DNA from: a virus
Lineage: Duplodnaviria > Caudoviricetes
Reading direction: 5' to 3' (one strand)
DNA length: 62,151 bases
Virus record (IMG/VR): IMGVR_UViG_3300042458_000246
Location: 1-62,151 of that record
The notes beneath the pieces were generated by a model that worked only from the letters and a program-made list of their open reading frames with translations, had not been told where the DNA came from and did no database searches. This document shows, one piece after another, positions 1-62,151 of the stretch. A program made the translations under genes and the position numbers. Numbering within the stretch: position 1 is the first letter of the stretch; every line of letters starts with the position of its first letter.

Positions 1-91
1 CTTCACGGAAAGGTTCTACTTTGTATTCACCTGTCTCATGATTCATCTTTGGCTTAATCTTCTTTTCAAAGCCACTACGATATTTATCCAT
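1..91 (-). CDS. 5' end (partial) of the 120-aa head-associated gene, endonuclease-free allele
   Basis: Translates as MDKYRSGFEKKIKPKMNHETGEYKVEPFRE, versus MDKYRKGFEQKIKPKMNHETGEYKVEPFRE at 61528. Confidence 0.85.
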   Translation of the reverse strand, partial: MDKYRSGFEKKIKPKMNHETGEYKVEPFRE

Positions 92-102
92 AAATTATTT
101 CT

Positions 103-129
103 AGAAAGACTCCCCCAATTAAGAGGGAG
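103..129 (-). terminator. Terminator/attenuator-like hairpin after portal (endonuclease-free allele only)
   Basis: Minus strand CTCCCTC-TTAATT-GGGGGAG followed by TCTTTCT. Confidence 0.5.
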
Positions 130-137
130 GGTTATTA

Positions 138-2417
138 TTACATCATTGGGTTTTCACCAGCAGCCGCAGGTCCACCCTGTGGTTGTGGTGCTTGACTACC
201 TTGAGGCTTACTTGCATCAATATGTGAGTCAGCATCAATGAAAGACTTAGCCATTGCAAGGAGTTCTTTAATGTCAGGCTTAGGAGGCATTTCAACCCCT
301 TCTTTAGCCGCCTGAATATATAGCTTACCCCACTCTTGATAACTCTTATCCAAAGCAACCATAAGTTGTTTGGTATTATCTTGCATGGCATTTTTAGCTT
401 GTACATTAGTGAGGTCAAGCGTTGCTTGTCTCTGTGCTATGTCAATCATCTTAACTTGTTCTTCAAGTTGTTTCTGTTTTTCTTGAGCCGCTACTTCACC
501 TTCTCTTGACTGCATTGCCTGTTCAATAAACTTAGGGTCTGTATAGTCAACAAGGAAGTCAAGAGGATCCATATCCATAGACTCAATTGCTTTACATGCA
601 ATAGTTACTGCTGCTGAGGGGCTAACAGCTCCACCAGCTCCTGCTTGTTGCAGTGCTGGAATAATCTGTTGACCAATTACATTCATCTTCTTCATGATAT
701 TGCTGTTACTGTTTTCACCAACATCAACATCAACATAGAGCATCAAGTTACTTGGTAATGTACCAGGATCAACAGACTTAAACAAGTCATTCTGATCATA
801 GTAACCAACTTCTTGACCACGGAGTTTATCCCGCATTGTTTTGTAGATACCTTCACACAGACGCTTAAAGCCTGTTTCAGCAAACCTACGTGCCATAAAC
901 TGGATACGTACTTGTGCCGCAGACATAGCTCTCTGCATCTTTTCTTCTGAATTGCCAGAGACATAGAGTGTATCATTAAGACCTTGAGCCGCTTTAGACA
1001 AACCTGTAGCCTGTTCCTTGTGCATTTGTAATAGCTCAAGAATAGGTACTGTACCTGTACTGATAGTGTCAGGTGTCATTGAGGCAACCGCATTGTTAGG
1101 GTTACCATTGGTAGCAATAATCTGTTTAGGCTTCATGTTCTGTAGAGCACTGAAGTCAACAACATTAGGGTCAGCAAGCTTAGGTGAGTAGTTAGTTAAG
1201 TAGACATTCTCAATAAATCCACGCATAATAGCTGTTGAGGCTAGTGTCATGGGTCGAATCATATCTGCTACTGACAAACCAAAGAATTCATGTGGTACTT
1301 CAAAAGGACAAAGAGTCGCCAATGGAATCATATCACAATCTTCTTCCATGAGGATTGTTGAACCAGCAATAATAAAATGCTTTAGTTCAGCAATACCGTC
1401 ACCATCACGGTCTACTCGTAACCAACACTCAATAACAGTGAGTTGTCGATTAGCTTCTGACGGGAATAGCTCCCGTGAATTTCCCCCAAGCCAGTACTCT
1501 TCACCAACCAGACGCTTACGAGCAGCTTGCTCTTCGGTGTACTTGGTAGCCCAATCATAGCTACCGTCTCCAATGGCGTCCCAGTCAATATTCTCTGCTA
1601 TGTCAGGGAAAAACTTTCTAACTTCAGATCGAGTCATATCAATCTGGATACCCACAAATGCCGCATCATCAAGTGAGTGCGCATCCCGTGTAATACGGAA
1701 ACATTCTGGGTGTACATTCTTAATTAAAATTCTTGTCTTGTTCTTTTTCTTTTTAAGGCGAACATCCTTGTATACCATTTTGTATACAGCATTACCTTCT
1801 TCATCGGTGTCTAACTCTTGTTCATATTTAAGATCTCCGATAATTTCTGTGTCATCTTCTGATAACAAGAGATCAAGGTTTTCTTGACTGATAGAATCAA
1901 ACTCTTCAAATTTATAATCAAAGTCTTCAATATATTCCCATCGAACAATACTGTTCTTCCACAGCAATGCTGATTTAACCCATGTATTCAACACTTCCCA
2001 ACCAGGATTCTGCTTAAAAATTCCATAGTTAACAAGGTCAGAAGCTACTTTAGCCTCATGGAAAGCCTTAGGGGAACTTCCAGCAGGAATAAACCTTGCG
2101 ATCTTATTGTTGTTAAACATAAGTTCAGCAAGAATAGCTGTGTATCCTTCGATAGCCTCTACAGTGTCTGAAGAGACAATCTGTGAAGCACCTTGAGGAG
2201 TCAGGTGAAATTGCGGCATCATGCCGTATTCATAGGTAGCCTTCTGTCGTTCACGAGCTAAGTCGGAACTATTCAAGAAGTCACCAACAGAGTTCATTAC
2301 ACCCTGTTCGATCATAGCTAGGAGTTCATTATCTCCTACTGGATCTTTATATCTATCCACAAAGCGGATGACATCTCTACTTGTATCACTCATTGTAAAC
2401 CTTTCTTGGTTATACAT
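138..2417 (-). CDS. Portal protein (SU10/phiEco32/LUZ24-type); true start may be MSDT at 2393
   Basis: 759 aa between terminase and head genes. VSSDTVE, ECWLRVDRDGDGIAEL and PHEFFGLSVAD motifs, Q-rich C-terminus. Confidence 0.9.
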   Translation of the reverse strand: MYNQERFTMSDTSRDVIRFVDRYKDPVGDNELLAMIEQGVMNSVGDFLNSSDLARERQKATYEYGMMPQFHLTPQGASQIVSSDTVEAIEGYTAILAELMFNNNKIARFIPAGSSPKAFHEAKVASDLVNYGIFKQNPGWEVLNTWVKSALLWKNSIVRWEYIEDFDYKFEEFDSISQENLDLLLSEDDTEIIGDLKYEQELDTDEEGNAVYKMVYKDVRLKKKKNKTRILIKNVHPECFRITRDAHSLDDAAFVGIQIDMTRSEVRKFFPDIAENIDWDAIGDGSYDWATKYTEEQAARKRLVGEEYWLGGNSRELFPSEANRQLTVIECWLRVDRDGDGIAELKHFIIAGSTILMEEDCDMIPLATLCPFEVPHEFFGLSVADMIRPMTLASTAIMRGFIENVYLTNYSPKLADPNVVDFSALQNMKPKQIIATNGNPNNAVASMTPDTISTGTVPILELLQMHKEQATGLSKAAQGLNDTLYVSGNSEEKMQRAMSAAQVRIQFMARRFAETGFKRLCEGIYKTMRDKLRGQEVGYYDQNDLFKSVDPGTLPSNLMLYVDVDVGENSNSNIMKKMNVIGQQIIPALQQAGAGGAVSPSAAVTIACKAIESMDMDPLDFLVDYTDPKFIEQAMQSREGEVAAQEKQKQLEEQVKMIDIAQRQATLDLTNVQAKNAMQDNTKQLMVALDKSYQEWGKLYIQAAKEGVEMPPKPDIKELLAMAKSFIDADSHIDASKPQGSQAPQPQGGPAAAGENPMM

Positions 2418-2523
2418 TCAATCAATCAAAGTCTACAACAAGACTTGTATGGTGCTACTACTTTTTTAATCACCCTGCTAGTAGCCAACAAAGTAGAAGT
2501 TACCTTCTCTTAGGACACAAGGA

Positions 2524-2670
2524 CTAACTCTTTCGAGGATTAAAATCTTTGGGGATTTTATTACCGATTTTTTCTTGTGGATTTAAAAGCTTACCCGCTT
2601 GTTTAGGCTTGATCATACTTTTAAATTGTTCTTTTTCTTTCCCTGTTAAGGGTACATTCATTTGTGACAT
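2524..2670 (-). CDS. Small basic hypothetical protein (48 aa)
   Basis: ATG at 2670 abuts the upstream stop. K-rich, in the late operon. Confidence 0.55.
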   Translation of the reverse strand: MSQMNVPLTGKEKEQFKSMIKPKQAGKLLNPQEKIGNKIPKDFNPRKS

Positions 2671-2671
2671 A

Positions 2672-2935
2672 TTACCATTTAACCTTATTAGCCCAGTATG
2701 CCGCAGACAGTGGTCCTTTGGCAATATTAGTTGCATGTCTAGCTTTAAAAGCTTCATTACGCTTTGAACCATCAGGACTACCTGTGGCACCCTGAGCACC
2801 AAAGTGAATAGTCTTAACTTTATCACCAACTTTAGCTACAACAACGTGACTCTTAGTTTTGTGATTAGGTGTTCTCTTAGGTTTATTATAGCCTGATACA
2901 CCAGCTCTCTCTAGTCTTGAATCTTTTTCAGCCAT
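2672..2935 (-). CDS. Conserved small basic phage protein (87 aa, KxHVVxAK...SAAYWA type)
   Basis: PKRTPNHKTKSHVVVAK...FKARH...SAAYWANKVKW, a family I recall near terminases. ATG 2935 has a GGGG RBS. Confidence 0.75.
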   Translation of the reverse strand: MAEKDSRLERAGVSGYNKPKRTPNHKTKSHVVVAKVGDKVKTIHFGAQGATGSPDGSKRNEAFKARHATNIAKGPLSAAYWANKVKW

Positions 2936-2936
2936 A

Positions 2937-3089
2937 CTATTTCCCCTTCTTAGCAGTCTTAGCAGACTCTTTAAAGCTCTTATCAGTAGGCGCACCTTTA
3001 GTACCTACCTTACGCATCTTCTCTCCAGAACCTTTAGCTATACGTTCCCGTTTAGCATGGATATTGTCATATAATCCTTGTTTAGCCAT
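2937..3089 (-). CDS. Conserved small basic phage protein (50 aa, GLYxNIHAKRERI type)
   Basis: Manually translated: MAKQGLYDNIHAKRERIAKGSGEKMRKVGTKGAPTDKSFKESAKTAKKGK. GAGGT RBS. Confidence 0.75.
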   Translation of the reverse strand: MAKQGLYDNIHAKRERIAKGSGEKMRKVGTKGAPTDKSFKESAKTAKKGK

Positions 3090-3098
3090 AATGTTACC

Positions 3099-4739
3099 TC
3101 ATATCCATGTTGTTTCTATTTGCTGAAAGTTACCCATACGTTGTGAGAAAGGTACTGTTGTGTTTGTTAACTTGTCTCCGTGTGTCCTGATAACTTCAAG
3201 AGCAATAGCCAAGGCAATAACTGTATCATCATTCTGACCTATGATAGCATTTGTCTTTCCAGACTCGTCTGCTACATAATTCATAAGTTCACCAATGATA
3301 ACCCTAGAAGGTATCCAAATATCTTCCTGTTCAATAGCATTTTTCAGGAATCCAATGATAGCTGGTTTAGAGGCTGAGGTAGTTCTCCAGCCAATCCTTG
3401 TTCCCTCTTCCTTGGATACATTCGCCATCTTTGTCTGATAGTACATATTTAGGTAACCCATTTGAGTTAACCTGTTTAATGTTGCTATACCCATAGAGTT
3501 AGACTCCACTGCTAACAAAGCATTATTATAGTACCTACCTAGATAAAATAATAAATCACCAAACTGACTAGGATCAATCGTGTTACTGCGATAAACTGCG
3601 CACACTTCCCTCTTGGCATTAATGACCACTGCTGTAGAATAATCCTTGCCAACACCCAGAGCAACGTCAGCACCGATAGCAAAGGCATCTTCAAAAGTAG
3701 GATACTTAAATATCTCGATAGACCCATCTCTTAAATCCTCCATCATAGAGGATTCAAAGTTAAACTCTCTCTTGGCTAATATTGGTTGAGGAATTAATTT
3801 ACTTAGCTTCTCAATGTTAAATACATTAGAACCAGAAACAATAAATGCTTCCTCAGGTGTCGCAGGGTATTCTTGTCGAAACTTATTCTCACCACCCTCT
3901 GCAATCTTTAACCTTCTCCAGTATAACTGATCATCACTAAGACTATACCTAGTAACTAATATCTCTTCTTCTGTTGTTCTCTCAAATCCTTCAGGGGCTT
4001 TCCTGACGTACTCTGTCATCAGGTACCATGGAACAAAAATAGCGATATAGTCATTCTCACCTTTTACAGCTCCCTGCCATAACCTGTGAAATGAGTTCCC
4101 CACACCATTAGCAGTACTCTCAAGAATAACTTCAGTTCCTTCAGACTGGGATATTCCTTGGAATAATCCTGCCAGAATCTTTTCATCATGTCCCCAAAAG
4201 GCTACCTCGGATAAGTGAGCAATAGTAGGAGTCGTTCCCCTACCAGCCTCAGGAGCACCAGCTGTATACAGCCTGTACCCTGAATCATTATGCTCAAACA
4301 TAATCTCTTTTGCATTTGACTTCTTTAACATGGGTCTGAATGTATCAGCCATGTTATAAATAATATTCCTGGACATACCAAATAATGCATCACTAGTAGC
4401 CGCATCATGCGCCATAACTACTGACTTGTTGTAAGCATTAAAGTAACTCTTCCAGAATACCCTACCTGTCGTGTATGTACTTAAACCCATCTGTCGAGCT
4501 TTTAATATAATAGCTCTGACTCTCCCTGTTTCCTTGAGTTGTTTTTCAAGAGCTTCATTAACAATCCTTTGAGCTTCATTAAACTCAAAAGATTGGAATC
4601 CCTTAGAGGAGTCCTTGGGTAAGATTTTTAATTGTTCTTTGGCGAATAATTCAAAGTCGCCTTTGTAAGCGTTTAATTTTTCACGCTTCTTTAATTCCCT
4701 CAGAGCCTCTAGCTTATCAGAATTGTTTTGTGTTGTCAT
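3099..4739 (-). CDS. terL: Terminase large subunit
   Basis: Walker A ILKARQMGLST, Walker B HLSEVAFW, ESTANG, nuclease GADVALG and NDDTVIA. Confidence 0.95.
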   Translation of the reverse strand: MTTQNNSDKLEALRELKKREKLNAYKGDFELFAKEQLKILPKDSSKGFQSFEFNEAQRIVNEALEKQLKETGRVRAIILKARQMGLSTYTTGRVFWKSYFNAYNKSVVMAHDAATSDALFGMSRNIIYNMADTFRPMLKKSNAKEIMFEHNDSGYRLYTAGAPEAGRGTTPTIAHLSEVAFWGHDEKILAGLFQGISQSEGTEVILESTANGVGNSFHRLWQGAVKGENDYIAIFVPWYLMTEYVRKAPEGFERTTEEEILVTRYSLSDDQLYWRRLKIAEGGENKFRQEYPATPEEAFIVSGSNVFNIEKLSKLIPQPILAKREFNFESSMMEDLRDGSIEIFKYPTFEDAFAIGADVALGVGKDYSTAVVINAKREVCAVYRSNTIDPSQFGDLLFYLGRYYNNALLAVESNSMGIATLNRLTQMGYLNMYYQTKMANVSKEEGTRIGWRTTSASKPAIIGFLKNAIEQEDIWIPSRVIIGELMNYVADESGKTNAIIGQNDDTVIALAIALEVIRTHGDKLTNTTVPFSQRMGNFQQIETTWI

Positions 4740-4794
4740 ATACCTATAGATTAGCGATAGCTAAGCTATCTCCTTATGTAATAAAAATGTTTCT

Positions 4795-4810
4795 CTATTA
4801 TGTACCGACT
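4795..4810 (-). promoter_or_regulatory. Phage RNAP promoter (late operon)
   Basis: AGTCGGTACATAATAG, 15/16 match to the recurrent consensus, upstream of terL. Confidence 0.8.
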
Positions 4811-4874
4811 AACTAGTTGTTTTGTTTATAAAAAAAATTCCAATAATTTTTGAAATGTAATCTTTTGTATACGT

Positions 4875-4997
4875 CTTTGGGGTACCCCTACCTTTATAGA
4901 GGGTGTCGCTGGGGAATGTCGTGGGTAGATGTCTTTGTGTGTGTTTAAAAGAATCAATGTTTATTTATGTGTACCCTGTTTAGCTTTGGGTACCCCC
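4875..4997. repeat. GGGTACCC palindromes / GTACCC repeats in the divergent non-coding region (candidate genome-end region)
   Basis: CTTTGGGGTACCCC (4875-4888), GTACCC (4971-4976), CTTTGGGTACCCCC (4984-4997). Confidence 0.5.
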
Positions 4998-5071
4998 TTG
5001 TTTCTCTCTGTTGTTTCGGTGCGTTGCGCTGCCCGTCTCAGCTTCCTCTGTCTGCGCTGCTTGGAGCTGTC

Positions 5072-5230
5072 ATGCCTTCTGTTGTTGCTGGTTTTCTTGT
5101 ATTGTTCTCTTGCCTTGGTTTATTAACCTGTTGTGCTGCTGCTTTGTTAGGTGCTCCCTTGTTCCCGTTGTACCTTGCTTTGTTTACATTTATTGGAACA
5201 TTAGTCTGGGCTATTGTTTCTTCTATCTAA
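5072..5230 (+). CDS. First early gene, small two-TM membrane protein (52 aa)
   Basis: GGAG RBS before ATG 5072. Entirely hydrophobic, which partly explains the A-poor composition. Confidence 0.6.
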   Translation: MPSVVAGFLVLFSCLGLLTCCAAALLGAPLFPLYLALFTFIGTLVWAIVSSI

Positions 5231-5235
5231 GGTTT

Positions 5236-5275
5236 AGATCTCTGCCACATGCCTACGGGTATGTGAGAGCGATCT
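5236..5275 (+). promoter_or_regulatory. Intergenic stem-loop with cUACGg tetraloop (processing/stability site)
   Basis: CACATGCC-TACG-GGTATGTG, extended by CTCT/AGAG or AGATC/GATCT. Confidence 0.5.
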
Positions 5276-5307
5276 TGCTCTGTTTGTCATAGCTCAAGGA
5301 GATTAAT

Positions 5308-5499
5308 ATGACTAAGTTAATGCACATTGTTCTTATACTATTGTGGTCACATCTAATGGTGTGGTGTGTCGATGCAATACAATACGAGGCTATGTATGGA
5401 TGGTTCCATGTTATAGGTCTTATCGTAGCAAGTGTAGTAGCAGGTATCCAGTTCGCTATTCTTATTATTGAAATCAACGAAGCAACATCAGAGGTTTAA
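5308..5499 (+). CDS. Small membrane protein
   Basis: AAGGAG RBS, two hydrophobic segments. Confidence 0.65.
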   Translation: MTKLMHIVLILLWSHLMVWCVDAIQYEAMYGWFHVIGLIVASVVAGIQFAILIIEINEATSEV

Positions 5500-5500
5500 T

Positions 5501-5614
5501 ATGTACTTAGTATATTGCAACAAGACAAACAAACTTATCGATAGAGTACTGTCAGCTAAAGACTTACTCAAGTATAAGTCAGATGACGTAACAGTTCACA
5601 TCGTTCATATCTAA
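5501..5614 (+). CDS. Hypothetical protein (37 aa)
   Basis: GAGGT RBS, follows the previous stop directly. Confidence 0.5.
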   Translation: MYLVYCNKTNKLIDRVLSAKDLLKYKSDDVTVHIVHI

Positions 5615-5696
5615 TCACTACCCTTCTCGGGTTTACGGAGAGACCACTTGGGGTAAGTACCAAGCTTTCATTAACAGTCATTACCAAAGGAATAAT

Positions 5697-5981
5697 ATGA
5701 CTACCTTAACATTCGGTTATGCCACTAAAGGCGACACAACAACAGCTTCATTCACAATGGAGTCATCAGTTCTTATGGCAGTCTACACAGACTCGTCTAA
5801 TAGATACCTGTATGCAGTAGATAGTAACGATATTGTTCGTAAACTGTCTATTACTCGTGATGTTGAACATGCTCGTAAGCAATATAAGATTGCTCGTAGC
5901 TTAATTGGCAAACAAGTGAAGTTCGGTGTAACCTCTGGCTGGTCTTCAGCTAACTGGTTCAATGAAATCGTAGAAGCTTAA
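5697..5981 (+). CDS. Hypothetical early protein
   Basis: AAGGA RBS, phage-typical codons. Confidence 0.75.
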   Translation: MTTLTFGYATKGDTTTASFTMESSVLMAVYTDSSNRYLYAVDSNDIVRKLSITRDVEHARKQYKIARSLIGKQVKFGVTSGWSSANWFNEIVEA

Positions 5982-5991
5982 GGAAATCACA

Positions 5992-6243
5992 ATGAAAACA
6001 CGTTATTTACTCTTAAACCCACTCAAGGCAAGAGACTTTGGGTGTACAACAGCAGAAGTCATTGAGTCAGTACACGAGTTTGGCTGTAAAGTGGTCATGT
6101 CACCAGACACAACAGGGGAAACACTGCTGTATGCTGTGTCAGACAACAAAAGTGTACTAGAAAACATGGTAAATGAGGTAGAACTCAATGGCATCATCAT
6201 AGAATACACAGCAATCTATGATCAAATAGTGGAAGGATACTAA
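5992..6243 (+). CDS. Hypothetical early protein
   Basis: AAGGA RBS, tight packing. Confidence 0.7.
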   Translation: MKTRYLLLNPLKARDFGCTTAEVIESVHEFGCKVVMSPDTTGETLLYAVSDNKSVLENMVNEVELNGIIIEYTAIYDQIVEGY

Positions 6244-6244
6244 A

Positions 6245-6493
6245 ATGGCATACCTAAGACAAGCCTATGGTAGATACTACCTAGATCTCTCAGGAGAAGA
6301 GCTAAATGCACTCACAGACATCATGGAAGAACTCCCTTCTATGACAAAAACAGAGAGAGGTATATGGTATCAGATCACAAAACACAGAGATTACTTAAAA
6401 CAGGAGGAAAAGTGGCACAGGGATATCGATAAGGAGAGGGAAATGGAACAAGAAGTAGAAGCACAGGTTAAAAAGTTCTACAATTCACTGTAA
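6245..6493 (+). CDS. Hypothetical early protein
   Basis: AAGGA RBS, tight packing. Confidence 0.7.
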   Translation: MAYLRQAYGRYYLDLSGEELNALTDIMEELPSMTKTERGIWYQITKHRDYLKQEEKWHRDIDKEREMEQEVEAQVKKFYNSL

Positions 6494-6497
6494 AACG

Positions 6498-6650
6498 TAC
6501 CTTAAAGACATTCTCTCAGGACATTTCGCTGTGAAAAAGGCGAGACCTGAGAAGATTCTTAAAGGATTTCTGTGTGGTAAAAAGCTGAACACACAGTCTA
6601 AAAAGCTACTGCACAGTAATAATATTTACTGACCAGTAATAATTTAAACA
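6498..6650. repeat. Structured non-coding region: long inverted repeat plus degenerate ~20-bp tandem repeats
   Basis: 6498-6516 is identical to 7956-7974. TCTCAGG/CCTGAGA and TCGC/GCGA stems. TAAAAAGCT x2, CAGTAATAAT x2. Confidence 0.6.
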
Positions 6651-6661
6651 AGGAGTCTAAA

Positions 6662-6829
6662 ATGTATAAAACATTATACTTTGTCCACTGTGAAAACTGT
6701 TGTCTTGAGTACAACTCAGTAGACGTTAAGATACTGAAGATAACCCATAACCCTTATGGTATCAAGACTGCAGAATTCATCTGCACCAACTGTGAAGAAC
6801 CAACCTTATCAATCGTTAAAGAGGTATAA
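6662..6829 (+). CDS. Small zinc-ribbon protein (55 aa)
   Basis: AAGGAG RBS; CENC...CTNC. Confidence 0.65.
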   Translation: MYKTLYFVHCENCCLEYNSVDVKILKITHNPYGIKTAEFICTNCEEPTLSIVKEV

Positions 6830-6830
6830 C

Positions 6831-7052
6831 ATGAAGACCATAACCAGAAGAAACAAGCCAATAGCCTTCCAACCATTCGAATTAACCATGTCAATAGACA
6901 CCCAAGAAGAATTCTACGATATGATGTCCTTATTCTCGTTCTACACCAACCTAGCAGACGTCACCCATACAACCAACCCAGACGTACATAAACGTATGAC
7001 GTACATATGTATGTCTATCTATGACGCACTTGAAGCAGAGGATCAATACTAA
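6831..7052 (+). CDS. Hypothetical protein (paralog of next gene)
   Basis: GAGGT RBS before ATG 6831; FQPFELTMSIDTQEE. Confidence 0.7.
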   Translation: MKTITRRNKPIAFQPFELTMSIDTQEEFYDMMSLFSFYTNLADVTHTTNPDVHKRMTYICMSIYDALEAEDQY

Positions 7053-7053
7053 T

Positions 7054-7263
7054 ATGGAAGTCTCTAAATGCTCAGATTATCCTATAATATTCCAACCATA
7101 CACTCTACGAATCAGCGTAAGTAATCTCGAAGAACATAACATGTTAGCTTCTATCTTCATGAACTCTGAAGTAATCGCCAAAGCACTAACCTACCAAGGA
7201 TACAACCAATATGATGAACTAGTAAAATTCATTGAAACAATCGGATACTACCTAGAAGACTAA
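7054..7263 (+). CDS. Hypothetical protein (paralog of previous gene)
   Basis: FQPYTLRISVSNLEE; GAGGA upstream. Confidence 0.7.
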   Translation: MEVSKCSDYPIIFQPYTLRISVSNLEEHNMLASIFMNSEVIAKALTYQGYNQYDELVKFIETIGYYLED

Positions 7264-7264
7264 C

Positions 7265-7474
7265 ATGCAAATCTCCAAAGAAACCCAAGTTAACTACACC
7301 ATAGTAATGTCTGAAGAAGACGCATTAACCCTTTTAAACGGCTTAGGCAAGCTTGACTACCATGAGCTAGCCAGACTATCAGATAACCTGATTTTTGGCT
7401 CTGTGATGCATAAACTATATGACGTCCTTGTTAGTAAAATCAAGAGAGGTTCAATACTTAAAGATGAATCGTAA
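7265..7474 (+). CDS. Hypothetical protein
   Basis: ORF track, tight packing. Confidence 0.6.
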   Translation: MQISKETQVNYTIVMSEEDALTLLNGLGKLDYHELARLSDNLIFGSVMHKLYDVLVSKIKRGSILKDES

Positions 7475-7649
7475 AAGGAGTATAATTTCCATGTCAAATG
7501 CAAAAGAAATATATGACGACCTTATCCTGAGAATCAAATCAAAGGTAAAGTCTGAAATATCCGTAGTCTTTGATGATACAACAGGTATCCAAAAGGCTTT
7601 CCTTAAAGGCAAACTATTGTGGGTCAAAAAAGTGAGATTAGATAAATGA
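7464..7649 (+). CDS. Hypothetical protein (start uncertain)
   Basis: Basic ORF; an AAGGAG RBS precedes the internal MSNAKE start. Confidence 0.55.
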   Translation: MNRKRSIISMSNAKEIYDDLILRIKSKVKSEISVVFDDTTGIQKAFLKGKLLWVKKVRLDK

Positions 7650-7846
7650 AAACACCTAATTGGGTATTAGTCGATGAACAATTCTGTACAGAGTTCGGTG
7701 AAACTGTAGCTGACTGTATTGAAAGATACAAAGAATCTATGGATGAATGTGTTGACATCTCATCACTAACCTTCTACGCACTTGAAAAACCGTACGTTGT
7801 TGAAGTATTTTATGCACTAAAGGAAAAAAACCCAATGGAATCATGA
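7646..7846 (+). CDS. Hypothetical protein
   Basis: ATGA overlap with the previous ORF. Confidence 0.6.
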   Translation: MKTPNWVLVDEQFCTEFGETVADCIERYKESMDECVDISSLTFYALEKPYVVEVFYALKEKNPMES

Positions 7847-7854
7847 ACTTATTT

Positions 7855-7870
7855 AGCTGGAACCTATTAG
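7855..7870 (+). promoter_or_regulatory. Phage RNAP promoter (degenerate copy)
   Basis: AGCTGGAACCTATTAG, intergenic, 12/16 to consensus. Confidence 0.5.
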
Positions 7871-7889
7871 AGAACAGTCCCTATGATAG

Positions 7890-8000
7890 TTAATAATATA
7901 TATTAATAAAGTATATTATTAAAGAGTAATAAAAAAGAGAACATCAATAAGGTATTACCTTAAAGACATTCTCTTAATGACATTCTCTTAAAGACCTTCT
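7890..8000. repeat. AT-rich tract plus three tandem 14-bp repeats (origin-like)
   Basis: CTTAAAGACATTCT / CTTAATGACATTCT / CTTAAAGACCTTCT at 7959-8000; near-pure AT at 7890-7937. Confidence 0.65.
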
Positions 8001-8371
8001 TCAGCGATAATTCTCTTAAGATCTTCATCTGAGAGGTCTGCTGTACGTGTAGTAGTAGTCTGATCAATCCTCTGTAGTTTAGGTTGTTCATACTCTGCTA
8101 CCATGTTAGCATACCTAGCAGCATCTTCAAAGTTATCCTGTTGAAGTGCTTGATGCATAGCCATTCTCAAAACATCAAGCGAAGATAGTTGAGGTAAGTC
8201 TTTCATTACTTCTTGAAAGTTCTTAGCATTCAACTTAAATTCTTCTCTGATCTGCTTATTCAACATTCTTGACTGAGTAGCTTTCTTCTGATTCTCTCGA
8301 GCTGTCTCTGAAGTAATTAGCTTTAGGTTAGCAAGAGAGTTAATGTTACGGGTTTTACCACCTGATGACAT
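7988..8371 (-). CDS. Putative terminase small subunit, inverted within the early arm
   Basis: AAGGAG RBS and its own phage promoter. NSLANLK, YEQPKL and DLSDEDL motifs are typical of TerS-like proteins. Confidence 0.6.
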   Translation of the reverse strand: MSSGGKTRNINSLANLKLITSETARENQKKATQSRMLNKQIREEFKLNAKNFQEVMKDLPQLSSLDVLRMAMHQALQQDNFEDAARYANMVAEYEQPKLQRIDQTTTTRTADLSDEDLKRIIAEEGL

Positions 8372-8406
8372 TCCATTCTCCTTGTTTGTTAATAATAATA
8401 TAATAT

Positions 8407-8422
8407 CTATTAGGAACCGACT
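8407..8422 (-). promoter_or_regulatory. Phage RNAP promoter
   Basis: AGTCGGTTCCTAATAG, 15/16. Confidence 0.8.
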
Positions 8423-8464
8423 AGCGAGAAGTATACTTGAAACTTAAATCCATAGGAAAATATC

Positions 8465-8968
8465 ATGACACAAGCAACAAACACACCTAACATCATCATC
8501 AAAGATGTAGCCTTATTCTGGGCTAAGTTAGATAAACCTGTATCACCTTTCGGTGTTGATCAGTATGAGTTACAAATCCAAGGTGACAAGAAACGTGAGA
8601 AAGAGTTCTCTCAATTCGGTAAAGTTAAGCCTATTGAAGGCGGTAAAATCTCTGTTAATCTTAAGAAGAAAGCTTTTAAGAAAGATGGTACTGATGCCGC
8701 CAAAGTAAGGGTTGTTGACTCTGGTAAGAAAGAACTTAATCCAACATTAATCGGTAATGGTTCTATCGGTAATGTCATGGTATATTGCTCACCTTATGAG
8801 ATCAAACTTCCTAACGGTAAAGTTAGTAAGTCTGGTATCTCTACCATGTTAGTAGCTGTTCAAGTTACTGATCTTGTTCGCTATGAACGTAAATCTGAAA
8901 ACTTTGTTGACTTTGATGTTGAAGGTGCTTCAGTTGATACAGATCAATCTGAAGAAGCAATGTTCTAA
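8465..8968 (+). CDS. Single-stranded DNA-binding protein (T7 gp2.5-like)
   Basis: FWAKL, IGNGSIGNV, LVAVQVTDLVRY; acidic tail ending in Phe. Confidence 0.85.
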   Translation: MTQATNTPNIIIKDVALFWAKLDKPVSPFGVDQYELQIQGDKKREKEFSQFGKVKPIEGGKISVNLKKKAFKKDGTDAAKVRVVDSGKKELNPTLIGNGSIGNVMVYCSPYEIKLPNGKVSKSGISTMLVAVQVTDLVRYERKSENFVDFDVEGASVDTDQSEEAMF

Positions 8969-8975
8969 ATAAACT

Positions 8976-9025
8976 AATCCCTTGTGATAGTCTCTAACGA
9001 GTCTGTCATGAGGGATTTTTATTTT
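8976..9025 (+). terminator. Intrinsic terminator after SSB
   Basis: ATCCCTTGTGATAG...CTGTCATGAGGGAT followed by TTTTATTTT. Confidence 0.75.
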
Positions 9026-9033
9026 ATACTATT

Positions 9034-9234
9034 ATGACACTAATTGATAAATCATGTTTTGAAAGAGGTTGTGCTTGTTATGACAACCGTGATGGGTATG
9101 ATACTGTTGAAGTAATCAGGCGTACATGGATTGGTCTTGATCAAACAACCAAACCAGATATCAGACACCAAACTGAAGCTTTCTTCGCTGGTGTACAATG
9201 GGCAGAAACTAGACTTAAAGAACTTAACACTTAA
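9034..9234 (+). CDS. Hypothetical protein (RTWxGL...KLKExN module)
   Basis: RRTWIGLD...FFAGVQWAETRLKELNT, shared with 15103-15615. Confidence 0.65.
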   Translation: MTLIDKSCFERGCACYDNRDGYDTVEVIRRTWIGLDQTTKPDIRHQTEAFFAGVQWAETRLKELNT

Positions 9235-9252
9235 CAACTTGAAAGATATAAA

Positions 9253-9621
9253 ATGAAACTCAATAAAACACAACGTGACTATGCTGTAAGTCGTCTCTCT
9301 GATAAAATCCGTGAAAAATCAGGTAAAGAAATGCCTGCATTTATCTCATCTAAAAAGTCTGATATGAAAGAAATCTATAAACTGCTGACTAATGCAGGTG
9401 TTCAACTTGTTCCCGAAACTGAATTCGTAAACTCATGGGGTGTACGTAGTATCGGTGATGTTATCATTTTCCCTGTTAACTTTGATAAGGAGTATGAAGA
9501 AAACGTTCGTATCCGTGATGAAATCCGTGTTAAATATGAGAATATCCAACAAGAATTAATGGATAAACTCTACCTGTGTGATGAAGCACAAGAAGCTCTC
9601 GACTTAATCAACTCAATCTAA
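9253..9621 (+). CDS. Hypothetical protein
   Basis: 122-aa ORF, phage-typical codons. Confidence 0.75.
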   Translation: MKLNKTQRDYAVSRLSDKIREKSGKEMPAFISSKKSDMKEIYKLLTNAGVQLVPETEFVNSWGVRSIGDVIIFPVNFDKEYEENVRIRDEIRVKYENIQQELMDKLYLCDEAQEALDLINSI

Positions 9622-9631
9622 AGGAAATAAC

Positions 9632-9922
9632 ATGCTAAAACTAAATGAATTCTGGAAATCAAAAATTCAATTTGAAGTTAGTCTTGTTGAAAAAACACCT
9701 AAAGACTACTACACACCCGAAAATTGGGAACAAGGTGAAGGTGTATACTACTCAAAAGAAACTGACTACATTTACTTCGTAGATAAACATTCTGTAAATT
9801 CTATCTACGCACCATTCTCAAAAGGTTTATTCACATTAATTGAAGATGAATACCAATCACCTAAAGTTGAAGAAGACTTGTTCCTTAAATCACTTGCAGC
9901 ACTCAACGGGCATCGTCTATGA
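9632..9922 (+). CDS. Hypothetical protein
   Basis: AAGGA RBS. Confidence 0.7.
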   Translation: MLKLNEFWKSKIQFEVSLVEKTPKDYYTPENWEQGEGVYYSKETDYIYFVDKHSVNSIYAPFSKGLFTLIEDEYQSPKVEEDLFLKSLAALNGHRL

Positions 9923-10149
9923 AACCTGATGGCTTTAATTTAGAGCAATCTATCTTAGAGTGTTGGCAAGTATGCGAAGATCTAAAGTATGGTAAAATGG
10001 ATCAACAAATACTTGCCAAATACTATGAAGTTAAGTTTAATCAACTATGGGAAATCTTTGAGGAATTAACACATGACAGATACTTTACTTCTTCTACCAG
10101 AACGACATCGACACCTGATCCGTTCAACAATGAAGCATCTTCTTCATGA
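9919..10149 (+). CDS. Hypothetical protein (LEQxIxxCW type)
   Basis: FNLEQSILECWQV...YEVKFNQLWEIFE; ATGA overlap. Confidence 0.65.
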   Translation: MKPDGFNLEQSILECWQVCEDLKYGKMDQQILAKYYEVKFNQLWEIFEELTHDRYFTSSTRTTSTPDPFNNEASSS

Positions 10150-10327
10150 ACGTGAGGCTGATCTAGCCTTCTGTAATGATATGATAACAATGCACTGGAA
10201 TTGTTCTAACAAAGACAAACCAGAAAGTGCAAGAGCATTCAAAAACCTTAACCACTACAAGGATTACAAACGTAAACTTCGTAAAGAACTAACCACAATC
10301 CGTTCAATTCTACAGGTAATGAAATGA
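10073..10327 (+). CDS. Hypothetical protein
   Basis: GAGGA RBS. Confidence 0.6.
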   Translation: MTDTLLLLPERHRHLIRSTMKHLLHEREADLAFCNDMITMHWNCSNKDKPESARAFKNLNHYKDYKRKLRKELTTIRSILQVMK

Positions 10328-10560
10328 AATATCACCACTGGTATTATACTGATAATGCAGACTTTGAATGCACTATTGAAGCTGAGAAAGGTAGTTTATG
10401 TCAAATCCGTGATGAAAAAGGAGGCTATGAACCAGACTATGCAGATGAAATCTATGTTACTGAAGTTAAGCACAAAGATACTGATATCATTGATGTTATC
10501 CATCCAGATGTACTACGTGATATCGTATCTCAATTCGTTGAAGTAAATTCCTCACTCTGA
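10324..10560 (+). CDS. Hypothetical acidic protein
   Basis: ATGA overlap. Confidence 0.65.
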   Translation: MKYHHWYYTDNADFECTIEAEKGSLCQIRDEKGGYEPDYADEIYVTEVKHKDTDIIDVIHPDVLRDIVSQFVEVNSSL

Positions 10561-10569
10561 AAGACTAAC

Positions 10570-11013
10570 ATGCAAAATCCCTTAAGTGAATATCGTAGTG
10601 GTCTCTTCGCTACACATAATAACCTTGATGAATCATTCTCATACCTAAACAGTATGATTTCTACTATGTCCAGTAGTGATCAACAAGGTATTAATGTAGC
10701 TGTAAGATGCCTTATCAATACACTTGCAAAAGTTATTGATGATGTATATCACCCAAGTAAAAACATGTCTATCAGTTCTCTTGTAGACAAGTACCTTGAT
10801 GATGTCCTTGCAGTACGTGTTGAAGAAATCGTCAATGATCGTATCAGTACTGCTCTAGATCAATACATGGAAGATGTGTTTGATATCACTGACTATGATC
10901 ATGAAATCGATTGGGAAGATCGCATCAGTTCTAACCTTGATAGAAGTGTTATAGCAGACCTTGTTGAAGAAGCAATCAAAGAAAACATAACATTCGAGGT
11001 AACTGTATCGTGA
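10570..11013 (+). CDS. Hypothetical acidic protein
   Basis: 147-aa ORF. Confidence 0.75.
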   Translation: MQNPLSEYRSGLFATHNNLDESFSYLNSMISTMSSSDQQGINVAVRCLINTLAKVIDDVYHPSKNMSISSLVDKYLDDVLAVRVEEIVNDRISTALDQYMEDVFDITDYDHEIDWEDRISSNLDRSVIADLVEEAIKENITFEVTVS

Positions 11014-11243
11014 ACCAACCAGAGTCTAACGGCTACTTTGTCTTCGTAAAGCAAGGTTATGATCGAGCCTACTATTGTGTAGCAGGTCGTGATATCAAAC
11101 TTGAAGACGCCATATGCTATCTATTCCCAAATGAAGCAGCTAAAGTATGTACAACAATGAACATGAGATTTAATGATGAACAACGTCAAAAAGAAACGCT
11201 CAATGAATCCGGAAGTACTAGCCAAGGGCAAAGCAGCTCTTGA
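11010..11243 (+). CDS. Hypothetical protein
   Basis: GTGA overlap, GAGGT RBS. Confidence 0.6.
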   Translation: MNQPESNGYFVFVKQGYDRAYYCVAGRDIKLEDAICYLFPNEAAKVCTTMNMRFNDEQRQKETLNESGSTSQGQSSS

Positions 11244-11472
11244 ACAGTGGCGTAAAGAAAAAGCTTATGCTGTAAAGAAAGGTGGTAAGTTCCTTGAAGC
11301 ATGGAATGAAGAACAAGAGTTAAAGAAAGCTCAAAAGCGTACTTCACCCATGCAAGCAATCAAAAACTTTTGTAATGACTGTGTAGGAGGTATTCGATCA
11401 GACATAACCAACTGTACTGCTAAACAATGTTCTCTGTATATCTATCGTCCATACAAGAAAGGTGAAGAATGA
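11173..11472 (+). CDS. Cys-rich (probable Zn-binding) conserved phage protein
   Basis: AIKNFCNDC...NC....CSLYIYRPY. Confidence 0.7.
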   Translation: MMNNVKKKRSMNPEVLAKGKAALEQWRKEKAYAVKKGGKFLEAWNEEQELKKAQKRTSPMQAIKNFCNDCVGGIRSDITNCTAKQCSLYIYRPYKKGEE

Positions 11473-11648
11473 GAGTTCGTATCAGAGAAGATCATCGTGA
11501 AGATCACTGGTGGGTTGAATACACTGAATGGTGGATGCTTGGTAAGTGGCAACATGTAGATGTATTCATTGGTAACAACGCTATGAACCGAGCATTAGCC
11601 TGTGCTAAACGTGTTAAAAACCCTAACATCATTGAGGTTGAATCATGA
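11469..11648 (+). CDS. Hypothetical protein (59 aa)
   Basis: Manually found; ATGA overlaps on both sides. Confidence 0.55.
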   Translation: MRVRIREDHREDHWWVEYTEWWMLGKWQHVDVFIGNNAMNRALACAKRVKNPNIIEVES

Positions 11649-11791
11649 ATGAGTATTGCTTTCAAATTAGTCGTACATCAACAGTGTGGGTATGCGCTAT
11701 TGATGAAGAAGAAGCCCAATCAAAAGTGTATGAAGAAATCGGCTATGATCCGGGTGAAATGGAACTTGTTGATGTGAACTTTGATATATGA
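11645..11791 (+). CDS. Hypothetical protein (48 aa)
   Basis: Manually found; GAGGT RBS, ATGA overlaps. Confidence 0.55.
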   Translation: MNEYCFQISRTSTVWVCAIDEEEAQSKVYEEIGYDPGEMELVDVNFDI

Positions 11792-12054
11792 AACTCTACG
11801 ACCTACCCCGAGGATCTTACTTCACCTTAATCGGTGATACAATGATACCACCTGAAGCAAGACATCCTAATCTTAATAAAACCTATAAGCTAGGTAACAT
11901 AGATGGTATGTACTCACACTGTTCTGATAACACAGGCGACATATACCATTTTGCCGCATGGTCTGAAATTAATGAGGTAACTGATAATGATAGCATACAA
12001 ACTTTTCAGGAAACGTACAGACAATACCTACGGACCACTCTTTATCAATCGTAA
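11788..12054 (+). CDS. Hypothetical protein (MKLYDLPR...IDGMYS type)
   Basis: ATGA overlap, recurrent phage motif. Confidence 0.65.
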   Translation: MKLYDLPRGSYFTLIGDTMIPPEARHPNLNKTYKLGNIDGMYSHCSDNTGDIYHFAAWSEINEVTDNDSIQTFQETYRQYLRTTLYQS

Positions 12055-12286
12055 ACAACGACTAGAAAAAGATGTATGGTACTTCGCTGAAGATCATAAG
12101 ACCAAAGGTTATGCGCATCGTCCAGGATGGCATGCATGTGCTGAACCTATTGCACCACACCTATCTAAAACAGGTCGTGTATGGTGTAAAGTAAAAATCA
12201 ATGATCTTGTACGTCACCAAAGACCTGAGTCTCAAGGCGGTCTCTGGTTTACTGCTAATGTACTTAAAATAATCGAGGAACTATGA
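11987..12286 (+). CDS. Conserved hypothetical phage protein
   Basis: RPGWHAC..PIAPHL...RPESQGGLW. Confidence 0.75.
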   Translation: MIAYKLFRKRTDNTYGPLFINRKQRLEKDVWYFAEDHKTKGYAHRPGWHACAEPIAPHLSKTGRVWCKVKINDLVRHQRPESQGGLWFTANVLKIIEEL

Positions 12287-12432
12287 GTTCAACACTAATA
12301 GCAATCATCGGCATAGTCTATCTAGGTGTATGTATTGATCTATTCCTTAAAGGAAGTCTAGGTCTAAGCATTGCATTCTTAGGTTATGCTATCGGTAATG
12401 TAGGTTTATACTTGGAGACAGTAACTAAATGA
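12283..12432 (+). CDS. Small membrane protein (49 aa)
   Basis: GAGGA RBS, two hydrophobic helices, ATGA overlaps. Confidence 0.6.
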   Translation: MSSTLIAIIGIVYLGVCIDLFLKGSLGLSIAFLGYAIGNVGLYLETVTK

Positions 12433-12836
12433 ATCGTAGAACAATCTACCTTGCGGGTCCAATGGAACACGTATCTACTGAAGAAGCTAAAGGTTGGCGA
12501 TCAACAGCGACCCACCTGTTAGCTCACTCTTCAAACATACTTAACCCATGCAGACGTATTCATGCATTTCAACCTAAGTATATGAAACGTATATTTGAGC
12601 TTGATCTTCGTGATATCCGTGAGTCTGACTTAATCTTAGCAAACTTAAATAATCCAACTGTTCCTAAACACGGTACAGCTATGGAAGTATTCTATGCTGC
12701 TTATGTATTAAAGATTCCTGTTGTAGCGTTTAAAGAAGACAATACAACAATTCACCCTTTCTTTGAATCCCTTGTAACTGAATGGAGGTCTACTGTCGAT
12801 AAAGCTTGTGATACAATTCTTGCGGAGTACTTATGA
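12429..12836 (+). CDS. Nucleoside 2-deoxyribosyltransferase-like protein
   Basis: IYLAGPM...WR...DLRDIRESDLILA...GTAMEVFYA. Confidence 0.85.
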   Translation: MNRRTIYLAGPMEHVSTEEAKGWRSTATHLLAHSSNILNPCRRIHAFQPKYMKRIFELDLRDIRESDLILANLNNPTVPKHGTAMEVFYAAYVLKIPVVAFKEDNTTIHPFFESLVTEWRSTVDKACDTILAEYL

Positions 12837-12899
12837 TAGGAGTATTAACAATCATAAGCATATACTACATCTGGTACTGCGTTTCATTTAAGGACTAAT

Positions 12900-13142
12900 A
12901 TGCCATACATAACTGAAGAAGCCCGTCAATCACCACACATGCTCAACTATGAGCCACACTGTGCAGGTGAATTAAACTTCCTGATCACAACATTCATTCG
13001 TGACTACTACAATAAAAGCCCATCATATCAGTCTGTAAATGATATTGTTGGCGCACTTGAAGGAGCTAAACTAGAGTTCTATCGTAGAATTGCCGCCCCT
13101 TATGAAGATACTAAAATCATTATAAACGGAGATGTATACTAA
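12900..13142 (+). CDS. Conserved hypothetical phage protein
   Basis: MPYI...GELNF...GALEGAKLEFYRRIAAPYED.K...NGDVY. Confidence 0.75.
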   Translation: MPYITEEARQSPHMLNYEPHCAGELNFLITTFIRDYYNKSPSYQSVNDIVGALEGAKLEFYRRIAAPYEDTKIIINGDVY

Positions 13143-13618
13143 TGGAAATCACAATGAAACCAAAACCAGTGCCACAATCACGTATCGACAAAATCCTATC
13201 ACATTGGGATGAAGAAGATTTCTTTGACATTCAATCTAAAAAATTCCTTAAACAAGAACGTAAAGAACTTGACCGAGGTTGGTCTGAAGCTTTCGCTACG
13301 TCATACAATGATGAAATTGATGCTGATGAAAAACCAACATTCCAAACACAAGAGTTTAAAGACTTGGTAAAAGAATCACTATACAAAGATCACATCAACC
13401 CTCCACACTACAAGAACGTAGCCGCAGGTAAACAATACATGGAACTCATGGTTGACATGCTTGAAGGTAAGTCAGGTGTTGAAGCTCACTTGTTCGGTCA
13501 AGTGTATAAGTACCTGATGCGTTGTGGTAATAAAGACCAAGAAGTACAAGAGTTAAACAAAGCTCTGTGGTATCTTCAGGCACTCATCAAGTACAAGTCT
13601 GAAGGTAAAGTCTTATGA
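13142..13618 (+). CDS. DUF3310 (T7 gp1.7/SaV-like) domain protein
   Basis: DHINPPHY...KYLMRCGNK...ELNKALWYL. Confidence 0.8.
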   Translation: MEITMKPKPVPQSRIDKILSHWDEEDFFDIQSKKFLKQERKELDRGWSEAFATSYNDEIDADEKPTFQTQEFKDLVKESLYKDHINPPHYKNVAAGKQYMELMVDMLEGKSGVEAHLFGQVYKYLMRCGNKDQEVQELNKALWYLQALIKYKSEGKVL

Positions 13619-13851
13619 ATGAACCAAAGGTAGTACATTACTTCGGAACTCCAACATTCCATAAAGTTGACTTCAATGATATTACATTAACATTCGCATC
13701 CATTCCACTAGTTCTAGATCATCCTAAACTTGGCAGATGCTTTGATGTAAGATCTTCTGTAGTCTGTTCTAATCTAGACGAAGACGGGTCATTCTATACA
13801 ATGAACACACACTACAAAAAAGCAACTAATGAACCATATCAAGACGATTAA
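13615..13851 (+). CDS. Hypothetical protein
   Basis: LDHPKLG...VRSS.V....TMNTHY, a recurrent phage motif. Confidence 0.65.
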   Translation: MNEPKVVHYFGTPTFHKVDFNDITLTFASIPLVLDHPKLGRCFDVRSSVVCSNLDEDGSFYTMNTHYKKATNEPYQDD

Positions 13852-14434
13852 ACGTTTTGTCGCTGGAAGTGTTAAGTTCTTCGACATCTATGAATGCACT
13901 GTAGATGAAGTTGATACTTACACTTCTAGTACTGGCAAATCTATGGTTAAGGTATCCATTGAAGGTAAAGAGTATAATGGTCTCCACAACAAATGGGTCT
14001 TTGAATATCTCTGTGCCAACGAAGGACAGCCATCTTTTGTAGTCTTCTGGAAAGCCCCTAAAGGTGATCCTATGGTAGCCTACGTTAAAGAGATCTGGCA
14101 GAATCACATTGATGGTACTCCACAAGAGACTGTCTATCTAGCAGATGATGCTGAAGCACATAAACAAGAAGGTGACTCTTTCCTGTATATGTGGGTTAAC
14201 AAAGATACCGATAAGAAGTACATTGGTAAACACAGAGGTAAACCTGATGATGGGTATGTTTGTTCGTCTGAAAGCCTTATGACTGAATACAATGAATGTC
14301 CATCAAGATTTATCAGGACAATCCTTGCATATGGTTCTGATCAAGAAATGCTTGAGTTAGAAACTATAATGCTTCTGCAGTTAAAGACTCGTATGAGTCC
14401 ACTGTACTATAACCTTTCAAATAATCTTAGATAA
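13829..14434 (+). CDS. Two-domain protein with C-terminal GIY-YIG (Seg-like) nuclease
   Basis: FLYMWVNKDTDKKYIGKH...GYVCSS...E...YYN. Confidence 0.7.
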   Translation: MNHIKTIKRFVAGSVKFFDIYECTVDEVDTYTSSTGKSMVKVSIEGKEYNGLHNKWVFEYLCANEGQPSFVVFWKAPKGDPMVAYVKEIWQNHIDGTPQETVYLADDAEAHKQEGDSFLYMWVNKDTDKKYIGKHRGKPDDGYVCSSESLMTEYNECPSRFIRTILAYGSDQEMLELETIMLLQLKTRMSPLYYNLSNNLR

Positions 14435-14445
14435 GGATAATTGAT

Positions 14446-14703
14446 ATGGCAAAATCACATGCTGTTAAACATGACTTCACTATTAAATTAGGTGGTCAAA
14501 ACTATGAGATTCAAATTAGCCCTAGCACTAACTATGGTTGGTTTGAGCATAATGAACTTGGTGACGAATCAGGTGGAGGTCTCTGGTTTGATCGTGGAAT
14601 GTTCCTGATTGACTATGATGGTGTATATGAATTACCCTCAGAAGTTAAAGATAGTCTAATCAGGTTTGGTTATATTGATCCACTGGAGGTAGAGCAATGG
14701 TAA
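14446..14703 (+). CDS. Conserved hypothetical phage protein
   Basis: GGGLWF...LIDYDGVYELP; AAGGA RBS. Confidence 0.75.
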   Translation: MAKSHAVKHDFTIKLGGQNYEIQISPSTNYGWFEHNELGDESGGGLWFDRGMFLIDYDGVYELPSEVKDSLIRFGYIDPLEVEQW

Positions 14704-14900
14704 TGATTGAAGTAGACTTTGAATGCGAATGTAATATTGTTTCTCAAAGTATAAGAAATACTTACAATGAAATGTGTGACGCTAAACTAAGTAGCAACCT
14801 ATTTAGTTTAGATGAATGCGAAAACAAAAATAAAGTAAAGAAATTTAAAAAGGCTTTAAAGATGGTATACGAACACTATAGCATTGATAAACTTGATTAA
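14697..14900 (+). CDS. Hypothetical protein
   Basis: GGAGGT RBS. Confidence 0.65.
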   Translation: MVMIEVDFECECNIVSQSIRNTYNEMCDAKLSSNLFSLDECENKNKVKKFKKALKMVYEHYSIDKLD

Positions 14901-14915
14901 AATCAACACAACCAC

Positions 14916-14931
14916 AGTCGGTACCTTATAG
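14916..14931 (+). promoter_or_regulatory. Phage RNAP promoter (replication/middle genes)
   Basis: AGTCGGTACCTTATAG, 15/16, intergenic. Confidence 0.8.
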
Positions 14932-14948
14932 ATACACACGGAGAACCT

Positions 14949-15110
14949 ATGAAAAAGTATGTTGTAACTTGCTGTTTTGAAATCAACTATGAACCTGAAA
15001 CAATGGCTGATATTGATACTATCATCCGAGAGATGGTCAGGGAAGATTACCTTGACATCTACAATGGTGAAATGTTTTATATAGTAGAAGCAGAGGAAAT
15101 CAATGACTAA
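14949..15110 (+). CDS. Hypothetical acidic protein (53 aa)
   Basis: GGAG RBS just after the promoter. Confidence 0.6.
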   Translation: MKKYVVTCCFEINYEPETMADIDTIIREMVREDYLDIYNGEMFYIVEAEEIND

Positions 15111-15615
15111 AGAAGCATTGAAGCTGGCGCTGGAGGCGTTGGAATACCACACAGCACAGACACGCCCTATAGAGCAAACTAATGAAGCCATCACCGCCAT
15201 AAAAGAAGCCTTAGCCAACGAAGCCCTCGAAAAGATGGCAGAGAACGCCAGAGAATTGGGGCGGGACTATGAGCCAGCACAAAAGCCTTGTGGTAATTGC
15301 AAAGGTTCTGGTTGGGTTACTCGTGACCCTGACATTGGCACAGACCAAGAATGCTTTGTTTGCGGTGGTTCTGGTGCGTACCCTAAAGAGCCAGAACAAG
15401 AGCCTGTAGCTTGGATGAACCAATTAGATGAAAACTTTTTTTCTAAACAAAAGGATACATTTACATATTCAATTCCTCTCTACACAGGACCACAGCGCAC
15501 ATGGGTTGGGCTGACGGATGAGGACTTTTTGGAAGCCTGTCAGATTGCAGAGCGAGGCAACTATCTTGTGGCATTTCAGCGCATACAAGCCAAACTCAAG
15601 GAAAAGAACACATGA
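15103..15615 (+). CDS. Mosaic hypothetical protein with CxxCxGxG zinc finger
   Basis: ALKLALEAL, CGNCKGSG..CFVCGGSG, QEPVAW, RTWVGLTDE modules; patches richer in GC. Confidence 0.75.
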   Translation: MTKEALKLALEALEYHTAQTRPIEQTNEAITAIKEALANEALEKMAENARELGRDYEPAQKPCGNCKGSGWVTRDPDIGTDQECFVCGGSGAYPKEPEQEPVAWMNQLDENFFSKQKDTFTYSIPLYTGPQRTWVGLTDEDFLEACQIAERGNYLVAFQRIQAKLKEKNT

Positions 15616-15890
15616 ACAGAGATAAAGCGTATACACTGTATACAACAGCTGAAGAATGTAATGAAGTTTCTCAGAACATTATGAAGGTACTGAGGTTTGG
15701 TCTTGATACAATTTATCCCAAAGATGGTAAAGAAAGTAATCGAGATAAACTTGAGGAAGAAATGGGTCAATTAATGTTTTGTCTTAATCACTTGATATCC
15801 GATCTGGATTTAAGTGAAGACAATATCATGAATGCCTATAACGAGAAAGCTAATACATGGTTAAAATGGAAAGCCTATTATGTTAATTGA
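15612..15890 (+). CDS. MazG-like NTP pyrophosphohydrolase
   Basis: AEECNEV...K.LRFG...LEEEMGQL (ExxE...ExxD-like, with D>Q). Confidence 0.65.
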   Translation: MNRDKAYTLYTTAEECNEVSQNIMKVLRFGLDTIYPKDGKESNRDKLEEEMGQLMFCLNHLISDLDLSEDNIMNAYNEKANTWLKWKAYYVN

Positions 15891-16041
15891 TACAGCACAA
15901 GAGGGTGTAGTACGAGTTACTATTGACTTCTTTACCCCACTAACAGATGAGCTTGAGTATAAGCTACACTATATTCTAGATAGTATAGCTGAACTTGAAT
16001 ATGACTATGACAGAGAGGTAGAACTTGAAATCGCAAAGTGA
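15880..16041 (+). CDS. Hypothetical acidic protein (53 aa)
   Basis: Manually found, fills the gap between neighbours. Confidence 0.5.
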   Translation: MLIDTAQEGVVRVTIDFFTPLTDELEYKLHYILDSIAELEYDYDREVELEIAK

Positions 16042-16480
16042 CTGGGATCTGTTCTATATGCGTATTGCTAACCTGATTTCTCAGCAATCATACGCAGAAG
16101 ATCGTAAAGTAGGTGCTATCATTGTCAAAGATGATAACATCATTTCATTCTCATACAACGGTACACCACGAGGAACTAACAATGATACCCAAGTATACGA
16201 GGTTCTCCATGCAGAAACTCAGGCAATTGCCAAGGTTTCCCGTTCTAATCAATCTACTCTGGGTGCTACTCTGTATAGCACTCTTTCCCCTTGTATTGAT
16301 TGCGCTAAGCTTATATACGCTGTTGGGATTCATCGAGTGGTTTTTAGAGACAATTATAAATGCTCTAGAGGGACTGAGTTCTTAACTAATCAAGGTGTTA
16401 TAATTAATAACACACAACTACATGAAGCATTCATTGATCCAATGTTGCTGATTAACACAGGACTATATAATAATGACTGA
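16025..16480 (+). CDS. dCMP deaminase
   Basis: KVGAIIV, YNGTP, HAE, SPCIDC; TTG start after GAGGT. Confidence 0.9.
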   Translation: MKSQSDWDLFYMRIANLISQQSYAEDRKVGAIIVKDDNIISFSYNGTPRGTNNDTQVYEVLHAETQAIAKVSRSNQSTLGATLYSTLSPCIDCAKLIYAVGIHRVVFRDNYKCSRGTEFLTNQGVIINNTQLHEAFIDPMLLINTGLYNND

Positions 16481-16673
16481 AACAACAGCATTACTTGCTA
16501 TTAGTTTAGTAGCTTTAGGTGCGTATAACTGGCACCTCCATACAATCATTCAAGGGCTTAACGATCAAATTGATAACTTCCTTGAGATGGTCATGGAGAT
16601 GGCTAAAGAACTACAAGAACTTGGGTCACCTAATGCAAAGGTAGTTGATGACAAAATCAAAGAAAACCTATGA
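16473..16673 (+). CDS. Small membrane-anchored protein
   Basis: N-terminal hydrophobic helix followed by coiled coil. Confidence 0.6.
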   Translation: MTETTALLAISLVALGAYNWHLHTIIQGLNDQIDNFLEMVMEMAKELQELGSPNAKVVDDKIKENL

Positions 16674-17145
16674 TAGACCTAAGAATATCCGTGTGACAGT
16701 AGCTTGTCTACCTGATGCTGAAAAAGATGTAAGGCAAATGTTCTTCGATTGCCTTAATGATTACAGCAAACGTTTCAAGGTACCTATCACGGATAAAAAG
16801 TTTGTAGTGCATATCTGCTTAATTGAATATGAAGAAAACTGTAATGAACAAGGATTAACCATATACAATGATGTAGATAGACGTATTCTTATTCAGTTAA
16901 GAGACCCACTACTAAACGAATGGGGTCCAAACCACTATGTCATGGATAAGTTTATTAACATTCTTGCCCATGAAATTGTACATGCATGTCAGTACCTATG
17001 CAATCGTAAGATACCTAAGTTTAATAAACTAAGTTACGATAAAAAAGATTTAAGAGAGCAATACTTCTTTGATCCCTCAGAAATGGAGGCTCGAATGTTA
17101 GAGGCTCCATACACATCATTCTACGGGGGTATTCTTAATGAATAA
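16645..17145 (+). CDS. Zincin-like metallopeptidase
   Basis: LAHEIVHACQY...PSEMEAR. Confidence 0.8.
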   Translation: MMTKSKKTYDRPKNIRVTVACLPDAEKDVRQMFFDCLNDYSKRFKVPITDKKFVVHICLIEYEENCNEQGLTIYNDVDRRILIQLRDPLLNEWGPNHYVMDKFINILAHEIVHACQYLCNRKIPKFNKLSYDKKDLREQYFFDPSEMEARMLEAPYTSFYGGILNE

Positions 17146-17404
17146 AGAAGATATTATTCGCATGGCACAAGAGGCACAAATGCCTTTTTATTGGCGCACT
17201 GGTGAAATTACTTATCTAGACAAGCTTGAACGCTTTGCCGCCCTTGTCGCTTCTGCCGAGCGTGAGGCGTGTGAAGCCCTGCATGACCACGAAGATGTGC
17301 AAGCGCCTGTTGGCAACAGTTCATGGGGTGAGGCGTATCAAGAAGGTTGGGGTCAAGGTACAGCCGCATATCGTGATGCCATCCAAGCGAGGGAACAAGC
17401 ATGA
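17138..17404 (+). CDS. Hypothetical protein (EDIIRMA...EREAC...AIxAR type)
   Basis: Recurrent modular family, higher GC than its flanks. Confidence 0.7.
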   Translation: MNKEDIIRMAQEAQMPFYWRTGEITYLDKLERFAALVASAEREACEALHDHEDVQAPVGNSSWGEAYQEGWGQGTAAYRDAIQAREQA

Positions 17405-17643
17405 ACAGAGAAGACATCATTAGTAAAGCTAAACAAGAAGATGAGATTGAACTAATTGACTTTGTTAAGCTAGCTATACTAGAAGAACGTGCAGCATGTT
17501 TAAAAGCAGTTGAACATTCATTAACACATCACTTTATTTGGTATCCTAAAGGCTATTCAATTAATGCTAACAAAATAAGTGATATCTACAAACACCAACA
17601 TGATCGTTGTGTTGATGCTATTAAAGCAAGAGGACAAGTATAA
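17401..17643 (+). CDS. Hypothetical protein, paralog of previous gene
   Basis: MNREDII...EERAAC...AIKARG. Confidence 0.7.
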   Translation: MNREDIISKAKQEDEIELIDFVKLAILEERAACLKAVEHSLTHHFIWYPKGYSINANKISDIYKHQHDRCVDAIKARGQV

Positions 17644-17879
17644 TGTTTAAAATGACTTGTAGTTATTGTAGTGAAATGTATTATATAGGTGAAGGATGTG
17701 AATGTTGGAAACAAAACGTTAAGACATATGCCTTTCATAAAACACCTTTACCTGTTGGTTATTGGATACTATATGCAGAAGTCACACCAAGTGTATCGTT
17801 TTCTATGTATCACAAACCTACAGATGAACAAATTAAAAACACTGAGAAACTACTTGGTTGGACATGGAGAGATGCATGA
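17643..17879 (+). CDS. Hypothetical protein
   Basis: CSYC...CEC; KP......EKLLGWTW. Confidence 0.6.
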   Translation: MFKMTCSYCSEMYYIGEGCECWKQNVKTYAFHKTPLPVGYWILYAEVTPSVSFSMYHKPTDEQIKNTEKLLGWTWRDA

Positions 17880-18073
17880 CTGATGATATATTTCTTGGTT
17901 CATATGAAATGTGGGTAATCACTTGCCCAAAGCATGGTGAACATAAACATGTAATTTATAGTAGCATTAAAGGTTATGAAGGTCAGTGGTGTCAACTCTG
18001 TTGGATTGAAATGCTTGGTGATCCTTTACCAGCAGTGTTAAAGAATGTACCTTATGAGGACAATAATGAATAA
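17876..18073 (+). CDS. Small Cys/His protein
   Basis: CPKHGEH...WCQLC; GGAG RBS. Confidence 0.6.
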   Translation: MTDDIFLGSYEMWVITCPKHGEHKHVIYSSIKGYEGQWCQLCWIEMLGDPLPAVLKNVPYEDNNE

Positions 18074-19913
18074 ACTACGTCTATGTGTAGACATTGAGAC
18101 TAATGGTTTCATTCCAGATGTAAATAAGATTTGGTGTCTTGTTGCTGTTGATTCAGACAACGGAAATGTTTACTCATTCTCAGACTATGACGATGAGCTA
18201 CCAAGCTTATCTGAAGGTCTTGACTTCATATCCAAGGCTGATATTGTCTTTGGTCATAACATTATTGGCTATGACTTAGTAGTACTAGACTATATACTTG
18301 GATTCAAACTACCTGAGACAGTTAAGGTAGTAGACACATGGATCTTATCCCAACTAAACCAGTATAAGCGTGAGCATAAACATGGTCTAGAGGGATGGGG
18401 TGCTAAACTAAACTATCCTAAGCTTGACTTCACTGAGTTTAATAACTACAGTAAAGAAATGCTTACATACTGTATCCGAGATGTTGAACTCAATGTTAAG
18501 GTATACAAGGTACTCGCTGAAGAAGCTACTAACTTGATTCGTAAATACCCATTGTACAAAAAAGGTATTGAGGTTGAGACTGAGTTTGCTAAAATCGAAG
18601 CTGACATCAGAGCTAAAGGCTGGATGTTTGATATGGCTAAAGCTCAGACACTGCTAACAGAGATTAACAACAAGTTAGATGCTATTGAGATGGTACTTGA
18701 ACCTAAGATCGGAATGAGGTGTATCAAGACAGATGGAAAAGACGAATTCAAAGAACCCGCATGGCGAAAAGACGGGTGCTATACAGTCGCCACTGTTAAA
18801 CACTTTAATCTACCGCAAGAGTCGGGAAGAACTGAAAGACCTATTGAAGGAGCCTACTGTAGAATCTCCTTTGAACAAGGTAAAGTCGGATCAATCGAAG
18901 TCGTAAAGGACTGGTTGTATTCTATTGGATGGGTACCTGACGAATGGAACGTAGAGAAAATCAATGGTAAGTTTGTTAACAAGTCACCTAAGATTACCGA
19001 ATCTTCTCTTGAGAAGCTTGGTCCTGATGCTATGCTTGTCAGTGAATACTATACTATTAGGAGCCGTAAAGGTATCCTTGAGGGTTGGATCAATGAAGTT
19101 AGAAACAGTAAAGACAATCGTTTACATGGTCGCATGTGGACTATTGGTACACCTACTTTTAGGTGTCGCCATGAAGTTGTTGCTAATCTCCCTTCTGTTG
19201 ACTCTGTATATGGGAAAGAGATGCGAGGACTTCTTGTATCCGAACCCGGAACAACCATTGTCGGTGCTGACTCGGCTGGAAATCAGATGCGTGGTCTTTG
19301 CCACTACATACGTAACGATGAATTTACTAATGAGGTAATCAATGGAGATGTTCACCAGCGAAATGCAGATGCTCTTGGAACTAGCCGCAAGCTTGCTAAG
19401 CCTTTTCTTTATGCTTTCCTGTTCGGGGGTGGTGATGGTAAGCTTGGTCTCATACTTACGGGTAAGACGGATGCGAAGACGGGTAGAACTGCTAAAGAAA
19501 AGTTTGAGAATTCAATCCCAGGATTAAAAGAACTTAAGGATAATCTATCAAGTCTATTTGATAAAACATCTAATACATTTGGTAAGGATAAAGCCTTCAT
19601 CAGAGGTATCGATGGTCGTATGGTATTCGTAAGCTCTCAGCATCAGGTACTTAACTACCTATTACAGACTGCTGAAGGTGTCAGCTGCAAGGCGGCAGCA
19701 GTATATCTCAGAGACAAACTAAAAGAACGTAACATCCCACACTACTTTGTTCTACATTATCATGATGAAGTTGCTGTTGTAACTAAAGATGAGTATGCAG
19801 AAGAAGTAACAGAGCTATCTATCGAAGCATTCACTGAAGCCCCTAAGTGGTTTGGTATCGAGTGCATGGGTGGTGACGCACATACAGGTAAAACATATGC
19901 AGAGGTACACTGA
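18066..19913 (+). CDS. DNA polymerase family A (T7 gp5-like, 3'-5' exo + pol)
   Basis: ExoI DIET, ExoII HNIIGYD, ExoIII YCIRD; motif A ADSAGNQMR, B RKLAKPFLYAFLFG, C HDE. Start at 18066 after GAGGA. Confidence 0.95.
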   Translation: MNKLRLCVDIETNGFIPDVNKIWCLVAVDSDNGNVYSFSDYDDELPSLSEGLDFISKADIVFGHNIIGYDLVVLDYILGFKLPETVKVVDTWILSQLNQYKREHKHGLEGWGAKLNYPKLDFTEFNNYSKEMLTYCIRDVELNVKVYKVLAEEATNLIRKYPLYKKGIEVETEFAKIEADIRAKGWMFDMAKAQTLLTEINNKLDAIEMVLEPKIGMRCIKTDGKDEFKEPAWRKDGCYTVATVKHFNLPQESGRTERPIEGAYCRISFEQGKVGSIEVVKDWLYSIGWVPDEWNVEKINGKFVNKSPKITESSLEKLGPDAMLVSEYYTIRSRKGILEGWINEVRNSKDNRLHGRMWTIGTPTFRCRHEVVANLPSVDSVYGKEMRGLLVSEPGTTIVGADSAGNQMRGLCHYIRNDEFTNEVINGDVHQRNADALGTSRKLAKPFLYAFLFGGGDGKLGLILTGKTDAKTGRTAKEKFENSIPGLKELKDNLSSLFDKTSNTFGKDKAFIRGIDGRMVFVSSQHQVLNYLLQTAEGVSCKAAAVYLRDKLKERNIPHYFVLHYHDEVAVVTKDEYAEEVTELSIEAFTEAPKWFGIECMGGDAHTGKTYAEVH

Positions 19914-20761
19914 TGATTGAATCAGAAGATCAATTTGACATAGCAATTATTGATGCAGATAGTATTCTGTATCAGATTGCTTACATGCAACCATCTCCAG
20001 CGTTATGTCGTAAAGCTCTTGACGATAAGTTAAAAGAGATTATGACTAACACCGGAGCTATTGCTGGTGCTGTCTTTATTAAAGGTAAAGATAACTTTAG
20101 GTATCAAGTAGATGCCGCCTATAAAGGTAATAGAAAAGATAATATAGAACCTGAAGTTAAGGATCGTATTGAAGACCTATATGAGTATTGTAAAGAGTTT
20201 AGTATACAGTCAGATGGTGGTGAAGCAGATGATTACTGTGGTATTGCCGCTGACTTAGCAGTAGGAGACAACAAACGTTATGTTGTATGCCATATAGATA
20301 AAGACTTAGACTGTATTCCTGGGTGGCACTATAACTTTCGTAAGGATACAATGTACTACGTTGAACCAGAAGAAGGTTATCGATTCCTTATGATGCAAAT
20401 CTTAACAGGAGATGCAACAGATAATATCCAAGGCTTAAGAGGTGTTGGACCAAAGACAGCTGAGAAGTTAATCAATGGTGTACCTAATACCCACTTGTGG
20501 TCAAGGGTTATTGACATCTGGAAAGAAAAATGTGGTGATAATTGGGAACCTTTCTTTTTGAAATGTGCTAACTGCATATACATCAGAGAGAGTGATGAGG
20601 ACCTTAAGCCACTATCATTTGAAGAACTAAAGGAAAGATTATCATGGAAGATTACGGACATTGGATTGCCCTTACAGAGCGACCAGCCAACGCCTTCGGA
20701 TTCATCTATGCCGTCTTCGGACCAACTGGAAGACAATACATCGGAAGAAAGCAACTCATAA
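19913..20761 (+). CDS. 5'-3' exonuclease (T7 gp6-like)
   Basis: IIDADS, NFRY, YKGNRK, EADD, DKD, GDATDNIQGLRGVGPKTA. Confidence 0.9.
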   Translation: MIESEDQFDIAIIDADSILYQIAYMQPSPALCRKALDDKLKEIMTNTGAIAGAVFIKGKDNFRYQVDAAYKGNRKDNIEPEVKDRIEDLYEYCKEFSIQSDGGEADDYCGIAADLAVGDNKRYVVCHIDKDLDCIPGWHYNFRKDTMYYVEPEEGYRFLMMQILTGDATDNIQGLRGVGPKTAEKLINGVPNTHLWSRVIDIWKEKCGDNWEPFFLKCANCIYIRESDEDLKPLSFEELKERLSWKITDIGLPLQSDQPTPSDSSMPSSDQLEDNTSEESNS

Positions 20762-21060
20762 GTGAAACATCTAGACTACCCGCAGGAGCTAAGCGCAGAG
20801 TTAAGACTCGAAGAGAGTCTGATTGGAGAGTTTACAGATCCTCTTGTAGAGAACTACTTGATGATCTTGAACTCTATGGACCTGAAACATTTACTTTTGT
20901 TATCTATGACTGGGTATACGGAAAAGGAATGCTTACGTATAGGGAGGCTCAGGAGCAGTGGCAATGTGAAGTCCTTTCAAGAAATGAAACTCCTGATGGA
21001 GAACGTATCTGGTATAACGGAAACATCGGGGCAGTAAAGTTTTTAAAACCTAAATCATGA
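20644..21060 (+). CDS. GIY-YIG-like endonuclease
   Basis: FGFIY...YIGRK...SDWRVYRSS...E...YNGNI. Confidence 0.75.
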   Translation: MEDYGHWIALTERPANAFGFIYAVFGPTGRQYIGRKQLISETSRLPAGAKRRVKTRRESDWRVYRSSCRELLDDLELYGPETFTFVIYDWVYGKGMLTYREAQEQWQCEVLSRNETPDGERIWYNGNIGAVKFLKPKS

Positions 21061-21215
21061 ATAAGAATAAGCCTATTAAACCACTTGAAAAAGAAATCCC
21101 TTCATTAAAAGAAGATTTCAAAAATCAATTCAAACGTAAGAAAGAAACTCAACAAGAAGCTAAAGATCGCAGAGAACGTATTAGAGAGTATAAAGACAAC
21201 AGAGACTGGAACTAA
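21057..21215 (+). CDS. Small charged protein (52 aa)
   Basis: Manually found; ATGA overlap. Confidence 0.55.
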   Translation: MNKNKPIKPLEKEIPSLKEDFKNQFKRKKETQQEAKDRRERIREYKDNRDWN

Positions 21216-21218
21216 TAT

Positions 21219-22823
21219 ATGTCAAGGTGGATTCATACCGCTTGTCCTAAGTGCAGCTCATCAGATGCTTTTTCTTATAAAGAAGATGATGAGTTTGGCT
21301 ATTGCTTTTCGTGTTGTAAATCAGCACCAACAGACCCTAACTTTAAACCAACAGTTTACCACAAAGAAAACTACGATATGCACACAATAGAGGAGATCAG
21401 AGAGTATGACACAAGAGGATTCCAAGAAAGAGGTATCACCAAACCCGTATCAGCTCACTACGGTGTTAAGGTTTCGTATGCTGAGGATGGTACTATCAGT
21501 AGCCATTTTTATCCATATACTAAAGACAATGGTATTGTTGCCTATAAAGAGCGTAAACTACCTAAAACCTTTCTTATTCACGGTGAGTTTAAAGGTGTAC
21601 AGTTATTCGGTCAGAATGTTTCAACGGGTGGTAAGCGCATTATCATCACGGAAGGAGAACTAGACGCACTAGCTGTAGCTCAAGCCCAACATGATAAGTA
21701 TGGTAGGTTCTACCCAGTAGTAGCATTACCCTCTGCATCAGCCACATCAATGATCCTTGAACAACGTGAATGGTTACGTAACTTCGATGAAGTCGTATTG
21801 ATGTTCGATCAAGATGATGCAGGAAAGAAAGCTACAGATCAAGCCGCTAAGATCATTGGCTATGATAAGGTTAAGGTAGCATCATTACCTGAAAAAGATC
21901 CTTGTGATGTACTGATTAAGCATGGTTCAGCTATGCTAATGAACTGTATCTTTGATGCACGTACATTCAGTCCAGCAGGTGTTGTTAAAGGCGAGGCTAT
22001 CTGGGAACAATTCATGCGTAAGAAAGAAACTAATTCTTTGCCTTACCCTGAATGCTTGAAGACTCTCAACGACAAGCTACATGGTCTTCGCTTAGGTGAG
22101 ATTGTATTGTTCACATCAGGCACAGGCTCAGGTAAGAGTACAGTCATTAAAGAAATTGTACTTGAAATCTTAGCTAAGACAACTGATATGATCGGTATGG
22201 TATCACTCGAAGAATCCATTGGTGACTCTGCTGAGAAGTTTATTGGTATGCAGTTACGTAAGAACCTTACTACAAACAAAGTAACTGAAGAAGAAATGTA
22301 TGCAGCTCATCAACAAGTGTTTGGTGATGAACGCTTAGTACTGCTTGATCACCAAGGATCTGTAGGAGATGAGTCTCTTATAGACAAACTTGAACACTTA
22401 GCCCTGATGGGTTGTAAATATATCATCCTTGACCACATCACTATTGCTGTGTCTGAGGGTGCTAAGGGTCGTACAGGTAATGAAGCAGTTGACTCAGTCA
22501 TGAGTGATCTACTTAAGATTTGTAAGAAGCATAACGTCTGGTTAGGCGTTGTGTCTCACCTACGTAAGGGTGAAAAGCCTTTTGAAGAAGGTCACTTGCC
22601 AACCATTGATGACATCAAAGGCTCAGGCTCTATTAAACAAATCTCATTTGACATCATTGCTTTCTCACGCAACATGATTGCTGAGACAGAACAGATGCGT
22701 AACACAATTAAGCTTCGTGTATTGAAATCTCGATTCACGGGTATGACAGGTGACTGCGGTAATACTAGGTATGACGCTGACACTGGTCGCTTAATGCAAA
22801 CAACTTTTGTTGACTTTGAATAA
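21219..22823 (+). CDS. DNA primase-helicase (T7 gp4-like)
   Basis: Zn finger CPKC..CFSC, TOPRIM EGELD and FDQD, Walker A GTGSGKST, ILDH, KGSG. Confidence 0.95.
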   Translation: MSRWIHTACPKCSSSDAFSYKEDDEFGYCFSCCKSAPTDPNFKPTVYHKENYDMHTIEEIREYDTRGFQERGITKPVSAHYGVKVSYAEDGTISSHFYPYTKDNGIVAYKERKLPKTFLIHGEFKGVQLFGQNVSTGGKRIIITEGELDALAVAQAQHDKYGRFYPVVALPSASATSMILEQREWLRNFDEVVLMFDQDDAGKKATDQAAKIIGYDKVKVASLPEKDPCDVLIKHGSAMLMNCIFDARTFSPAGVVKGEAIWEQFMRKKETNSLPYPECLKTLNDKLHGLRLGEIVLFTSGTGSGKSTVIKEIVLEILAKTTDMIGMVSLEESIGDSAEKFIGMQLRKNLTTNKVTEEEMYAAHQQVFGDERLVLLDHQGSVGDESLIDKLEHLALMGCKYIILDHITIAVSEGAKGRTGNEAVDSVMSDLLKICKKHNVWLGVVSHLRKGEKPFEEGHLPTIDDIKGSGSIKQISFDIIAFSRNMIAETEQMRNTIKLRVLKSRFTGMTGDCGNTRYDADTGRLMQTTFVDFE

Positions 22824-25025
22824 ATGAATCCATTAAATTATCTTACTGAACGTGTATCGAAGGTTGTCCCCAACTCAGATAAGATCTACAATGAGGGTGC
22901 TCGCCTTCTAGCACACTACCCAACATGGGAATATGAACTTGAAAGATTTATCAACGAATCTTGGGATACCCTCCTTAGATACTGCATTCGTAACAAGAAC
23001 GCAACGCATAGCGCCTCTGTTAAACTCACCTTTGCTTCTGACCTTATCGGAAAAAGAATTGCAAGAGCTATTGGAGCTGACGAACTTGATATCAAGTCAA
23101 CTCTATCGCTTGGAGATCTTCTTCTTGAAACGTTCCTTCAAGATGGACTGATTGACATCTTCAGGGAATATGCAGGATACAAAGCTCCTTATATGGTACG
23201 CATTGTTAACCAAGCAGATGATATTAAGCCAACATTAATTGGTACTTCATTTGAACCCTTGTTACCTATCATGGGTCTATATAGCCCACTAACTAAAGAA
23301 CCTTTTATTAAGGGCTGGACTAACTCTAAGCTATTCCATGATAACCTTAATAAAACATTTGTAAGGTCTCTTGAGACTCTTCGACAACAGTCTTGGAAGC
23401 TTAACATTCCTGTGTTAACTGCTATGCAAGCACAGACTCCTAAGGAAATCCTTGAGTTGGTCGATGAAGATGGTGTTGTAAGAGAATACAATATACACCA
23501 TGAGAACCTAGACTTACCTAAAAAACTGTCTCATACAGATGGTACTAAATTCCTTGGTAAGAAAGATCCTAAGCTACAACGTATGATGAGTAAATACTTT
23601 GAGTACATGCAAGTGCTTAAGAAGGCTGAGATGATTGGTGAAAGAACTTTCTTTCAGGAAGTCTCTTGTGACTACCGAGGTAGAGTATATTATGCAGAAT
23701 CATTTTTAGAGTTCCAAGGTAGTGACCTTGCTCGTAGCTTGTTTATGTTTGCTAACAAAAAGAAAGTTACTGAGAGAGGTTTATTCTGGATTAAAGTGCA
23801 TACAGCAGCTTGCTTTAATAAGTCTTTTATTATCAGTGATATACCTAAGTATTTTAAGACAGACTATAAAGCTTATCTTGAGGGTGAAGGTCTTGATACT
23901 ATATCAGTAGACAAAATGACTCTTGAAGATAGAGTTGCATGGGTAGATAACAACATTGAGTTTATCTATGATGTAGCTCGTACTAAGACTATTCATCCTG
24001 ATGCTGAAAAGTCTTATAGCTTCTTAGCTTGTTGTAATGAGTTGTTAGCTTATAAGAGAGCTAAGATGGAAGGTAAGGAGTTTATGTCTGGACTACCTAT
24101 ACCTATTGATGGTAGTAATAACGGATGGCAACACTTAGCAGCTATGTCTAAGGACAAACAAGCTGGTACGCTGGTTTCACTTGTTCCTACACCTATCCAG
24201 AAAGACTTCTACGTAGCTGTTGCTAAAGAACTCATTGGTATTATGCCTGAGTACTTTGAGATTAAAGATATGCCTATGAAACATATCAGAAAAGGTATAG
24301 CTAAACGAGGCTCAATGACTCGTGCATACAGTGCTGGTAAAATGCGTATAGCAAAAAACATGTATGAAGACTGTCACGTAGAAGGTTATACTGTTAAGTA
24401 CAATATTACTGAGGATCAATGTGATGTATTAGCAGGTAACTTAATCAAAGCTATTAACACTGTCTGTGCAGGACCACTTAAGACAACCAAGTATTTACAG
24501 AAGATTGCAGAACATGAACTCAATTCAGGAAGAAATCAACTTACATGGACAACACCCTCGGGGTTCCCAGTAATATATAAGGCTTACTTACAACATGAAC
24601 GTAAACAAAGAGGCACTATCAAGGGTATTCAAGGAAATAAAGATGGTCGTGTTATGCACGTTATCAAGGTTGATGTCCTTAACAAAGAAACAGGTGAACG
24701 GGTACCGTGCAGGAGAAGCTATGCTTCGGGTATTAGTCCTAATATTGTTCACTCCTATGATGCTGCTCATATGGCTAATACTATTGTTAGCTTCAATGGC
24801 TCTTTTGGTGCCGTACACGACTCCTTTAGCTCACATGCTTCTGAGATTGATTTCCTACAAGAAGTAACTAAAATGACATTCATAGCACAATATGATGTAG
24901 AAAACTTCTTTAACATACTTCAAGATAACCTTATGGATAATAAGGATAGCTTCACGTTTAATCAACCTGATCTAGGTAATTTAGAACTTTCTGATATAAC
25001 TAACTCGGAGTATTTCTTTTGTTAA
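22824..25025 (+). CDS. Single-subunit (T7-like) RNA polymerase, 733 aa
   Basis: DYRGRVY, motif A IDGSNNGWQH, B RKGIAKRGSMTRAYS, ISPNIVHSYDA, C VHDSF. Confidence 0.95.
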   Translation: MNPLNYLTERVSKVVPNSDKIYNEGARLLAHYPTWEYELERFINESWDTLLRYCIRNKNATHSASVKLTFASDLIGKRIARAIGADELDIKSTLSLGDLLLETFLQDGLIDIFREYAGYKAPYMVRIVNQADDIKPTLIGTSFEPLLPIMGLYSPLTKEPFIKGWTNSKLFHDNLNKTFVRSLETLRQQSWKLNIPVLTAMQAQTPKEILELVDEDGVVREYNIHHENLDLPKKLSHTDGTKFLGKKDPKLQRMMSKYFEYMQVLKKAEMIGERTFFQEVSCDYRGRVYYAESFLEFQGSDLARSLFMFANKKKVTERGLFWIKVHTAACFNKSFIISDIPKYFKTDYKAYLEGEGLDTISVDKMTLEDRVAWVDNNIEFIYDVARTKTIHPDAEKSYSFLACCNELLAYKRAKMEGKEFMSGLPIPIDGSNNGWQHLAAMSKDKQAGTLVSLVPTPIQKDFYVAVAKELIGIMPEYFEIKDMPMKHIRKGIAKRGSMTRAYSAGKMRIAKNMYEDCHVEGYTVKYNITEDQCDVLAGNLIKAINTVCAGPLKTTKYLQKIAEHELNSGRNQLTWTTPSGFPVIYKAYLQHERKQRGTIKGIQGNKDGRVMHVIKVDVLNKETGERVPCRRSYASGISPNIVHSYDAAHMANTIVSFNGSFGAVHDSFSSHASEIDFLQEVTKMTFIAQYDVENFFNILQDNLMDNKDSFTFNQPDLGNLELSDITNSEYFFC

Positions 25026-25074
25026 CAACAGGATTATTAATACTTTTATTACTATGGCTAATAGTAATGCAATG

Positions 25075-25090
25075 AGTCGGTACCTAATAC
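25075..25090 (+). promoter_or_regulatory. Phage RNAP promoter (RNR operon)
   Basis: AGTCGGTACCTAATAC, 15/16, intergenic. Confidence 0.8.
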
Positions 25091-25117
25091 CAGACAACAA
25101 TCAACAATAAGGAATTC

Positions 25118-26992
25118 ATGAACTCTTACCAACAACTTATCGCCAAATCCCGTTATGCTCGATACCTACCCGAACAAAAACGTAGAGAGAACTGGGATGA
25201 AACTTCTACTCGATGGGTAGACTTCTTTAAAGAACAACTTAAAGACAAGATCAATACCCAAGATACTATTTGGGATATCTTAGGAACAAGCATTAATAAC
25301 TTGTCAGTATTACCATCTATGCGTTCTGTTATGACTGCTGGTGAAGCTCTTAAGCGTACTCACGTAGCGGCTTATAACTGTAGCTACCTTCCTGTAGATC
25401 ATAAGCGTTGCTTTGATGAGGCTATGTATATCCTCTTGTGTGGTACTGGTGTAGGCTTCTCATGTGAGCAAGTCTATACAAACAAATTACCTACTGTACC
25501 CACATTAGAAGAATCAGATAAGATTATTACAGTAGAAGACTCTAAAGAAGGTTGGTGTGAAGCATATAAATTGCTTATCAGTCGCCTGTATGCTGGTACT
25601 ATTCCTAAGTGGGATGTATCTTTAGTACGTCCAGCAGGTGCTCCACTTAAGACATTCGGTGGTCGTGCTTCAGGTCCAGGCCCACTAGTAGACTTGTTCC
25701 AGTATACAGTAGATAAGTTTAAAGCGGCTCAAGGTCGTAAGCTTAAGTCTATTGAAGCCCACGATATCATGTGTAAGATCGGTGAGGTAGTCGTTGTAGG
25801 TGGTGTACGTAGGTCAGCCATGATTTCTCTTGGTGACTTAGGTGACTATGATCATGCAACAGCTAAGGCAGGTGCTTGGTGGGAGAACCATGGTGAACGT
25901 GCCTTGGCTAACAACTCAGCAGTATACAACAACAAACCTTCTATTGGTGAATTCATGAAGGAATGGTTAGATATCTATAACAGTCACTCAGGTGAGCGTG
26001 GTATCTTCAACCGTGAAGCCTCACAGAAGCAAGCCGCTAAATGGGGTCGTAGAGATATCAGCACTGACTATGGCACTAACCCATGCTCAGAGATTATTCT
26101 TAAGCCATATCAATTCTGTAACTTGTCTACTATTGTTGTGTCTCCTGATGACAACCTTGCATCTCTTAAAACTAAAGTTCGCTTGGCTACCATCATGGGT
26201 ACAATGCAATCTACACTAACTGACTTCCCTTATCTACGTGACATCTGGAAAAAGAATACAGAACAAGAACGTCTCTTGGGTGTATCAATGACTGGTATCC
26301 TTGATAACCCTTACTTGCGTGGTAGTACACATACTCCATTACGACAGATCCTTGAGACACTTCGTGATGTAGCTCGTGATACAAACAAAGAGTGGGCAGA
26401 GATCTTGGGTGTACCTGAGTCAGCCGCTATCACTTGTGTTAAGCCTGAAGGTACTGTGTCTCAACTTACACAGACATCCAGCGGTATCCATGCAGGACAC
26501 GCACCATACTACATCAGACGTATTCGTCAAGATAAGAAAGACCCACTGACTCAATTCTTGATTGATCAAGGTGTACCTCATGAGGACTGCGTTATGAAGC
26601 CAGACCAGACAGCTGTGTTTAGCTTCCCACAACAGTCACCAGGATTTACCCGTAAGGATATCAATGCTATTGAACACCTTAATATCTGGTTGGCATATCA
26701 ACGTCACTGGTGTGAGCATAAGCCTTCAGTAACTATCTCAGTTAAGGATCATGAATGGATGGAAGTAGGAGCATGGGTATATGAACACTTTGATGAATGT
26801 ACTGGAATTTCTTTCTTACCTGATGATGGTGGTACTTATCGTCAGGCTCCATACGAGGACACCAACTTGGAAACTTACAATAGTCTTGTCAGCACCCTAC
26901 CTGTTGTTGAATGGAATCTCTTTATGGAAGATCGTGACAATGTAGAAGGTGCGCAGACATTAGCTTGTACAGCTGGAGGGTGTGAGATTTGA
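25118..26992 (+). CDS. nrdJ: Class II (B12-dependent) ribonucleotide reductase
   Basis: YNCS, GGVRRSA, TNPCSEI, TCVKPEGT, C-terminal CTAGGCEI; no beta-subunit gene. Confidence 0.92.
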   Translation: MNSYQQLIAKSRYARYLPEQKRRENWDETSTRWVDFFKEQLKDKINTQDTIWDILGTSINNLSVLPSMRSVMTAGEALKRTHVAAYNCSYLPVDHKRCFDEAMYILLCGTGVGFSCEQVYTNKLPTVPTLEESDKIITVEDSKEGWCEAYKLLISRLYAGTIPKWDVSLVRPAGAPLKTFGGRASGPGPLVDLFQYTVDKFKAAQGRKLKSIEAHDIMCKIGEVVVVGGVRRSAMISLGDLGDYDHATAKAGAWWENHGERALANNSAVYNNKPSIGEFMKEWLDIYNSHSGERGIFNREASQKQAAKWGRRDISTDYGTNPCSEIILKPYQFCNLSTIVVSPDDNLASLKTKVRLATIMGTMQSTLTDFPYLRDIWKKNTEQERLLGVSMTGILDNPYLRGSTHTPLRQILETLRDVARDTNKEWAEILGVPESAAITCVKPEGTVSQLTQTSSGIHAGHAPYYIRRIRQDKKDPLTQFLIDQGVPHEDCVMKPDQTAVFSFPQQSPGFTRKDINAIEHLNIWLAYQRHWCEHKPSVTISVKDHEWMEVGAWVYEHFDECTGISFLPDDGGTYRQAPYEDTNLETYNSLVSTLPVVEWNLFMEDRDNVEGAQTLACTAGGCEI

Positions 26993-27243
26993 AACTACTT
27001 AAATTCTCTGCCGCATGGTGCCAACCATGTAAGCAACTAGATGCATTCCTAGCAGAAGCCTTGTTAGAATACCCTGAGATTGAACTTGTAAGTATGCCTA
27101 TTGAGGATAACAGAGATTCAGTATCATACTACGGTATCCGTACAGTACCTACTATGATTATGGTTGATAACAATGATCAGGTACTCAGGACTTCTGTAGG
27201 CTTTACCCCTACTAAAGTTAAACCTTTCTTAGCAGGTACCTAA
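26989..27243 (+). CDS. Thioredoxin-like protein
   Basis: WCQPCK and IRTVPT. Confidence 0.9.
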   Translation: MKLLKFSAAWCQPCKQLDAFLAEALLEYPEIELVSMPIEDNRDSVSYYGIRTVPTMIMVDNNDQVLRTSVGFTPTKVKPFLAGT

Positions 27244-27246
27244 TAG
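27231..27246 (+). promoter_or_regulatory. Phage RNAP promoter overlapping the thioredoxin stop, just before the tRNA
   Basis: AGCAGGTACCTAATAG, 14/16. Confidence 0.7.
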
Positions 27247-27249
27247 AAA

Positions 27250-27323
27250 AGCGGAGTAGCTCAGTAGAAGAGCGATGGACTCATAATCCATAGGTCAGGG
27301 GTGCGACTCCCTTCTCCGCAACC
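27250..27323 (+). tRNA. tRNA with CAT anticodon (Met or Ile2)
   Basis: GCGGAG/CTCCGC acceptor, GCTC/GAGC D-stem, ATGGA-CTCATAA-TCCAT, T-arm AGGGG-TGCGACT-CCCTT. Confidence 0.85.
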
Positions 27324-27400
27324 CTCGGTCCGACTCTACCGTTACGGAGTCACTGAACAATCTGATAGTCAAGTGATTAGGTTCATAAGATATTCAGCTA

Positions 27401-27480
27401 GAGGGGTATAATTCAACTGGTTAGAATCGAGGATGTATAAGCTTCGGGATGTGGTGTTCGAATCCCACTACCTCTCTTCA
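27401..27480 (+). pseudogene. Degenerate tRNA-like element, anticodon undetermined
   Basis: GAGGGGTA/TACCTCTC acceptor, ATTC/GAAT D-stem, GTTCGAATC T-loop, but a 9-nt anticodon loop and a bulged T-stem. Confidence 0.6.
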
Positions 27481-27499
27481 ATAAACATAGGACACAACA

Positions 27500-27832
27500 A
27501 TGGCTAAAACAAAACACCCTAAATACTATTCAAGGAAATTCCTTAATAAGACTCAAGGTACTGCAATGATTGAAATCAGAGCAGATATCAGTGCTTATTC
27601 TATGGATGGTACTATATGTATATCTGATTGTTATCGTAAATCAGAATTAGATATGCACATATATGATAAGAAATCATTAAAAGAAAAGTATGATAAATTA
27701 GAATTATTAATTAAAGAATTAACTTTATTTAAAGAGTTTATAGATACTAATGCTGATTATTATTTTGAATTAAAAGCTAAAAATAAAGATAAAAGCTTAT
27801 TAGCATTATTAAATGAGGATGAAGATGATTAA
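27500..27832 (+). CDS. Hypothetical protein
   Basis: AGGA RBS; RKFLN...ISDC motif. Confidence 0.7.
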   Translation: MAKTKHPKYYSRKFLNKTQGTAMIEIRADISAYSMDGTICISDCYRKSELDMHIYDKKSLKEKYDKLELLIKELTLFKEFIDTNADYYFELKAKNKDKSLLALLNEDEDD

Positions 27833-28022
27833 TCAACATGATATTGAGGACTTGTGTCCTGACTACTACAAATCTCAGGAAGAAATCCTGCATGATGACA
27901 GAGCCTATTGGTACGACATTGAGCTACAGGGCTTAAAACTCCCTGAGGTATGGGGTAAGTATATCTTAGGTGAAAACGTTAGATCCTACGAGTTTAATAT
28001 TAGCAAAGGCTATTATGGGTAA
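27825..28022 (+). CDS. Hypothetical protein
   Basis: GAGGA RBS. Confidence 0.55.
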   Translation: MINQHDIEDLCPDYYKSQEEILHDDRAYWYDIELQGLKLPEVWGKYILGENVRSYEFNISKGYYG

Positions 28023-28167
28023 AGGTAGTGGTCGTAGACCAACCGATGAAAACAAGTTCCAAAGTAATTATGACCTGATCTTTGGCAAGAAACCACCTGA
28101 AGGTCAGGATAAAGATAAGGAAAAACAAGATGGCAACAATGACACCACCCAAAATGAAAGACAGTGA
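28015..28167 (+). CDS. Small conserved phage protein (MGKGSxRRP...NYDxIF)
   Basis: Recurrent small-ORF motif. Confidence 0.65.
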   Translation: MGKGSGRRPTDENKFQSNYDLIFGKKPPEGQDKDKEKQDGNNDTTQNERQ

Positions 28168-28609
28168 CCTATGTACAATGCTTATGCAATTGTTTGCAGA
28201 CAACTTTGTAACATATTTTAAGTCACATACCTATCACTTCAATGTAGAAGGTCCTATGTTTGCTCAAGATCATGCTTTGTTGCAAGAGATCTATGAGTTT
28301 CTACATGAACAACATGACGGGATTGGCGAGCAGATTCGTCAGCTAAACAAAGGAACACCTTGTTCTCTTAAAGAAGTCCTTAGTATGACTGACATGGTTG
28401 AATGCGATTCACCAAAGAAACCTAGTAAAGAAATGTTTACATGGTTGAATGAAGACTTTGATTCACTATGTAATTCCGCTCAAAAGATCTATGATGAAGC
28501 TGACATGGAATGCTATGGTGGATTAGCTACATTTGTTGGTGACTATATTAGAGACTTGTCTAAGCTTAACTGGAAAGTCAAAGCAACTTTAGGAAAGAGT
28601 TTTAAATGA
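28130..28609 (+). CDS. dps: Dps/ferritin-like protein
   Basis: HTYHFNVEGPMFAQDH.LLQEIY......DGIGEQIR matches the Dps ferroxidase signature; AAGGA RBS. Confidence 0.85.
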   Translation: MATMTPPKMKDSDLCTMLMQLFADNFVTYFKSHTYHFNVEGPMFAQDHALLQEIYEFLHEQHDGIGEQIRQLNKGTPCSLKEVLSMTDMVECDSPKKPSKEMFTWLNEDFDSLCNSAQKIYDEADMECYGGLATFVGDYIRDLSKLNWKVKATLGKSFK

Positions 28610-28887
28610 AATCATATAACGTACAAGCATTAAGAGGTCATGACTATGATGATCATGACTTTCAAATAGATATGCGGGATGTTGGTATTAATATCCCTGA
28701 TAATGTTCTTTATACTAAAGACCTTGGTCCTTATGTAATCAATGAAGTATATAAACAAAGTTCAACAGGCTTAGTTGATGTTCTTAACGACAAAACAGGT
28801 ATGCCTTATACTAAAACAGAAGCTGAAGAAACTGCTAAGAGTAATAAATCACAAGCATTAGATATGTATAACCAGCTATTAAGCTAA
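28606..28887 (+). CDS. Hypothetical protein
   Basis: ATGA overlap; last gene of the + arm. Confidence 0.7.
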   Translation: MKSYNVQALRGHDYDDHDFQIDMRDVGINIPDNVLYTKDLGPYVINEVYKQSSTGLVDVLNDKTGMPYTKTEAEETAKSNKSQALDMYNQLLS

Positions 28888-28940
28888 AAAAAAAAAATAA
28901 CCCCTACTAGGATAATTCCTAATAGGGGTTTTTTTATTTG
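28886..28940. terminator. Bidirectional intrinsic terminator between the two arms
   Basis: A-run, then AACCCCTACTAGGA-TAAT-TCCTAATAGGGGTT, then a T-run. Confidence 0.92.
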
Positions 28941-31900
28941 TCAGGTAAAGAAATAAATCATTCCCTTGTTGCCTCGTGCTTTAAGTTCTTTTAAGAATGC
29001 ATCACGTTTGTCTTTATATTTTAAGCTATCCCAAGCATATATGCCTGAATATTTTGAATTAAAATTATAATACATATACATATTATCTGCTAAAGATTTT
29101 GCCTGTTGTTTTGTAATACGAGTAGACTCAGGTCTATCAGGACCCGGAGGTGTATAACCTGAAGATTTACTTTCAAGAAATTCTTTTAATTTCTTTTGAT
29201 AATCTGCTAACTCATTTGGTTTTTTATCTTTTAGATATTTGTATTCACGATCAATAGTAGTAAACATACCTTTGTAAGGTGATCCTGGACCAACTACAAT
29301 TTCATCATTACGCATCATTTCAGGAACAGCTTCTCTGAGTTGCTTCATAAAGTCAGTAGTAAAACCTTTAGCCATGTTCCACTCAAACACTTTAGGAGCT
29401 ACAATATTGTTAGCTACATAGTGAACAAATGGATAACTCATAGAGTCAACAATAAAGTTATCAAACACAGGAATAATAAAGCTAGAGTCTGCTGGTGTCT
29501 TATTACCATTAAGTAACCTTGCTGTCTCAGCAATAATAATTGACTCACGGTATTGACCGAATGTAGGACCAACTTGGTTAACTGCTCCAGAACCTTCTTC
29601 AGGTGTAAACAAAGATCCATCGTCTAACCTTAAGCCCTTAGCTTTAGCTGGTGCTAATGGGTTAAACATTCTGGCAGTCTCCATTATACGTCTTCGTATA
29701 CCTTCTGTACCTTTAATCTGAACAATATTGCCTGTAGGTTCAGTACCAAATCTACCAATAGAAATGTTTTCATTATAGTAACCAATTGGCTTAGGCACTC
29801 GACCAAACATTTGTAAATACCTAACCATCTTTTTAGGTAATACATATTGCCAAGAGTCAGTTGTTTGTTTTAGAGTTGATTTATAAATTTCATTAATGTC
29901 TTTAGCTAAAGCATTAACGTCACCATTATAAAACCTTACTGCTTCATCTCTAAATTCAGGATGACTCTTTAAGAAAGCTTGGGCTTCTGCAATGTGGTAA
30001 TTAGCTGGCTTACCATAGTCGGTAGTCATCAAGACTTTCTTTGAGAAGTCTTTATTGAATTGTTTATTACCAGCAACTCCTGCACCACCATATTTAGCAA
30101 GTAGAATTTTAAAGTTTTCAACCTTATCTGGTTGGCTATCTCCAAATGCAGAAGCAATACCTTGATCTAGAGCTACTGTTGTAAAGTAATATCGTGGATC
30201 ACCTTTCTCATTAGGTAATGTATCGGTAAATAGATCACCAACTTTATCAATAAACTTATCCCATACCAAACCAACACGGCTTAAAATATCCATGTTACCA
30301 ACATCAGAAGCTAAGAAAGAACGACCAGCAGAATTCATATCAAGAGCTACAGTAACCCTTGGAGTAAAAGGAGTTCCATTTAACTTAGAATCTAAGTAAT
30401 TAGCGGCATCAAGATAAGCCTGAAGTTTGTAACCCCAGTCATCTCTATCTGCTTCTTTAAGGAAATTATCTAATGCACCCTTTTGAGCAGGAGTAAGTTT
30501 CTCAATAAGACCTTCTGGTTTGCCAAGAGCATTAACAACTTCACGAGTATTGTTAGGCACAATGCTACGCAACAATCTACCCTTTGCAGCAGCCTCAGCA
30601 ATAAACTCTGGTGTTACTGTTTGTAACAAGTCAGGCAACAAAATAGATTCAGATGACATACCCGCAGATCTACTTGAGTCAAGCACACGACCAAGAGTTG
30701 TAAGGAAGCTTAACTCTTTTTCATCTGATGACAAAGAAAAGTTATTGTTACGAGCTTTACCTGCAATCCTGTTAAAGAAACCTTCAGCAGTTGCTTTGTT
30801 AACACCTGTATTATGGAAGTTACTATTAAGCATAATAGGAGCAGACTTACCTACTGTTAATGCACGAGTCCACTTATTACGTTGTGGATTAAAGTCAGTT
30901 GCATCCTGATACATTCGGTGTGTTGCATAGTCTTCCCAGTAAGTAGAGAACTGCGGACCACCATAAGCTACATGTTTTGCCATGTCACCTAGTTCAGTCT
31001 GAAGATTGTTTACTTTTTGATCAATCACTTCTGCCGCTGTTTTGTTTCCATTAACAGAAGCATCTTGAATGTCTTCTTCAGATACCTTTAACAAGCCCAT
31101 AACATTTAATTGTGCTGGACTAGTTGGATTCATTACATGACCGAGAATAGCTTCATTAAACAAAGCAGCAAAGTAAGCTTTAACAGGAGAAATAAATAAG
31201 GGTACTTTAGCTACAGCACCTTTGGCTTCCGCCATTTCTTTGGTAGCAGTATACTCTTGCTTTTTCTTATCCATTTCACGGACGTCTTGCAACGCACCTT
31301 GATAAGCACCTGTCTCTGTTGGAGGAGCCTTTTGAGCTTTACCTGACAATGCACCAGTAACACTACGTTGCATGCCTTTGCTTTTGTATCTCAACTCAGC
31401 ACCTAAACCAGGACTTAACCGAAGAATCTCAGTACCTTGTGGATCAACATCCTCAATTAGATATCCTTTATCAACTAGTGCTTGGCTAATAGTTGCACCA
31501 GCCGCTTCATTAGAAATGTTTTGATTAATAGCTTGGGAGTCACCAACAAAGGTTTCTTCTCCTGCACCTTTAGATAACTTCTTAAACAGACGACCTAGGT
31601 TCTTTTCAACCATGTCCCGTTTAAGACCACCGTTAACAGCTACCTTACTTAGCGGACCATCACCATCATCCATTAACATTTGATCTAAACCACTGATATC
31701 AGAGTTGTCTTCAGCAGACATAATCTCACCGTCTTTTTGATTTGCAGCACCTGACAACATAGGGGCTAACAAAATAAAAGAAGTAGTAGCCGCATTACCA
31801 ACTTGTTTAGTATCTAAACCAGTACCTTGTTTAAGGTAAGTAAGACCATTGAGTTGTGCATTAGAAGTTGTTCCTTCTTTATACAAGCCAACACTTAAAT

Positions 31901-32444
31901 CGTTTAAACCATTAGCAATATTCATAGCAGTACGAACAATAGCACCTGCTTCAGTAGCTTGAACTGCACCATCACCATAAGCAGTCCTAATGCCTTCTTC
32001 ATTTTCCCAACGAGAAGGATCAAGGATTTTCCTTGCTTCCATTTGACTGTTACGTTCTTCTTGAAGTTTACTATAGTAGTCTTCGTTAGTACTTTCACTA
32101 GCAAAAGTATCCATACCAAAGCCACCATCCTCTTGAGGGGCTTCAGTCATCTCTGGCATGTCATCAATGGGTTGTTCGTTAAGAATTAACTCAGGAGGAA
32201 CAGGCTGGCGAACATCAGTACCTGCTAGTAGCCTTGCATCAGGAGGTAAACCAGAAAGCCTTCTTGGAGGAACAAATGCTTCTTCTTCACCAAACATTGC
32301 AGATGGATTAGGAACTACTTGTTGCTCAGGTGGTGGAGGAGCATTCATACGAGCATTAGCTTCGTTGATTTGCTGTTGAAGTAAATCGTCTGCAATACGT
32401 GGTATTGTAGGTACGTTAACCTTTGTATTAATATTAATCGCCAT
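28941..32444 (-). CDS. Putative virion-packaged single-subunit RNA polymerase (divergent), 1167 aa
   Basis: Collinear RNAP motifs DYATHRMY, FNPQRNKWTRAL, A VALDMNSAG, B KDFSKKVLMTTDYG, C PVFDNF; last gene of the ejection module. Confidence 0.75.
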   Translation of the reverse strand: MAININTKVNVPTIPRIADDLLQQQINEANARMNAPPPPEQQVVPNPSAMFGEEEAFVPPRRLSGLPPDARLLAGTDVRQPVPPELILNEQPIDDMPEMTEAPQEDGGFGMDTFASESTNEDYYSKLQEERNSQMEARKILDPSRWENEEGIRTAYGDGAVQATEAGAIVRTAMNIANGLNDLSVGLYKEGTTSNAQLNGLTYLKQGTGLDTKQVGNAATTSFILLAPMLSGAANQKDGEIMSAEDNSDISGLDQMLMDDGDGPLSKVAVNGGLKRDMVEKNLGRLFKKLSKGAGEETFVGDSQAINQNISNEAAGATISQALVDKGYLIEDVDPQGTEILRLSPGLGAELRYKSKGMQRSVTGALSGKAQKAPPTETGAYQGALQDVREMDKKKQEYTATKEMAEAKGAVAKVPLFISPVKAYFAALFNEAILGHVMNPTSPAQLNVMGLLKVSEEDIQDASVNGNKTAAEVIDQKVNNLQTELGDMAKHVAYGGPQFSTYWEDYATHRMYQDATDFNPQRNKWTRALTVGKSAPIMLNSNFHNTGVNKATAEGFFNRIAGKARNNNFSLSSDEKELSFLTTLGRVLDSSRSAGMSSESILLPDLLQTVTPEFIAEAAAKGRLLRSIVPNNTREVVNALGKPEGLIEKLTPAQKGALDNFLKEADRDDWGYKLQAYLDAANYLDSKLNGTPFTPRVTVALDMNSAGRSFLASDVGNMDILSRVGLVWDKFIDKVGDLFTDTLPNEKGDPRYYFTTVALDQGIASAFGDSQPDKVENFKILLAKYGGAGVAGNKQFNKDFSKKVLMTTDYGKPANYHIAEAQAFLKSHPEFRDEAVRFYNGDVNALAKDINEIYKSTLKQTTDSWQYVLPKKMVRYLQMFGRVPKPIGYYNENISIGRFGTEPTGNIVQIKGTEGIRRRIMETARMFNPLAPAKAKGLRLDDGSLFTPEEGSGAVNQVGPTFGQYRESIIIAETARLLNGNKTPADSSFIIPVFDNFIVDSMSYPFVHYVANNIVAPKVFEWNMAKGFTTDFMKQLREAVPEMMRNDEIVVGPGSPYKGMFTTIDREYKYLKDKKPNELADYQKKLKEFLESKSSGYTPPGPDRPESTRITKQQAKSLADNMYMYYNFNSKYSGIYAWDSLKYKDKRDAFLKELKARGNKGMIYFFT

Positions 32445-35400
32445 TTGATTTTCCTAACTCTTTTTGTAAGTATTTAGCGAAAGCGGGACTTGTTCCAACT
32501 ATGGGAAGCAGCTTCGCACCCTGTTCAATCTTTTTACCTTCCGGTGCCTCCAAAGCTCTTTTAACCTTATTAAGGTATGAAAGCTGTGCAGATTGATCGG
32601 CAATCTTATCTATAATATCTTTCTTTCTGTTGTCTTCCATCAACGGGAACATCTGATCAAACACTCTTTGTCCAGAACCTAAGATACCCATCTGATTAAT
32701 AACTCTTAAAAACTCTTTGTTTTCTTTAATCCATTTAGGTGGGCTTTCTCCGTACTTGATCATGTCTTTAATATACAAAGCAATCATAGACAAACCAATC
32801 ATCATAGCAATAACAGCTGCAGAATTCTTTTGGTCTTCTGATCCTGCTTTACGCAAATCGCCTAACAACCGTGGAAGAATATTAGCGGTAAATGCTGATG
32901 TGTATCCTGTAAATTGAGTAAACAATTTTAAATAAGGATCGCTATAAAACTTAGGTCTATTAAGAGTGCTAGGTAAAACAACAGCTTCATTAACAAAGTT
33001 GTAAGTAGCTTGTTGTAAGTTATTAACAACATAATCTTCTTTAGACTTTGTATCAGCATCAATAGCCATCATGTATTCATAGTCAACATTTATTCTTCTT
33101 AAATGATCTTTAGCATCTGTTATCTCTTGCTCTGTACCTGTACCTTGAGTAACAACATCTAACCAATTCTGAATAGCATCAGCTGCAATAGCTAAACGAG
33201 CATTACGGGTAATAGCAGTCACAGAAGTAAGACCAGTTATCTTAAAGAAACCATCAGTCCACTTTGAATAGTAGGAAGTTAATATATCATTACGATGTCC
33301 AATACCACCTTCCCTAAGGTATCCTGCTTCAGATAGTTCTGTTCTTATTCTAGCGTTCTTGATAAGAACCCTATCAGAAACTTTATTGCCAAGCTCTCGA
33401 TATATAGCACCCATCTCACTGCCTGTACTTTTAAGTAATGCAAGAGTAGCTTTAGCAGCTTGTGGTCTATTTAGATTACGATATATCTGAGCGAACTCTA
33501 CAGTAGAACTAATAGCGGCTAATGGTAATGCAGTAATAGTAGACAAAAAGTTAAGAGTATTCAAACCACCTTTTAAGTAAGGGTTAGTAATAGCTTTGTA
33601 CTCTCCATTACGTATTGCTAATACGTCTTGAATTTCTTTAGCTATAAATCCTGCTTGTTCAGTATCTATATCACCGTTGTCTAACATCTTTTGAACTAAT
33701 GCTGCAAGCTTAGAACCATTTTCTCCAATGAGTTCTTTATTAGTATTATATGCTGCTGCAGATGCCGCCAAAGAGTAAGCATTGTCTAATATATTATGAG
33801 ACATGTATTGACTAAATAAACTTTTAAATCCTGGTTGAGCTATCTTAGCTTCTAATTCTTGTTTACCTTTAATCTTTTCAGCATTACCATTAAGCATTGC
33901 ATCAAGAGAATCTTCAAAGCTATTTACTTGTTTGTTATCAAGTATTGCATTAGTTAATTGTGTTGCATCTGCATAATTCATATTCAAATGCTGTTGTAAA
34001 TCTTTAACAAACTTAGCAGAGTTTCTTGATACAAGTGCTTTATCTAATGGTTTGTGTTCTAAGAATTGTTGGACAGATAAATCTTTGCCTGTTGATTCAT
34101 TATATGCTCGAGTTAAATTACTTATTCTATCTGCATAATCAATAATAGAGTCTTTGTATTCACCAAATTTACCATAGTCAATAGCTATTTTATCAGCAAT
34201 ATCTCTGGTAGAATCAGCAAACAAATCTTTTTTAATACGAGTTAATTCTTTTATAGCGTTAACAACAGTAGGATTAGAGATAATACGAGAGGCTTCTGTA
34301 GCAGACACCCCACTAAAAGAAGAAATAAAGTTTTCACTATTACCGAAGTTCTTAAAGATGTTTGATTCCATCATAGCCTGATGGTTCTCAATAGACGTAC
34401 CATTAACAGCATTAGAACTACCTAATAATGTAGCTAATGTAGCTGAATAAATGCTCTTATGATTAGTATCACCAGTTATAATGTTAGAAAACTTAGAGAA
34501 TAATCCACCAATACCTTTATCTTTTATAGCTGAATACGTTTTAGCAACAACACCTTCAGTACCTCTTTTAGAAATTTCAGGCTCTGCTAAAACATCTAAC
34601 GATGTCTTAACATTATTCTTTAATTGTGATGTTTCTGTTTCATTAATAACTTGTTTAGTTGAGGGCATTGTAACAAGAGGTTGATCTCCTGCTGCAATAC
34701 GTTGCTCATTAACATCACTAAGATATTTCTCTCTGAACTCAACATCTGTTGATGATCTAGGTATCTGATCACTAGTTGTTAATGCTGAATAAGTTTTAAT
34801 ACCACCAGCTAATCCACCACCTAATACAGCACCGCCAGCACCTGCATTCATTAGTCTAGACTTTAACTTTGTCATTTCTTCTGGTGAAGAAGGTAATTCA
34901 AAACCACCTTTCTCACCAAAATAACTAGTTAACTCTTGTCCTGTTTCTGTTAAGCCCTCAACAAAAGCTCCTGCTCCTGTAGCTAAACCAATATCCTTTA
35001 GTTTACCCATCTTACTACCAGAAATTGCTTTAAAAGCAGTACTAACTTCTTTAACTGATTCAGTCATAGACTTACGAACTAGCTCTTCAGCCGCTTCTTT
35101 AGTCATTGTTTTTTGTAATTCTTTTACAACTAAATCTTGAGTAGATTTCTTAGCAATATTTAAACCAGTATTTTTAAATAAATATCCTAAGGATAATTTA
35201 TCTAATACTGTCATAGTAAATCCAGCGGCAATAGCAGCTGTTGCATTCTTATTCTTTTGATCATTGTATACTTGACCTGTATACATACTAAAAGGAACTG
35301 TTAAAGAAACACCATAAGTTAATGGTGCCGCCATTGTAGCAACAATACTAGTTAACATTTGTGGTGCAGAAGCAGCAGCACTTCCTACTGTCCAATCAAA

Positions 35401-36243
35401 GAATTTGCCTAGAGTATCTAGTTTCCAGTTACCTTTTTCATCAAACGCTTCTGCGCTTCTTAACTCAGGTATGTCTGTTAACATTGAATTTTTAGTATTG
35501 ATACCTGATTGTGCAAAACTTTTTATTGCTTCACTACCAGTCTTGTCAGCAATAAGATCAAAGGTACCATATACGCTTTTAGAAGCTTGTAATTTACCTT
35601 GATCCCAACCACTATCCCAGTTAGAAGTAGCTTTACCAAATTTATCTTCACCAGTTCTAATAATAGATGGACCAGAAAAATAATCGCTGTTGCCTGAATC
35701 ATCAACAACACTACCAAATTGACCAGCAGTATCTGTATAACGCTTAGCCATAATACCACTAGCATTACGTTCTTTATTTAATGAGTTAAGAATGTTGTCT
35801 GCTAATGTAGGTTTATTATCAGCTCTTCGTTGGGCACGTTCTAAATTACCCATATACATAGAAGTATATTGTTCAGCACTTGTAGAAGTAGTTGGATCAA
35901 CATAACCTAATTCAAGGGCTTTATTAGTAAGACGTTTTCCAGAGGGATCTAGTAGATCTCCAACTTCCCGCTTATAAGATTTGTCTCCTGTAAAAACAGG
36001 TGTAGTATAATTACCTTCACTAATTAAATTTTCCATAATAGTAGTTTGGAAATCAGCTCCTAATTGAGCACCTTTAATTAAATTAGGTTGAAACTTAGCA
36101 GTCTCTCTAGCGTTAATACCTTGAAGACGGATAGATTCCCCTGTGGGGGTTACCGCAGTATCAGCATCTTTAAGTGAAATACCTCCCGGTAAATCGGATT
36201 TCCTCGAAAAAATCTGTCGAAGTTCTTCGTCTAATCTATCCAT
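32434..36243 (-). CDS. Large internal virion/ejection protein with N-terminal SNase-like domain, 1269 aa
   Basis: LKDADT...IRLQGINARET...DKSYKR...LELGY; hydrophobic segments; position in the module. Confidence 0.75.
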   Translation of the reverse strand: MDRLDEELRQIFSRKSDLPGGISLKDADTAVTPTGESIRLQGINARETAKFQPNLIKGAQLGADFQTTIMENLISEGNYTTPVFTGDKSYKREVGDLLDPSGKRLTNKALELGYVDPTTSTSAEQYTSMYMGNLERAQRRADNKPTLADNILNSLNKERNASGIMAKRYTDTAGQFGSVVDDSGNSDYFSGPSIIRTGEDKFGKATSNWDSGWDQGKLQASKSVYGTFDLIADKTGSEAIKSFAQSGINTKNSMLTDIPELRSAEAFDEKGNWKLDTLGKFFDWTVGSAAASAPQMLTSIVATMAAPLTYGVSLTVPFSMYTGQVYNDQKNKNATAAIAAGFTMTVLDKLSLGYLFKNTGLNIAKKSTQDLVVKELQKTMTKEAAEELVRKSMTESVKEVSTAFKAISGSKMGKLKDIGLATGAGAFVEGLTETGQELTSYFGEKGGFELPSSPEEMTKLKSRLMNAGAGGAVLGGGLAGGIKTYSALTTSDQIPRSSTDVEFREKYLSDVNEQRIAAGDQPLVTMPSTKQVINETETSQLKNNVKTSLDVLAEPEISKRGTEGVVAKTYSAIKDKGIGGLFSKFSNIITGDTNHKSIYSATLATLLGSSNAVNGTSIENHQAMMESNIFKNFGNSENFISSFSGVSATEASRIISNPTVVNAIKELTRIKKDLFADSTRDIADKIAIDYGKFGEYKDSIIDYADRISNLTRAYNESTGKDLSVQQFLEHKPLDKALVSRNSAKFVKDLQQHLNMNYADATQLTNAILDNKQVNSFEDSLDAMLNGNAEKIKGKQELEAKIAQPGFKSLFSQYMSHNILDNAYSLAASAAAYNTNKELIGENGSKLAALVQKMLDNGDIDTEQAGFIAKEIQDVLAIRNGEYKAITNPYLKGGLNTLNFLSTITALPLAAISSTVEFAQIYRNLNRPQAAKATLALLKSTGSEMGAIYRELGNKVSDRVLIKNARIRTELSEAGYLREGGIGHRNDILTSYYSKWTDGFFKITGLTSVTAITRNARLAIAADAIQNWLDVVTQGTGTEQEITDAKDHLRRINVDYEYMMAIDADTKSKEDYVVNNLQQATYNFVNEAVVLPSTLNRPKFYSDPYLKLFTQFTGYTSAFTANILPRLLGDLRKAGSEDQKNSAAVIAMMIGLSMIALYIKDMIKYGESPPKWIKENKEFLRVINQMGILGSGQRVFDQMFPLMEDNRKKDIIDKIADQSAQLSYLNKVKRALEAPEGKKIEQGAKLLPIVGTSPAFAKYLQKELGKSNGD

Positions 36244-36253
36244 TTATTTTCCT

Positions 36254-38698
36254 TTATTTTAACTGCTTTTCTAATCTTGATTTTAAGAATTGGGCAAATG
36301 CGCTTTCAGTGTCTGTACCTTCAAATTCTTTGCGATAATTTTTACCGTTAGGTCCATTCCATTCTTTAGCTATTGCATTTACACCTAAAGCTATAGCTGA
36401 TTGATCTGCATTACCTTCTTTGTCAGAAGCAACCCGTCTGGCTAATGAGTAAATTTCACTAATCTTTTCGGGAGGCATTGCTTTGTTACCAATATTAAAC
36501 AAATTAGGATCAGTACCTGTAAGACCCATCCGATGAGTAACAATATCACGAGCCAAATAAGGTGCTATATTTGGAATACTACTAACCCTACCAGATTGTT
36601 TATCAGCAATCATTGCTTCAGTTGCTTGATTAATAAGTGCTGTAGCTTCTTGATACACATCTGCGTTTGTAATATCAAAACCTGAACGTTTTAAATATTG
36701 AAGAGTTTGTTGGGTAGCTACTTCAGGTGTTGGCATACCAGCTCTTTTAAGATTAGGTTCACCACTCTTAAGTGTTGTACCACCAAGCTTATTTTCATAA
36801 ATGCTTGAAACAGCATTTGCAGCTTTAGTAGTATGTTTTTCTAAACGCTCAATTTGAGCTTGAGGGCTATTCTCTTTAAAATTTTCACGAGCAATCATCA
36901 TAGCAAATTGATTACCAAAAGCAGTAGTTAAACGTTTATCTGCGGCTGCTTGATTTGACGCCATCATTCTTAATTGTTGTTCAAAACGCTTTTCGTCTCT
37001 TGTGCGATTATACTCATCTTTAATCTCAGCCATTTTAACTTGTTGAGCCGCAATAAAACGGTCATGCTCTCTACGGGCTTCTTCACGAGTTACAGTTCTC
37101 TTTTCAAGAGCAGCTGCATTATCTTCTGCACGAGCATCTTTAACTTCTTGACCACGAATTTGAACGGCAGCTGCACGAATAGCTTTGTTTTCGGCTTGTT
37201 GTAAAGCATTACGCTTAGATGAGTCTTCAAATGCTTGTTTACCTGCAAAGGCAAGAGCACGATTAACACCAAACTTTTTAGCACCAACAGCCGTTGATAT
37301 AGCCATACGAATAATGTCTTGATTATTTAAACCAAGTTCTTCTTTAAAGCCACTGGCAGTAAACAAGTTAGCTAATGAATCTGTAAAAGATTTTTCTGTC
37401 TTTTGTGTTCCAGACAACTCTTGAACAATCTCTGCTACACTACGAATTTTCCTAGATGCTTTAACAGGGTCTGTTTCATAATCTTTTCTTACACCAGAAA
37501 CAAAAGTAGGATCTGTACCTTCTTTAGGAGGAACTGTAGGAACAGCTACTGCTACAGGTGTATTTTGAGTATTAGCTTTATCACGTTCAATTAGTTGTTC
37601 TGTAGTCATTTGCGCTGGAGCAGCTGCAAGAGATGCAACAGGAACGGGTACTTCAGCTACTTGAGTAGGTACATTAACTGTTTCTGATTGTACTTCAGGT
37701 GATCCTAATGGATTTTTCATAATCCTATCAGGAATTGCAGGTACAACTGAAACATTAGGAGCAGGAACTGATGTATCTAAGTTTACTGGTGCAACCTCTC
37801 TTGATGTTATAACAGCATTAGAAGGAGGAGAATCAACAACAATAGAAGGTACTGCCGGAGTAGGCGGTCTCTTATCAATAGCAATTGCATTAGCAAATTC
37901 TTCAGCTTTATCTTTAGGATAACGCTCATCCCACACAGGAATTGTTGGTTGAATAATCATTGGCACTGCACCTTGACGTTTTCTTTCTTCGTCAATATCT
38001 GCATCGAGAGTACCATTATAGTACCCTGCCGCAGACTGTACTTGTTGAGGTACTACACCATATGTACCGTTATTATAGTTAGCTTGGGCAGAAGAACCAC
38101 GGCTAAAGTCAGGTACACTCATTGTGCCATGCATGAATGAAGACCCGGGTACGTCTGGATGACGATATGCTAATGATGGTACACCACTAGTACCATCTGC
38201 ATTATACATTGGAGCATCTGAATTACGTATGTTTACTGCACCGTCACGCATGTTAGCCTTACGACCCTCTTGCACCATACGCTTAATAGCTTTTTTATTC
38301 TTAGGATTCTGTGCGGCAGGTTGTGGTATAACTGCTTCTCCGGGAGTAAGCATAGCAGGAACTGTATCAGTGCCTCGTGCTTGGAACATAGGAGATTGAG
38401 GAAGACTACGCTGACCTTGTTTAAACATACCAGTACCTGCTAAAGGGTTCTGAGTTGGAATACCCAACTTTTGTTTGTTCATTTTAGGAGGAGGAATACC
38501 CATATCCTTAAGTTTAGCATTGTTAACTTGTTCTTTATGACCTAAACCTTGATTAGCTTTTGCAGCTGCTTCTTTAAGTTTAAGCTCATGTAATTGTTGT
38601 TTACGCATTTCATCAAGTCCCATTTTAGAAACTTCACGAGCTTCTTTATTTTGGAACTTAAGATATTCTCTTTGTTGTTTACCTGATAAGGGTGCCAT
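36254..38698 (-). CDS. Internal virion/ejection protein, 814 aa
   Basis: GTDTVPAMLTPGEAVIP motif, Pro-rich linker, coiled coil. Confidence 0.7.
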   Translation of the reverse strand: MAPLSGKQQREYLKFQNKEAREVSKMGLDEMRKQQLHELKLKEAAAKANQGLGHKEQVNNAKLKDMGIPPPKMNKQKLGIPTQNPLAGTGMFKQGQRSLPQSPMFQARGTDTVPAMLTPGEAVIPQPAAQNPKNKKAIKRMVQEGRKANMRDGAVNIRNSDAPMYNADGTSGVPSLAYRHPDVPGSSFMHGTMSVPDFSRGSSAQANYNNGTYGVVPQQVQSAAGYYNGTLDADIDEERKRQGAVPMIIQPTIPVWDERYPKDKAEEFANAIAIDKRPPTPAVPSIVVDSPPSNAVITSREVAPVNLDTSVPAPNVSVVPAIPDRIMKNPLGSPEVQSETVNVPTQVAEVPVPVASLAAAPAQMTTEQLIERDKANTQNTPVAVAVPTVPPKEGTDPTFVSGVRKDYETDPVKASRKIRSVAEIVQELSGTQKTEKSFTDSLANLFTASGFKEELGLNNQDIIRMAISTAVGAKKFGVNRALAFAGKQAFEDSSKRNALQQAENKAIRAAAVQIRGQEVKDARAEDNAAALEKRTVTREEARREHDRFIAAQQVKMAEIKDEYNRTRDEKRFEQQLRMMASNQAAADKRLTTAFGNQFAMMIARENFKENSPQAQIERLEKHTTKAANAVSSIYENKLGGTTLKSGEPNLKRAGMPTPEVATQQTLQYLKRSGFDITNADVYQEATALINQATEAMIADKQSGRVSSIPNIAPYLARDIVTHRMGLTGTDPNLFNIGNKAMPPEKISEIYSLARRVASDKEGNADQSAIALGVNAIAKEWNGPNGKNYRKEFEGTDTESAFAQFLKSRLEKQLK

Positions 38699-38707
38699 AG
38701 TATTTCC

Positions 38708-39811
38708 TTAAAATATTCCTAGCTTCTTAGCTAATAGAGCGCCACCAATAACCATACCTACAGGACCCATAGCGGCTAATGCGGCTTCACCACCTGCCAT
38801 TGCAGCACTAGATCCTGCAGCAGCTATACCAGCACCTTCAGCCGCAGCCGCAGGTAAAGCAGCACCAATACTAGCACCAATAGGAGCAACAGATGCAGTA
38901 CCAACGCCTTGAACAGCACCACCAATAGTAGCAGGAGCATTTAAAGCATATAAACTAGTAGATGCAGGAGCTGATAAAGCACCAACATTAGTTAATGCAA
39001 CAGGAGCGCCACTAGCAGTAGTACCCATAGTACCAATAGCATTAGATGTTAATGGTGCGCTATATGATTTGTATGCGGCATTAATTCCTTTTGCAGCGGC
39101 ATTAGTACCCATAGACGTAGCTTGATTACTCAGGTATTGTTCTGTTTGATCAGAAACGGCTTGAGGAATAACTGCTTCAGAAGGTTTAATAGATGCATTT
39201 AATGGAGCTACTTGTTCTTTCTTAGTCCAATTCCAAGGGTCATCTTCTTCTGCACTCATTGTACCTTGTGCATAACCTGATACAGATGTACTACCATAAG
39301 CGTATCCGGGAACTGACATAGTGCCGTTAGCCCAACCGGGAGAACCACTTGTAGCGGCACCAGCAGAACCATCATTACCATCAGTGTCACCAGCAGAAAC
39401 AGAAGCAGCAAGACCCTGATCAGCAGCAACAGCAGCAGCAGCATTGGCGGCATCAGATACTGCATCAGAAACTCCAATACTAGCGTTTACAGGAGCCGCT
39501 AAACCAGTAATACTGTTTGCTGTATTGTTATCTGACACAGTGTTACTACCAGAATTTGTTCCACCATCATTACCATCACCACCAGAGCTTCCACCGTCTG
39601 TTACAGTTGTATCTTTAGAAAGAGGTGCTACATAATTTTTTGTATAGTTATCTAAATATGTTTTACCATAAACAATAGGTGTGTTCATAGCAGTAGTTAA
39701 TGGTCTACCCATAGCATCTACTGTTGTACCACCACCTTTTCCACCGCTTGCTTGTTGAAGGGCGGCTTCTTTATTATAAGCATCTGCTGTTGCGCCTTGA
39801 ATACCAGCCAT
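38708..39811 (-). CDS. Ala/Gly-rich ejection (pilot-like) protein
   Basis: GGKGGG near the N-terminus; hydrophobic C-terminus AMGPVGMVIGGALLAKKLGIF. Confidence 0.65.
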   Translation of the reverse strand: MAGIQGATADAYNKEAALQQASGGKGGGTTVDAMGRPLTTAMNTPIVYGKTYLDNYTKNYVAPLSKDTTVTDGGSSGGDGNDGGTNSGSNTVSDNNTANSITGLAAPVNASIGVSDAVSDAANAAAAVAADQGLAASVSAGDTDGNDGSAGAATSGSPGWANGTMSVPGYAYGSTSVSGYAQGTMSAEEDDPWNWTKKEQVAPLNASIKPSEAVIPQAVSDQTEQYLSNQATSMGTNAAAKGINAAYKSYSAPLTSNAIGTMGTTASGAPVALTNVGALSAPASTSLYALNAPATIGGAVQGVGTASVAPIGASIGAALPAAAAEGAGIAAAGSSAAMAGGEAALAAMGPVGMVIGGALLAKKLGIF

Positions 39812-40500
39812 TACTTACCTCCAGTCGCCTGTTGTCGTGCAGGATTACCATAAATAGTTGATGCATAACGTTGCAGACCTTGGAATGTAGCGTCAAGACC
39901 TTGTTGATCAATACCACGTTGTTGATTACCAAGGTTAGCAAGGCTAGATACACCGCCTGATGCAATACCAGAAGCTGTTTGAGCACCTGACTGTAATGCA
40001 GACTCAGCTGCAAGACGGTTCTTAAACATATTAGACTCATAGTCAGCATCAACTTTAGCAAGTTGACCTGTAGTCTCAGCGTTCTGAGCACCTTGCATAA
40101 CTGCTTGTCGTGCTGATCCTAAGGTACCAGCTGAACCAAAGCCTGTATTTAATCCTGCTACTTTCTTTTGTGCATCCTGAACAATACCTGCTTTAGTAGC
40201 GGCTAATGTTTCAGCACTAGGAGCCATAGCCATAGTAGATAATCTTTTATTTTGATCACCTAAAGAACTAAGAGCAGTAGAAGTAGTAGCACCAAGCATA
40301 TTAGCACCTTCACCAAATGCTTTTTGTTGTAGTGTAGATGCACCAGCAACTTTGCTTAATTCACCTGCACCATAAGATTGTTCAGCGGCATTACCAACAT
40401 TCTTCATATACGGAGCAGCCCATTCAGGAATACTACTTACTGTATTGCCACTACCGCCACCGTAGTTCTTCTTTATAGAACCATTAATTTTATATTTCAT
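39811..40500 (-). CDS. Small ejection/DNA-transfer protein
   Basis: YGGGSG..IPEWAAPY start, Gln/Ala-rich, GTLGSARQA motif. Confidence 0.7.
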   Translation of the reverse strand: MKYKINGSIKKNYGGGSGNTVSSIPEWAAPYMKNVGNAAEQSYGAGELSKVAGASTLQQKAFGEGANMLGATTSTALSSLGDQNKRLSTMAMAPSAETLAATKAGIVQDAQKKVAGLNTGFGSAGTLGSARQAVMQGAQNAETTGQLAKVDADYESNMFKNRLAAESALQSGAQTASGIASGGVSSLANLGNQQRGIDQQGLDATFQGLQRYASTIYGNPARQQATGGK

Positions 40501-40916
40501 TATAAATCCTTTCGCATTACTACGTAAGCTTCTTTAAATCCGGGTACATACTTTGGTAGTACCTTTGCCCATCCTGGACGACCCCATTGTTCAATGGCTT
40601 TACAACCAGAATCACGGGCAAACTGTTCTACAGTAGGAAAAACCTTAGACTGTTCTTCAAAGTTATCACCAGCAAAAGCAATAATATGAAGGGTTTTATG
40701 TTGTGAATATTGTAGGTATTGAGTTAAACCAGCACCAATAATATTTAGATCATCATCTACTAACGCCCAACATTGAACGTACTCATTAAGAATCTTTTTA
40801 AGATAGTCTGTTAATGTAGATTCTCCTTGTCCATGATCAATTACTTTTTGTAATAATACAGAGAGTGTTGACCAGTGTTGTACGGTTTGTTCGGGTGTTA
40901 GTAGAATGATTTTCAT
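40500..40916 (-). CDS. GNAT-like virion-assembly protein
   Basis: LHIIAFAG...FARDSGCKAIEQWGRPGWAKVL; typical position before ejection genes. Confidence 0.65.
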   Translation of the reverse strand: MKIILLTPEQTVQHWSTLSVLLQKVIDHGQGESTLTDYLKKILNEYVQCWALVDDDLNIIGAGLTQYLQYSQHKTLHIIAFAGDNFEEQSKVFPTVEQFARDSGCKAIEQWGRPGWAKVLPKYVPGFKEAYVVMRKDL

Positions 40917-40931
40917 TTGTTTTATTTTAAG

Positions 40932-43900
40932 TTACATTGCAGCAATTACAAAAGCTAATAGCTCTTCATATCGCAGACCAAGTGTTGTTTTACCTTCTTC
41001 AGATGTATCAGAACAGAACAGTCCATAATGATTAGCGTTAAGACCTTCTGCAGTAAAAGCATCTTGTACTTCTTGAGCAATAGCTCCTACGTGAATACGT
41101 GCTTGACTACCTTTGCTTTGTACTGCATCTTTAAATCTAAACTTTTTAATTAAAGATTTAATACGTCTTGCAACAGCTAACTCAGCTAAAGATAACTCTT
41201 CAATATCTTGCTTTTCATTCCTGTCTGATGTGTTAATAGTACCTGTAGTAGCATATATAACTGTCCATCTAAAAGAAGAAAATCCACAAGAATAAGCATT
41301 ATCAGTTGTTGGTGATAAAGTAGGAGGAGAACTTGCTCCATTAAAGAAAACACCATTACTTGAACTATTAACTAACGCAGCTGTTGTAGCATTAGATTTT
41401 AAACCTACAATAGTACCAACTAAAACAGTTTGATAATTACTAGTAGCATCTCCAACCTTAGCACTTGTTCCACTTGAAGTAATGTATCCACTAGGATTAG
41501 CATTACTATAAGGAGTAAATCCAAGAGCTGTTGTAACATTACTACTTGTTAATGATAATGTACCACCAAGAGTAATAGTTCCAGATGTGGTAATTGGACC
41601 ACCAGTTAAAGTTAAACCAGAAACACTACCACTTGTAGAAACAGATGAAACACCTGTTCCTGCAGTCCATATGCCATCTTGTCTAAGATAACCAGTACTA
41701 CCTGCAGTAGGCGCAGGAATAGATCCATCCCCCCAATTAAATACTCCCCAAGGTGCAAAATTAGTACCAAGATTCATCCTTACACCAGCAGTTGAAGAGT
41801 TACCTGAAAAACTTGGTCCTGAAGTTGTTCCTAAAGTTAAAGCACTAATCAGAATACCAGCAGTATAAGTAGTAACCCCATTATAACCAGCCATAAGAAC
41901 AATATTAGAACCGTTAGAGGCAATACCCGGAGCATTAACTGTAGTAGGTGCTAAACTATAAGACATTCTTACATGAGTTGTACCTAATTGATTTAAAAAG
42001 AAATCACCAGTATCTAATGTAAGTAATGATGCTCCACTTAAAGTATTACCATTAGCCGCATAATAAGCAATCTGGTTAGCGGTTCCACTGTTAATAGCAG
42101 TAGCAGAAGGTGTGTAAGTTAATACACCAGTAGATGAATTATAGCTAATAGCACCTGCACCTGAAGAAGCAGCGTTAGTAGTACTAAACGGGTGTACGTG
42201 GTTTCCTCTAGAAAACTTAGCAGATGATCCAGCAGATGCTGTTCCTCCTGCAATAGGTACTGATGTAAAACCATAATCATTACCAGATAAATCTAACAAT
42301 GAAGGTGTTTGTAATCCACTCTCTAAACGGTTGTTAGAATTAGAAGAATAAGCATCTGTTGCGCTATCAAAAGAACACCCAACAAGATCTATTTTACAAC
42401 GACTTCCTGTGTTACCAATAGTCATACGACTTGGATCAGGAACATAGCTGTTAAGACCTTTAAATCCACAACCTGAAATTGCAGCAGTAAAACCATTACC
42501 TGCGGTTGCATCTAAAAGAATACTGTTAGTAGTATATGGTGAACCGAATCTTACAAAAGAACATCCTGTAATAGAATTACTAACACCTGCTTTAGACTGA
42601 GTACTTGTTACATATATGTCTGCAATACCTGCATTACCCTCAAAGTAAACACCTGTAAGAGTAAATCCATCAGCACCTTCAATAGCAGTTGAACCAGATG
42701 GTTCTGCAATACGTAAACCCCAGTTACTAGATGACCCTGATGTTGTGCCATTAGATTCAATAGCACCACCAACAACGTTAAATGTACTACATCCTAATAT
42801 ATAAATACCATATTCTGAATTAGCACCTACTTCACAATTAAGAAGTGTAATAGCGTTAGGTGAACTGGCGTTTGTTGTTCCAATTCTTTCAAACAACATA
42901 CCACGAGTATTAAACCTGAATTGACAGGATACAAGGGTAGATGTTAAGAAGTTAGAACCATACATACCAAACAACCAACCAGTAAACTGACATGATTCAA
43001 TATGAAGAAAAGCACCACCAGTAACTGAAAGACCTTGTCCTACAGTACCAGAATTATTAACAAAAGCAAGTCCTTTAATATTAGTATATACATTAAGGTT
43101 AGTACCAGCAATAGTAAGACCGTTAGCATTAGTTGTTTGTAACAATATAGATGCACCAATACCTTCACCTAAGAAGTGGACTCTTTGTCCAGGATCTAAG
43201 GATGGCGCTGTGTATGTTAATGAACTTGTTAACCTATAAAGACCATTAGGAAAATATACTGTTCCACCTGTAGAAACAGCAGAATTAATAGCAGACTGAA
43301 TAGCAGCAGTATCATCTACTGCGCCATCACCTACTGCACCATAATTTTTAACATTATATTTACGATCAGTAACAGCCCATGTACCATCCCCTCTTAAATA
43401 GGTTGATGATGTAGGTACTCCAGTAGCAAGGGATGACGTAGGTATTTGTCCACTATAAGTAATACCCATTGTTCCATTAGAAGTTAATGGTGAATTACTT
43501 ACGGCAAAGCCTGTAGGTACAGTTATACCAACACTGCTTAATCCACCAGTGCCTCCTGCAACACCCCATGTACCATCACCACGTAACACTTTGGTTACAT
43601 CATTAGGCGGAGGTTGAACTCGTACTGTTCCTAATGTTCCTGAGTATACAGGGTTAGTACCATTAGTAAATGATCCAGTATTAGAACCAATAATAACCGT
43701 GTTTGTTCCTGATACAGGACCAACAACTGGTTTTCTAAATGTTATAGAAGCAGCAGTTACAGAACCTGATACAGATACTGTCCATTGATTATTAATATTA
43801 GTAGATATAGCCGCTGAAAGCTCTTGGATAGTAGAAAGAAACTCAGGCTCATACTCAAGAACAAATATATAGTTTGTACTCTCAAGAGTAATATTATAGG

Positions 43901-46289
43901 TTAATGCACCAGAAGATTGAAAGTTAAATGTTGGAACTAAAATACTTGCGTATGTTCCGGGTGTAACAATCGTACTTGTGTTAGTAGGAAAATCTAATCC
44001 CCTAAAATAACCAATACCTGATTTAGTCCCTGCTGTTCCTGCTGTACCTGTCACACCATCAAAAGCATAACCATCACCAGTACCACCAGCAAAGAAAGCC
44101 GCACCAGTGCTTGAACCAGTAAGAGCCATAAAAGCAGGATTAGTGTGACCTGAACCTACAACGTCAATCCTAAAGCCAGCATCTGGATTACTACCAGAGT
44201 TAATAGCACCATAAAATAATCTACCATTAGCATTAGATACAGCAGAAAAACCATTACCTGTTCCACTAGTGTTAGCAGTAACACCTGAACCAATAGTCCC
44301 TGAATACTCTAACCATATAGGGTTAGTAATATTTGAAGTACCACTGATACCAATAACAGCACTGTTAACGTCTGCACCACCAGTACCGCCTAATGTAAGA
44401 AACTTATTGTTACTTGAATCATAAGCTGTAATACGATTATCTCGTACTGTGGTTGATGGAGGCACAAGACTATTAATCTCAATACGTTGTCCTGTTGTAC
44501 CTGTTTTAAATCCTGAAGTCTGAATTTCACCTGCTGTTACTGTACCAATATTAGCAGTAATAGATGACAAAGAAGAAACAGAAAGTTTACTTGCAGTAAT
44601 TGTGTTCTCTACAATAAGAGAACCAGTAATATATGTTGTAAATAATGTCCATGAAACTACATAGCGATATACAACAGCATTATTAAAGTTGTTATAGCTT
44701 ACTGTTACAATATCGCCTGACACAGGGTCACGACCAATAGCCGCATTCACTTCAACATTTGTAGGAGCACTACTATCATTAGCTACACGAGTAATAACAA
44801 AGGTAGCTGAACCCGCAGAGCCAACAGCACCATTAGCACCATTATAAGCAATACCCCTAATAGGATAAGCTACATTAGTCCAGTCAAGAGTAGATGTGGT
44901 TACAGTAGCCGCTTCATTAAGCGGTACAGTAATACTCCACAGATAATATCCTGGAGTTGTTTCACTAGGGGCTGATGTAAACCATCCAGTAGGTGGCGTG
45001 TATGCACCTGTAGACCATGTATATGTAGACGTAGTTGAAGGTCTTGCTGGAGGAGTTGAGTTAGCTGTCCATCTATAAATAGCTGGAAAGGCAGACATAA
45101 CACCGTTAGCACCTGCTACACCCGGAACACCATTGTACACAATAGGCATACTAATGACTTTAACTACGGGACTTGTAAGATTAGAACCATTAACAGTTAA
45201 TGTTACGTCTACTTTAGTTGCAGCTGACAGAGGTGTAATAAGTACAGAGCTTGTTGTAGCCGTAGCTGGTGTAGCACCTGATATAACCCAACTGTATGTT
45301 GGACTTGTGATATTACTTGTTATAGCCGCAAGAGTAGCATTAGGTGGAGTGAATGCACCACTAGATGCTTGAACAAAAGAAGTGTATCCTGAAATGTCTA
45401 CAGTAGGACCACTAGAGCCTGTTGCTCCGGGATCCGCAAAGACTAATTGAACAGTAGCAACACTAGCCTGTGTAACTGCACCTGTACTATTCTTAAACCT
45501 GATAGGTACTGTAATAGAAGCAGGGCTACTAGCCATAGCAGATGGTGCTGACCAAGCAGCATAGTCACCCGCATCTGTAGGAGCACTGAAAGTTACATTA
45601 GTATAACCAATATCACCATTACCACTTGAAGAGCTGTTACCAATACGCCAAGTGTTATTAACAAAGCTTACATCAGAGTCTGTTTGAGCCGCAACAAATG
45701 GAACTAACACATTAGCATTAGCCGCATACAGCTTAGGTGTTATACCTGTAAACACAGGGGCTAATGGGTTACCTGTACGTGGTACCTGCATAACAGCAGG
45801 AGTAAAGAAAGATGAGAATGAATCAACAACAACTGTATTTGTTCCTGATGTAACAATATCAGAATCAATAGCTGTTCCGGGGTCAATCAGCCAACCTGAA
45901 GCAGGTGCCGCAGTAGATACCGCAAAGTTAACTTTACGACCACCTACTGTTTGATAGAACAAGAATTTAGTTACACCAAATCCACCAGTAACCTGATACC
46001 AAGTGTAAGCTGCTGGGTTGTTTGACTCGCTTGAATCATCTGAGTTATATACACCATAATAAGCTTTGTTAGTAGGCACATTAGAAATGTTAGTACCAAC
46101 AGTATCATCAGCATATTTAATAGCAAGGTATCTATAGAGATATCCTACAATCTTACCAAATTTATCACTGATAATACCTGTAGCAGGGTCTACGGTTAGC
46201 CCGTCAGTAGCTCCAGATGTACCTTCAAGTACAAGCTGTGCTAGGAAAGCATCAAGCTCTCTGTCACCTGTAATAGGTGGATTAAACAT
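40932..46289 (-). CDS. Tailspike/tail fibre with pectate-lyase-like beta-helix and C-terminal S74 chaperone
   Basis: YNVKNYGAVGDGAVDDTAAIQSAI; TSDRNEKQ...GLRYEEL; start 46289 after GGAGGT. Confidence 0.88.
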   Translation of the reverse strand: MFNPPITGDRELDAFLAQLVLEGTSGATDGLTVDPATGIISDKFGKIVGYLYRYLAIKYADDTVGTNISNVPTNKAYYGVYNSDDSSESNNPAAYTWYQVTGGFGVTKFLFYQTVGGRKVNFAVSTAAPASGWLIDPGTAIDSDIVTSGTNTVVVDSFSSFFTPAVMQVPRTGNPLAPVFTGITPKLYAANANVLVPFVAAQTDSDVSFVNNTWRIGNSSSSGNGDIGYTNVTFSAPTDAGDYAAWSAPSAMASSPASITVPIRFKNSTGAVTQASVATVQLVFADPGATGSSGPTVDISGYTSFVQASSGAFTPPNATLAAITSNITSPTYSWVISGATPATATTSSVLITPLSAATKVDVTLTVNGSNLTSPVVKVISMPIVYNGVPGVAGANGVMSAFPAIYRWTANSTPPARPSTTSTYTWSTGAYTPPTGWFTSAPSETTPGYYLWSITVPLNEAATVTTSTLDWTNVAYPIRGIAYNGANGAVGSAGSATFVITRVANDSSAPTNVEVNAAIGRDPVSGDIVTVSYNNFNNAVVYRYVVSWTLFTTYITGSLIVENTITASKLSVSSLSSITANIGTVTAGEIQTSGFKTGTTGQRIEINSLVPPSTTVRDNRITAYDSSNNKFLTLGGTGGADVNSAVIGISGTSNITNPIWLEYSGTIGSGVTANTSGTGNGFSAVSNANGRLFYGAINSGSNPDAGFRIDVVGSGHTNPAFMALTGSSTGAAFFAGGTGDGYAFDGVTGTAGTAGTKSGIGYFRGLDFPTNTSTIVTPGTYASILVPTFNFQSSGALTYNITLESTNYIFVLEYEPEFLSTIQELSAAISTNINNQWTVSVSGSVTAASITFRKPVVGPVSGTNTVIIGSNTGSFTNGTNPVYSGTLGTVRVQPPPNDVTKVLRGDGTWGVAGGTGGLSSVGITVPTGFAVSNSPLTSNGTMGITYSGQIPTSSLATGVPTSSTYLRGDGTWAVTDRKYNVKNYGAVGDGAVDDTAAIQSAINSAVSTGGTVYFPNGLYRLTSSLTYTAPSLDPGQRVHFLGEGIGASILLQTTNANGLTIAGTNLNVYTNIKGLAFVNNSGTVGQGLSVTGGAFLHIESCQFTGWLFGMYGSNFLTSTLVSCQFRFNTRGMLFERIGTTNASSPNAITLLNCEVGANSEYGIYILGCSTFNVVGGAIESNGTTSGSSSNWGLRIAEPSGSTAIEGADGFTLTGVYFEGNAGIADIYVTSTQSKAGVSNSITGCSFVRFGSPYTTNSILLDATAGNGFTAAISGCGFKGLNSYVPDPSRMTIGNTGSRCKIDLVGCSFDSATDAYSSNSNNRLESGLQTPSLLDLSGNDYGFTSVPIAGGTASAGSSAKFSRGNHVHPFSTTNAASSGAGAISYNSSTGVLTYTPSATAINSGTANQIAYYAANGNTLSGASLLTLDTGDFFLNQLGTTHVRMSYSLAPTTVNAPGIASNGSNIVLMAGYNGVTTYTAGILISALTLGTTSGPSFSGNSSTAGVRMNLGTNFAPWGVFNWGDGSIPAPTAGSTGYLRQDGIWTAGTGVSSVSTSGSVSGLTLTGGPITTSGTITLGGTLSLTSSNVTTALGFTPYSNANPSGYITSSGTSAKVGDATSNYQTVLVGTIVGLKSNATTAALVNSSSNGVFFNGASSPPTLSPTTDNAYSCGFSSFRWTVIYATTGTINTSDRNEKQDIEELSLAELAVARRIKSLIKKFRFKDAVQSKGSQARIHVGAIAQEVQDAFTAEGLNANHYGLFCSDTSEEGKTTLGLRYEELLAFVIAAM

Positions 46290-46290
46290 G

Positions 46291-47841
46291 TTACCTCCGA
46301 TCAGCAGGTTTAGCGTCAAGAGCTATCATAGCCAGACGCCAATAATTCGTTGCAGTAATTCTGTAGTTAAGTACACGACCATTAACCCGTGGGTCAACCT
46401 TATAGCCTTGTGACTTTTCATTGTTAGGAAGAAATGTAAATGTATCTTTTAATGCTGCATCATCTACAGATAAGTCTACATTCTTAACATAATTGTTTTG
46501 TCCTACAACTCTGATAGTAATATTAGAGTCATTAGGTACTGTATCAAACACAGGATACAAAGAAGTAATTAAAGAACTTCCTGTAACATCACCTGAGTTA
46601 AGTTTCTTTTTCTCTACATACGAAGTAAAAGAAGCTAATGCAGTACCATTCCACAATTGGAAGGCATCAGACTCTACTAATGTTGTAGTTGTTGTAGTTG
46701 TAAAGTATACTACTTCTTTACCATACTGAAATGCGTTAGATACATTAGATGGACCAAAGAAAGAATAAGTCATGTTAGTAGCTTGACGTTTAGACCATGT
46801 ATTATTTTTATAATTATAGATCAATACTTCATTGCATACTGTAGAACTTCCTTTAGGATAATTAATCCAGACTTCTTTGTAGTAAGCATGTCTTGTCACG
46901 TGTACTTTATCAATAGCATTTTTATTTAAGTTATTAAAGAAATACTTTTTAATTCTGAAGTCAGCAAGAGATTCAATACTACCTGAACCATTGTGAATGT
47001 AAATGTCATTACGGTCAACAACTAAGTGTTTACCATCAAACTCGCATACACAATCTACAGATAAAATTCCATAAGACCGACTATAAGGAACAACTCGTGT
47101 TCCATTAATTCCAATAGACAATATACTGATACTGTCTGAGGAATATATAAACATATTACCTCTCAACTCAGCCATATCTAATATGGGAGATGTAGAGTTA
47201 ATTTCAAATTCATCTGCGGTATCTGTTGTGGTTCCGGGTTGCCATACAGTAGGTATAGCTCCAGTAGCCGCTTGTACAGACACTCGTACAGTACTTGGTG
47301 CGTATGTTGTAACTCCTGTACTACTGTCTGCAATAGTAAGGTTAGCCGCAATAAGTGAGTAATTAAGTGATCTAACTACTTTAGCGGTAACAGTTAAGTT
47401 ACCAAGATAATTCCAGTTAGGAAGTGGGAGAAATGCTGATCCAGCATTAATGTCTCCATACAAACAATATATAGGTGTTGTTCTACCATTGTTAAGTACA
47501 ATAGCAAAACCACCATTAAACAAAGTTCCTTGCCAATCACTGTTTGTGTATGAGCCACCAGTACCAGTAAACATAGTTGACTGATTACCAGCAGCATCTA
47601 CACGAACAATGTTACCATCTTTAGCAAAGATGTTATATCCTTGATCAGGACGCCTCCAATGAATGCCATAGTCAGGGGCAATAGAAACTGTCCTATAAAT
47701 AGATTCACCTGTAATTGTTGATACTGCTTCGTCATCAAAGCGTACATTAAGTACGTCTGTAAATGTATTCTGAGGTACAATCATAGGAGGTAAGTCTGTA
47801 TTGAGACCGCCTTTACCTAGCTGTTCGATTGGGATTGCCAT
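46291..47841 (-). CDS. Tail nozzle / stabilization protein
   Basis: GGLNTDLPP...NVRF start, beta-rich, YNYKNNTWS, GRVLNYRI. Confidence 0.75.
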   Translation of the reverse strand: MAIPIEQLGKGGLNTDLPPMIVPQNTFTDVLNVRFDDEAVSTITGESIYRTVSIAPDYGIHWRRPDQGYNIFAKDGNIVRVDAAGNQSTMFTGTGGSYTNSDWQGTLFNGGFAIVLNNGRTTPIYCLYGDINAGSAFLPLPNWNYLGNLTVTAKVVRSLNYSLIAANLTIADSSTGVTTYAPSTVRVSVQAATGAIPTVWQPGTTTDTADEFEINSTSPILDMAELRGNMFIYSSDSISILSIGINGTRVVPYSRSYGILSVDCVCEFDGKHLVVDRNDIYIHNGSGSIESLADFRIKKYFFNNLNKNAIDKVHVTRHAYYKEVWINYPKGSSTVCNEVLIYNYKNNTWSKRQATNMTYSFFGPSNVSNAFQYGKEVVYFTTTTTTTLVESDAFQLWNGTALASFTSYVEKKKLNSGDVTGSSLITSLYPVFDTVPNDSNITIRVVGQNNYVKNVDLSVDDAALKDTFTFLPNNEKSQGYKVDPRVNGRVLNYRITATNYWRLAMIALDAKPADRR

Positions 47842-47859
47842 GAGATATCCTTTTTATTA

Positions 47860-47875
47860 CTATTAGGTACCAAGT
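47860..47875 (-). promoter_or_regulatory. Phage RNAP promoter overlapping the endolysin stop
   Basis: ACTTGGTACCTAATAG, 14/16. Confidence 0.7.
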
Positions 47876-48309
47876 AAAGCGCATTCAGCCTTACGTCTTT
47901 TGTTAAGACCAGACAACACTTTACCACCACCTTTATTCCATTTCATTAGCTCTGTCTTAGCGGCTTCCCAGTCTTGTTCATTAACCTTACGTCTTAATGT
48001 ACTCGTTTGAAGCCTACCAACTCCTAAGTTATAACAGAAGTCAACAATGGCATTTAATTTCTTTTCATCTGTGACCAGCACAGGACAATACTTAAGTACT
48101 CCGGGTAAATAAGTATGATGTAATTCTCTGAGAAGTAAATCATAAGCCTCAGGCTCACTCATATGAGGATCCTGAAGCGTTACTTTTTTACCGTCAGCAT
48201 AATATGTACTACCATAACCTATAGTAGCCACATTAGCAGGACACATGTAAGGCTTAGAGCTAAAGCCTTCAAAATGTTTACACAAGTCTGCGGCTAATGT
48301 TAAGTTCAT
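47863..48309 (-). CDS. Endolysin, GH24 lysozyme
   Basis: FEG...PYMCPANVATIGYG, FCYNLG, GLNKRRKAE. Confidence 0.92.
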   Translation of the reverse strand: MNLTLAADLCKHFEGFSSKPYMCPANVATIGYGSTYYADGKKVTLQDPHMSEPEAYDLLLRELHHTYLPGVLKYCPVLVTDEKKLNAIVDFCYNLGVGRLQTSTLRRKVNEQDWEAAKTELMKWNKGGGKVLSGLNKRRKAECALLGT

Positions 48310-48803
48310 AGCCCACGCTTGCTGAGTGTACGATCAAGGAACCAGTAGTTAAGAGTACCAGATACAAGAGCCGCAAAGTCTGCTGACATCATTACCTTGA
48401 ATACTTCTACTGGAGGCATACCATTAGTCCATGAGTTATAAGCTAACCAGATATGAACAAATGACCATAGTGCTAGGATCCAATATGTCACTACAGGGCG
48501 TACTGAAGCTGACAATGCGGCTACCCATCCACCACCAGCGGCTTTAACCATTTCTGTTTGTTGTTCAATAGCAGACTGGAAAGCACCCATAACACCTACA
48601 TCAATAGCGGCTTCACGTTGAGCACCAATCTCAGCTAACTTCTGTTGACCACGTTGAGCCTCAAGGTCACACTGAAACTTAAACATATTAAGTTCATGTG
48701 AACGTTCATTCTTCTTATCTAACCACTTGAGTACTTCAGGGGCTAATCGGAATATACCACCGAATAGTGAACCCAGAATACCACCACTTAAAATATCTAA
48801 CAT
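48306..48803 (-). CDS. Putative holin (multi-TM)
   Basis: SVRPVVTY...YWFLDR; adjacent to the endolysin. Confidence 0.65.
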   Translation of the reverse strand: MLDILSGGILGSLFGGIFRLAPEVLKWLDKKNERSHELNMFKFQCDLEAQRGQQKLAEIGAQREAAIDVGVMGAFQSAIEQQTEMVKAAGGGWVAALSASVRPVVTYWILALWSFVHIWLAYNSWTNGMPPVEVFKVMMSADFAALVSGTLNYWFLDRTLSKRGL

Positions 48804-48804
48804 A

Positions 48805-48954
48805 TTATAATCCTATCTTACCTAGTAATAAAGCAACAATCTTATTAGAAAGATCATCAGGAAGAAATTTAAGAAAACCTAAAAACCATAGAGCTACACA
48901 TCCATATATGAATATTTTTAAGCACAAGTCAAATGTCTTCTGATATTCATTCAT
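48805..48954 (-). CDS. Small membrane protein (49 aa)
   Basis: Manually found; ATGA overlap, one TM. Confidence 0.55.
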   Translation of the reverse strand: MNEYQKTFDLCLKIFIYGCVALWFLGFLKFLPDDLSNKIVALLLGKIGL

Positions 48955-49445
48955 CTGCCACACCTACGTGTAGTGTTACAGAAGTCTATTAATTCGCTGA
49001 CACCAACAAAGAGTAAAAACAAAATGAAAAATGATCCACCTATAATCATAGCTAGTTCATTCATCTCTTGTTCTTTTGCCTTAGCTGCTTTCTCTGATTT
49101 CTGTAAAGATCGAAGCTCTCTGGCATCATCTATGTCCATCTGGTCTTGACGGGCTTTAATCTTATTCCAAACGTCAACCTTACCTGTAGCCATAAAGAGC
49201 ATTTTAAGTTCTTCTTCAAAAACTCTGGCTTGTTCAAGAGCCATCTCAATCTGAAGAGCAGTTCCCATATTAGAACCTTTGTTTTTCTTTGTTTCAATCA
49301 ACGCTTTAGTAGCAGTTGATTTAGCATCAAACATTTTGCCTATCATAGGGGCAAGAGAGCCAAGGTCATTAGCTACTTTACTAGCTTTCTTGACCATATT
49401 AATCGCATTCTGTATGCCAGCTAGTGCTGTTAGAGGATCAATCAT
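48951..49445 (-). CDS. Membrane-anchored coiled-coil protein (lysis cluster)
   Basis: MIDPLTALA start, C-terminal TM. Confidence 0.7.
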   Translation of the reverse strand: MIDPLTALAGIQNAINMVKKASKVANDLGSLAPMIGKMFDAKSTATKALIETKKNKGSNMGTALQIEMALEQARVFEEELKMLFMATGKVDVWNKIKARQDQMDIDDARELRSLQKSEKAAKAKEQEMNELAMIIGGSFFILFLLFVGVSELIDFCNTTRRCGR

Positions 49446-49585
49446 TTCTTATCTTTCCTTTTCCATTCTAAACAAACAACCTTTCGATTATACACATCAC
49501 CTGACCATGACCATCTAACACATCTATATTCTTCTTTAACAGGAAGACTTAATGCAATAAGGAGGCTAACAGCAGAAAGAAACAT
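49442..49585 (-). CDS. Small exported protein (47 aa)
   Basis: Manually found; signal-like N-terminus, YRCVRWSWSGDVYNRKVVCLEW. Confidence 0.6.
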   Translation of the reverse strand: MFLSAVSLLIALSLPVKEEYRCVRWSWSGDVYNRKVVCLEWKRKDKK

Positions 49586-49824
49586 TACTTATGTATCTTA
49601 CTATCTATAGCTAACCATATTGCACCAAACAAAGCACCAAGAATAATAATTGGCTTAACTGCTCTAGCAAACCATTCAAGAACTGTGAATGCACCCTGAG
49701 CTGCATTGAAAGCCTTGACGACTTCTTCTGTACTTTTATCCAACTTATCTACTTTAACTTCTACTGCTAGAAGTCGTTCATATATTTGTGAGTGACTTAC
49801 TTCATTATCTTGAATGGTATCCAT
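49585..49824 (-). CDS. Coiled-coil + TM protein (holin/hemolysin-like)
   Basis: IYERLLAVEVKVDKLD, C-terminal TM. Confidence 0.65.
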   Translation of the reverse strand: MDTIQDNEVSHSQIYERLLAVEVKVDKLDKSTEEVVKAFNAAQGAFTVLEWFARAVKPIIILGALFGAIWLAIDSKIHK

Positions 49825-49826
49825 TA

Positions 49827-50084
49827 TTAACTTTCCTTTATTTGTACATCTTGAACACCAGTGTCTGGTTGAACAATCTTTTCTAGTTCTTGTTTTAGCA
49901 TTGTTACGAATGCTTGCTTGCCAACCATAAGTTGATCCAGATTAAACTGGGTAGATCCAATCTTACGATCAAGGTCTGCTACGTGATTAACCAAAATCTT
50001 TTGTTGGTCAGTCATGTCATCAAAGTTGTATTCTTTGTCATCAATAATGATCTGAGGTTTGTTTGTTTCTTTACTCATTTTCAT
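49827..50084 (-). CDS. Small coiled-coil tail-fibre-associated protein
   Basis: IIDDKEY..DDMTDQQK..VNHVADLDRK. Confidence 0.7.
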   Translation of the reverse strand: MKMSKETNKPQIIIDDKEYNFDDMTDQQKILVNHVADLDRKIGSTQFNLDQLMVGKQAFVTMLKQELEKIVQPDTGVQDVQIKES

Positions 50085-50110
50085 TTTCCTTTTATTTAAG
50101 TTAAGTTAAT

Positions 50111-50449
50111 TTAAATTGTACTTGTAGTAGCCCACGGGAGTGGGAGCTGTACTACAGGCGGGTTAATAAGAGAATCGATTTGGCTTTGAATAGCCGCCTC
50201 AGTTGCCTCTTGGTTGACACCATTAGCCCACACCCACTCAAGAACTTGTTCCTGAGTAAGGTCGGCATAAGGGATGTATGTTGTAGACTCAGGGTCTAGT
50301 GTGAATGATGCTGTACTGTAGATAGAAGTATTGTGTGTATCTTGTACACCATTACACCGCCATCCAGCAGTAACTACTACATCAGTAAAGGTACCCTCTA
50401 CTGGTTTGCATTGCATCCATTCAATTTTCCATGTGATAGTTGCTGACAT
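50111..50449 (-). CDS. Putative tail fibre assembly protein
   Basis: PYADLTQEQVLEWV...INPP...LPW; paralog of next gene. Confidence 0.7.
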   Translation of the reverse strand: MSATITWKIEWMQCKPVEGTFTDVVVTAGWRCNGVQDTHNTSIYSTASFTLDPESTTYIPYADLTQEQVLEWVWANGVNQEATEAAIQSQIDSLINPPVVQLPLPWATTSTI

Positions 50450-50763
50450 CAAGCACTCCAAGGTAATGGGGTGTTTTGAGGTGATACAGGAGGCGTAATC
50501 ATACTATCGATTTGCCCCTGTACACATGCTTGAGCATTTATGAGCTGTGATTCAGGGATCCAGCTAATAACAATTTCTTCAGTTAACTGATCATAAGGGA
50601 TGAAGTTATCTGATTGTTCGGAACTAGACTGAGTGTTCCCTTGAATAGATGCAGTGTGTGTTCCATCTACGCCAATAACTTCCCAGAGGGCGTTCACTAC
50701 GTAGTTAGGGTCAGGCTGTTGCAAGGTGTACATAGCCGTGATGCGAGTTGTAAAAGTTGTCAT
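50449..50763 (-). CDS. Putative tail fibre assembly protein
   Basis: PYDQLTEEIVISWI...ITPP...LPW. Confidence 0.7.
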   Translation of the reverse strand: MTTFTTRITAMYTLQQPDPNYVVNALWEVIGVDGTHTASIQGNTQSSSEQSDNFIPYDQLTEEIVISWIPESQLINAQACVQGQIDSMITPPVSPQNTPLPWSA

Positions 50764-50773
50764 AATTTACCTT

Positions 50774-53700
50774 TTAAAGTGTTGATATTACAAATGCTAA
50801 TAGTTGGTCATAGCGAATTCCAAGTCGAGTCTTTTCAACTGCATTTGGTGTATTTGCAGAATATGGTCGTTTATCTGCATCAAGTCCTTGACCATCAACT
50901 TCATACCAAGTATCAGAACAAAATAAACCATAGCGTGTTGCATCAAGACCTTCAGCAACAAAAGCGGCATGAACTTCTTGGGCAATTACGCCAATATGGA
51001 TACGTGCGCTATCTCCTTTTTCTGCAACAGAATCATTAAATTTAAACGCTTTAATAAGACTTTTAATCCGTGTAGCAACTGCTTTTTCTGAAAGATTTAA
51101 ATCACGAACTTGTTGTTTAAGATTTGCGTCTGAAGTATTAATTAATGCAGTTCCTGCATAAATGGTTGACATCCTGTATGAAGCACTACCAAGAGTAGTA
51201 ACATTATCATTAAGATTTGAATCACCATAAGCGGGAAGCCAAGCGGATCCACCAAAAGCTATTCCGGAATTATTACCAAGAGGTCCGGGAGCATCACCAA
51301 CAAAAGCATTAGCTATTCTTAGTCTTCGTGATGAACCAAAAGCCCAAAATTGACTTCCATCCCAAGCGGCAGGCGCATTCCCATCCCCATCAGACAGCAC
51401 GATGTAGTTGCTTGCACCAGTAATGTTTAGACTATTTTGATTGCCATTAAACGAACCAAGAATGGTATTTTTAATACCTGATGACATTAAGTAACCAGAG
51501 TTATATCCAACATATGTATTGCCATAACCACTTGTTTGTGTAAACCCTGCGCCTTGTCCAATGCCAGTATTGCCCCCGTTATAAATTCCCGTAATGTTTC
51601 TAAGTGCTTGAAAACCTAAAGCAGTTTGCGAAGACGATACAGTATTTGCATACAACGATTCTTGACCAATTGCTGTATTGCTTGCACCTGATGTGCTTTT
51701 CTGAAGTGCGCCAGCACCTACAGCGGTGTTATATGACGCATTTATATTTTCGGAAAGAGCACCATTACCAAATGCAGTGTTGTAATTACCCGCACTATTG
51801 TTTCCTAAAGCAGAAGCGGCAACTCCAATTACGCCACCGCCTACTGCGGTATTGTACGAACCACCTATATTTTGATACAAAGCTTGAGGACCAACCGCTA
51901 CGTTTTGTGTACCAGTTTGGTTTGTAAAAGCAGCCTGATAACCAACCGCTACGTTGTTGGAAGCCGAGGTGTTAGATGTTAAAGCCTGTAAACCAACTGC
52001 TGTATTGTTTGAACCAGTAGCGGGGTTGCCTGAAGCATATGCTGAACTACCAATCCCTGTGTTATTAACTCCTGTTGTAGCGCTAGCGCCAGCGTTGTAC
52101 CCAACATATGTGTTGTAAGTACTTACCGCAGTTGATGGGTTACTGTTATAGCCAGCGTAAGCTCCCAAAAATACGTTAGCGTTACCTAAAGAATTAAGGT
52201 AACCAGAAAAATAGCCCATACCAATATTGTTATTTGCAACAGTATTCCCTGTAAGAGAATACATACCAACGGCAGAATTAAAGCTTCCTGATGTGTTACC
52301 ACTTAAAGAAGCAATACCTACTGCGGTATTACGTTCACCTGAAGTGAATGAATATAATGCACCGCCACCAACGCCTGTGTTGTACTCACCTGTTGCACTA
52401 CCAGGTGTTCCACGTACCGATTGGTAGCCAACCCCTGTGTTGTAACCGGCTGTTACATATAAGCCAGATTGTCCGCCAATAAAAGTGTTTTGCACTGCGT
52501 TACTAACAGAAGAACCTGCTGAAGCACCAACAAAAGTAGAGCCAACAGAATCTGCAACATTGAATGCGTATCCTGCTTGATAACCAATTGATACTAAATT
52601 ACTTCCTGATTGGTTTAAATAAGCCGACTGATAACCTACAGCAATATTGTTAGAGCCTGTAAGATTAGCATTAAGCGAAGAATTACCAAGGGCAACATTA
52701 TATGAACCAGAAGTGTTGGATGCCATAACAGCATTTCCACCACCAGCGTTATAACTTCCAATGGCTACATTACAAACACCCGTAGTAAGACCCGCTAATG
52801 CTTCGTTACCAATACCAATATTTCTATTGCCAGAAGTAACAATGTTTAGTGCGGAGTTACCAATTGCTGTGTTGTAGGAGCCTGTAACTCCCGCACTAGC
52901 ACCCATAGAATTAGCACCAATTGCAATTGTAAAACTGCCGCTAGTTATTCCCAAACCAGCCTTAGTACCTAAAGCAGTTAAAGATGCCCCATTTGAAGAA
53001 TAAAGAGCCTGATAGCCAACGCCTGTATTGTTAGTGCCACCAACGTTTGTTCTCAATGCACTTGTACCAACAGCAGTGTTGTATGAACCAGTTGTATTGG
53101 CGTATAAAGCCGCATTACCAACGCCACTATGTTGAGTTCCAATTGCAGTATTTCCAATACCACCATTGTTTGTGTACAAGGCATTTGTACCAATAGCCAT
53201 GTTGCCAGCATCTGCTTGTGTGGCACGAGCCGCACCTAAACCTATTGCTACTAAATCAGTTCCTGTGGTATTAGAATAACCCGCCTGATAACCTACAGCA
53301 GTGTTGTTTGATGCTGAGAGATTATTAAAAAGTGCATCCGTTCCAATTGCGGTATTGTTTCCACCCGATGTGTTTAACAGTAAAGTTGCTCTACCAAAAG
53401 CCGCATTATTTGAGCCTGAATCTGTAGACGTTAATGCACTTGTTCCAAAAGCCGAATTCTGCGTTCCAGTTGTTAAAGAAGACATAGCCCCTGAACCAAC
53501 TCGCGTATTGTATAAACCCGAACCACCACCCTTGCCAACAGTTACGCCATTGATAGATGCGTCTGCTGTGCTTGATAGTGTTCCTGTCACTGCAAGACCT
53601 GTAGAAGTAATAGTTGCAACAACTGCTCCAGCAGTAGCAATAATTATGTTACCAGCTTCATAGTTATAAATGTAAGCATCTACACCAATGTTTCCAAAAA

Positions 53701-56617
53701 TAACACCATCAGCTGCGCCTGAGCCAGTAGATCCGTTGGTGTAATGCGTTATAGCCCAACCGCCTACATCGGCAGTATTGATGTGTAGTAAACCTGAAGT
53801 TGATGGTCCATTTGAAATAGGGTTGTTAGTTCCAAGACCTAAATTACCTGAGGCATTAAGGCGCATTTGCTCGGTTGATAACGTATTGTTTAACCACCTT
53901 GTGACGCTAGTAGATGAAAACTGAAGCAAGCCAGTTGCGTCTGTTGCTAAACCACTATTAGAAGAATTAGCAGAGTTAAAAAGTTGTAAATAATTGCCGC
54001 CAAGAAGCCTAACGTTTCCGTTAACAACAAGTTTTTCTGTAGGATTGCTTGTACCAATACCCACATTGATGCCGCTTGCGGTGTATAGCGATGTTCCAGT
54101 TAAAGTCATCCGCAATGTGCTATCAGTAAAAAACTCAAGTGGATAATTACCAGTAGAAAAAAGTGCTGATTGACTACCAAGTGCCGTGCTATTGCGCCCA
54201 AGTGAAAAATACTCACCTGCATCATTTACAACATATATTTTTGCTTGTGATGCTGAATTGTTGGTGGTATTAGTTACTCTAAGACCTGCGTTATAAGCAG
54301 TATCTGCATAAGAAACATTTAGTTGCGAACCATCAAAAGTAAGCGCAGACCCAGTAGCCAATGCACTAGAACTAGATGCGTAAACCACACCGCCTGATGT
54401 GAATGATGAAAGGTTTGTTCCACCATTTGCAGTGGGCAATACACCATTGACACCAGCAGTCAAAGAAACTGTATTCTTTTCCCACAGACTATTACTTGAG
54501 TTGTATACAAGCGTTTGTCCGTTGGTGGGTGATTGGGCAGCCACATCATGTAGCTCATCCATCTCATATCCGTTTTGAATCTTGACTTCAATAGTACCTT
54601 GATTAGCATGCTGGTATGTGACAATACCAACGTACACCAAGTGAATCGGTGCGTAAGGTTTAGTGCTTGTGTAAGTACCCGCAGTAATTCCGCTGAGATA
54701 CAACTGAGTGCCATTAGCAAAAGCAGAGGTATCAAGACCGCTTACCACACCAATAACAACTACATAACCGTTTTGGTTAGTTGGAATGTCGGCTTGAATA
54801 ACACCGTAAGTCTGTGCTGATGTAGCGTCTGCATTAGCCAATGCTTTAGATACAAGAGCTTTGTTGCTTGACGCTCCGCTAACATATACAACAGTACCCT
54901 TGGTAAGTGTTGCACCAGTCTCATTACGAACTTGGCTAATCAATGTAGCAGTGTTAAGAGCTGTTCCTACAGACAGGTCTCTTGTAGTACCTGTAGGACT
55001 AATCACAACACTACCGTCTACAGACGTCAATGTTTGAATTGCTGTGTCTGCTGTTGCACCTTGAGCCGCAGTAGCATACGCAGTACTGTTAGTAGTAGCC
55101 GCAGTACCAAGACCAAGGTTAGCCCTTGCGGTAGTTGCGTCAGCTAAGTCAGAAAGATTGTTTGCTCTAAAGGCATATGTTGTGTCTGCACCTGTACCTG
55201 TAACACCAAGATTAGACCTAGCACCTGAAGCATCACTTGCACCTGTACCACCGTCAGCAACAGCCAAGTCAGTAATACCTGTGATAGATCCACCAGTAAC
55301 AGATACACTATTAGAGTTCTGTACAGACATTGTACCAAGACCAGAGATATCTGTATTAGCTAATACAACATTACCTGTGCGACCAGCTACGGATGTAACC
55401 AAATTAGTCTGATCAATCTTTTGCCAAAAAGAACCATTAAAAATAGCCCAGTCACCAATAGCCCAGTCATTAACACCATCAAGATTAGTACTACCTGATG
55501 TAGATACAACATAGTATCCACCAGTAGTTCCTGTACCAGACGTCAATGTAGGTGTATTGGTAGATGCGTTCCATGTACCAAGGTATACAAGACCACCTGT
55601 AAGACTCACCCAAGTAGTGTCATAGTTTGTGCTACTTAGTTTAGCTAATACTTGTCCAACTGTACCGCCTGTAGCAATACCCGGAGTATTAACCCATGAA
55701 ATTCCTGTGTATACCTTCATCAAGCTTGTTGTTGAATTGAAGTACATTGCACCAGTAATCAATGCGTTACCGTCATTGTCTACTGTTGGATCTGTTGTTT
55801 TAGCACCAAGGTAACGATCATCAAATGAGTCGTATGAGGCTGCAGCAGAAGCAGCACTTGCAGCTGCATCTGTAGCCTGAGCAGTAGCAATACCTGCTTG
55901 AGTAGTTGCAGTGGTAGCACTAGTAGACGCACTAGAAGCAGATCCTGCGGCAGATGTTGCTGAGTTAGCCGCATTGTTAGCTGATGTGTTAGCGGCAGTC
56001 GCACTGTTAGATGCATTAGTCGCCTGTGTAGTGGCAATACCCGCCTGAGTAGTTGCTGTAGCCGCACTAGCCGCAGAAGCAGTGGCACTGTTAGCAGATG
56101 CCGTTGCACTATTTGCTGAGTTAGTTGCTTGTGTTGTTGCTATACCAGCTTGTGTAGTCGCAGTAGCGGCACTTGCGGCAGAAGCCGTTGCACTGTTAGC
56201 TGAATTAGTCGCTGAAGTAGAAGCACTTGTTGCACTGTTTGTAGCAGATGTTGCTGAGGCAGATGCAGATGTTGCACTGTTAGCCGCACTTGTAGCACTA
56301 GTAGTTGCACTTGTAGCACTGTTAGTTGCAGAGGTAGCTGAGGCAGTTGCAGATGTCGCTGAGTTAGCGGCACTAGTAGCACTGTTAGCCGCATTAGTTG
56401 CAGAAGTACCAGCAGATGTCGCTGAGTTAGCCGCATTAGTTGCGCTTGTAGCCGCAGCTGCTTGACTTGCAGCCGCTTCTTCAGCACTAATATTTGCAGC
56501 TGCAGCACTGCTAGCCGCTATATTTGGATAATTAGCCGATGTTGATTCATCAAAATTATCGTATTCTCCTCCCTTGGAAGGATTACCAGTTGTTCCCGGT
56601 GTACTTGTATATGCCAT
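50774..56617 (-). CDS. Long tail fibre with A/S/T heptad stalk, NTAxG beta-roll repeats and S74 chaperone
   Basis: ATSAANS repeats, FDDRYLG, many NTAVG units, TSDANLKQ...GIRYDQL. Confidence 0.9.
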
Positions 56618-56627
56618 CTATTACTCC

Positions 56628-57542
56628 TTAAATGAGTCCTTGGGTGTTAAAGTTAACTTGAACATTACCACCCGATGCTCTACGCCACTTCTCTTCTTTA
56701 TTTAATGAAAAGACATTCTCAGTGAATTTCTTTTCGTATCTTAATTCCATTTTCTCATCAAAGAGATATGAGCCTAAATTGTATAATGCACCCCATATAA
56801 GGAGTCTTTCATTTTCATCTCTTAACCAGTTAGATACTTCTTTACCAATATAGTATTTAGTAGTAACTGTTGCATTATATGCTTGAGCCTCTGCTAACGT
56901 AGCAAAACATTTTGTAATAGAATTAGCAGTAGAAAAATACAATGCTGTATCTGTGTTAACACCTGTGAGTGTCAAGAAAGGTTGATTAGCATCTGATAAA
57001 CCAATAAGATAATTAATTGGTGTAACACTGTATGTTGCATCTAATGCAGGAAGTCTACGATAATAACTGATCTCTACAATAGCACCTACTGCTAACTGTG
57101 GATGGATAAACAATTTACCATCTTTCCACATCCAGTTGTATACAGAATACTTTTCACTGTATAAGTCAAAGAATGTACGTGAGTCTGTTACTTCATTGAA
57201 TACTTTACTGACATTCGAAGGGAATGTAGAGTAAGGTGTTTCTAAATTGCTCATTGCCAAAGTACGTACATAAATAAACTGTATTAAATCTTCTGGGATA
57301 TCAAAAGATGTATAGGCATTTCCATAAGGAAGTCCTGCACTATTATCACCTACGTTATCACCTGATTCAACAGTATATGTAACAGTAGTTTCAAGTGGAG
57401 GAATTCTTAGTGTACGATAGCATTCATCGGCAGAATAACTTAGGCAATCTTGAATGACGCTATCTGGAATAGTATTTACTTCGGGTTTGTTTGACCAGTC
57501 ACGTACTTTGTCTACGAGTGCGTCATATCGGGGGGTTGCCAT
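56628..57542 (-). CDS. Head-tail adaptor (tail tubular protein A-like)
   Basis: YDALVDKVRDW, LRIPPLE, IHP...YYRRLPAL, NWL...LLIWGAL. Confidence 0.75.
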   Translation of the reverse strand: MATPRYDALVDKVRDWSNKPEVNTIPDSVIQDCLSYSADECYRTLRIPPLETTVTYTVESGDNVGDNSAGLPYGNAYTSFDIPEDLIQFIYVRTLAMSNLETPYSTFPSNVSKVFNEVTDSRTFFDLYSEKYSVYNWMWKDGKLFIHPQLAVGAIVEISYYRRLPALDATYSVTPINYLIGLSDANQPFLTLTGVNTDTALYFSTANSITKCFATLAEAQAYNATVTTKYYIGKEVSNWLRDENERLLIWGALYNLGSYLFDEKMELRYEKKFTENVFSLNKEEKWRRASGGNVQVNFNTQGLI

Positions 57543-57561
57543 AGATTATTCTCCTGTAAAA

Positions 57562-57885
57562 TCAGAGTGCCTTTACATTACTTGTTTTAAGTAAAGGATA
57601 GTCTGTTTCAATAATTTGTTTTAATCGTCTTACATTTGTTGGTTCATGCATGAATGTATCTGAATGAATATCAAGACCATACTTAGTCAAGATATCAATA
57701 GCTACAATATCAGGGATAATTGCAAATGAACGGTATGTCCGACCGTTGGCGGCAAATGAATCTAATTCTCTTTGTTGTGCTGCATAATCTTTGTATGCAC
57801 TCACATCTTGTACTAGTTGAAAATTATCTTCGTCAGTTTTAACTTGGAAACTATTTTTGTTTCCGTCTTGTGATAGAAAGCCCAT
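57562..57885 (-). CDS. Conserved head-module protein
   Basis: QDV..Y...FAIIPDIV motif; GAGGA RBS. Confidence 0.7.
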   Translation of the reverse strand: MGFLSQDGNKNSFQVKTDEDNFQLVQDVSAYKDYAAQQRELDSFAANGRTYRSFAIIPDIVAIDILTKYGLDIHSDTFMHEPTNVRRLKQIIETDYPLLKTSNVKAL

Positions 57886-57899
57886 GTGTCCTCTTGTAT

Positions 57900-58187
57900 T
57901 TAGTTAGTCATTGCGGCACTAAAAGCACCGTCAATGGTAAAACAACCGTATTCATATTTTGTGTTAGAGCCGTTGAAAGCTGTAACAGCCGCAACAACAA
58001 TAGCTCCCGCAGTAGTGTCAGCACCATCATAATATTTTACCTGAGTAATTTTTCCACGAATAACATTAGGTGCTCGATAGTCTGAACCAGCGTCCAGAGT
58101 ATCAGCAGATGTACTAATATTAACTACGTAATTATCAGGAATATATGTTCGAGTACCGTTTGTCGCAGTAATTCGTAGAAATTCCAT
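57900..58187 (-). CDS. Hypothetical structural protein (possible decoration protein)
   Basis: AAGGA RBS, beta-rich, near the capsid gene. Confidence 0.6.
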   Translation of the reverse strand: MEFLRITATNGTRTYIPDNYVVNISTSADTLDAGSDYRAPNVIRGKITQVKYYDGADTTAGAIVVAAVTAFNGSNTKYEYGCFTIDGAFSAAMTN

Positions 58188-58198
58188 TTGTGTTCCTT

Positions 58199-58576
58199 TT
58201 ATATTAAGTCTGAAAAGTGTCTAATCCTATGACAATTAGCACATAGTAAAACACATTTATCAAGTTCTTGTTTAGCTGAATTAGACATTTCATTAGAATC
58301 TCTAAGGAGATGAGTAGGGTCTTTTTCTTTTGTGCTTGGGTTTAAGTGATGAAATTCAAATGCTGCTTGATGGACCACCATTAAACAATCATTGCATTTA
58401 CCACCTTTATATTGTATAGCTTTAGCTTTTAATTGTCTAGATTTTTCTCGTCTAACTTCAGACCTACAAATCTTACAATCACAATTATATTTAATTCCAC
58501 TTTTCTTTTTAGTAGTTAATACTGAAAATTCTGTTAGTGGTTTTTCTTGATTGCATGTTCTACAAATTTTTGTCAT
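58199..58576 (-). CDS. Free-standing HNH endonuclease
   Basis: CRTC/CKIC finger, KGGKCNDC, FEFHH, CVLLCANCHRIRH; AT-rich. Confidence 0.85.
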   Translation of the reverse strand: MTKICRTCNQEKPLTEFSVLTTKKKSGIKYNCDCKICRSEVRREKSRQLKAKAIQYKGGKCNDCLMVVHQAAFEFHHLNPSTKEKDPTHLLRDSNEMSNSAKQELDKCVLLCANCHRIRHFSDLI

Positions 58577-58580
58577 AAAT

Positions 58581-58612
58581 AAAAAAAAAGGAGAAGGATT
58601 TCTCCCTCTCCT
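58581..58612 (-). terminator. Intrinsic terminator after major capsid gene
   Basis: GGAGAGGGA-GAAA-TCCTTCTCC followed by T9. Confidence 0.88.
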
Positions 58613-58633
58613 TATTTTAGGTTAATTAACCAA

Positions 58634-59749
58634 TTAGGCTCCGGACAAACCAAAAATCATTCCGCAACCTTTCGGATTCCTACATTCCAAAGTACCCTCT
58701 TCAACGATCTGACCGATGATAGAGTCACCAAGCTGACCAAGGTCAACTTCTTGCAGAGGACGCAAGCTAGCGTAGCTGAACCACATTGGATCATACAAGA
58801 ACGCTGTAAAGTTAGCCACATCGTTCACACCAGTAACTGCAGTATTAGAAATACCCATTACGTAGTTAGGAACAACCATGATGTCACCGAAGTCAGACAT
58901 GTAGATTTCAACTGACTGACGGAGCTTGCCATCAGCGTCAATATTTCGACGAACGTTAGAATCACCAGTAGAACCTGTAACGGAACCTGCAGACTGAGCC
59001 TTAGCAGAGAACACACGACGGTTAGCAGGAGACAACATCAACTTAGTGGCTTTACCACCGTTTTCATAGATGCCTTGCATAACTGTGTCAACGTGTGACA
59101 GAGCCAAAGATACTTTGTCGCCAGCAATAACGTTAGCGAATACACCGCAGACACCGCCACCAGGATTAGTAGGAGCAGTATAGTCACCGGGAACAGCCAA
59201 CACGTTCAGTGCTGTAGCAGGAGTTGTAGTAGCGGCAGTGTAGTTAACCCAAGATTGGTAACCACCAAAGGTACGAGTACCAGAGCCGTTAGAAGACTTC
59301 CAACCGTTAACCAAGTCAAACTCAACGTCACGACGAAGTTCGGTACCACGCTTTTTGAGCTGGTATGCGTATTCATCAGCAACACCTGCTTGGTCAACAG
59401 CACGCTTAGTGCCAGTAACTGTAACAGTCTTGGAGTTGATTTGTGTGTAGTTACCCAAACGTGTACGGAAGGGTTCTGTTACCTGTGCATCAGCTTGTAC
59501 TGCATAAGAGATACCTTCAGCAACTGGGTTAGATGCAGGAGGAGACAGTTCGTCTGTCTGCCACTCGTGAAACACAGCCGTAGCTTTAGTCTTGCCGATA
59601 GACGACAAGAAAGGTGTCTCATCACGAGAGATCATAGAAATAAAATTCGCTAGGTCTTCACGTTCGCCAGCGTTGACAGCGTTACCGTTGTTAGATGCGC
59701 TACGTGCGGCAGCTTTAGGACCGCCTGTTGCAAATGTTTGAATTGCCAT
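58634..59749 (-). CDS. Major capsid protein (SU10/DUF5309-type)
   Basis: REDLANFI...ETPF...HEWQTDEL, NYTQI, ELRRDVE, YMSDFG. Confidence 0.93.
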   Translation of the reverse strand: MAIQTFATGGPKAAARSASNNGNAVNAGEREDLANFISMISRDETPFLSSIGKTKATAVFHEWQTDELSPPASNPVAEGISYAVQADAQVTEPFRTRLGNYTQINSKTVTVTGTKRAVDQAGVADEYAYQLKKRGTELRRDVEFDLVNGWKSSNGSGTRTFGGYQSWVNYTAATTTPATALNVLAVPGDYTAPTNPGGGVCGVFANVIAGDKVSLALSHVDTVMQGIYENGGKATKLMLSPANRRVFSAKAQSAGSVTGSTGDSNVRRNIDADGKLRQSVEIYMSDFGDIMVVPNYVMGISNTAVTGVNDVANFTAFLYDPMWFSYASLRPLQEVDLGQLGDSIIGQIVEEGTLECRNPKGCGMIFGLSGA

Positions 59750-59775
59750 TTGTTATTTTTCCTTTTAGTGAGAAA

Positions 59776-60915
59776 TTAAAGTTTTTTGCTCACTGAAGAA
59801 ATACGTTTTAGAAAATCTAATTCGTCTTGTTTAGATCCTTGACCTGTTAGAACTTTAGCTCGGTTATTAGTAACGGCTTGCTTCTCTTTTTGAGAACTCG
59901 AAGTTCCCTTCTTTGAGGGTATCGATTTCACGTTTGGAGATGCCTTTCGTTTTGCTTCACCTGTTTCTTTTGCAGTTTTAAGTTTACGGTAATCATTGAT
60001 GAACTTAACTACGTTAGGGTCATAGACCGCTTCTAGTAGTTGTTCAGGGATACCTTCTTTAATAGCGAACTCACGAATATTCTTAGCAACTTTTTCTGAA
60101 TAGTCAGGAATGAGGTTAACAATGTTTTCCTCATACTGTCTCAGTAACGCTTGTTGTTGTTCCATTTGTTGAGCTTGAATCTTTTCGACTACAGCTTTAG
60201 TTTGTTGTTCACGTTTATTGCGTGCATTCCAATACTTTTCCTGTACTTCTTCAAGTTGCTCTTTGAGTTCCCTAGCTGTGTAGGAATCACCTTCTTCTCG
60301 GGCTTTATCGATTTCGCCTTTGACTTTATGATATTCTTGTGCAAGAGTAGATTCAACAGCGGTCAGTTCTTCATTAATAACTGATCCAAGTTGGATAATC
60401 TCTTGTAACTTTTCTGCTCGTTCTTGGTCGATCTGTTTCTTCAGTTCGCCTAGTTCACGCCCCTTTTGAGATAGATGTTGATCAGTAGAATAACCCTTAC
60501 GGATTTCTTCTAGGGTAACATACTCAGTCTTACCGTCAACTGTGACGGGTACTTGGTATTCCCAATCGATGTCATCTTCAGAAGGCAAGTCAGCATTTTG
60601 GGTAGACGTATCATCCTCAGCTGTATTATCTTCTTCTGAATCATTCGATTCTTCTTCTTCATCTAGGTCATTTTCAGACTCGGTATCGTTCTCTTCTTGG
60701 GCTTCTTCTTCCGATACTTCATCTGGACTTGGGACGTCATCGCCTTTTTCTGGTAGAGATTCTTTGTTAAGACCCAACAGTTCTGCTGCTGGAGAATTAC
60801 GTAGAATGTCATCAAGGCTCTTCACTTCCAAGTCTGCACTATTCGATCCGTCATCAAAACTCTGGCTACTGATTTCAGAAGCTGGAGTGCTGGTAGAGAG
60901 ATGTGGTAGATTCAT
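59776..60915 (-). CDS. Scaffolding protein
   Basis: Acidic N-terminus, VTVDGKTEYVTLEEIRKGY, coiled coil, directly upstream of capsid. Confidence 0.88.
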   Translation of the reverse strand: MNLPHLSTSTPASEISSQSFDDGSNSADLEVKSLDDILRNSPAAELLGLNKESLPEKGDDVPSPDEVSEEEAQEENDTESENDLDEEEESNDSEEDNTAEDDTSTQNADLPSEDDIDWEYQVPVTVDGKTEYVTLEEIRKGYSTDQHLSQKGRELGELKKQIDQERAEKLQEIIQLGSVINEELTAVESTLAQEYHKVKGEIDKAREEGDSYTARELKEQLEEVQEKYWNARNKREQQTKAVVEKIQAQQMEQQQALLRQYEENIVNLIPDYSEKVAKNIREFAIKEGIPEQLLEAVYDPNVVKFINDYRKLKTAKETGEAKRKASPNVKSIPSKKGTSSSQKEKQAVTNNRAKVLTGQGSKQDELDFLKRISSVSKKL

Positions 60916-60936
60916 ATTCTTTTACCTTTGTGTCCG

Positions 60937-61173
60937 TTATTGTTTGGCTTCAGCTTTAGCTTTTTTAGCTACAGCCATACGTTCAGCGAAGTCACCTTTA
61001 GATGGTTCCATCATTCGGTTAACTGCATCAATAGCATTTGTTAGATTAACAAAGGTTGGTGCATAATTCCCTGCTCGACCTACACCGCCATTTGACCCGC
61101 ATTGGACCAATTCACGTAGGATTTCTTCTCGTGCTTTTTCAAGCACATCTTTTGCTTTATCTAAATTACTCAT
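60937..61173 (-). CDS. Hypothetical head-module protein (78 aa)
   Basis: GAGGA RBS before ATG 61173. Confidence 0.7.
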   Translation of the reverse strand: MSNLDKAKDVLEKAREEILRELVQCGSNGGVGRAGNYAPTFVNLTNAIDAVNRMMEPSKGDFAERMAVAKKAKAEAKQ

Positions 61174-61528
61174 TATTTTCCTCAGACCCCTCTTGGGTAT
61201 TGTTTTGTTGTTGGATGAACTTGACGTTATTACCGTACATTTCAATACCAACTAACTTTTCTTTAACACTGCCTAATGCCATAGCGGTATGATACAGGTA
61301 CTCTCGTTCTTTAGAACAATGAGGTTCTGTCTTCAACCACGTAACAAAAAGGTCAGCTAAGATTTCGCTATATGCGTCACCAAAGAATTGTTCACGTTCC
61401 CGTTGAACAAACTCTGCACGACCTAAGGCTACTTGGGCTTCACGGAAAGGTTCTACTTTGTATTCACCTGTCTCATGATTCATTTTAGGTTTGATTTTTT
61501 GTTCAAACCCTTTTCTGTATTTATCCAT
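61166..61528 (-). CDS. Conserved protein between portal and scaffold
   Basis: WLKT......REYLY motif; N-terminus conserved at protein level between the two alleles. Confidence 0.8.
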   Translation of the reverse strand: MDKYRKGFEQKIKPKMNHETGEYKVEPFREAQVALGRAEFVQREREQFFGDAYSEILADLFVTWLKTEPHCSKEREYLYHTAMALGSVKEKLVGIEMYGNNVKFIQQQNNTQEGSEENNE

Positions 61529-61531
61529 TAA

Positions 61532-61864
61532 TTAATTCTCATTTAAATATTTTGAAAATAAGTCAAACTTCTTTTTGCCATTTTCATAGAATCCCAATTC
61601 AACATTGCATCTAAAACAAAGAATGCCTCTAACCGTACCACTAGTATGGCAATGATCAATACAAAATCTGTTGTTATGAATGTCTGGATTCCACTCTATG
61701 CCGCATATTTCACAGCACTTCATTGAGTTTAAATACAATTCTTTAGCTGTATTCTTATCAACATTGTAAGTCCTAGCTATAAATGAAATAGCAGACTGTT
61801 CTTTATACTCAGGATTTTTACTACGTATTTTATTACGTTCCCTATCATATTGTTTTCTATCCAT
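61532..61864 (-). mobile_element. Free-standing endonuclease VII-family homing endonuclease (polymorphic insertion)
   Basis: CEICG...IDHCHTSGTVRGILCFRCNVELG; absent from the allele at 92-134. Confidence 0.88.
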
Positions 61865-61870
61865 TTTCTT

Positions 61871-61929
61871 CCCTAAAAGAAAAGGCTAGCTGTGTTAGGG
61901 CACAGCAAAGGAGCTACCTCTTTCGCCTT
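61871..61929 (-). promoter_or_regulatory. Candidate structured leader RNA of the endonuclease (three-way junction plus RBS pseudoknot)
   Basis: AAGGC/GCCTT, AAAG-AG-GTAG-CT-C-CTTT, GCTGTG-CCCTAA-CACAGC; loop CCCTAA is complementary to TTAGGG before the ATG. Confidence 0.55.
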
Positions 61930-61936
61930 ATATTTA

Positions 61937-62151
61937 TTACATCATTGGGTTTTCACCAGCAGCCGCAGGACCAGCCTGTGGTTGAGGTGCTTGACTACCT
62001 TGAGGCTTACTTGCATCCATATGCGAGTCAGCATCAATGAAAGACTTAGCCATTGCAAGGAGTTCTTTAATGTCAGGCTTAGGAGGCATTTCAACCCCTT
62101 CTTTAGCCGCCTGAATATATAGCTTACCCCACTCTTGATAACTCTTATCCA
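61937..62151 (-). CDS. Portal 3' end (partial), endonuclease-containing allele
   Basis: Duplicate of 138-352; ends ...SHMDASKPQGSQAPQPQAGPAAAGENPMM. Confidence 0.9.
   Translation of the reverse strand, partial: DKSYQEWGKLYIQAAKEGVEMPPKPDIKELLAMAKSFIDADSHMDASKPQGSQAPQPQAGPAAAGENPMM

Follow-up and report, generated by a model that had tools for sequence, protein, structure and literature searches.

Where a phage genome does not carry them, free-standing homing endonucleases cleave an adjacent conserved gene, and F-CphI of cyanophage S-PM2, a free-standing DHHRN-family enzyme whose gene adjoins a conserved gene, is an example with an endonuclease VII (Endo VII) motif given in the sections consulted of PMC6083498. 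According to those sections, DHHRN endonucleases have a central DHxH between two pairs of zinc ligands, CX2-4C on the N-terminal and CX2C on the C-terminal side, together with a conserved Arg and a conserved Asn, the members of an 'endonuclease clade' carry this motif in the C-terminal half of the protein and resemble F-CphI over their whole length, and the Endo VII fold is also used by resolvases and restriction enzymes. The T4 Seg and Mob enzymes (SegB, SegF, SegG and MobE) are encoded by optional genes between conserved genes, and I-TevI, I-TevII, I-TevIII, SegB and Aeh1 MobE are under translational control by hairpins that mask the ribosome-binding site (PMC2988022, in the part consulted).

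Here we compare with these systems a locus found at both ends of a 62,151-nt viral contig from IMG/VR (the whole stretch of DNA that was analysed, hereafter the window). End-to-end alignment showed that positions 1-91 equal 61438-61528 save for 13 mismatches, all within 47-80 (61484-61517), and that 135-352 equal 61934-62151 save for five mismatches (171, 175, 186, 219 and 225), whilst at the corresponding place between them allele A has 43 nt (92-134) and allele B 405 nt (61529-61933). The exact match at the terminus is 127 nt (226-352 = 62025-62151) and that on the other side 46 nt. A previous sequence-only reading, which took 1-352 and 61438-62151 for one locus with a 43-bp spacer exchanged for 405 bp carrying an Endo VII-type gene, proved exact to the base in its coordinates, and the exchange is borne out by the alignment and by a Pfam match described below. 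On the minus strand 10 of the 12 codons 4-15 of gp120 differ between the alleles with only two residue changes, S6K and K10Q, and recomputation returned the values of that reading identically (13 of 34 nt, 10 of 12 codons). Thirteen of the 18 allele differences are concentrated in 34 of the 309 aligned nt, a chance of about 1e-9 by fixed-window binomial arithmetic done by hand. The features of the locus are as follows.

1-91, minus strand: start of gp120 in allele A (first 91 nt, 30 codons), translation beginning MDKYRSGFEKKIKPKM; this haplotype also occurs in L014 and others.
47-80, minus strand: diverged stretch of allele A, gp120 nt 12-45, from the end-to-end comparison.
92-134, minus strand: allele A spacer, with a terminator-like hairpin (110-129; 7-pair stem, T-rich tail) followed by an AT-rich region before the ATG.
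135-352, minus strand: portal 3' end in allele A, with stop codons at 135-140 and five SNPs relative to allele B in the alignment.
138-2417, minus strand: portal gene, 759 aa (PF23899, E 2e-126).
61166-61528, minus strand: gp120, allele B copy at full length, a conserved 120-aa head-module gene syntenic with CRP-7 gp58.
61484-61517, minus strand: diverged stretch of allele B, with a perfect 7-bp inverted repeat at 61488-61509.
61532-61864, minus strand: free-standing nuclease gene, 110 aa, with a DHHRN/Endo VII motif (C51xxC54, D70-H71-C72-H73, R79, C83xxC86, N87).
61865-61933, minus strand: cassette leader (~69 nt), with a hairpin at 61889-61906 and a second hairpin at 61865-61882 over the AGGGAAG ribosome-binding region.
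61934-62151, minus strand: portal 3' end in allele B, of which 62025-62151 is an exact repeat of 226-352 (127 nt), the closure of the assembly.

The contig is best explained as a single circuit of the circular assembly graph of a freshwater phage of ~61.8 kb, with a short branch of the second allele left at its start; subtraction gives genome sizes of 61,799 nt (62,151 - 352) and 61,437 nt (62,151 - 714). The 127-bp match had been ascribed to a bubble in a k = 127 assembly, which fits the right end, since 352 - 225 = 127 and the contig stops at the first SNP-free 127-mer, but not the left end, where 46 rather than ~126 nt are shared before the first SNP, so that allele A resembles a short branch without continuation, not a complete bubble arm. 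IMG/VR classifies the record as linear; the repeat starts inside gp120 and ends inside the portal gene, and so makes no plausible terminal repeat. This untidy left end could be taken as a sign of an assembly artefact, either two related phages joined into a chimera from pooled data or a genuine repeat of which one molecule holds both copies, as could the Logan contigs of X1 and X2, the possible source runs, which show allele B only; contigs drop rare variants, however, so that these say nothing about an absence of allele A. We consider an artefact very improbable, given that the right end closes exactly 127 nt past the last SNP, that each allele recurs in other public contigs and that a single independent lake run, X7, which is not among the flagged possible sources, holds both alleles with both flanks in common. 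There the two form a simple bubble between shared flanks (61070-61483 and 61934-62151), the B piece being 510 nt at a depth of 17.9 and the A-type piece 148 nt at a depth of 8.65, with seven A-type letters at 61484-61507 and a jump from 61507 to 61934. Allele A is also a real haplotype elsewhere, L014 matching it in portal end, spacer and stretch. Coexistence of two genotypes, earlier proposed for the sample itself, was seen in run X7 and not in X1 and X2, which yielded only B. Both alleles segregating in natural lake populations is the best explanation, and plus and minus alleles coexist in the X7 bubble between shared flanks, as expected of a homing endonuclease in otherwise identical genomes; we are highly confident that this is a mobile optional nuclease cassette with coexisting alleles.

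The 110-aa cassette protein scored 53 bits with Pfam PF02945 (Endonuclease_7), whose gathering cut-off is 23.6, residues 30-108 corresponding to profile positions 5-81 of 82, as well as PHROG endonuclease VII families (best 1.7e-18). Residues 12-107 of 110 aligned with residues 45-138 of 142 of F-CphI (BLASTP, 28% identity over 96 residues, E 3e-12; hhalign, 97.8%), and a profile of the cassette proteins matched the T4 Endo VII structures PDB 1e7d and 1en7 (E 3e-5) over T4 residues 9-67 only. The zinc ligands, DHxH, Arg and Asn of DHHRN endonucleases are all present: C51, C54, D70, H71, H73, R79, C83, C86 and N87 were invariant in all six cassette proteins and aligned with their counterparts in T4 Endo VII and F-CphI, the motif being assigned by inspection (the HMMER alignment shifts the DHxH by 2). 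As in F-CphI, where CxxC, DHxH, R, CxxC and N likewise occur, the motif lies in the C-terminal half (residues 51-89 of 110) and the alignment spans the whole length, although the cassette nuclease is ~30 residues shorter at the N-terminus. The dN/dS among cassette copies was 0.07-0.20. The Pfam, T4 structure and F-CphI matches support the previous assignment of the gene as a predicted free-standing Endo VII-type homing endonuclease and, on sequence grounds, its homology to F-CphI over the full length. The setting differs, the cassette lying in the head-gene module of a ~62-kb phage with an SU10-type portal and capsid, F-CphI beside psbA in a T4-like phage, and no intron protects the cassette genome, the candidate protection being the rewritten stretch or the replaced spacer.

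Other assignments of the gene were rejected. T4 endonuclease VII (gp49), a Holliday-junction resolvase, has the same catalytic and zinc motif, but the cassette nuclease has 110 rather than 157 aa, is without the C-terminal part and is optional (5 of 80 relatives); a resolvase of this type is contradicted by the match to T4 residues 9-67 only, by the C-terminal position of the motif and by the 75 of 80 relatives in which the gene is absent. The packaging-associated HNH proteins encoded next to terminase and portal are conserved and required partners of the packaging genes, whereas this gene is missing from those 75 relatives and from phage CRP-7, whose packaging genes are intact. An intron-encoded enzyme does not fit the intergenic position of the cassette, and Rfam at E<=1 returned only a chance-level sok match (16 bits against 59). 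No second copy of nuclease or leader was found within the window, a DNA search of 61000-62151 against cultured phages gave no match, and the structure model of the nuclease (mean pLDDT 60.7) was too weak for use. For gp120, the ESM Atlas returned unnamed viral clusters only (score 0.90), and its model, a two-helix hairpin (pLDDT 68.9, pTM 0.33), is of low confidence and too weak.

The cassette occurs in 5 of 80 related IMG/VR loci, invariably between portal and gp120, and phage CRP-7 is without it. Homologous cassettes with a common leader stand at one site in three lineages, between flanks that share only 65-76% identity. Such an optional gene, present in different genomes at a fixed point between two conserved ones, is typical of homing endonucleases. 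A spacer homologous to that of allele A was present in 75 of the 75 cassette-free (HEG-minus) loci checked and in CRP-7. The cassette-bearing (HEG-plus) set of lineage 1 is small (the window, L001-L003 and L095) and possibly derives from related samples; lineages 2 and 3 were rejected as independent replicates, since their nearest HEG-minus relatives are only ~75% identical and they provide no independent fine-scale contrast. It might be held that the cassette is an optional gene moved by ordinary homologous recombination and no longer self-spreading, its nuclease serving phage competition, repair or junction resolution, or having its site elsewhere (at portal codon 616-618 or beyond the examined flanks). 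The cassette copies are 72-76% identical in nucleotides between lineages and the flanks 65-72%, a similar divergence that agrees better with long residence than with recent jumps; resolvases and restriction enzymes likewise use the Endo VII fold (PMC6083498), and the portal Ser/Gln codon is the sole other fixed difference in the flanks. We regard this account as rather improbable: the same intergenic site is used in three lineages, with 75 of 80 relatives and CRP-7 free of the cassette, the protein can be aligned along its full length with an enzyme of proven homing activity and carries its motif C-terminally as in the endonuclease clade of PMC6083498, it is without the C-terminal part of T4 Endo VII, of which only residues 9-67 are matched, and the portal residue is unlinked to the cassette in lineages 2 and 3.

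The leader is strongly conserved, the sole substitutions over ~66 nt in three lineages being the four bases of two compensatory pairs in the hairpin 61889-61906. The idea that the leader is an operator-like copy of the target was discarded, the best local match between leader and allele A being 7 nt, equalled in 701 of 1000 shuffles. In having a structured leader over the ribosome-binding site the cassette resembles I-TevI-III, segB and Aeh1 mobE (PMC2988022, part consulted).

The diverged stretch starts 12 nt into gp120, directly adjoining the cassette, and is ~38% diverged, of the order of the divergence between lineages. Its B-type 30-mer was found in only three IMG/VR contigs, all with the cassette, and the A-type core in 33, none with it. 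Across the 1500 nt downstream, with 576 variable columns, only seven sites had no base shared between HEG-plus (n = 5) and HEG-minus (n = 24) loci, namely gp120 nt 21, 28, 30, 33, 36, 39 and 45 (window 71, 64, 62, 59, 56, 53 and 47), whilst the 2580 nt upstream, with 1007 variable columns, held a single fixed portal codon (~616-618, Ser in five of five lineage-1 HEG-plus sequences, Gln in every one of the 24 close HEG-minus loci), with no linkage of that residue to the cassette in lineages 2 and 3. Flanks beyond ~80 nt are shuffled between plus and minus haplotypes. Linkage of the recoded tract with the endonuclease in relatives, a check put forward in the earlier reading, was contradicted by no contig examined; it is strict for nt 21-45 but not for the rest of 47-80, since L001 is HEG-plus with A-like codons 4-5. 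The five portal SNPs exist as described but are ordinary shared polymorphisms and not part of the element: HEG-minus L020 and L022 carry all five, and the X10 HEG-plus contigs have two A-type letters. Joint inheritance of the cassette with the 25-34 nt of gp120 next to it (nt 12/21-45), as a single unit, is the best explanation; such linkage is expected from adjacency alone, since crossovers that retain the cassette must fall beyond the diverged stretch.

Similar patches of change occur elsewhere in the same genomes, so a cluster of silent changes beside a nuclease gene is no proof of a recoded target. HEG-minus L016 and L017 have 10 differences at gp120 nt 60-87 with one residue change, X2 and X7 an 11-SNP patch at 60988-61069 affecting nine codons with two residue changes, and eight other patch sites with at least 10 differences per 34 nt turned up when ~4 kb of flank was scanned among close relatives. 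The inverted repeat of the allele B stretch folds at -9.2 kcal/mol, with none of 200 shuffles as stable, and the B-type hairpin form is also present in HEG-minus lineages L043-L053. Two explanations of the changes at RNA level were set aside. Compensation in translation was one, natural and swapped folds differing by <=1.4 kcal/mol with start accessibility of 0.56-0.68 against 0.65-0.69, itself a weak test; the other was a conserved RNA hairpin at gp120 nt 19-42, for which one compensatory case was seen in 82 sequences (43 distinct), the Gly-Phe/Lys-Pro codons fixing most pairs.

On these sequence comparisons, an overlap of the recognition or cut site with 47-80, where the earlier reading placed the cleavage site, has, in our judgement, a little less than an even chance. 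Homing may be real but directed instead at the spacer that was replaced, or at its junction with the start codon, with the terminator hairpin or the conserved TCTAGAAATAATTT-ATG region as target; the gp120 stretch would then be an inseparable flank of the donor lineage. We think this unlikely but worth weighing, as none of the three HEG-plus lineages has kept any of the allele A spacer, the 3' part of that spacer is nearly invariant among close HEG-minus loci, and the look-alike dense synonymous patches without nucleases, the between-lineage level of the stretch divergence and the natural occurrence of the B-type hairpin in L043-L053 all agree with a donor flank. It is countered by the absence of the B stretch from every sampled lineage (with 9 mismatches in 36 nt in the nearest HEG-minus version), by the portal side having no matching donor flank, and by L020 and L022, which have a quite different spacer of 112-115 nt and have retained the A-type stretch, so that the spacer is less conserved than the stretch. 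Replacement of the A spacer alone could give immunity without the stretch, an equally simple source.

Returning to homing as such, spread of the cassette by its own nuclease seems probable, and we lean, somewhat beyond even, towards an intronless-homing cassette that replaces a 43-nt terminator spacer between portal and gp120. SegF and SegG are reportedly intronless-homing endonucleases of T4. In a mixed infection, the nuclease would cut cassette-free genomes in or beside the stretch or spacer, and repair from a cassette-bearing genome would copy the cassette in, homology being provided by the portal 3' end and by gp120 from about nt 46; the allele B genome would escape, its own version of the site having been rewritten or replaced. 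Carriers and cassette-free genomes differ in three places that are candidates for the target: nt 21-45 of gp120, the spacer that was exchanged, and codon 616-618 of the portal gene. A more specific version, which we hold doubtful, is that the minimal 110-aa DHHRN nuclease, perhaps as a dimer, recognises a pseudo-palindrome, GGCTT-N13-AAGCC, at gp120 nt 19-41 (window 51-73), <=45 bp from its own gene, with the invariant leader RNA timing nuclease translation. This inverted repeat was present in 0 of 8 HEG-plus (all three lineages) and 55 of 75 HEG-minus loci (80 loci computed; winB, L095 and L096 by inspection), and in lineage 1 a hairpin is rebuilt in another register via three of the seven linked silent changes.

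The cassette shares with the T4 Seg and Mob genes an optional presence between conserved neighbours and stop and start codons that abut or overlap from one gene to the next, and the same spread would be expected, by a break in the cassette-free genome, repair from the carrier and co-conversion of flanks (PMC2988022, part consulted). The nuclease fold differs, GIY-YIG or HNH in the T4 enzymes and an Endo VII motif here, as does the evidence, drawn for the cassette from natural populations rather than crosses. The free-standing enzymes of T4 have cut sites lying hundreds to thousands of bp away from their own genes (PMC2988022, same part), whereas the only strictly linked downstream differences here lie <=45 nt from the cassette; the palindrome reading, if true, would give a target unlike those of the T4 enzymes. 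The cassette also stands at the edge between a diverged patch and near-identical flanks, as do the nuclease genes at phage genetic-exchange boundaries described in the title and abstract of PMC10448857.

Overall, the locus is a clean if fairly ordinary instance of a homing endonuclease observed with both versions present together. F-CphI is the sole homing enzyme with an Endo VII motif named as characterised in the sections consulted of PMC6083498, and the cassette nuclease would be a second, smaller testable case, with susceptible and resistant natural alleles and three candidate determinants of immunity. Cassette polymorphism of this kind can leave unequal 'terminal repeats', so that a complete circular genome appears linear. 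In this uncultured phage population of a lake, metagenomes alone reveal that a selfish nuclease cassette segregates at ~2:1.

Base-by-base comparison of the window ends bore out the sequence-only reading, which had described them as two versions of one portal/gp120 junction, allele A (1-352) and allele B (61438-62151). All 13 mismatches between 1-91 and 61438-61528 lie inside 47-80, 405 nt at 61529-61933 of allele B (the cassette) stand in place of 43 nt at 92-134 of allele A, and 135-352 differs from 61934-62151 at five positions, the final 127 nt being identical. The diverged stretch (47-80 in A, 61484-61517 in B) is nt 12-45 of the gene that we name gp120, where 10 of the 12 codons 4-15 are changed between the alleles with two residue changes. 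Transcription runs from terminase through portal, the 110-aa ORF (B only), gp120, the 104-aa ORF and scaffold to capsid.

Features of the junction and its neighbourhood (window coordinates)
3099-4739, minus strand: large terminase
138-2417, minus strand: portal (PF23899, E 2e-126)
61865-61933, minus strand: cassette leader (counterparts in related contigs at L058:2598-2671 and L096:2822-2897)
61532-61864, minus strand: 110-aa ORF, allele B only (PF02945 Endonuclease_7, 53 bits versus a cut-off of 23.6)
61166-61528, minus strand: gp120, 120 aa, function unknown
between gp120 and scaffold, minus strand: 104-aa ORF
59776-60915, minus strand: scaffold
58634-59749, minus strand: SU10-type major capsid protein

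The acidic region of the scaffold gene has a 3-nt deletion variant at 60643, seen in contigs of sequencing runs X1 and X7.

The 110-aa ORF, present once in the window, encodes a predicted nuclease whose motif, CxxC (51-54), D70-H71-C72-H73, R79, CxxC (83-86) and N87, is invariant in all six cassette proteins. A profile of the cassette proteins matches T4 endonuclease VII structures (E 3e-5, T4 residues 9-67), and nearly the entire nuclease can be aligned with F-CphI of cyanophage S-PM2 (28% identity, E 3e-12, hhalign 97.8%). F-CphI is described in PMC6083498 as a proven free-standing homing endonuclease and the founder of the DHHRN family, in which the equivalent motif residues were demonstrated to be important. 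This homology, the Endonuclease_7 match and the invariant motif uphold the earlier proposal of a free-standing Endo VII-type homing endonuclease, with activity predicted, and sequence comparison places the putative enzyme in the DHHRN group alongside F-CphI. Values of dN/dS among cassette copies (0.07-0.20) indicate purifying selection, and relatives at about 30-35% identity occur in 625 cultured-phage records. Three other identities were tested and rejected: T4-type resolvase, packaging HNH and intron-encoded enzyme.

A gp120 search of IMG/VR found 106 loci, 80 of which were analysed; five (L001-L003 and L058/L059) carry the cassette, each time between portal and gp120, and the remaining 75 have portal-gp120 spacers of 12-142 nt. 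The closest cultured phage, Roseobacter phage CRP-7 (portal identity 51.5%), has the same gene order with nothing between portal and the gp120 counterpart. With a 22-nt leader probe, six IMG/VR contigs and three metagenome contigs were found, and the cassettes fall into three lineages: the window, L001-L003 and L095; L058, L059 and L093; and L096. None of the three retains the terminator-type spacer of cassette-free genomes, and in each of them the nuclease ORF runs up to or across the gp120 start codon. Overlaps of 8 nt in L096 (nuclease ORF of 113 aa) and of 1 nt in L058 (TAATG) suggest that gp120 may be translationally coupled behind the nuclease. The junction also varies in further ways: L020 and L022 (also L104 and L128) have a different spacer of 110-115 nt in which the usual terminator hairpin is missing, and L021 has a 32-nt palindrome-bearing insert within the usual spacer.

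Between lineages, DNA identity is 72-76% for the nuclease ORFs and 65-72% for the flanks, silent sites being saturated in most comparisons. Against this background the leader stands out as the element's best-conserved part: in the ~66 nt upstream of the nuclease start, four bases vary across the three lineages and the rest are invariant. The four form two compensatory pairs in a single hairpin (GCUGUG/CACAGC, GUUGUG/CACAAC, GUUAUG/CAUAAC), and a second hairpin spans the AGGGAAG ribosome-binding region; folding energy by itself is not unusual (z -0.84). This arrangement resembles the translation-delaying hairpins of T-even phage endonucleases (PMC2988022), and by this likeness the leader may delay translation of the nuclease.

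The runs containing this phage sequence are lake-water metagenomes, and Logan contigs from four of them were compared with window 60500-62151. In run X7 a 510-nt piece identical to 61454-61963 (allele B, depth 17.9) and a 148-nt A-type piece (depth 8.65), which has seven A-type letters at 61484-61507 and then jumps from 61507 to 61934, run without a mismatch into one shared pair of flanking pieces (61070-61483 and 61934-62151). The shorter piece has the length predicted from allele A (30 + 88 + 30 nt), and such a simple bubble indicates alleles and not two tandem copies. Both alleles are thus real and coexist in at least one sample, although X7 carries no flag as a possible source of the record, the sample for which the sequence-only reading had supposed coexistence. 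Among Logan contigs, from which rare variants drop out, the possible source runs X1 and X2 have allele B alone, and in run X10 the cassette is joined to a portal end with A-type letters at 62018 and 62024. The allele A haplotype recurs in L014, which is the same at portal end, spacer and stretch.

The proposal that the contig ends reflect closure of a k=127 assembly held for the right end, which falls exactly 127 nt past the last SNP (352-225 = 127) and so fits a path through a circular graph (k=127) that comes back to a node already used. It did not hold for the left end, where 46 nt are common to both copies before the first SNP, so that allele A has the look of a minor variant left as a short dead-end branch. 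The IMG/VR record is classed as linear with a completeness rating of 100%; if a single copy is kept, the circle measures 61799 bp (B) or 61437 bp (A), and among the cassette-free relatives are contigs 61418 and 61496 bp long.

An A-like stretch is found in the 24 close cassette-free loci L004-L027, a B-like one in L001-L003. A B-type 30-mer occurs in three IMG/VR contigs, all with the cassette, and none of 33 contigs with the A-type core has the leader or DHxH motif upstream. Five cassette-plus and 24 cassette-minus sequences were scanned for sites with no base in common. Downstream (1500 nt, 576 variable columns) these were solely gene nt 21, 28, 30, 33, 36, 39 and 45; upstream (2580 nt, 1007 variable columns) they were solely two bases in one portal codon (616-618, minus strand), Ser (TCA) in 5/5 cassette-bearing sequences of lineage 1, Gln (CAA/CAG) in 24/24 close cassette-free ones, a residue that varies among lineages and lacks cassette linkage in lineages 2 and 3. 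Strict linkage of the recoded tract with the endonuclease stands for nt 21-45 and not for the rest of 47-80, since L001 has the cassette with A-like codons 4-5. The five portal-end SNPs are unlinked, the same letters occurring in cassette-free L020/L022. This pattern shows cassette and stretch moving as a single unit through otherwise shuffled flanks, the outcome expected from homing if the break lies in or beside the stretch.

Position alone accounts for this linkage even with no target role for the stretch, because any crossover that retains the cassette requires homologous sequence on its right, where the first 45 nt are ~38% diverged. Dense, mostly silent patches are, moreover, common in these genomes. 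In cassette-free L016/L017 a patch at gp120 nt 60-87, right after the A-type stretch, holds 10 differences that alter a single residue; this patch could be a mosaic tract or a scar from earlier exchange at a junction hot spot. A second bubble, in runs X2 and X7, has 11 SNPs in 82 nt (60988-61069) of the 104-aa ORF, affecting nine codons and two residues (minor form depth 7.5-8.4 versus 16.9-21.5), and resembles the 'recoded' stretch, yet no nuclease adjoins it; when about 4 kb were scanned, eight further patch sites reached the threshold of at least 10 differences per 34 nt. Spacer replacement by itself would confer immunity, and T4 free-standing enzymes cut far from their own genes, according to the review PMC2988022. 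A target role for the stretch is favoured by the lack of any sampled lineage that could have supplied the B version, the closest cassette-free version differing at 9/36 nt, and of a donor flank on the portal side; in cassette-free genomes, too, the stretch is better conserved than the spacer (L020/L022 have another spacer and the same stretch). A cut site within 47-80, as first guessed, is thus plausible, and we would put it at slightly less than an even chance.

An inverted repeat, GGCTT-N13-AAGCC at gp120 nt 19-41, occurs in 55 of the 75 cassette-free loci, with one compensated variant (GGTTT/AAACC), and in none of the five cassette-bearing loci of the 80-locus set; by inspection, allele B of the window, L095 and L096 also lack it. 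In allele B its place is taken by a perfect 7-bp repeat of another register (61488-61509), which three of the seven linked changes create and whose stability, -9.2 kcal/mol, was equalled in 0/200 shuffles. Covariation is weak, and the Gly-Phe and Lys-Pro codons dictate much of the symmetry; as an idea only, the repeat may be a specific lead on the target of the cassette nuclease. A hairpin is possible in both alleles at gp120 nt 19-42 (7-8 bp in B, 61488-61509; 5-6 bp in A, 51-73), and the B register is found also in cassette-free lineages L043-L053.

Most likely, then, the element behaves as in intronless homing, and it is valuable because the two alleles are both available in natural form, the enzyme is very small, the candidate sites for immunity are few and the leader is conserved.

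What the first reader, a model, noticed from the sequence alone, without database searches (positions are those of the whole stretch)
28941..32444. Second, deeply divergent single-subunit RNA polymerase encoded as the last ejection protein: candidate stand-alone virion RNAP
Seen: aligned by eye to the phage's own 733-aa RNAP, the 1167-aa protein has each motif in order. DYATHRMY matches DYRGRVY (~30920), FNPQRNKWTRAL matches LEFQGSDLARSL, motif A VALDMNSAG matches IPIDGSNNG (~30340), motif B KDFSKKVLMTTDYG matches RKGIAKRGSMTRAYS (~30025), VGPTFGQYRE matches ISPNIVHSYD, and motif C VFDNF matches VHDSF (~29460). Both catalytic Asp and the motif-B Lys and Tyr are intact. It follows four ejection-type genes under late promoters and has a disordered Pro/acidic N-terminus. 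Known: N4-like phages inject a ~3500-aa vRNAP with a ~1100-aa catalytic core whose motif C, as I recall, also has FD; they use a two-subunit RNAP II and host RNAP for late genes. T7-like phages have one RNAP and no virion enzyme. Inference: this phage has a different two-polymerase programme, with an injected mini-vRNAP for early genes or DNA entry and a one-chain T7-like RNAP for middle and late genes, on an SU10-type virion. It could be independent of host RNAP. I cannot verify whether this has been described.
Basis: partly seen in the sequence, partly recalled or inferred. Interest (0 to 1): 0.92.

Follow-up and report, generated by a model that had tools for sequence, protein, structure and literature searches.

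The report
Hidden second RNA polymerase, likely injected
A marine phage that already has a T7-type RNA polymerase carries a second, very divergent one at the end of its DNA-ejection genes, so it is probably packed in the virus particle and injected to start infection.

Summary
ORF 28941-32444 (-), 1167 aa, has no Pfam, PHROG, PDB-sequence or cultured-phage BLAST match, yet it is a complete single-subunit RNA polymerase.

- **Fold:** the AlphaFold2 model (pLDDT 86.6) matches yeast mitochondrial, T7 and N4 RNAPs (Foldseek E to 2.7e-14; Z 24.8, 24.5 and 19.4).
- **Profiles:** profile comparisons give E 7.4e-10 to T7-like RNAPs and 1.3e-11 to N4-like vRNAPs. These place D702, K802, Y810 and D995 on the catalytic residues.
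- **Conservation:** D702, Y810, D995 and R510 are invariant in 74 homologues down to about 17% identity. K802 is kept in at least 90%.

Injection is inferred, not shown. The gene ends the late operon, as N4 gp50 does. It sits in a 3846-aa block of five cysteine-free genes, and the family has 14 Cys in 88,979 residues. N4 gp50/51/52 are likewise cysteine-free and T7 gp14-16 nearly so. It co-occurs with the T7-like RNAP in 20 of 20 informative relatives, and cultured Roseobacter phage CRP-7 gp33 is a member.

I read it as a third deep lineage of phage single-subunit RNAPs: a stand-alone virion polymerase. I found no report of it in six literature searches. The "SU10-type virion" and host-RNAP independence are unsupported.

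The parts
28941..32444 (-). RNAP2: 1167-aa divergent single-subunit RNA polymerase with no cysteine; last gene of the late (structural/ejection) operon
   Evidence: ORF. AF2 model pLDDT 86.6, pTM 0.87. Foldseek E 2.7e-14 to 1e-10 to mitochondrial, T7 and N4 RNAPs. VIA-align Z 24.8/24.5/19.4. hhalign E 7.4e-10 and 1.3e-11. 0 Cys.
32121..32444 (-). N-terminal extension, residues 1-108: Pro/acidic-rich, predicted disordered, poorly conserved, with no counterpart in T7 RNAP
   Evidence: pLDDT below 50 for residues 1-23 and 28-108. Structural alignments start at model residue about 99-142. Alignment A1.
30909..30932 (-). T/DxxGR-type motif DYATHRMY (D505-Y512); R510 is invariant
   Evidence: Aligned to T7 D421-Y427 (R510=R425, Y512=Y427) and to N4 mini-vRNAP R424. 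R510 invariant in 74 of 74 sequences.
30321..30353 (-). Motif A, TVALDMNSAGR (T698-R708), with catalytic D702
   Evidence: D702=T7 D537=N4 D559; G707=T7 G542. D702 and G707 invariant in 74 of 74. A strand (698-703) followed by a helix (706-715) in the model.
30009..30059 (-). Motif B / O-helix, FNKDFSKKVLMTTDYGK (F796-K812)
   Evidence: K802=T7 K631=N4 K670; Y810=T7 Y639=N4 Y678; G811=G640; K798 sits at T7 R627/N4 R666 but is not conserved. Y810 invariant; K802 and G811 at least 90%.
29661..29753 (-). Long beta-hairpin (residues 898-928) between motifs B and C, in the position of the T7 specificity loop
   Evidence: Strands 898-911 and 917-928 in the model. hhalign places them opposite T7 about 717-770. 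The function is inferred.
29454..29471 (-). Motif C, PVFDNF (P992-F997), with catalytic D995
   Evidence: D995=T7 D812, F994=T7 H811. D995 invariant in 74 of 74. Beta-hairpin 990-993/996-1000. N4-like vRNAPs have F950-D951; distant family members have VHD.
28944..28955 (-). Conserved extreme C-terminus YFFT-COOH, analogous to T7 FAFA-COOH and this phage's T7-like RNAP YFFC-COOH
   Evidence: F1165 invariant; F1166 and T1167 at least 90% in A1. VIA-align rows run to model residue 1167 against T7 residue 883. The role is inferred from recalled T7 knowledge.
28888..28940 (.). Bidirectional intrinsic terminator between the converging late (-) and replication (+) modules
   Evidence: Hairpin of -26.4 kcal/mol, z -5.4, flanked by A and T runs.
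32434..36243 (-). g1269: 1269-aa, mostly alpha-helical protein with no cysteine and an N-terminal staphylococcal-nuclease-like domain. Candidate largest internal virion (IVP-D-like) protein. Its stop overlaps the RNAP2 start by 11 nt.
   Evidence: phrog_6958 'virion structural protein' E 7.4e-18. 0 Cys. AF2 model poor, pLDDT 55.4. All top 50 Foldseek rows are SNase, E about 0.02, over about 132 columns. No match to N4 gp50.
36254..38698 (-). g814: 814-aa protein with no cysteine, a conserved N-terminus (GTDTVPAMLTPGEAVIP) and a variable Pro-rich remainder. Candidate IVP-C-like ejection protein.
   Evidence: 0 Cys. Alignment A6. No Pfam, PHROG or PDB hit. The assignment rests on position and size only.
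38708..39811 (-). g367: 367-aa protein with no cysteine and unknown function, inside the same block
39811..40500 (-). g229: 229-aa protein with no cysteine and a weak match to a 'DNA ejection protein' family
   Evidence: phrog_4287 E 0.0016. 0 Cys.
22824..25025 (+). The phage's conventional T7-like RNAP, 733 aa with 10 Cys, in the replication module
   Evidence: PF00940 E 8.5e-56; phrog_414 E 4.3e-96. 10 Cys. Present in 20 of 20 related loci that extend far enough.
4796..4810 (-). Promoter-like motif AGTCGGTACATAATA at the head of the late operon. It belongs to the class AGyCGGTACCTAATA, probably the T7-like RNAP promoter. Other copies: 8408-8422 (-), 14916-14930 (+), 25075-25089 (+), 27231-27245 (+), 47861-47875 (-).
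   Evidence: 7 matches at up to 3 mismatches against 3.06 expected, so this count alone is not significant; conserved in 4 of 5 related genomes at 5-11 sites each, with 0 in the reversed control.
6497..6516 (+). Repeated early-region element GTACCTTAAAGACATTCTCT, with a second copy at 7955-7974 (+). Unassigned; a candidate early regulatory or promoter element.
   Evidence: 2 matches against 0.01 expected. Found only in the near-identical relative G001, not in G002-G005.

Best explanation
ORF 28941-32444 encodes a catalytically competent single-subunit DNA-dependent RNA polymerase ('RNAP2'). It has the full T7-type domain set: an N-terminal domain, palm, fingers and thumb, a specificity-loop-like hairpin and an aromatic C-terminal end. 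It belongs to a third deep lineage beside the T7-like/mitochondrial enzymes and the N4 virion enzyme.

The proposed mechanism has five steps:
1. The gene is made late, as the last gene of the structural/ejection operon.
2. [quoted passage not shown]
3. It is expelled unfolded through the tail and envelope at infection.
4. It refolds in the cytoplasm and transcribes early genes at the leading genome end, which probably helps pull the DNA in.
5. The conventional T7-like RNAP, encoded in the replication module, then takes over from promoters of the class AGyCGGTACCTAATA, which head the late operon.

**Shown in silico:** RNAP fold, catalytic residues, gene position, cysteine depletion, co-occurrence with the T7-like RNAP and conservation of synteny.

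**Inferred:** packaging, ejection, early-gene specificity and the DNA-pulling role.

My odds: active RNAP about 0.9; virion-packaged and ejected about 0.65; early transcription as its job about 0.5.
For: **RNAP identity**
- AF2 model from 74 sequences, no templates: pLDDT 86.6, pTM 0.87.
- Foldseek against PDB gives 73 hits at E<=1e-3. All 41 listed rows are single-subunit RNAPs: 8c5s_A 2.7e-14, T7 8dh3_I 3.7e-13, N4 3c3l_A 7.6e-12.
- VIA-align: yeast mtRNAP Z 24.8 (745 aligned, rmsd 6.5), T7 Z 24.5 (554 aligned, rmsd 4.7; model 117-1167 against T7 26-883), N4 mini-vRNAP Z 19.4 (749 aligned). All 50 listed entries are single-subunit RNAPs.
- In BFVD, every named row among the 50 listed is a T7-like RNAP or an N4-like vRNAP, or a protein of a phage that carries one; 14 rows have no name.
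- hhalign gives E 7.4e-10 against T7-like RNAPs and E 1.3e-11 against N4-like vRNAPs. For scale, T7-like against N4-like gives 1.9e-9.
- The catalytic residues are invariant across 74 sequences.

**Virion/ejection reading**
- It is the last gene of a roughly 38-kb minus-strand late unit and is followed by a strong bidirectional terminator.
- N4 gp50 holds the same place, converging on the replication module behind gp52 and gp51. Those three are the N4 ejection proteins (PMC13434306, passages read).
- RNAP2 has 0 Cys in 1167 aa. The five consecutive genes from 28941 to 40500 have 0 Cys in 3846 aa, against 1.37% Cys in the rest of the genome. P(0 Cys in 1167 aa) is about 1e-7.
- The family has 14 Cys in 88,979 aa, and 64 of 74 members have none. 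The T7-like RNAPs of the same phages have 9-14 each.
- N4 gp50/51/52 have 0 Cys in 4294 aa, and CRP-7 gp33/34/35 have 0. T7 gp14/15/16 have 2 in 2261 aa.
- Lack of cysteine was already read as a requirement for passage of the N4 vRNAP (PMC3821669, passage read).
- Block sizes of 138/229/(367)/814/1269 aa parallel T7 gp13-16 at 138/196/747/1318 aa.
- Synteny g138-g229-g814-g1269-RNAP2 facing g93-g175-RNR-T7RNAP holds in all 26 IMG/VR loci as far as each contig reaches. The T7-like RNAP is present in 20 of 20 loci that reach far enough; 6 are truncated.
- RNAP2 and g1269 diverge together, and much faster than the replication genes. In L026, RNAP2 is 37% and g1269 47% identical, against T7RNAP 92% and DNAP 97%.
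- Hardies et al. already showed that internal virion proteins can host cytoplasm-destined domains, including the N4 RNAP inside an IVP-D homologue (PMC4819975, passages read).
Against: - There is no direct evidence of packaging, ejection or activity.
- The protein lacks the N4 gp50 N- and C-terminal domains. The N4 paper ties the NTD to ejection through gp51 and to the membrane complex, and the CTD to autoinhibition. A different packaging and ejection route would therefore be needed.
- The upstream proteins could not be linked to T7 gp13-16 or N4 gp50-52 by sequence or fold. The g1269 model was poor (pLDDT 55.4).
- No promoter class could be assigned to RNAP2. Sigma-70-like sites are not enriched in the early region (39 found against 38 expected). 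A hairpin scan gave no shared N4-type motif.
- The active site is unusual. H509 replaces the G of T/DxxGR, K798 at the T7 R627 position is not conserved, and Q964 replaces H784.
- Pfam PF00940 and all RNAP PHROGs miss the protein.
- With single-sequence templates, hhalign is not significant (E 0.069 for T7, 0.0069 for N4, 0.05 for P0002).
- 10 of 74 family members have 1-2 Cys.
- Some non-ejected proteins also lack cysteine: the scaffold protein here, and N4 MCP and gp57.
Confidence: 0.6

Rival explanations
1. RNAP2 is an active RNA polymerase but is not packaged. It works in the cytoplasm late in infection, for example as a very-late transcriptase, a primer-making enzyme for replication or packaging, or a back-up when the T7-like enzyme is inhibited.
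For: The RNAP fold and catalytic residues are the same as in the main reading. No packaging signal or N4-type flanking domains were found. Some non-ejected proteins also lack Cys.
Against: - An enzyme made only at the end of the late operon cannot drive that operon.
- The near-total absence of Cys across a 74-member family, while the cytoplasmic T7-like RNAPs of the same phages carry 9-14 Cys, is hard to explain for a purely cytoplasmic enzyme.
- It co-diverges with the neighbouring virion protein rather than with the replication genes.
- Its position is identical to that of N4 gp50.
Confidence: 0.15
2. RNAP2 is an ejected internal protein that keeps the RNAP fold but no longer makes functional transcripts. 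It would serve as a DNA-binding clamp or translocation motor, or as the cytoplasmic end of the ejectosome.
For: - Its position and cysteine depletion are those of ejection proteins.
- It carries unusual substitutions at T7 G424, R627 and H784.
- It diverges quickly.
Against: - Both metal-binding Asp residues, the O-helix Tyr and R510 are invariant, and the O-helix Lys is kept in at least 90%, across sequences that share only about 17-20% identity.
- The NTP-side residues and the C-terminal aromatic end are conserved.
- Such conservation is the signature of retained catalysis. Translocation by transcription would itself need catalysis.
Confidence: 0.1
3. RNAP2 is packaged and injected, but its product is not early mRNA. 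It might make replication primers, a non-coding or decoy RNA against host defence, or transcripts that only pull the DNA in.
For: No early promoter class was identified. Host-type promoters cannot be excluded for early genes. The neighbouring ejected-type protein carries a nuclease-like domain, which suggests that the injected set performs several cytoplasmic tasks.
Against: The only characterised injected single-subunit RNAP, N4's, makes early mRNA. The T7-like RNAP gene lies 17.8 kb into the plus-strand module, so something must transcribe the first genes. This rival is not excluded by any test here.
Confidence: 0.1

Closest known systems
Bacteriophage N4 virion RNA polymerase gp50 (Schitoviridae), mini-vRNAP domain (PDB 2po4, 3c3l, 9pnq)
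   Same: - Single-subunit RNAP fold (Z 19.4, 749 aligned; hhalign E 1.3e-11).
- Shared catalytic residues: R510=R424, D702=D559, K802=K670, Y810=Y678.
- 'FD' in motif C.
- No cysteine.
- Last gene of the late/ejection operon, converging on the replication module.
   Different: - It is 1167 aa and stands alone, where gp50 is about 3500 aa with large N- and C-terminal domains. No family member exceeds 1413 aa among 87 representatives.
- It has a free T7-like C-terminal end.
- No tblastn or PHROG link to N4-like vRNAPs.
- It sits after a separate 1269-aa IVP-D-like protein rather than being fused to one.
- The partner polymerase is a single-chain T7-like RNAP, not N4's heterodimeric RNAPII plus host RNAP.
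- No hairpin promoters were found.
T7-like phage RNAP (Autographiviridae gene 1; Pfam PF00940) and mitochondrial RNAPs (Rpo41, POLRMT)
   Same: - Best structural matches: Z 24.8 to yeast mtRNAP and 24.5 to T7, spanning T7 residues 26-883.
- hhalign E 7.4e-10 with all motifs in register.
- A specificity-loop-like hairpin and an aromatic C-terminal end.
   Different: - About 10-13% identity, and missed by PF00940 and phrog_414.
- About 110 aa of disordered N-terminal extension plus insertions.
- H for G in T/DxxGR, Q for H784 and F for H811.
- No Cys, against 9-14.
- A late-operon gene rather than an early or middle gene.
- It always coexists with a bona fide T7-like RNAP.
Roseobacter phage CRP-7 gp33 (MK613349, 1235 aa, annotated hypothetical protein)
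   Same: - Distant homologue of the family (hhalign probability 99.4%, E 7.4e-22, 747 columns).
- Same syntenic place behind gp35 and gp34 and facing the T7-like RNAP gp30.
- 0 Cys.
- Capsid 51.6% identical to this phage's.
   Different: - Too far for BLAST (best E 0.003).
- Motif C reads IHD, as in T7.
- The CRP-7 paper describes only ORF30 as an RNAP (PMC6918029, passages read).
T7 internal virion/ejection proteins gp13-gp16 (IVP-A to IVP-D), and Hardies' view that IVPs host cytoplasm-destined domains
   Same: - The upstream genes follow the same size order, 138/229/814/1269 against 138/196/747/1318 aa.
- They are helical and cysteine-poor.
- g1269 carries an extra enzymatic-looking (SNase-like) domain, in line with PMC4819975.
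   Different: No sequence or fold similarity was detected. Here the polymerase is a separate polypeptide, not a domain inside IVP-D.
Alteromonas phages AltAD45-P1..P4, split N4-type vRNAP (ORF126/127)
   Same: A precedent for a virion-type RNAP that is not one 3500-aa chain (PMC3821669, passages read).
   Different: Those ORFs (1404 + 2481 aa) are BLAST-recognisable halves of N4 gp50 in an N4-like genome. One half has cysteines. There is no accompanying T7-like RNAP.

Membership tests
Single-subunit DNA-dependent RNAP superfamily (T7 / mitochondrial / N4 class) | Right-hand polymerase fold with the T7-type N-terminal domain, palm, fingers and thumb | tested here: met
   Foldseek E 2.7e-14 to 1e-10, with only ssRNAPs among the listed rows. 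VIA-align Z 24.8/24.5/19.4 over model residues about 100-1167.
Single-subunit DNA-dependent RNAP superfamily (T7 / mitochondrial / N4 class) | Two catalytic Asp residues (motif A and motif C) | tested here: met
   D702=T7 D537=N4 D559 and D995=T7 D812. Both are invariant in 74 of 74 sequences.
Single-subunit DNA-dependent RNAP superfamily (T7 / mitochondrial / N4 class) | Motif B: O-helix Lys and Tyr-Gly (T7 K631, Y639, G640); Arg at T7 R627 | tested here: met
   K802 (at least 90%), Y810 (invariant) and G811 (at least 90%) are aligned. The R627 position is K798 and is not conserved, so this sub-feature is not met.
Single-subunit DNA-dependent RNAP superfamily (T7 / mitochondrial / N4 class) | T/DxxGR motif | tested here: inconclusive
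   D505-x-x-x-H509-R510: the Arg is invariant and aligned to T7 R425/N4 R424, but the Gly is replaced by His or other residues.
Single-subunit DNA-dependent RNAP superfamily (T7 / mitochondrial / N4 class) | Template-dependent RNA synthesis | not testable with these tools
   Needs an in vitro assay.
Pfam PF00940 RNA_pol / PHROG 414 (T7-like RNAP as defined by sequence models) | Score above the family model's threshold | tested here: not met
   No Pfam family at E<=0.1 and no PHROG at E<=0.01 for P0001. P0002 scores 8.5e-56 and 4.3e-96.
N4-like virion RNAP (Schitoviridae gp50) | Giant polypeptide of about 3400-3500 aa, with N- and C-terminal domains flanking the polymerase | tested here: not met
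   The protein is 1167 aa. The 87 family representatives are at most 1413 aa. g1269 shows no similarity to gp50.
N4-like virion RNAP (Schitoviridae gp50) | Recognisable sequence similarity to gp50 (BLAST, or phrog_2166 'N4-like RNA polymerase') | tested here: not met
   tblastn against 50,697 phage records found no match, and there were no PHROG hits. Only profile-profile comparison links them, at E 1.3e-11.
N4-like virion RNAP (Schitoviridae gp50) | Late gene at the distal end of the ejection-protein operon | tested here: met
N4-like virion RNAP (Schitoviridae gp50) | No cysteine residues | tested here: met
   0 of 1167 residues here, and 64 of 74 family members have none. N4 gp50 has 0 of 3500.
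N4-like virion RNAP (Schitoviridae gp50) | Present in virions and ejected into the host | not testable with these tools
   Needs virion proteomics and infection experiments.
N4-like virion RNAP (Schitoviridae gp50) | Hairpin-type early promoters (5-7 bp stem, 3-nt loop; recalled from the N4 literature) | tested here: inconclusive
   12 of 75 perfect hairpins lie in non-coding DNA, but no shared flanking motif was seen.
T7-type ejection proteins gp14/gp15/gp16 (for the upstream genes g229, g814, g1269) | Sequence or fold similarity to solved gp14/15/16 or their N4/DEV counterparts | tested here: inconclusive
   No PDB sequence hits. The g1269 model was poor and matched only SNase at its N-terminus. 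g229 has a weak phrog_4287 'DNA ejection protein' hit at E 0.0016. g138 against T7 gp13 gives E 48.
T7-type ejection proteins gp14/gp15/gp16 (for the upstream genes g229, g814, g1269) | Gene order and sizes after the tail genes; cysteine depletion | tested here: met
   138/229/(367)/814/1269 aa against T7 138/196/747/1318 aa. 0 Cys in g229-g1269, against 2 in 2261 aa for T7 gp14-16.

The most novel reading that the evidence does not exclude
CRP-7-type marine podoviruses run a two-polymerase programme built from two single-subunit phage RNAPs. One is a stand-alone, cysteine-free virion RNAP of a third deep lineage. It is injected after the IVP-type ejection proteins, pulls in the genome, and transcribes early genes from its own fast-evolving promoters. 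The other is a conventional T7-like RNAP for middle and late genes.

This arrangement would be the unfused counterpart, possibly the ancestral state, of the N4 giant vRNAP, in which the polymerase became embedded in the IVP-D-type ejection protein. It could also make early infection independent of host RNAP.
Probability: 0.3. Interest if true: 0.9.

Novelty: new variant of a known kind. Interest (0 to 1): 0.78.

Why it matters
Injected single-subunit RNAPs are so far a hallmark of one family, the Schitoviridae (N4-like phages). T7-like phages are textbook examples of relying on host RNAP to begin infection.

This finding matters for four reasons:
- **A new lineage.** A stand-alone virion-type RNAP of about 1100-1400 aa, sitting in a phage group that also has a T7-like RNAP, would show that the injected-polymerase strategy is older or more widespread than thought.
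- **An evolutionary intermediate.** It offers a natural intermediate for how the N4 giant vRNAP arose, with the polymerase separate from IVP-D here and fused to it in N4.
- **A possible tool.** It adds a third deep branch of single-subunit RNAPs with unknown promoter specificity, which could be useful as orthogonal transcription enzymes.
- **Directly testable.** The group is abundant in the ocean (CRP-7-type; PMC6918029) and has a cultured member, CRP-7 gp33. The question can therefore be settled with ordinary virion proteomics and in vitro transcription.

The case also shows that standard annotation (Pfam, PHROGs, BLAST) misses an entire polymerase family.

Tried and rejected
**Searches that found nothing for P0001**
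- Pairwise BLASTP of P0001 against P0002: nothing.
- Pfam and PHROGs: nothing.
- tblastn against INPHARED phages: nothing.
- phmmer and hmmsearch of P0001, A1 and A2 against PDB sequences: nothing meaningful.
- hhalign of A1 or A2 against single sequences (P0002, T7, N4): not significant. Only profile against profile worked.

**Upstream proteins**
- I tried to show that they are T7 or N4 ejection-protein homologues.
  - PDB sequence searches of g1269 and g814 gave only noise.
  - tblastn of g1269 gave one weak Aeromonas phage hit.
  - hhalign of A5 against N4 gp50 gave nothing.
  - The ESM Atlas gave only unnamed clusters plus an SNase lead.
  - The AF2 model of g1269 was poor. Foldseek matched only the SNase-like N-terminus.
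  - g138 against T7 gp13 gave nothing.
- I chose not to fold g814, because most of it is poorly conserved and Pro-rich.

**Promoters**
- Exact k-mer counting found no repeated 11-13-mers.
- The generic repeat finder gave mostly coding repeats.
- The sigma-70 scan showed no enrichment.
- The GGGGTACCCC palindromes at 4877-4997 were not above chance.
- The hairpin scan gave no N4-type promoter set.

I rejected the idea that the AGyCGGTACCTAATA motif belongs to RNAP2. It stays conserved in genomes where RNAP2 has diverged to 31-34% identity while the T7-like RNAP is 65-74% identical. This is an inference, not a proof.

**Not attempted or not checked**
- A phylogeny of all single-subunit RNAPs was not attempted, because identity is only about 10-13%.
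- The 'SU10-type virion' claim was not specifically tested. The capsid's best cultured match is CRP-7.
- Supplementary files of the papers were not opened. The CRP-7 paper's supplements could hold annotation or proteomic detail that I did not see.

Full report
**What is there**

The window is a virus record of 62,151 bases. Its ends overlap: 135-352 equals 61934-62151 at 98%. It therefore represents a circularly assembled genome of about 61.8 kb.

Genes form two converging units.
- **Plus-strand unit (5011-28887).** It holds small early ORFs, then DNA polymerase, exonuclease, primase/helicase, a 733-aa T7-like RNAP (22824-25025), ribonucleotide reductase and a tRNA-Met.
- **Minus-strand unit.** It starts at the terminase (3099-4739) and runs through the portal, across the window ends, then through scaffold, capsid, tail fibres and endolysin. 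It continues through a run of large unannotated genes: 40500-40916 (138 aa), 39811-40500 (229 aa), 38708-39811 (367 aa), 36254-38698 (814 aa) and 32434-36243 (1269 aa). It ends with the ORF of the finding, 28941-32444 (1167 aa).

A strong hairpin flanked by A and T runs fills the 53-bp gap where the two units meet (-26.4 kcal/mol, z -5.4).

Standard annotation sees nothing in the 1167-aa protein (P0001):
- no Pfam or PHROG family;
- no tblastn match in 50,697 phage records;
- no PDB sequence match, even with profiles;
- no BLASTP similarity to the phage's own RNAP.

The protein does have a family. A word-indexed search found 26 proteins. A full HMMER scan of 1.84 billion representatives found 87 clusters at E<=1e-3. 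All are unannotated, nearly all are 1000-1400 aa long, and the longest is 1413 aa.

In an alignment of 74 of them, down to about 17-20% identity, nine columns are invariant: R510, R527, G622, D702, G707, G725, R751, Y810 and D995. K802 and G811 are kept in at least 90%.

**It is a single-subunit RNA polymerase**

An AlphaFold2 model built from the 74-sequence alignment, without templates, is confident (pLDDT 86.6, pTM 0.87). Only residues 1-108 are disordered.

| Search | Result |
|---|---|
| Foldseek vs PDB | 73 matches at E<=1e-3; every listed row is a single-subunit RNAP |
| – yeast mitochondrial RNAP | E 2.7e-14 |
| – T7 RNAP | E 3.7e-13 |
| – N4 mini-vRNAP | E 7.6e-12 |
| – human POLRMT | about 1e-11 |
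| VIA-align, yeast mtRNAP | Z 24.8, 745 residues |
| VIA-align, T7 RNAP | Z 24.5, 554 residues at 4.7 Å; model 117-1167 vs T7 26-883 |
| VIA-align, N4 mini-vRNAP | Z 19.4, 749 residues |
| Foldseek vs BFVD (viral) | every named row among the 50 listed is an N4-like vRNAP or T7-like RNAP, or a protein of a phage that has one; 14 rows are unnamed |

The T7 match spans both the N-terminal domain and the extreme C-terminus.

At sequence level, profile-profile comparison with a T7-like RNAP alignment (T7, this phage, CRP-7, RSB3 and 12 metagenomic relatives) gives probability 96.5%, E 7.4e-10 over 610 columns. Against six N4-like vRNAP polymerase domains it gives probability 97.4%, E 1.3e-11 over 454 columns.

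The residue correspondences are:

| RNAP2 | T7 RNAP | N4 mini-vRNAP |
|---|---|---|
| R510 | R425 | R424 |
| D702 | D537 | D559 |
| K798 | R627 | R666 |
| K802 | K631 | K670 |
| Y810 | Y639 | Y678 |
| Q964 | H784 | not aligned |
| F994-D995 | H811-D812 | not aligned |

For scale, the T7-like and N4-like profiles match each other at E 1.9e-9. The three groups are therefore about equally far apart, and I read this family as a third deep lineage.

Several model features fit the T7 plan:
- a strand then a helix at motif A;
- a beta-hairpin with D995 at its turn;
- a long hairpin (898-928) where T7 has its specificity loop;
- a conserved YFFT-COOH end, compared with T7 FAFA and this phage's T7-like enzyme YFFC.

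There are also departures. H replaces G in T/DxxGR, the R627 position is not conserved, and Q replaces H784.

**Is it a virion, injected enzyme?**

Nothing here can show packaging, but five lines of evidence point that way.

1. **Position.** It is the last gene of the late operon, and its start overlaps the stop of the 1269-aa gene by 11 nt. Phage N4 has the same layout. Its gp50 vRNAP is the last gene of the minus-strand late unit, behind gp52 and gp51, and converges on the replication genes. Those three are the N4 ejection proteins (PMC13434306, passages).

2. **Cysteine.**
   - RNAP2 has none in 1167 residues.
   - The five consecutive genes from 28941 to 40500 have none in 3846 residues. 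The rest of the genome has 1.37%, so the chance of zero in 1167 residues is about 1e-7.
   - Across the 74-member family there are 14 Cys in 88,979 residues, and 64 members have none. The T7-like RNAPs of the same phages have 9-14 each.
   - N4 gp50, gp51 and gp52 have none, while neighbouring N4 genes do.
   - T7 gp14, gp15 and gp16 have 1, 0 and 1 in 2261 residues, against 13 in T7 RNAP.
   - CRP-7 gp33, gp34 and gp35 have none.
   - The absence of cysteine in N4 vRNAP has been read as a requirement for passage through the tail and periplasm (PMC3821669, passage).
   - A caveat: scaffold and some capsid proteins also lack cysteine.

3. **Size order.** The upstream genes (138, 229, [367], 814, 1269 aa) mirror T7 gp13-16 (138, 196, 747, 1318 aa). 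g1269 hits a 'virion structural protein' PHROG (E 7.4e-18) and g229 weakly hits a 'DNA ejection protein' PHROG.

4. **Conserved synteny.** In 26 IMG/VR loci the order g138-g229-g814-g1269-RNAP2 facing g93-g175-RNR-T7RNAP is kept as far as each contig reaches. All 20 loci that extend far enough also carry the T7-like RNAP; six are truncated before that point.

5. **Divergence.** RNAP2 and g1269 diverge together and far faster than the replication genes. In L026, RNAP2 is 37% and g1269 47% identical, against 92% for the T7-like RNAP and 97% for DNA polymerase. This fits a module exposed to the host envelope, or one that is exchanged as a unit.

Hardies et al. already argued that podoviral internal virion proteins host cytoplasm-destined domains, with the N4 RNAP embedded in an IVP-D homologue (PMC4819975, passages). 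Here the polymerase would be a separate chain next to the IVP-D-like gene.

**What speaks against it, or is missing**

- The protein lacks N4's flanking domains.
- The upstream proteins could not be tied to T7 or N4 ejection proteins by sequence or fold.
- The g1269 model was poor (pLDDT 55.4).
- I could not assign a promoter to RNAP2.

A motif AGyCGGTACCTAATA sits in the right orientation at several places:
- at the head of the late operon (4796-4810, -);
- before the 46291-47841 gene (47861-47875, -);
- before 14949, the RNR gene and the tRNA (+);
- before a lone minus-strand ORF (8408-8422).

The count in this window alone is not above chance: 7 matches at up to 3 mismatches against 3.06 expected, and 6 of 100 shuffles reach 7. 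It is, however, conserved at 5-11 sites in four related genomes, with none in the reversed control. Those genomes keep the T7-like RNAP at 65-95% identity while RNAP2 ranges from 31% to 98%. I therefore assign the motif to the T7-like enzyme, by inference.

The early region holds a 20-nt element present twice (6497 and 7955; 0.01 expected). It recurs only in the near-identical relative. It is a candidate, no more. Sigma-70-like sites are not enriched, and no N4-type hairpin set emerged.

**Relation to what is known**

- **Closest in function:** the N4 vRNAP. Membership in that family fails on size, domain plan and sequence recognition.
- **Closest in fold:** the T7 and mitochondrial enzymes. 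Membership by the Pfam and PHROG models fails.
- **Cultured member:** CRP-7 gp33, annotated as hypothetical (hhalign probability 99.4%, E 7.4e-22). The CRP-7 paper names only ORF30 as an RNAP (PMC6918029, passages).
- **Literature:** six full-text searches found no report of this family as a polymerase, and none of a T7-like-RNAP phage with a virion RNAP.
  - The nearest precedent is the split N4-type vRNAP of the AltAD45 phages.
  - The StenR_269 paper offers a speculative 'vRNAP' call based only on size, helices and lack of cysteine (PMC10747016, passages).
  - The library is not the whole literature, and supplements were closed.

**Verdict**

The RNAP identity is about 0.9 likely, the virion/ejected status about 0.65, and the early-transcription role about 0.5. 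It is a new variant of a known kind: a stand-alone, cysteine-free, virion-type single-subunit RNAP of a new deep lineage, paired with a T7-like RNAP in CRP-7-type marine podoviruses. It can be tested directly in a cultured phage.

Noticed in passing
window 35824-36186 (-), residues about 20-140 of the 1269-aa protein: The N-terminus of the candidate IVP-D-like protein looks like a staphylococcal nuclease (SNase/OB) domain.
- It carries the motif LKDADT...RL.GINARE, with D26, D28, T29, R39 and E47 invariant in A5 (12 sequences) and at least 90% in A7.
- The ESM Atlas gives a lead to PF00565 at 0.89.
- All top 50 Foldseek rows are SNase, at E about 0.02.

This suggests an injected nuclease-like domain.
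   Followed up: partly
L007-L032 compared with window 28941-36243: RNAP2 and the 1269-aa gene diverge much faster than the adjacent replication genes among related phages. In L026 and L015, RNAP2 is 37% identical, against 92% and 78% for the T7-like RNAP. This suggests module exchange or an arms race at the ejection module.
   Followed up: partly
window 4796-4810, 8408-8422, 47861-47875 (-); 14916-14930, 25075-25089, 27231-27245 (+): A conserved promoter-like motif, AGyCGGTACCTAATA, lies in gene orientation at operon heads. It has 5-11 copies in four related genomes and none in a fifth, more distant one. It is probably the T7-like RNAP promoter.
   Followed up: partly
window 6497-6516 and 7955-7974 (+): A 20-nt element, GTACCTTAAAGACATTCTCT, is present twice in early intergenic DNA. 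The second copy overlaps a 6-bp/3-nt hairpin (7948-7962) and is followed by a partial third repeat. It is found only in the near-identical relative.
   Followed up: partly
window 135-352 and 61934-62151; also 1-102 and 61438-61539: The window ends repeat (218 nt at 98%; 102 nt at 85%). This indicates a circular or terminally redundant assembly whose break falls inside the portal region.
   Followed up: no
window 27340-27499 (+): ARAGORN calls one tRNA-Met (27250-27323). The stretch downstream (about 27395-27475) reads like a second tRNA, ending in a GGTGTTCGAATCCCAC T-arm, but it was not called. It may be interrupted or unusual.
   Followed up: no
window 7988-8371 (-): A lone 127-aa minus-strand ORF sits inside the plus-strand early region. 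It is preceded by a copy of the promoter-like motif (8408-8422, -).
   Followed up: no
window 55800-56500 (-), within the 1947-aa tail-fibre gene: There are extensive 21-nt-periodic direct repeats coding for Ala/Ser/Thr-rich heptads.
   Followed up: no
window 36254-38698 (-), N-terminal about 150 aa: The 814-aa protein has a strongly conserved N-terminal motif, GTDTVPAMLTPGEAVIP, followed by a highly variable Pro-rich body. Its length ranges from 705 to 1146 aa among relatives.
   Followed up: no
window 13829-14434 (+): A 201-aa ORF in the early/middle region matches a homing-endonuclease family (phrog_314, E 1.4e-9).
   Followed up: no
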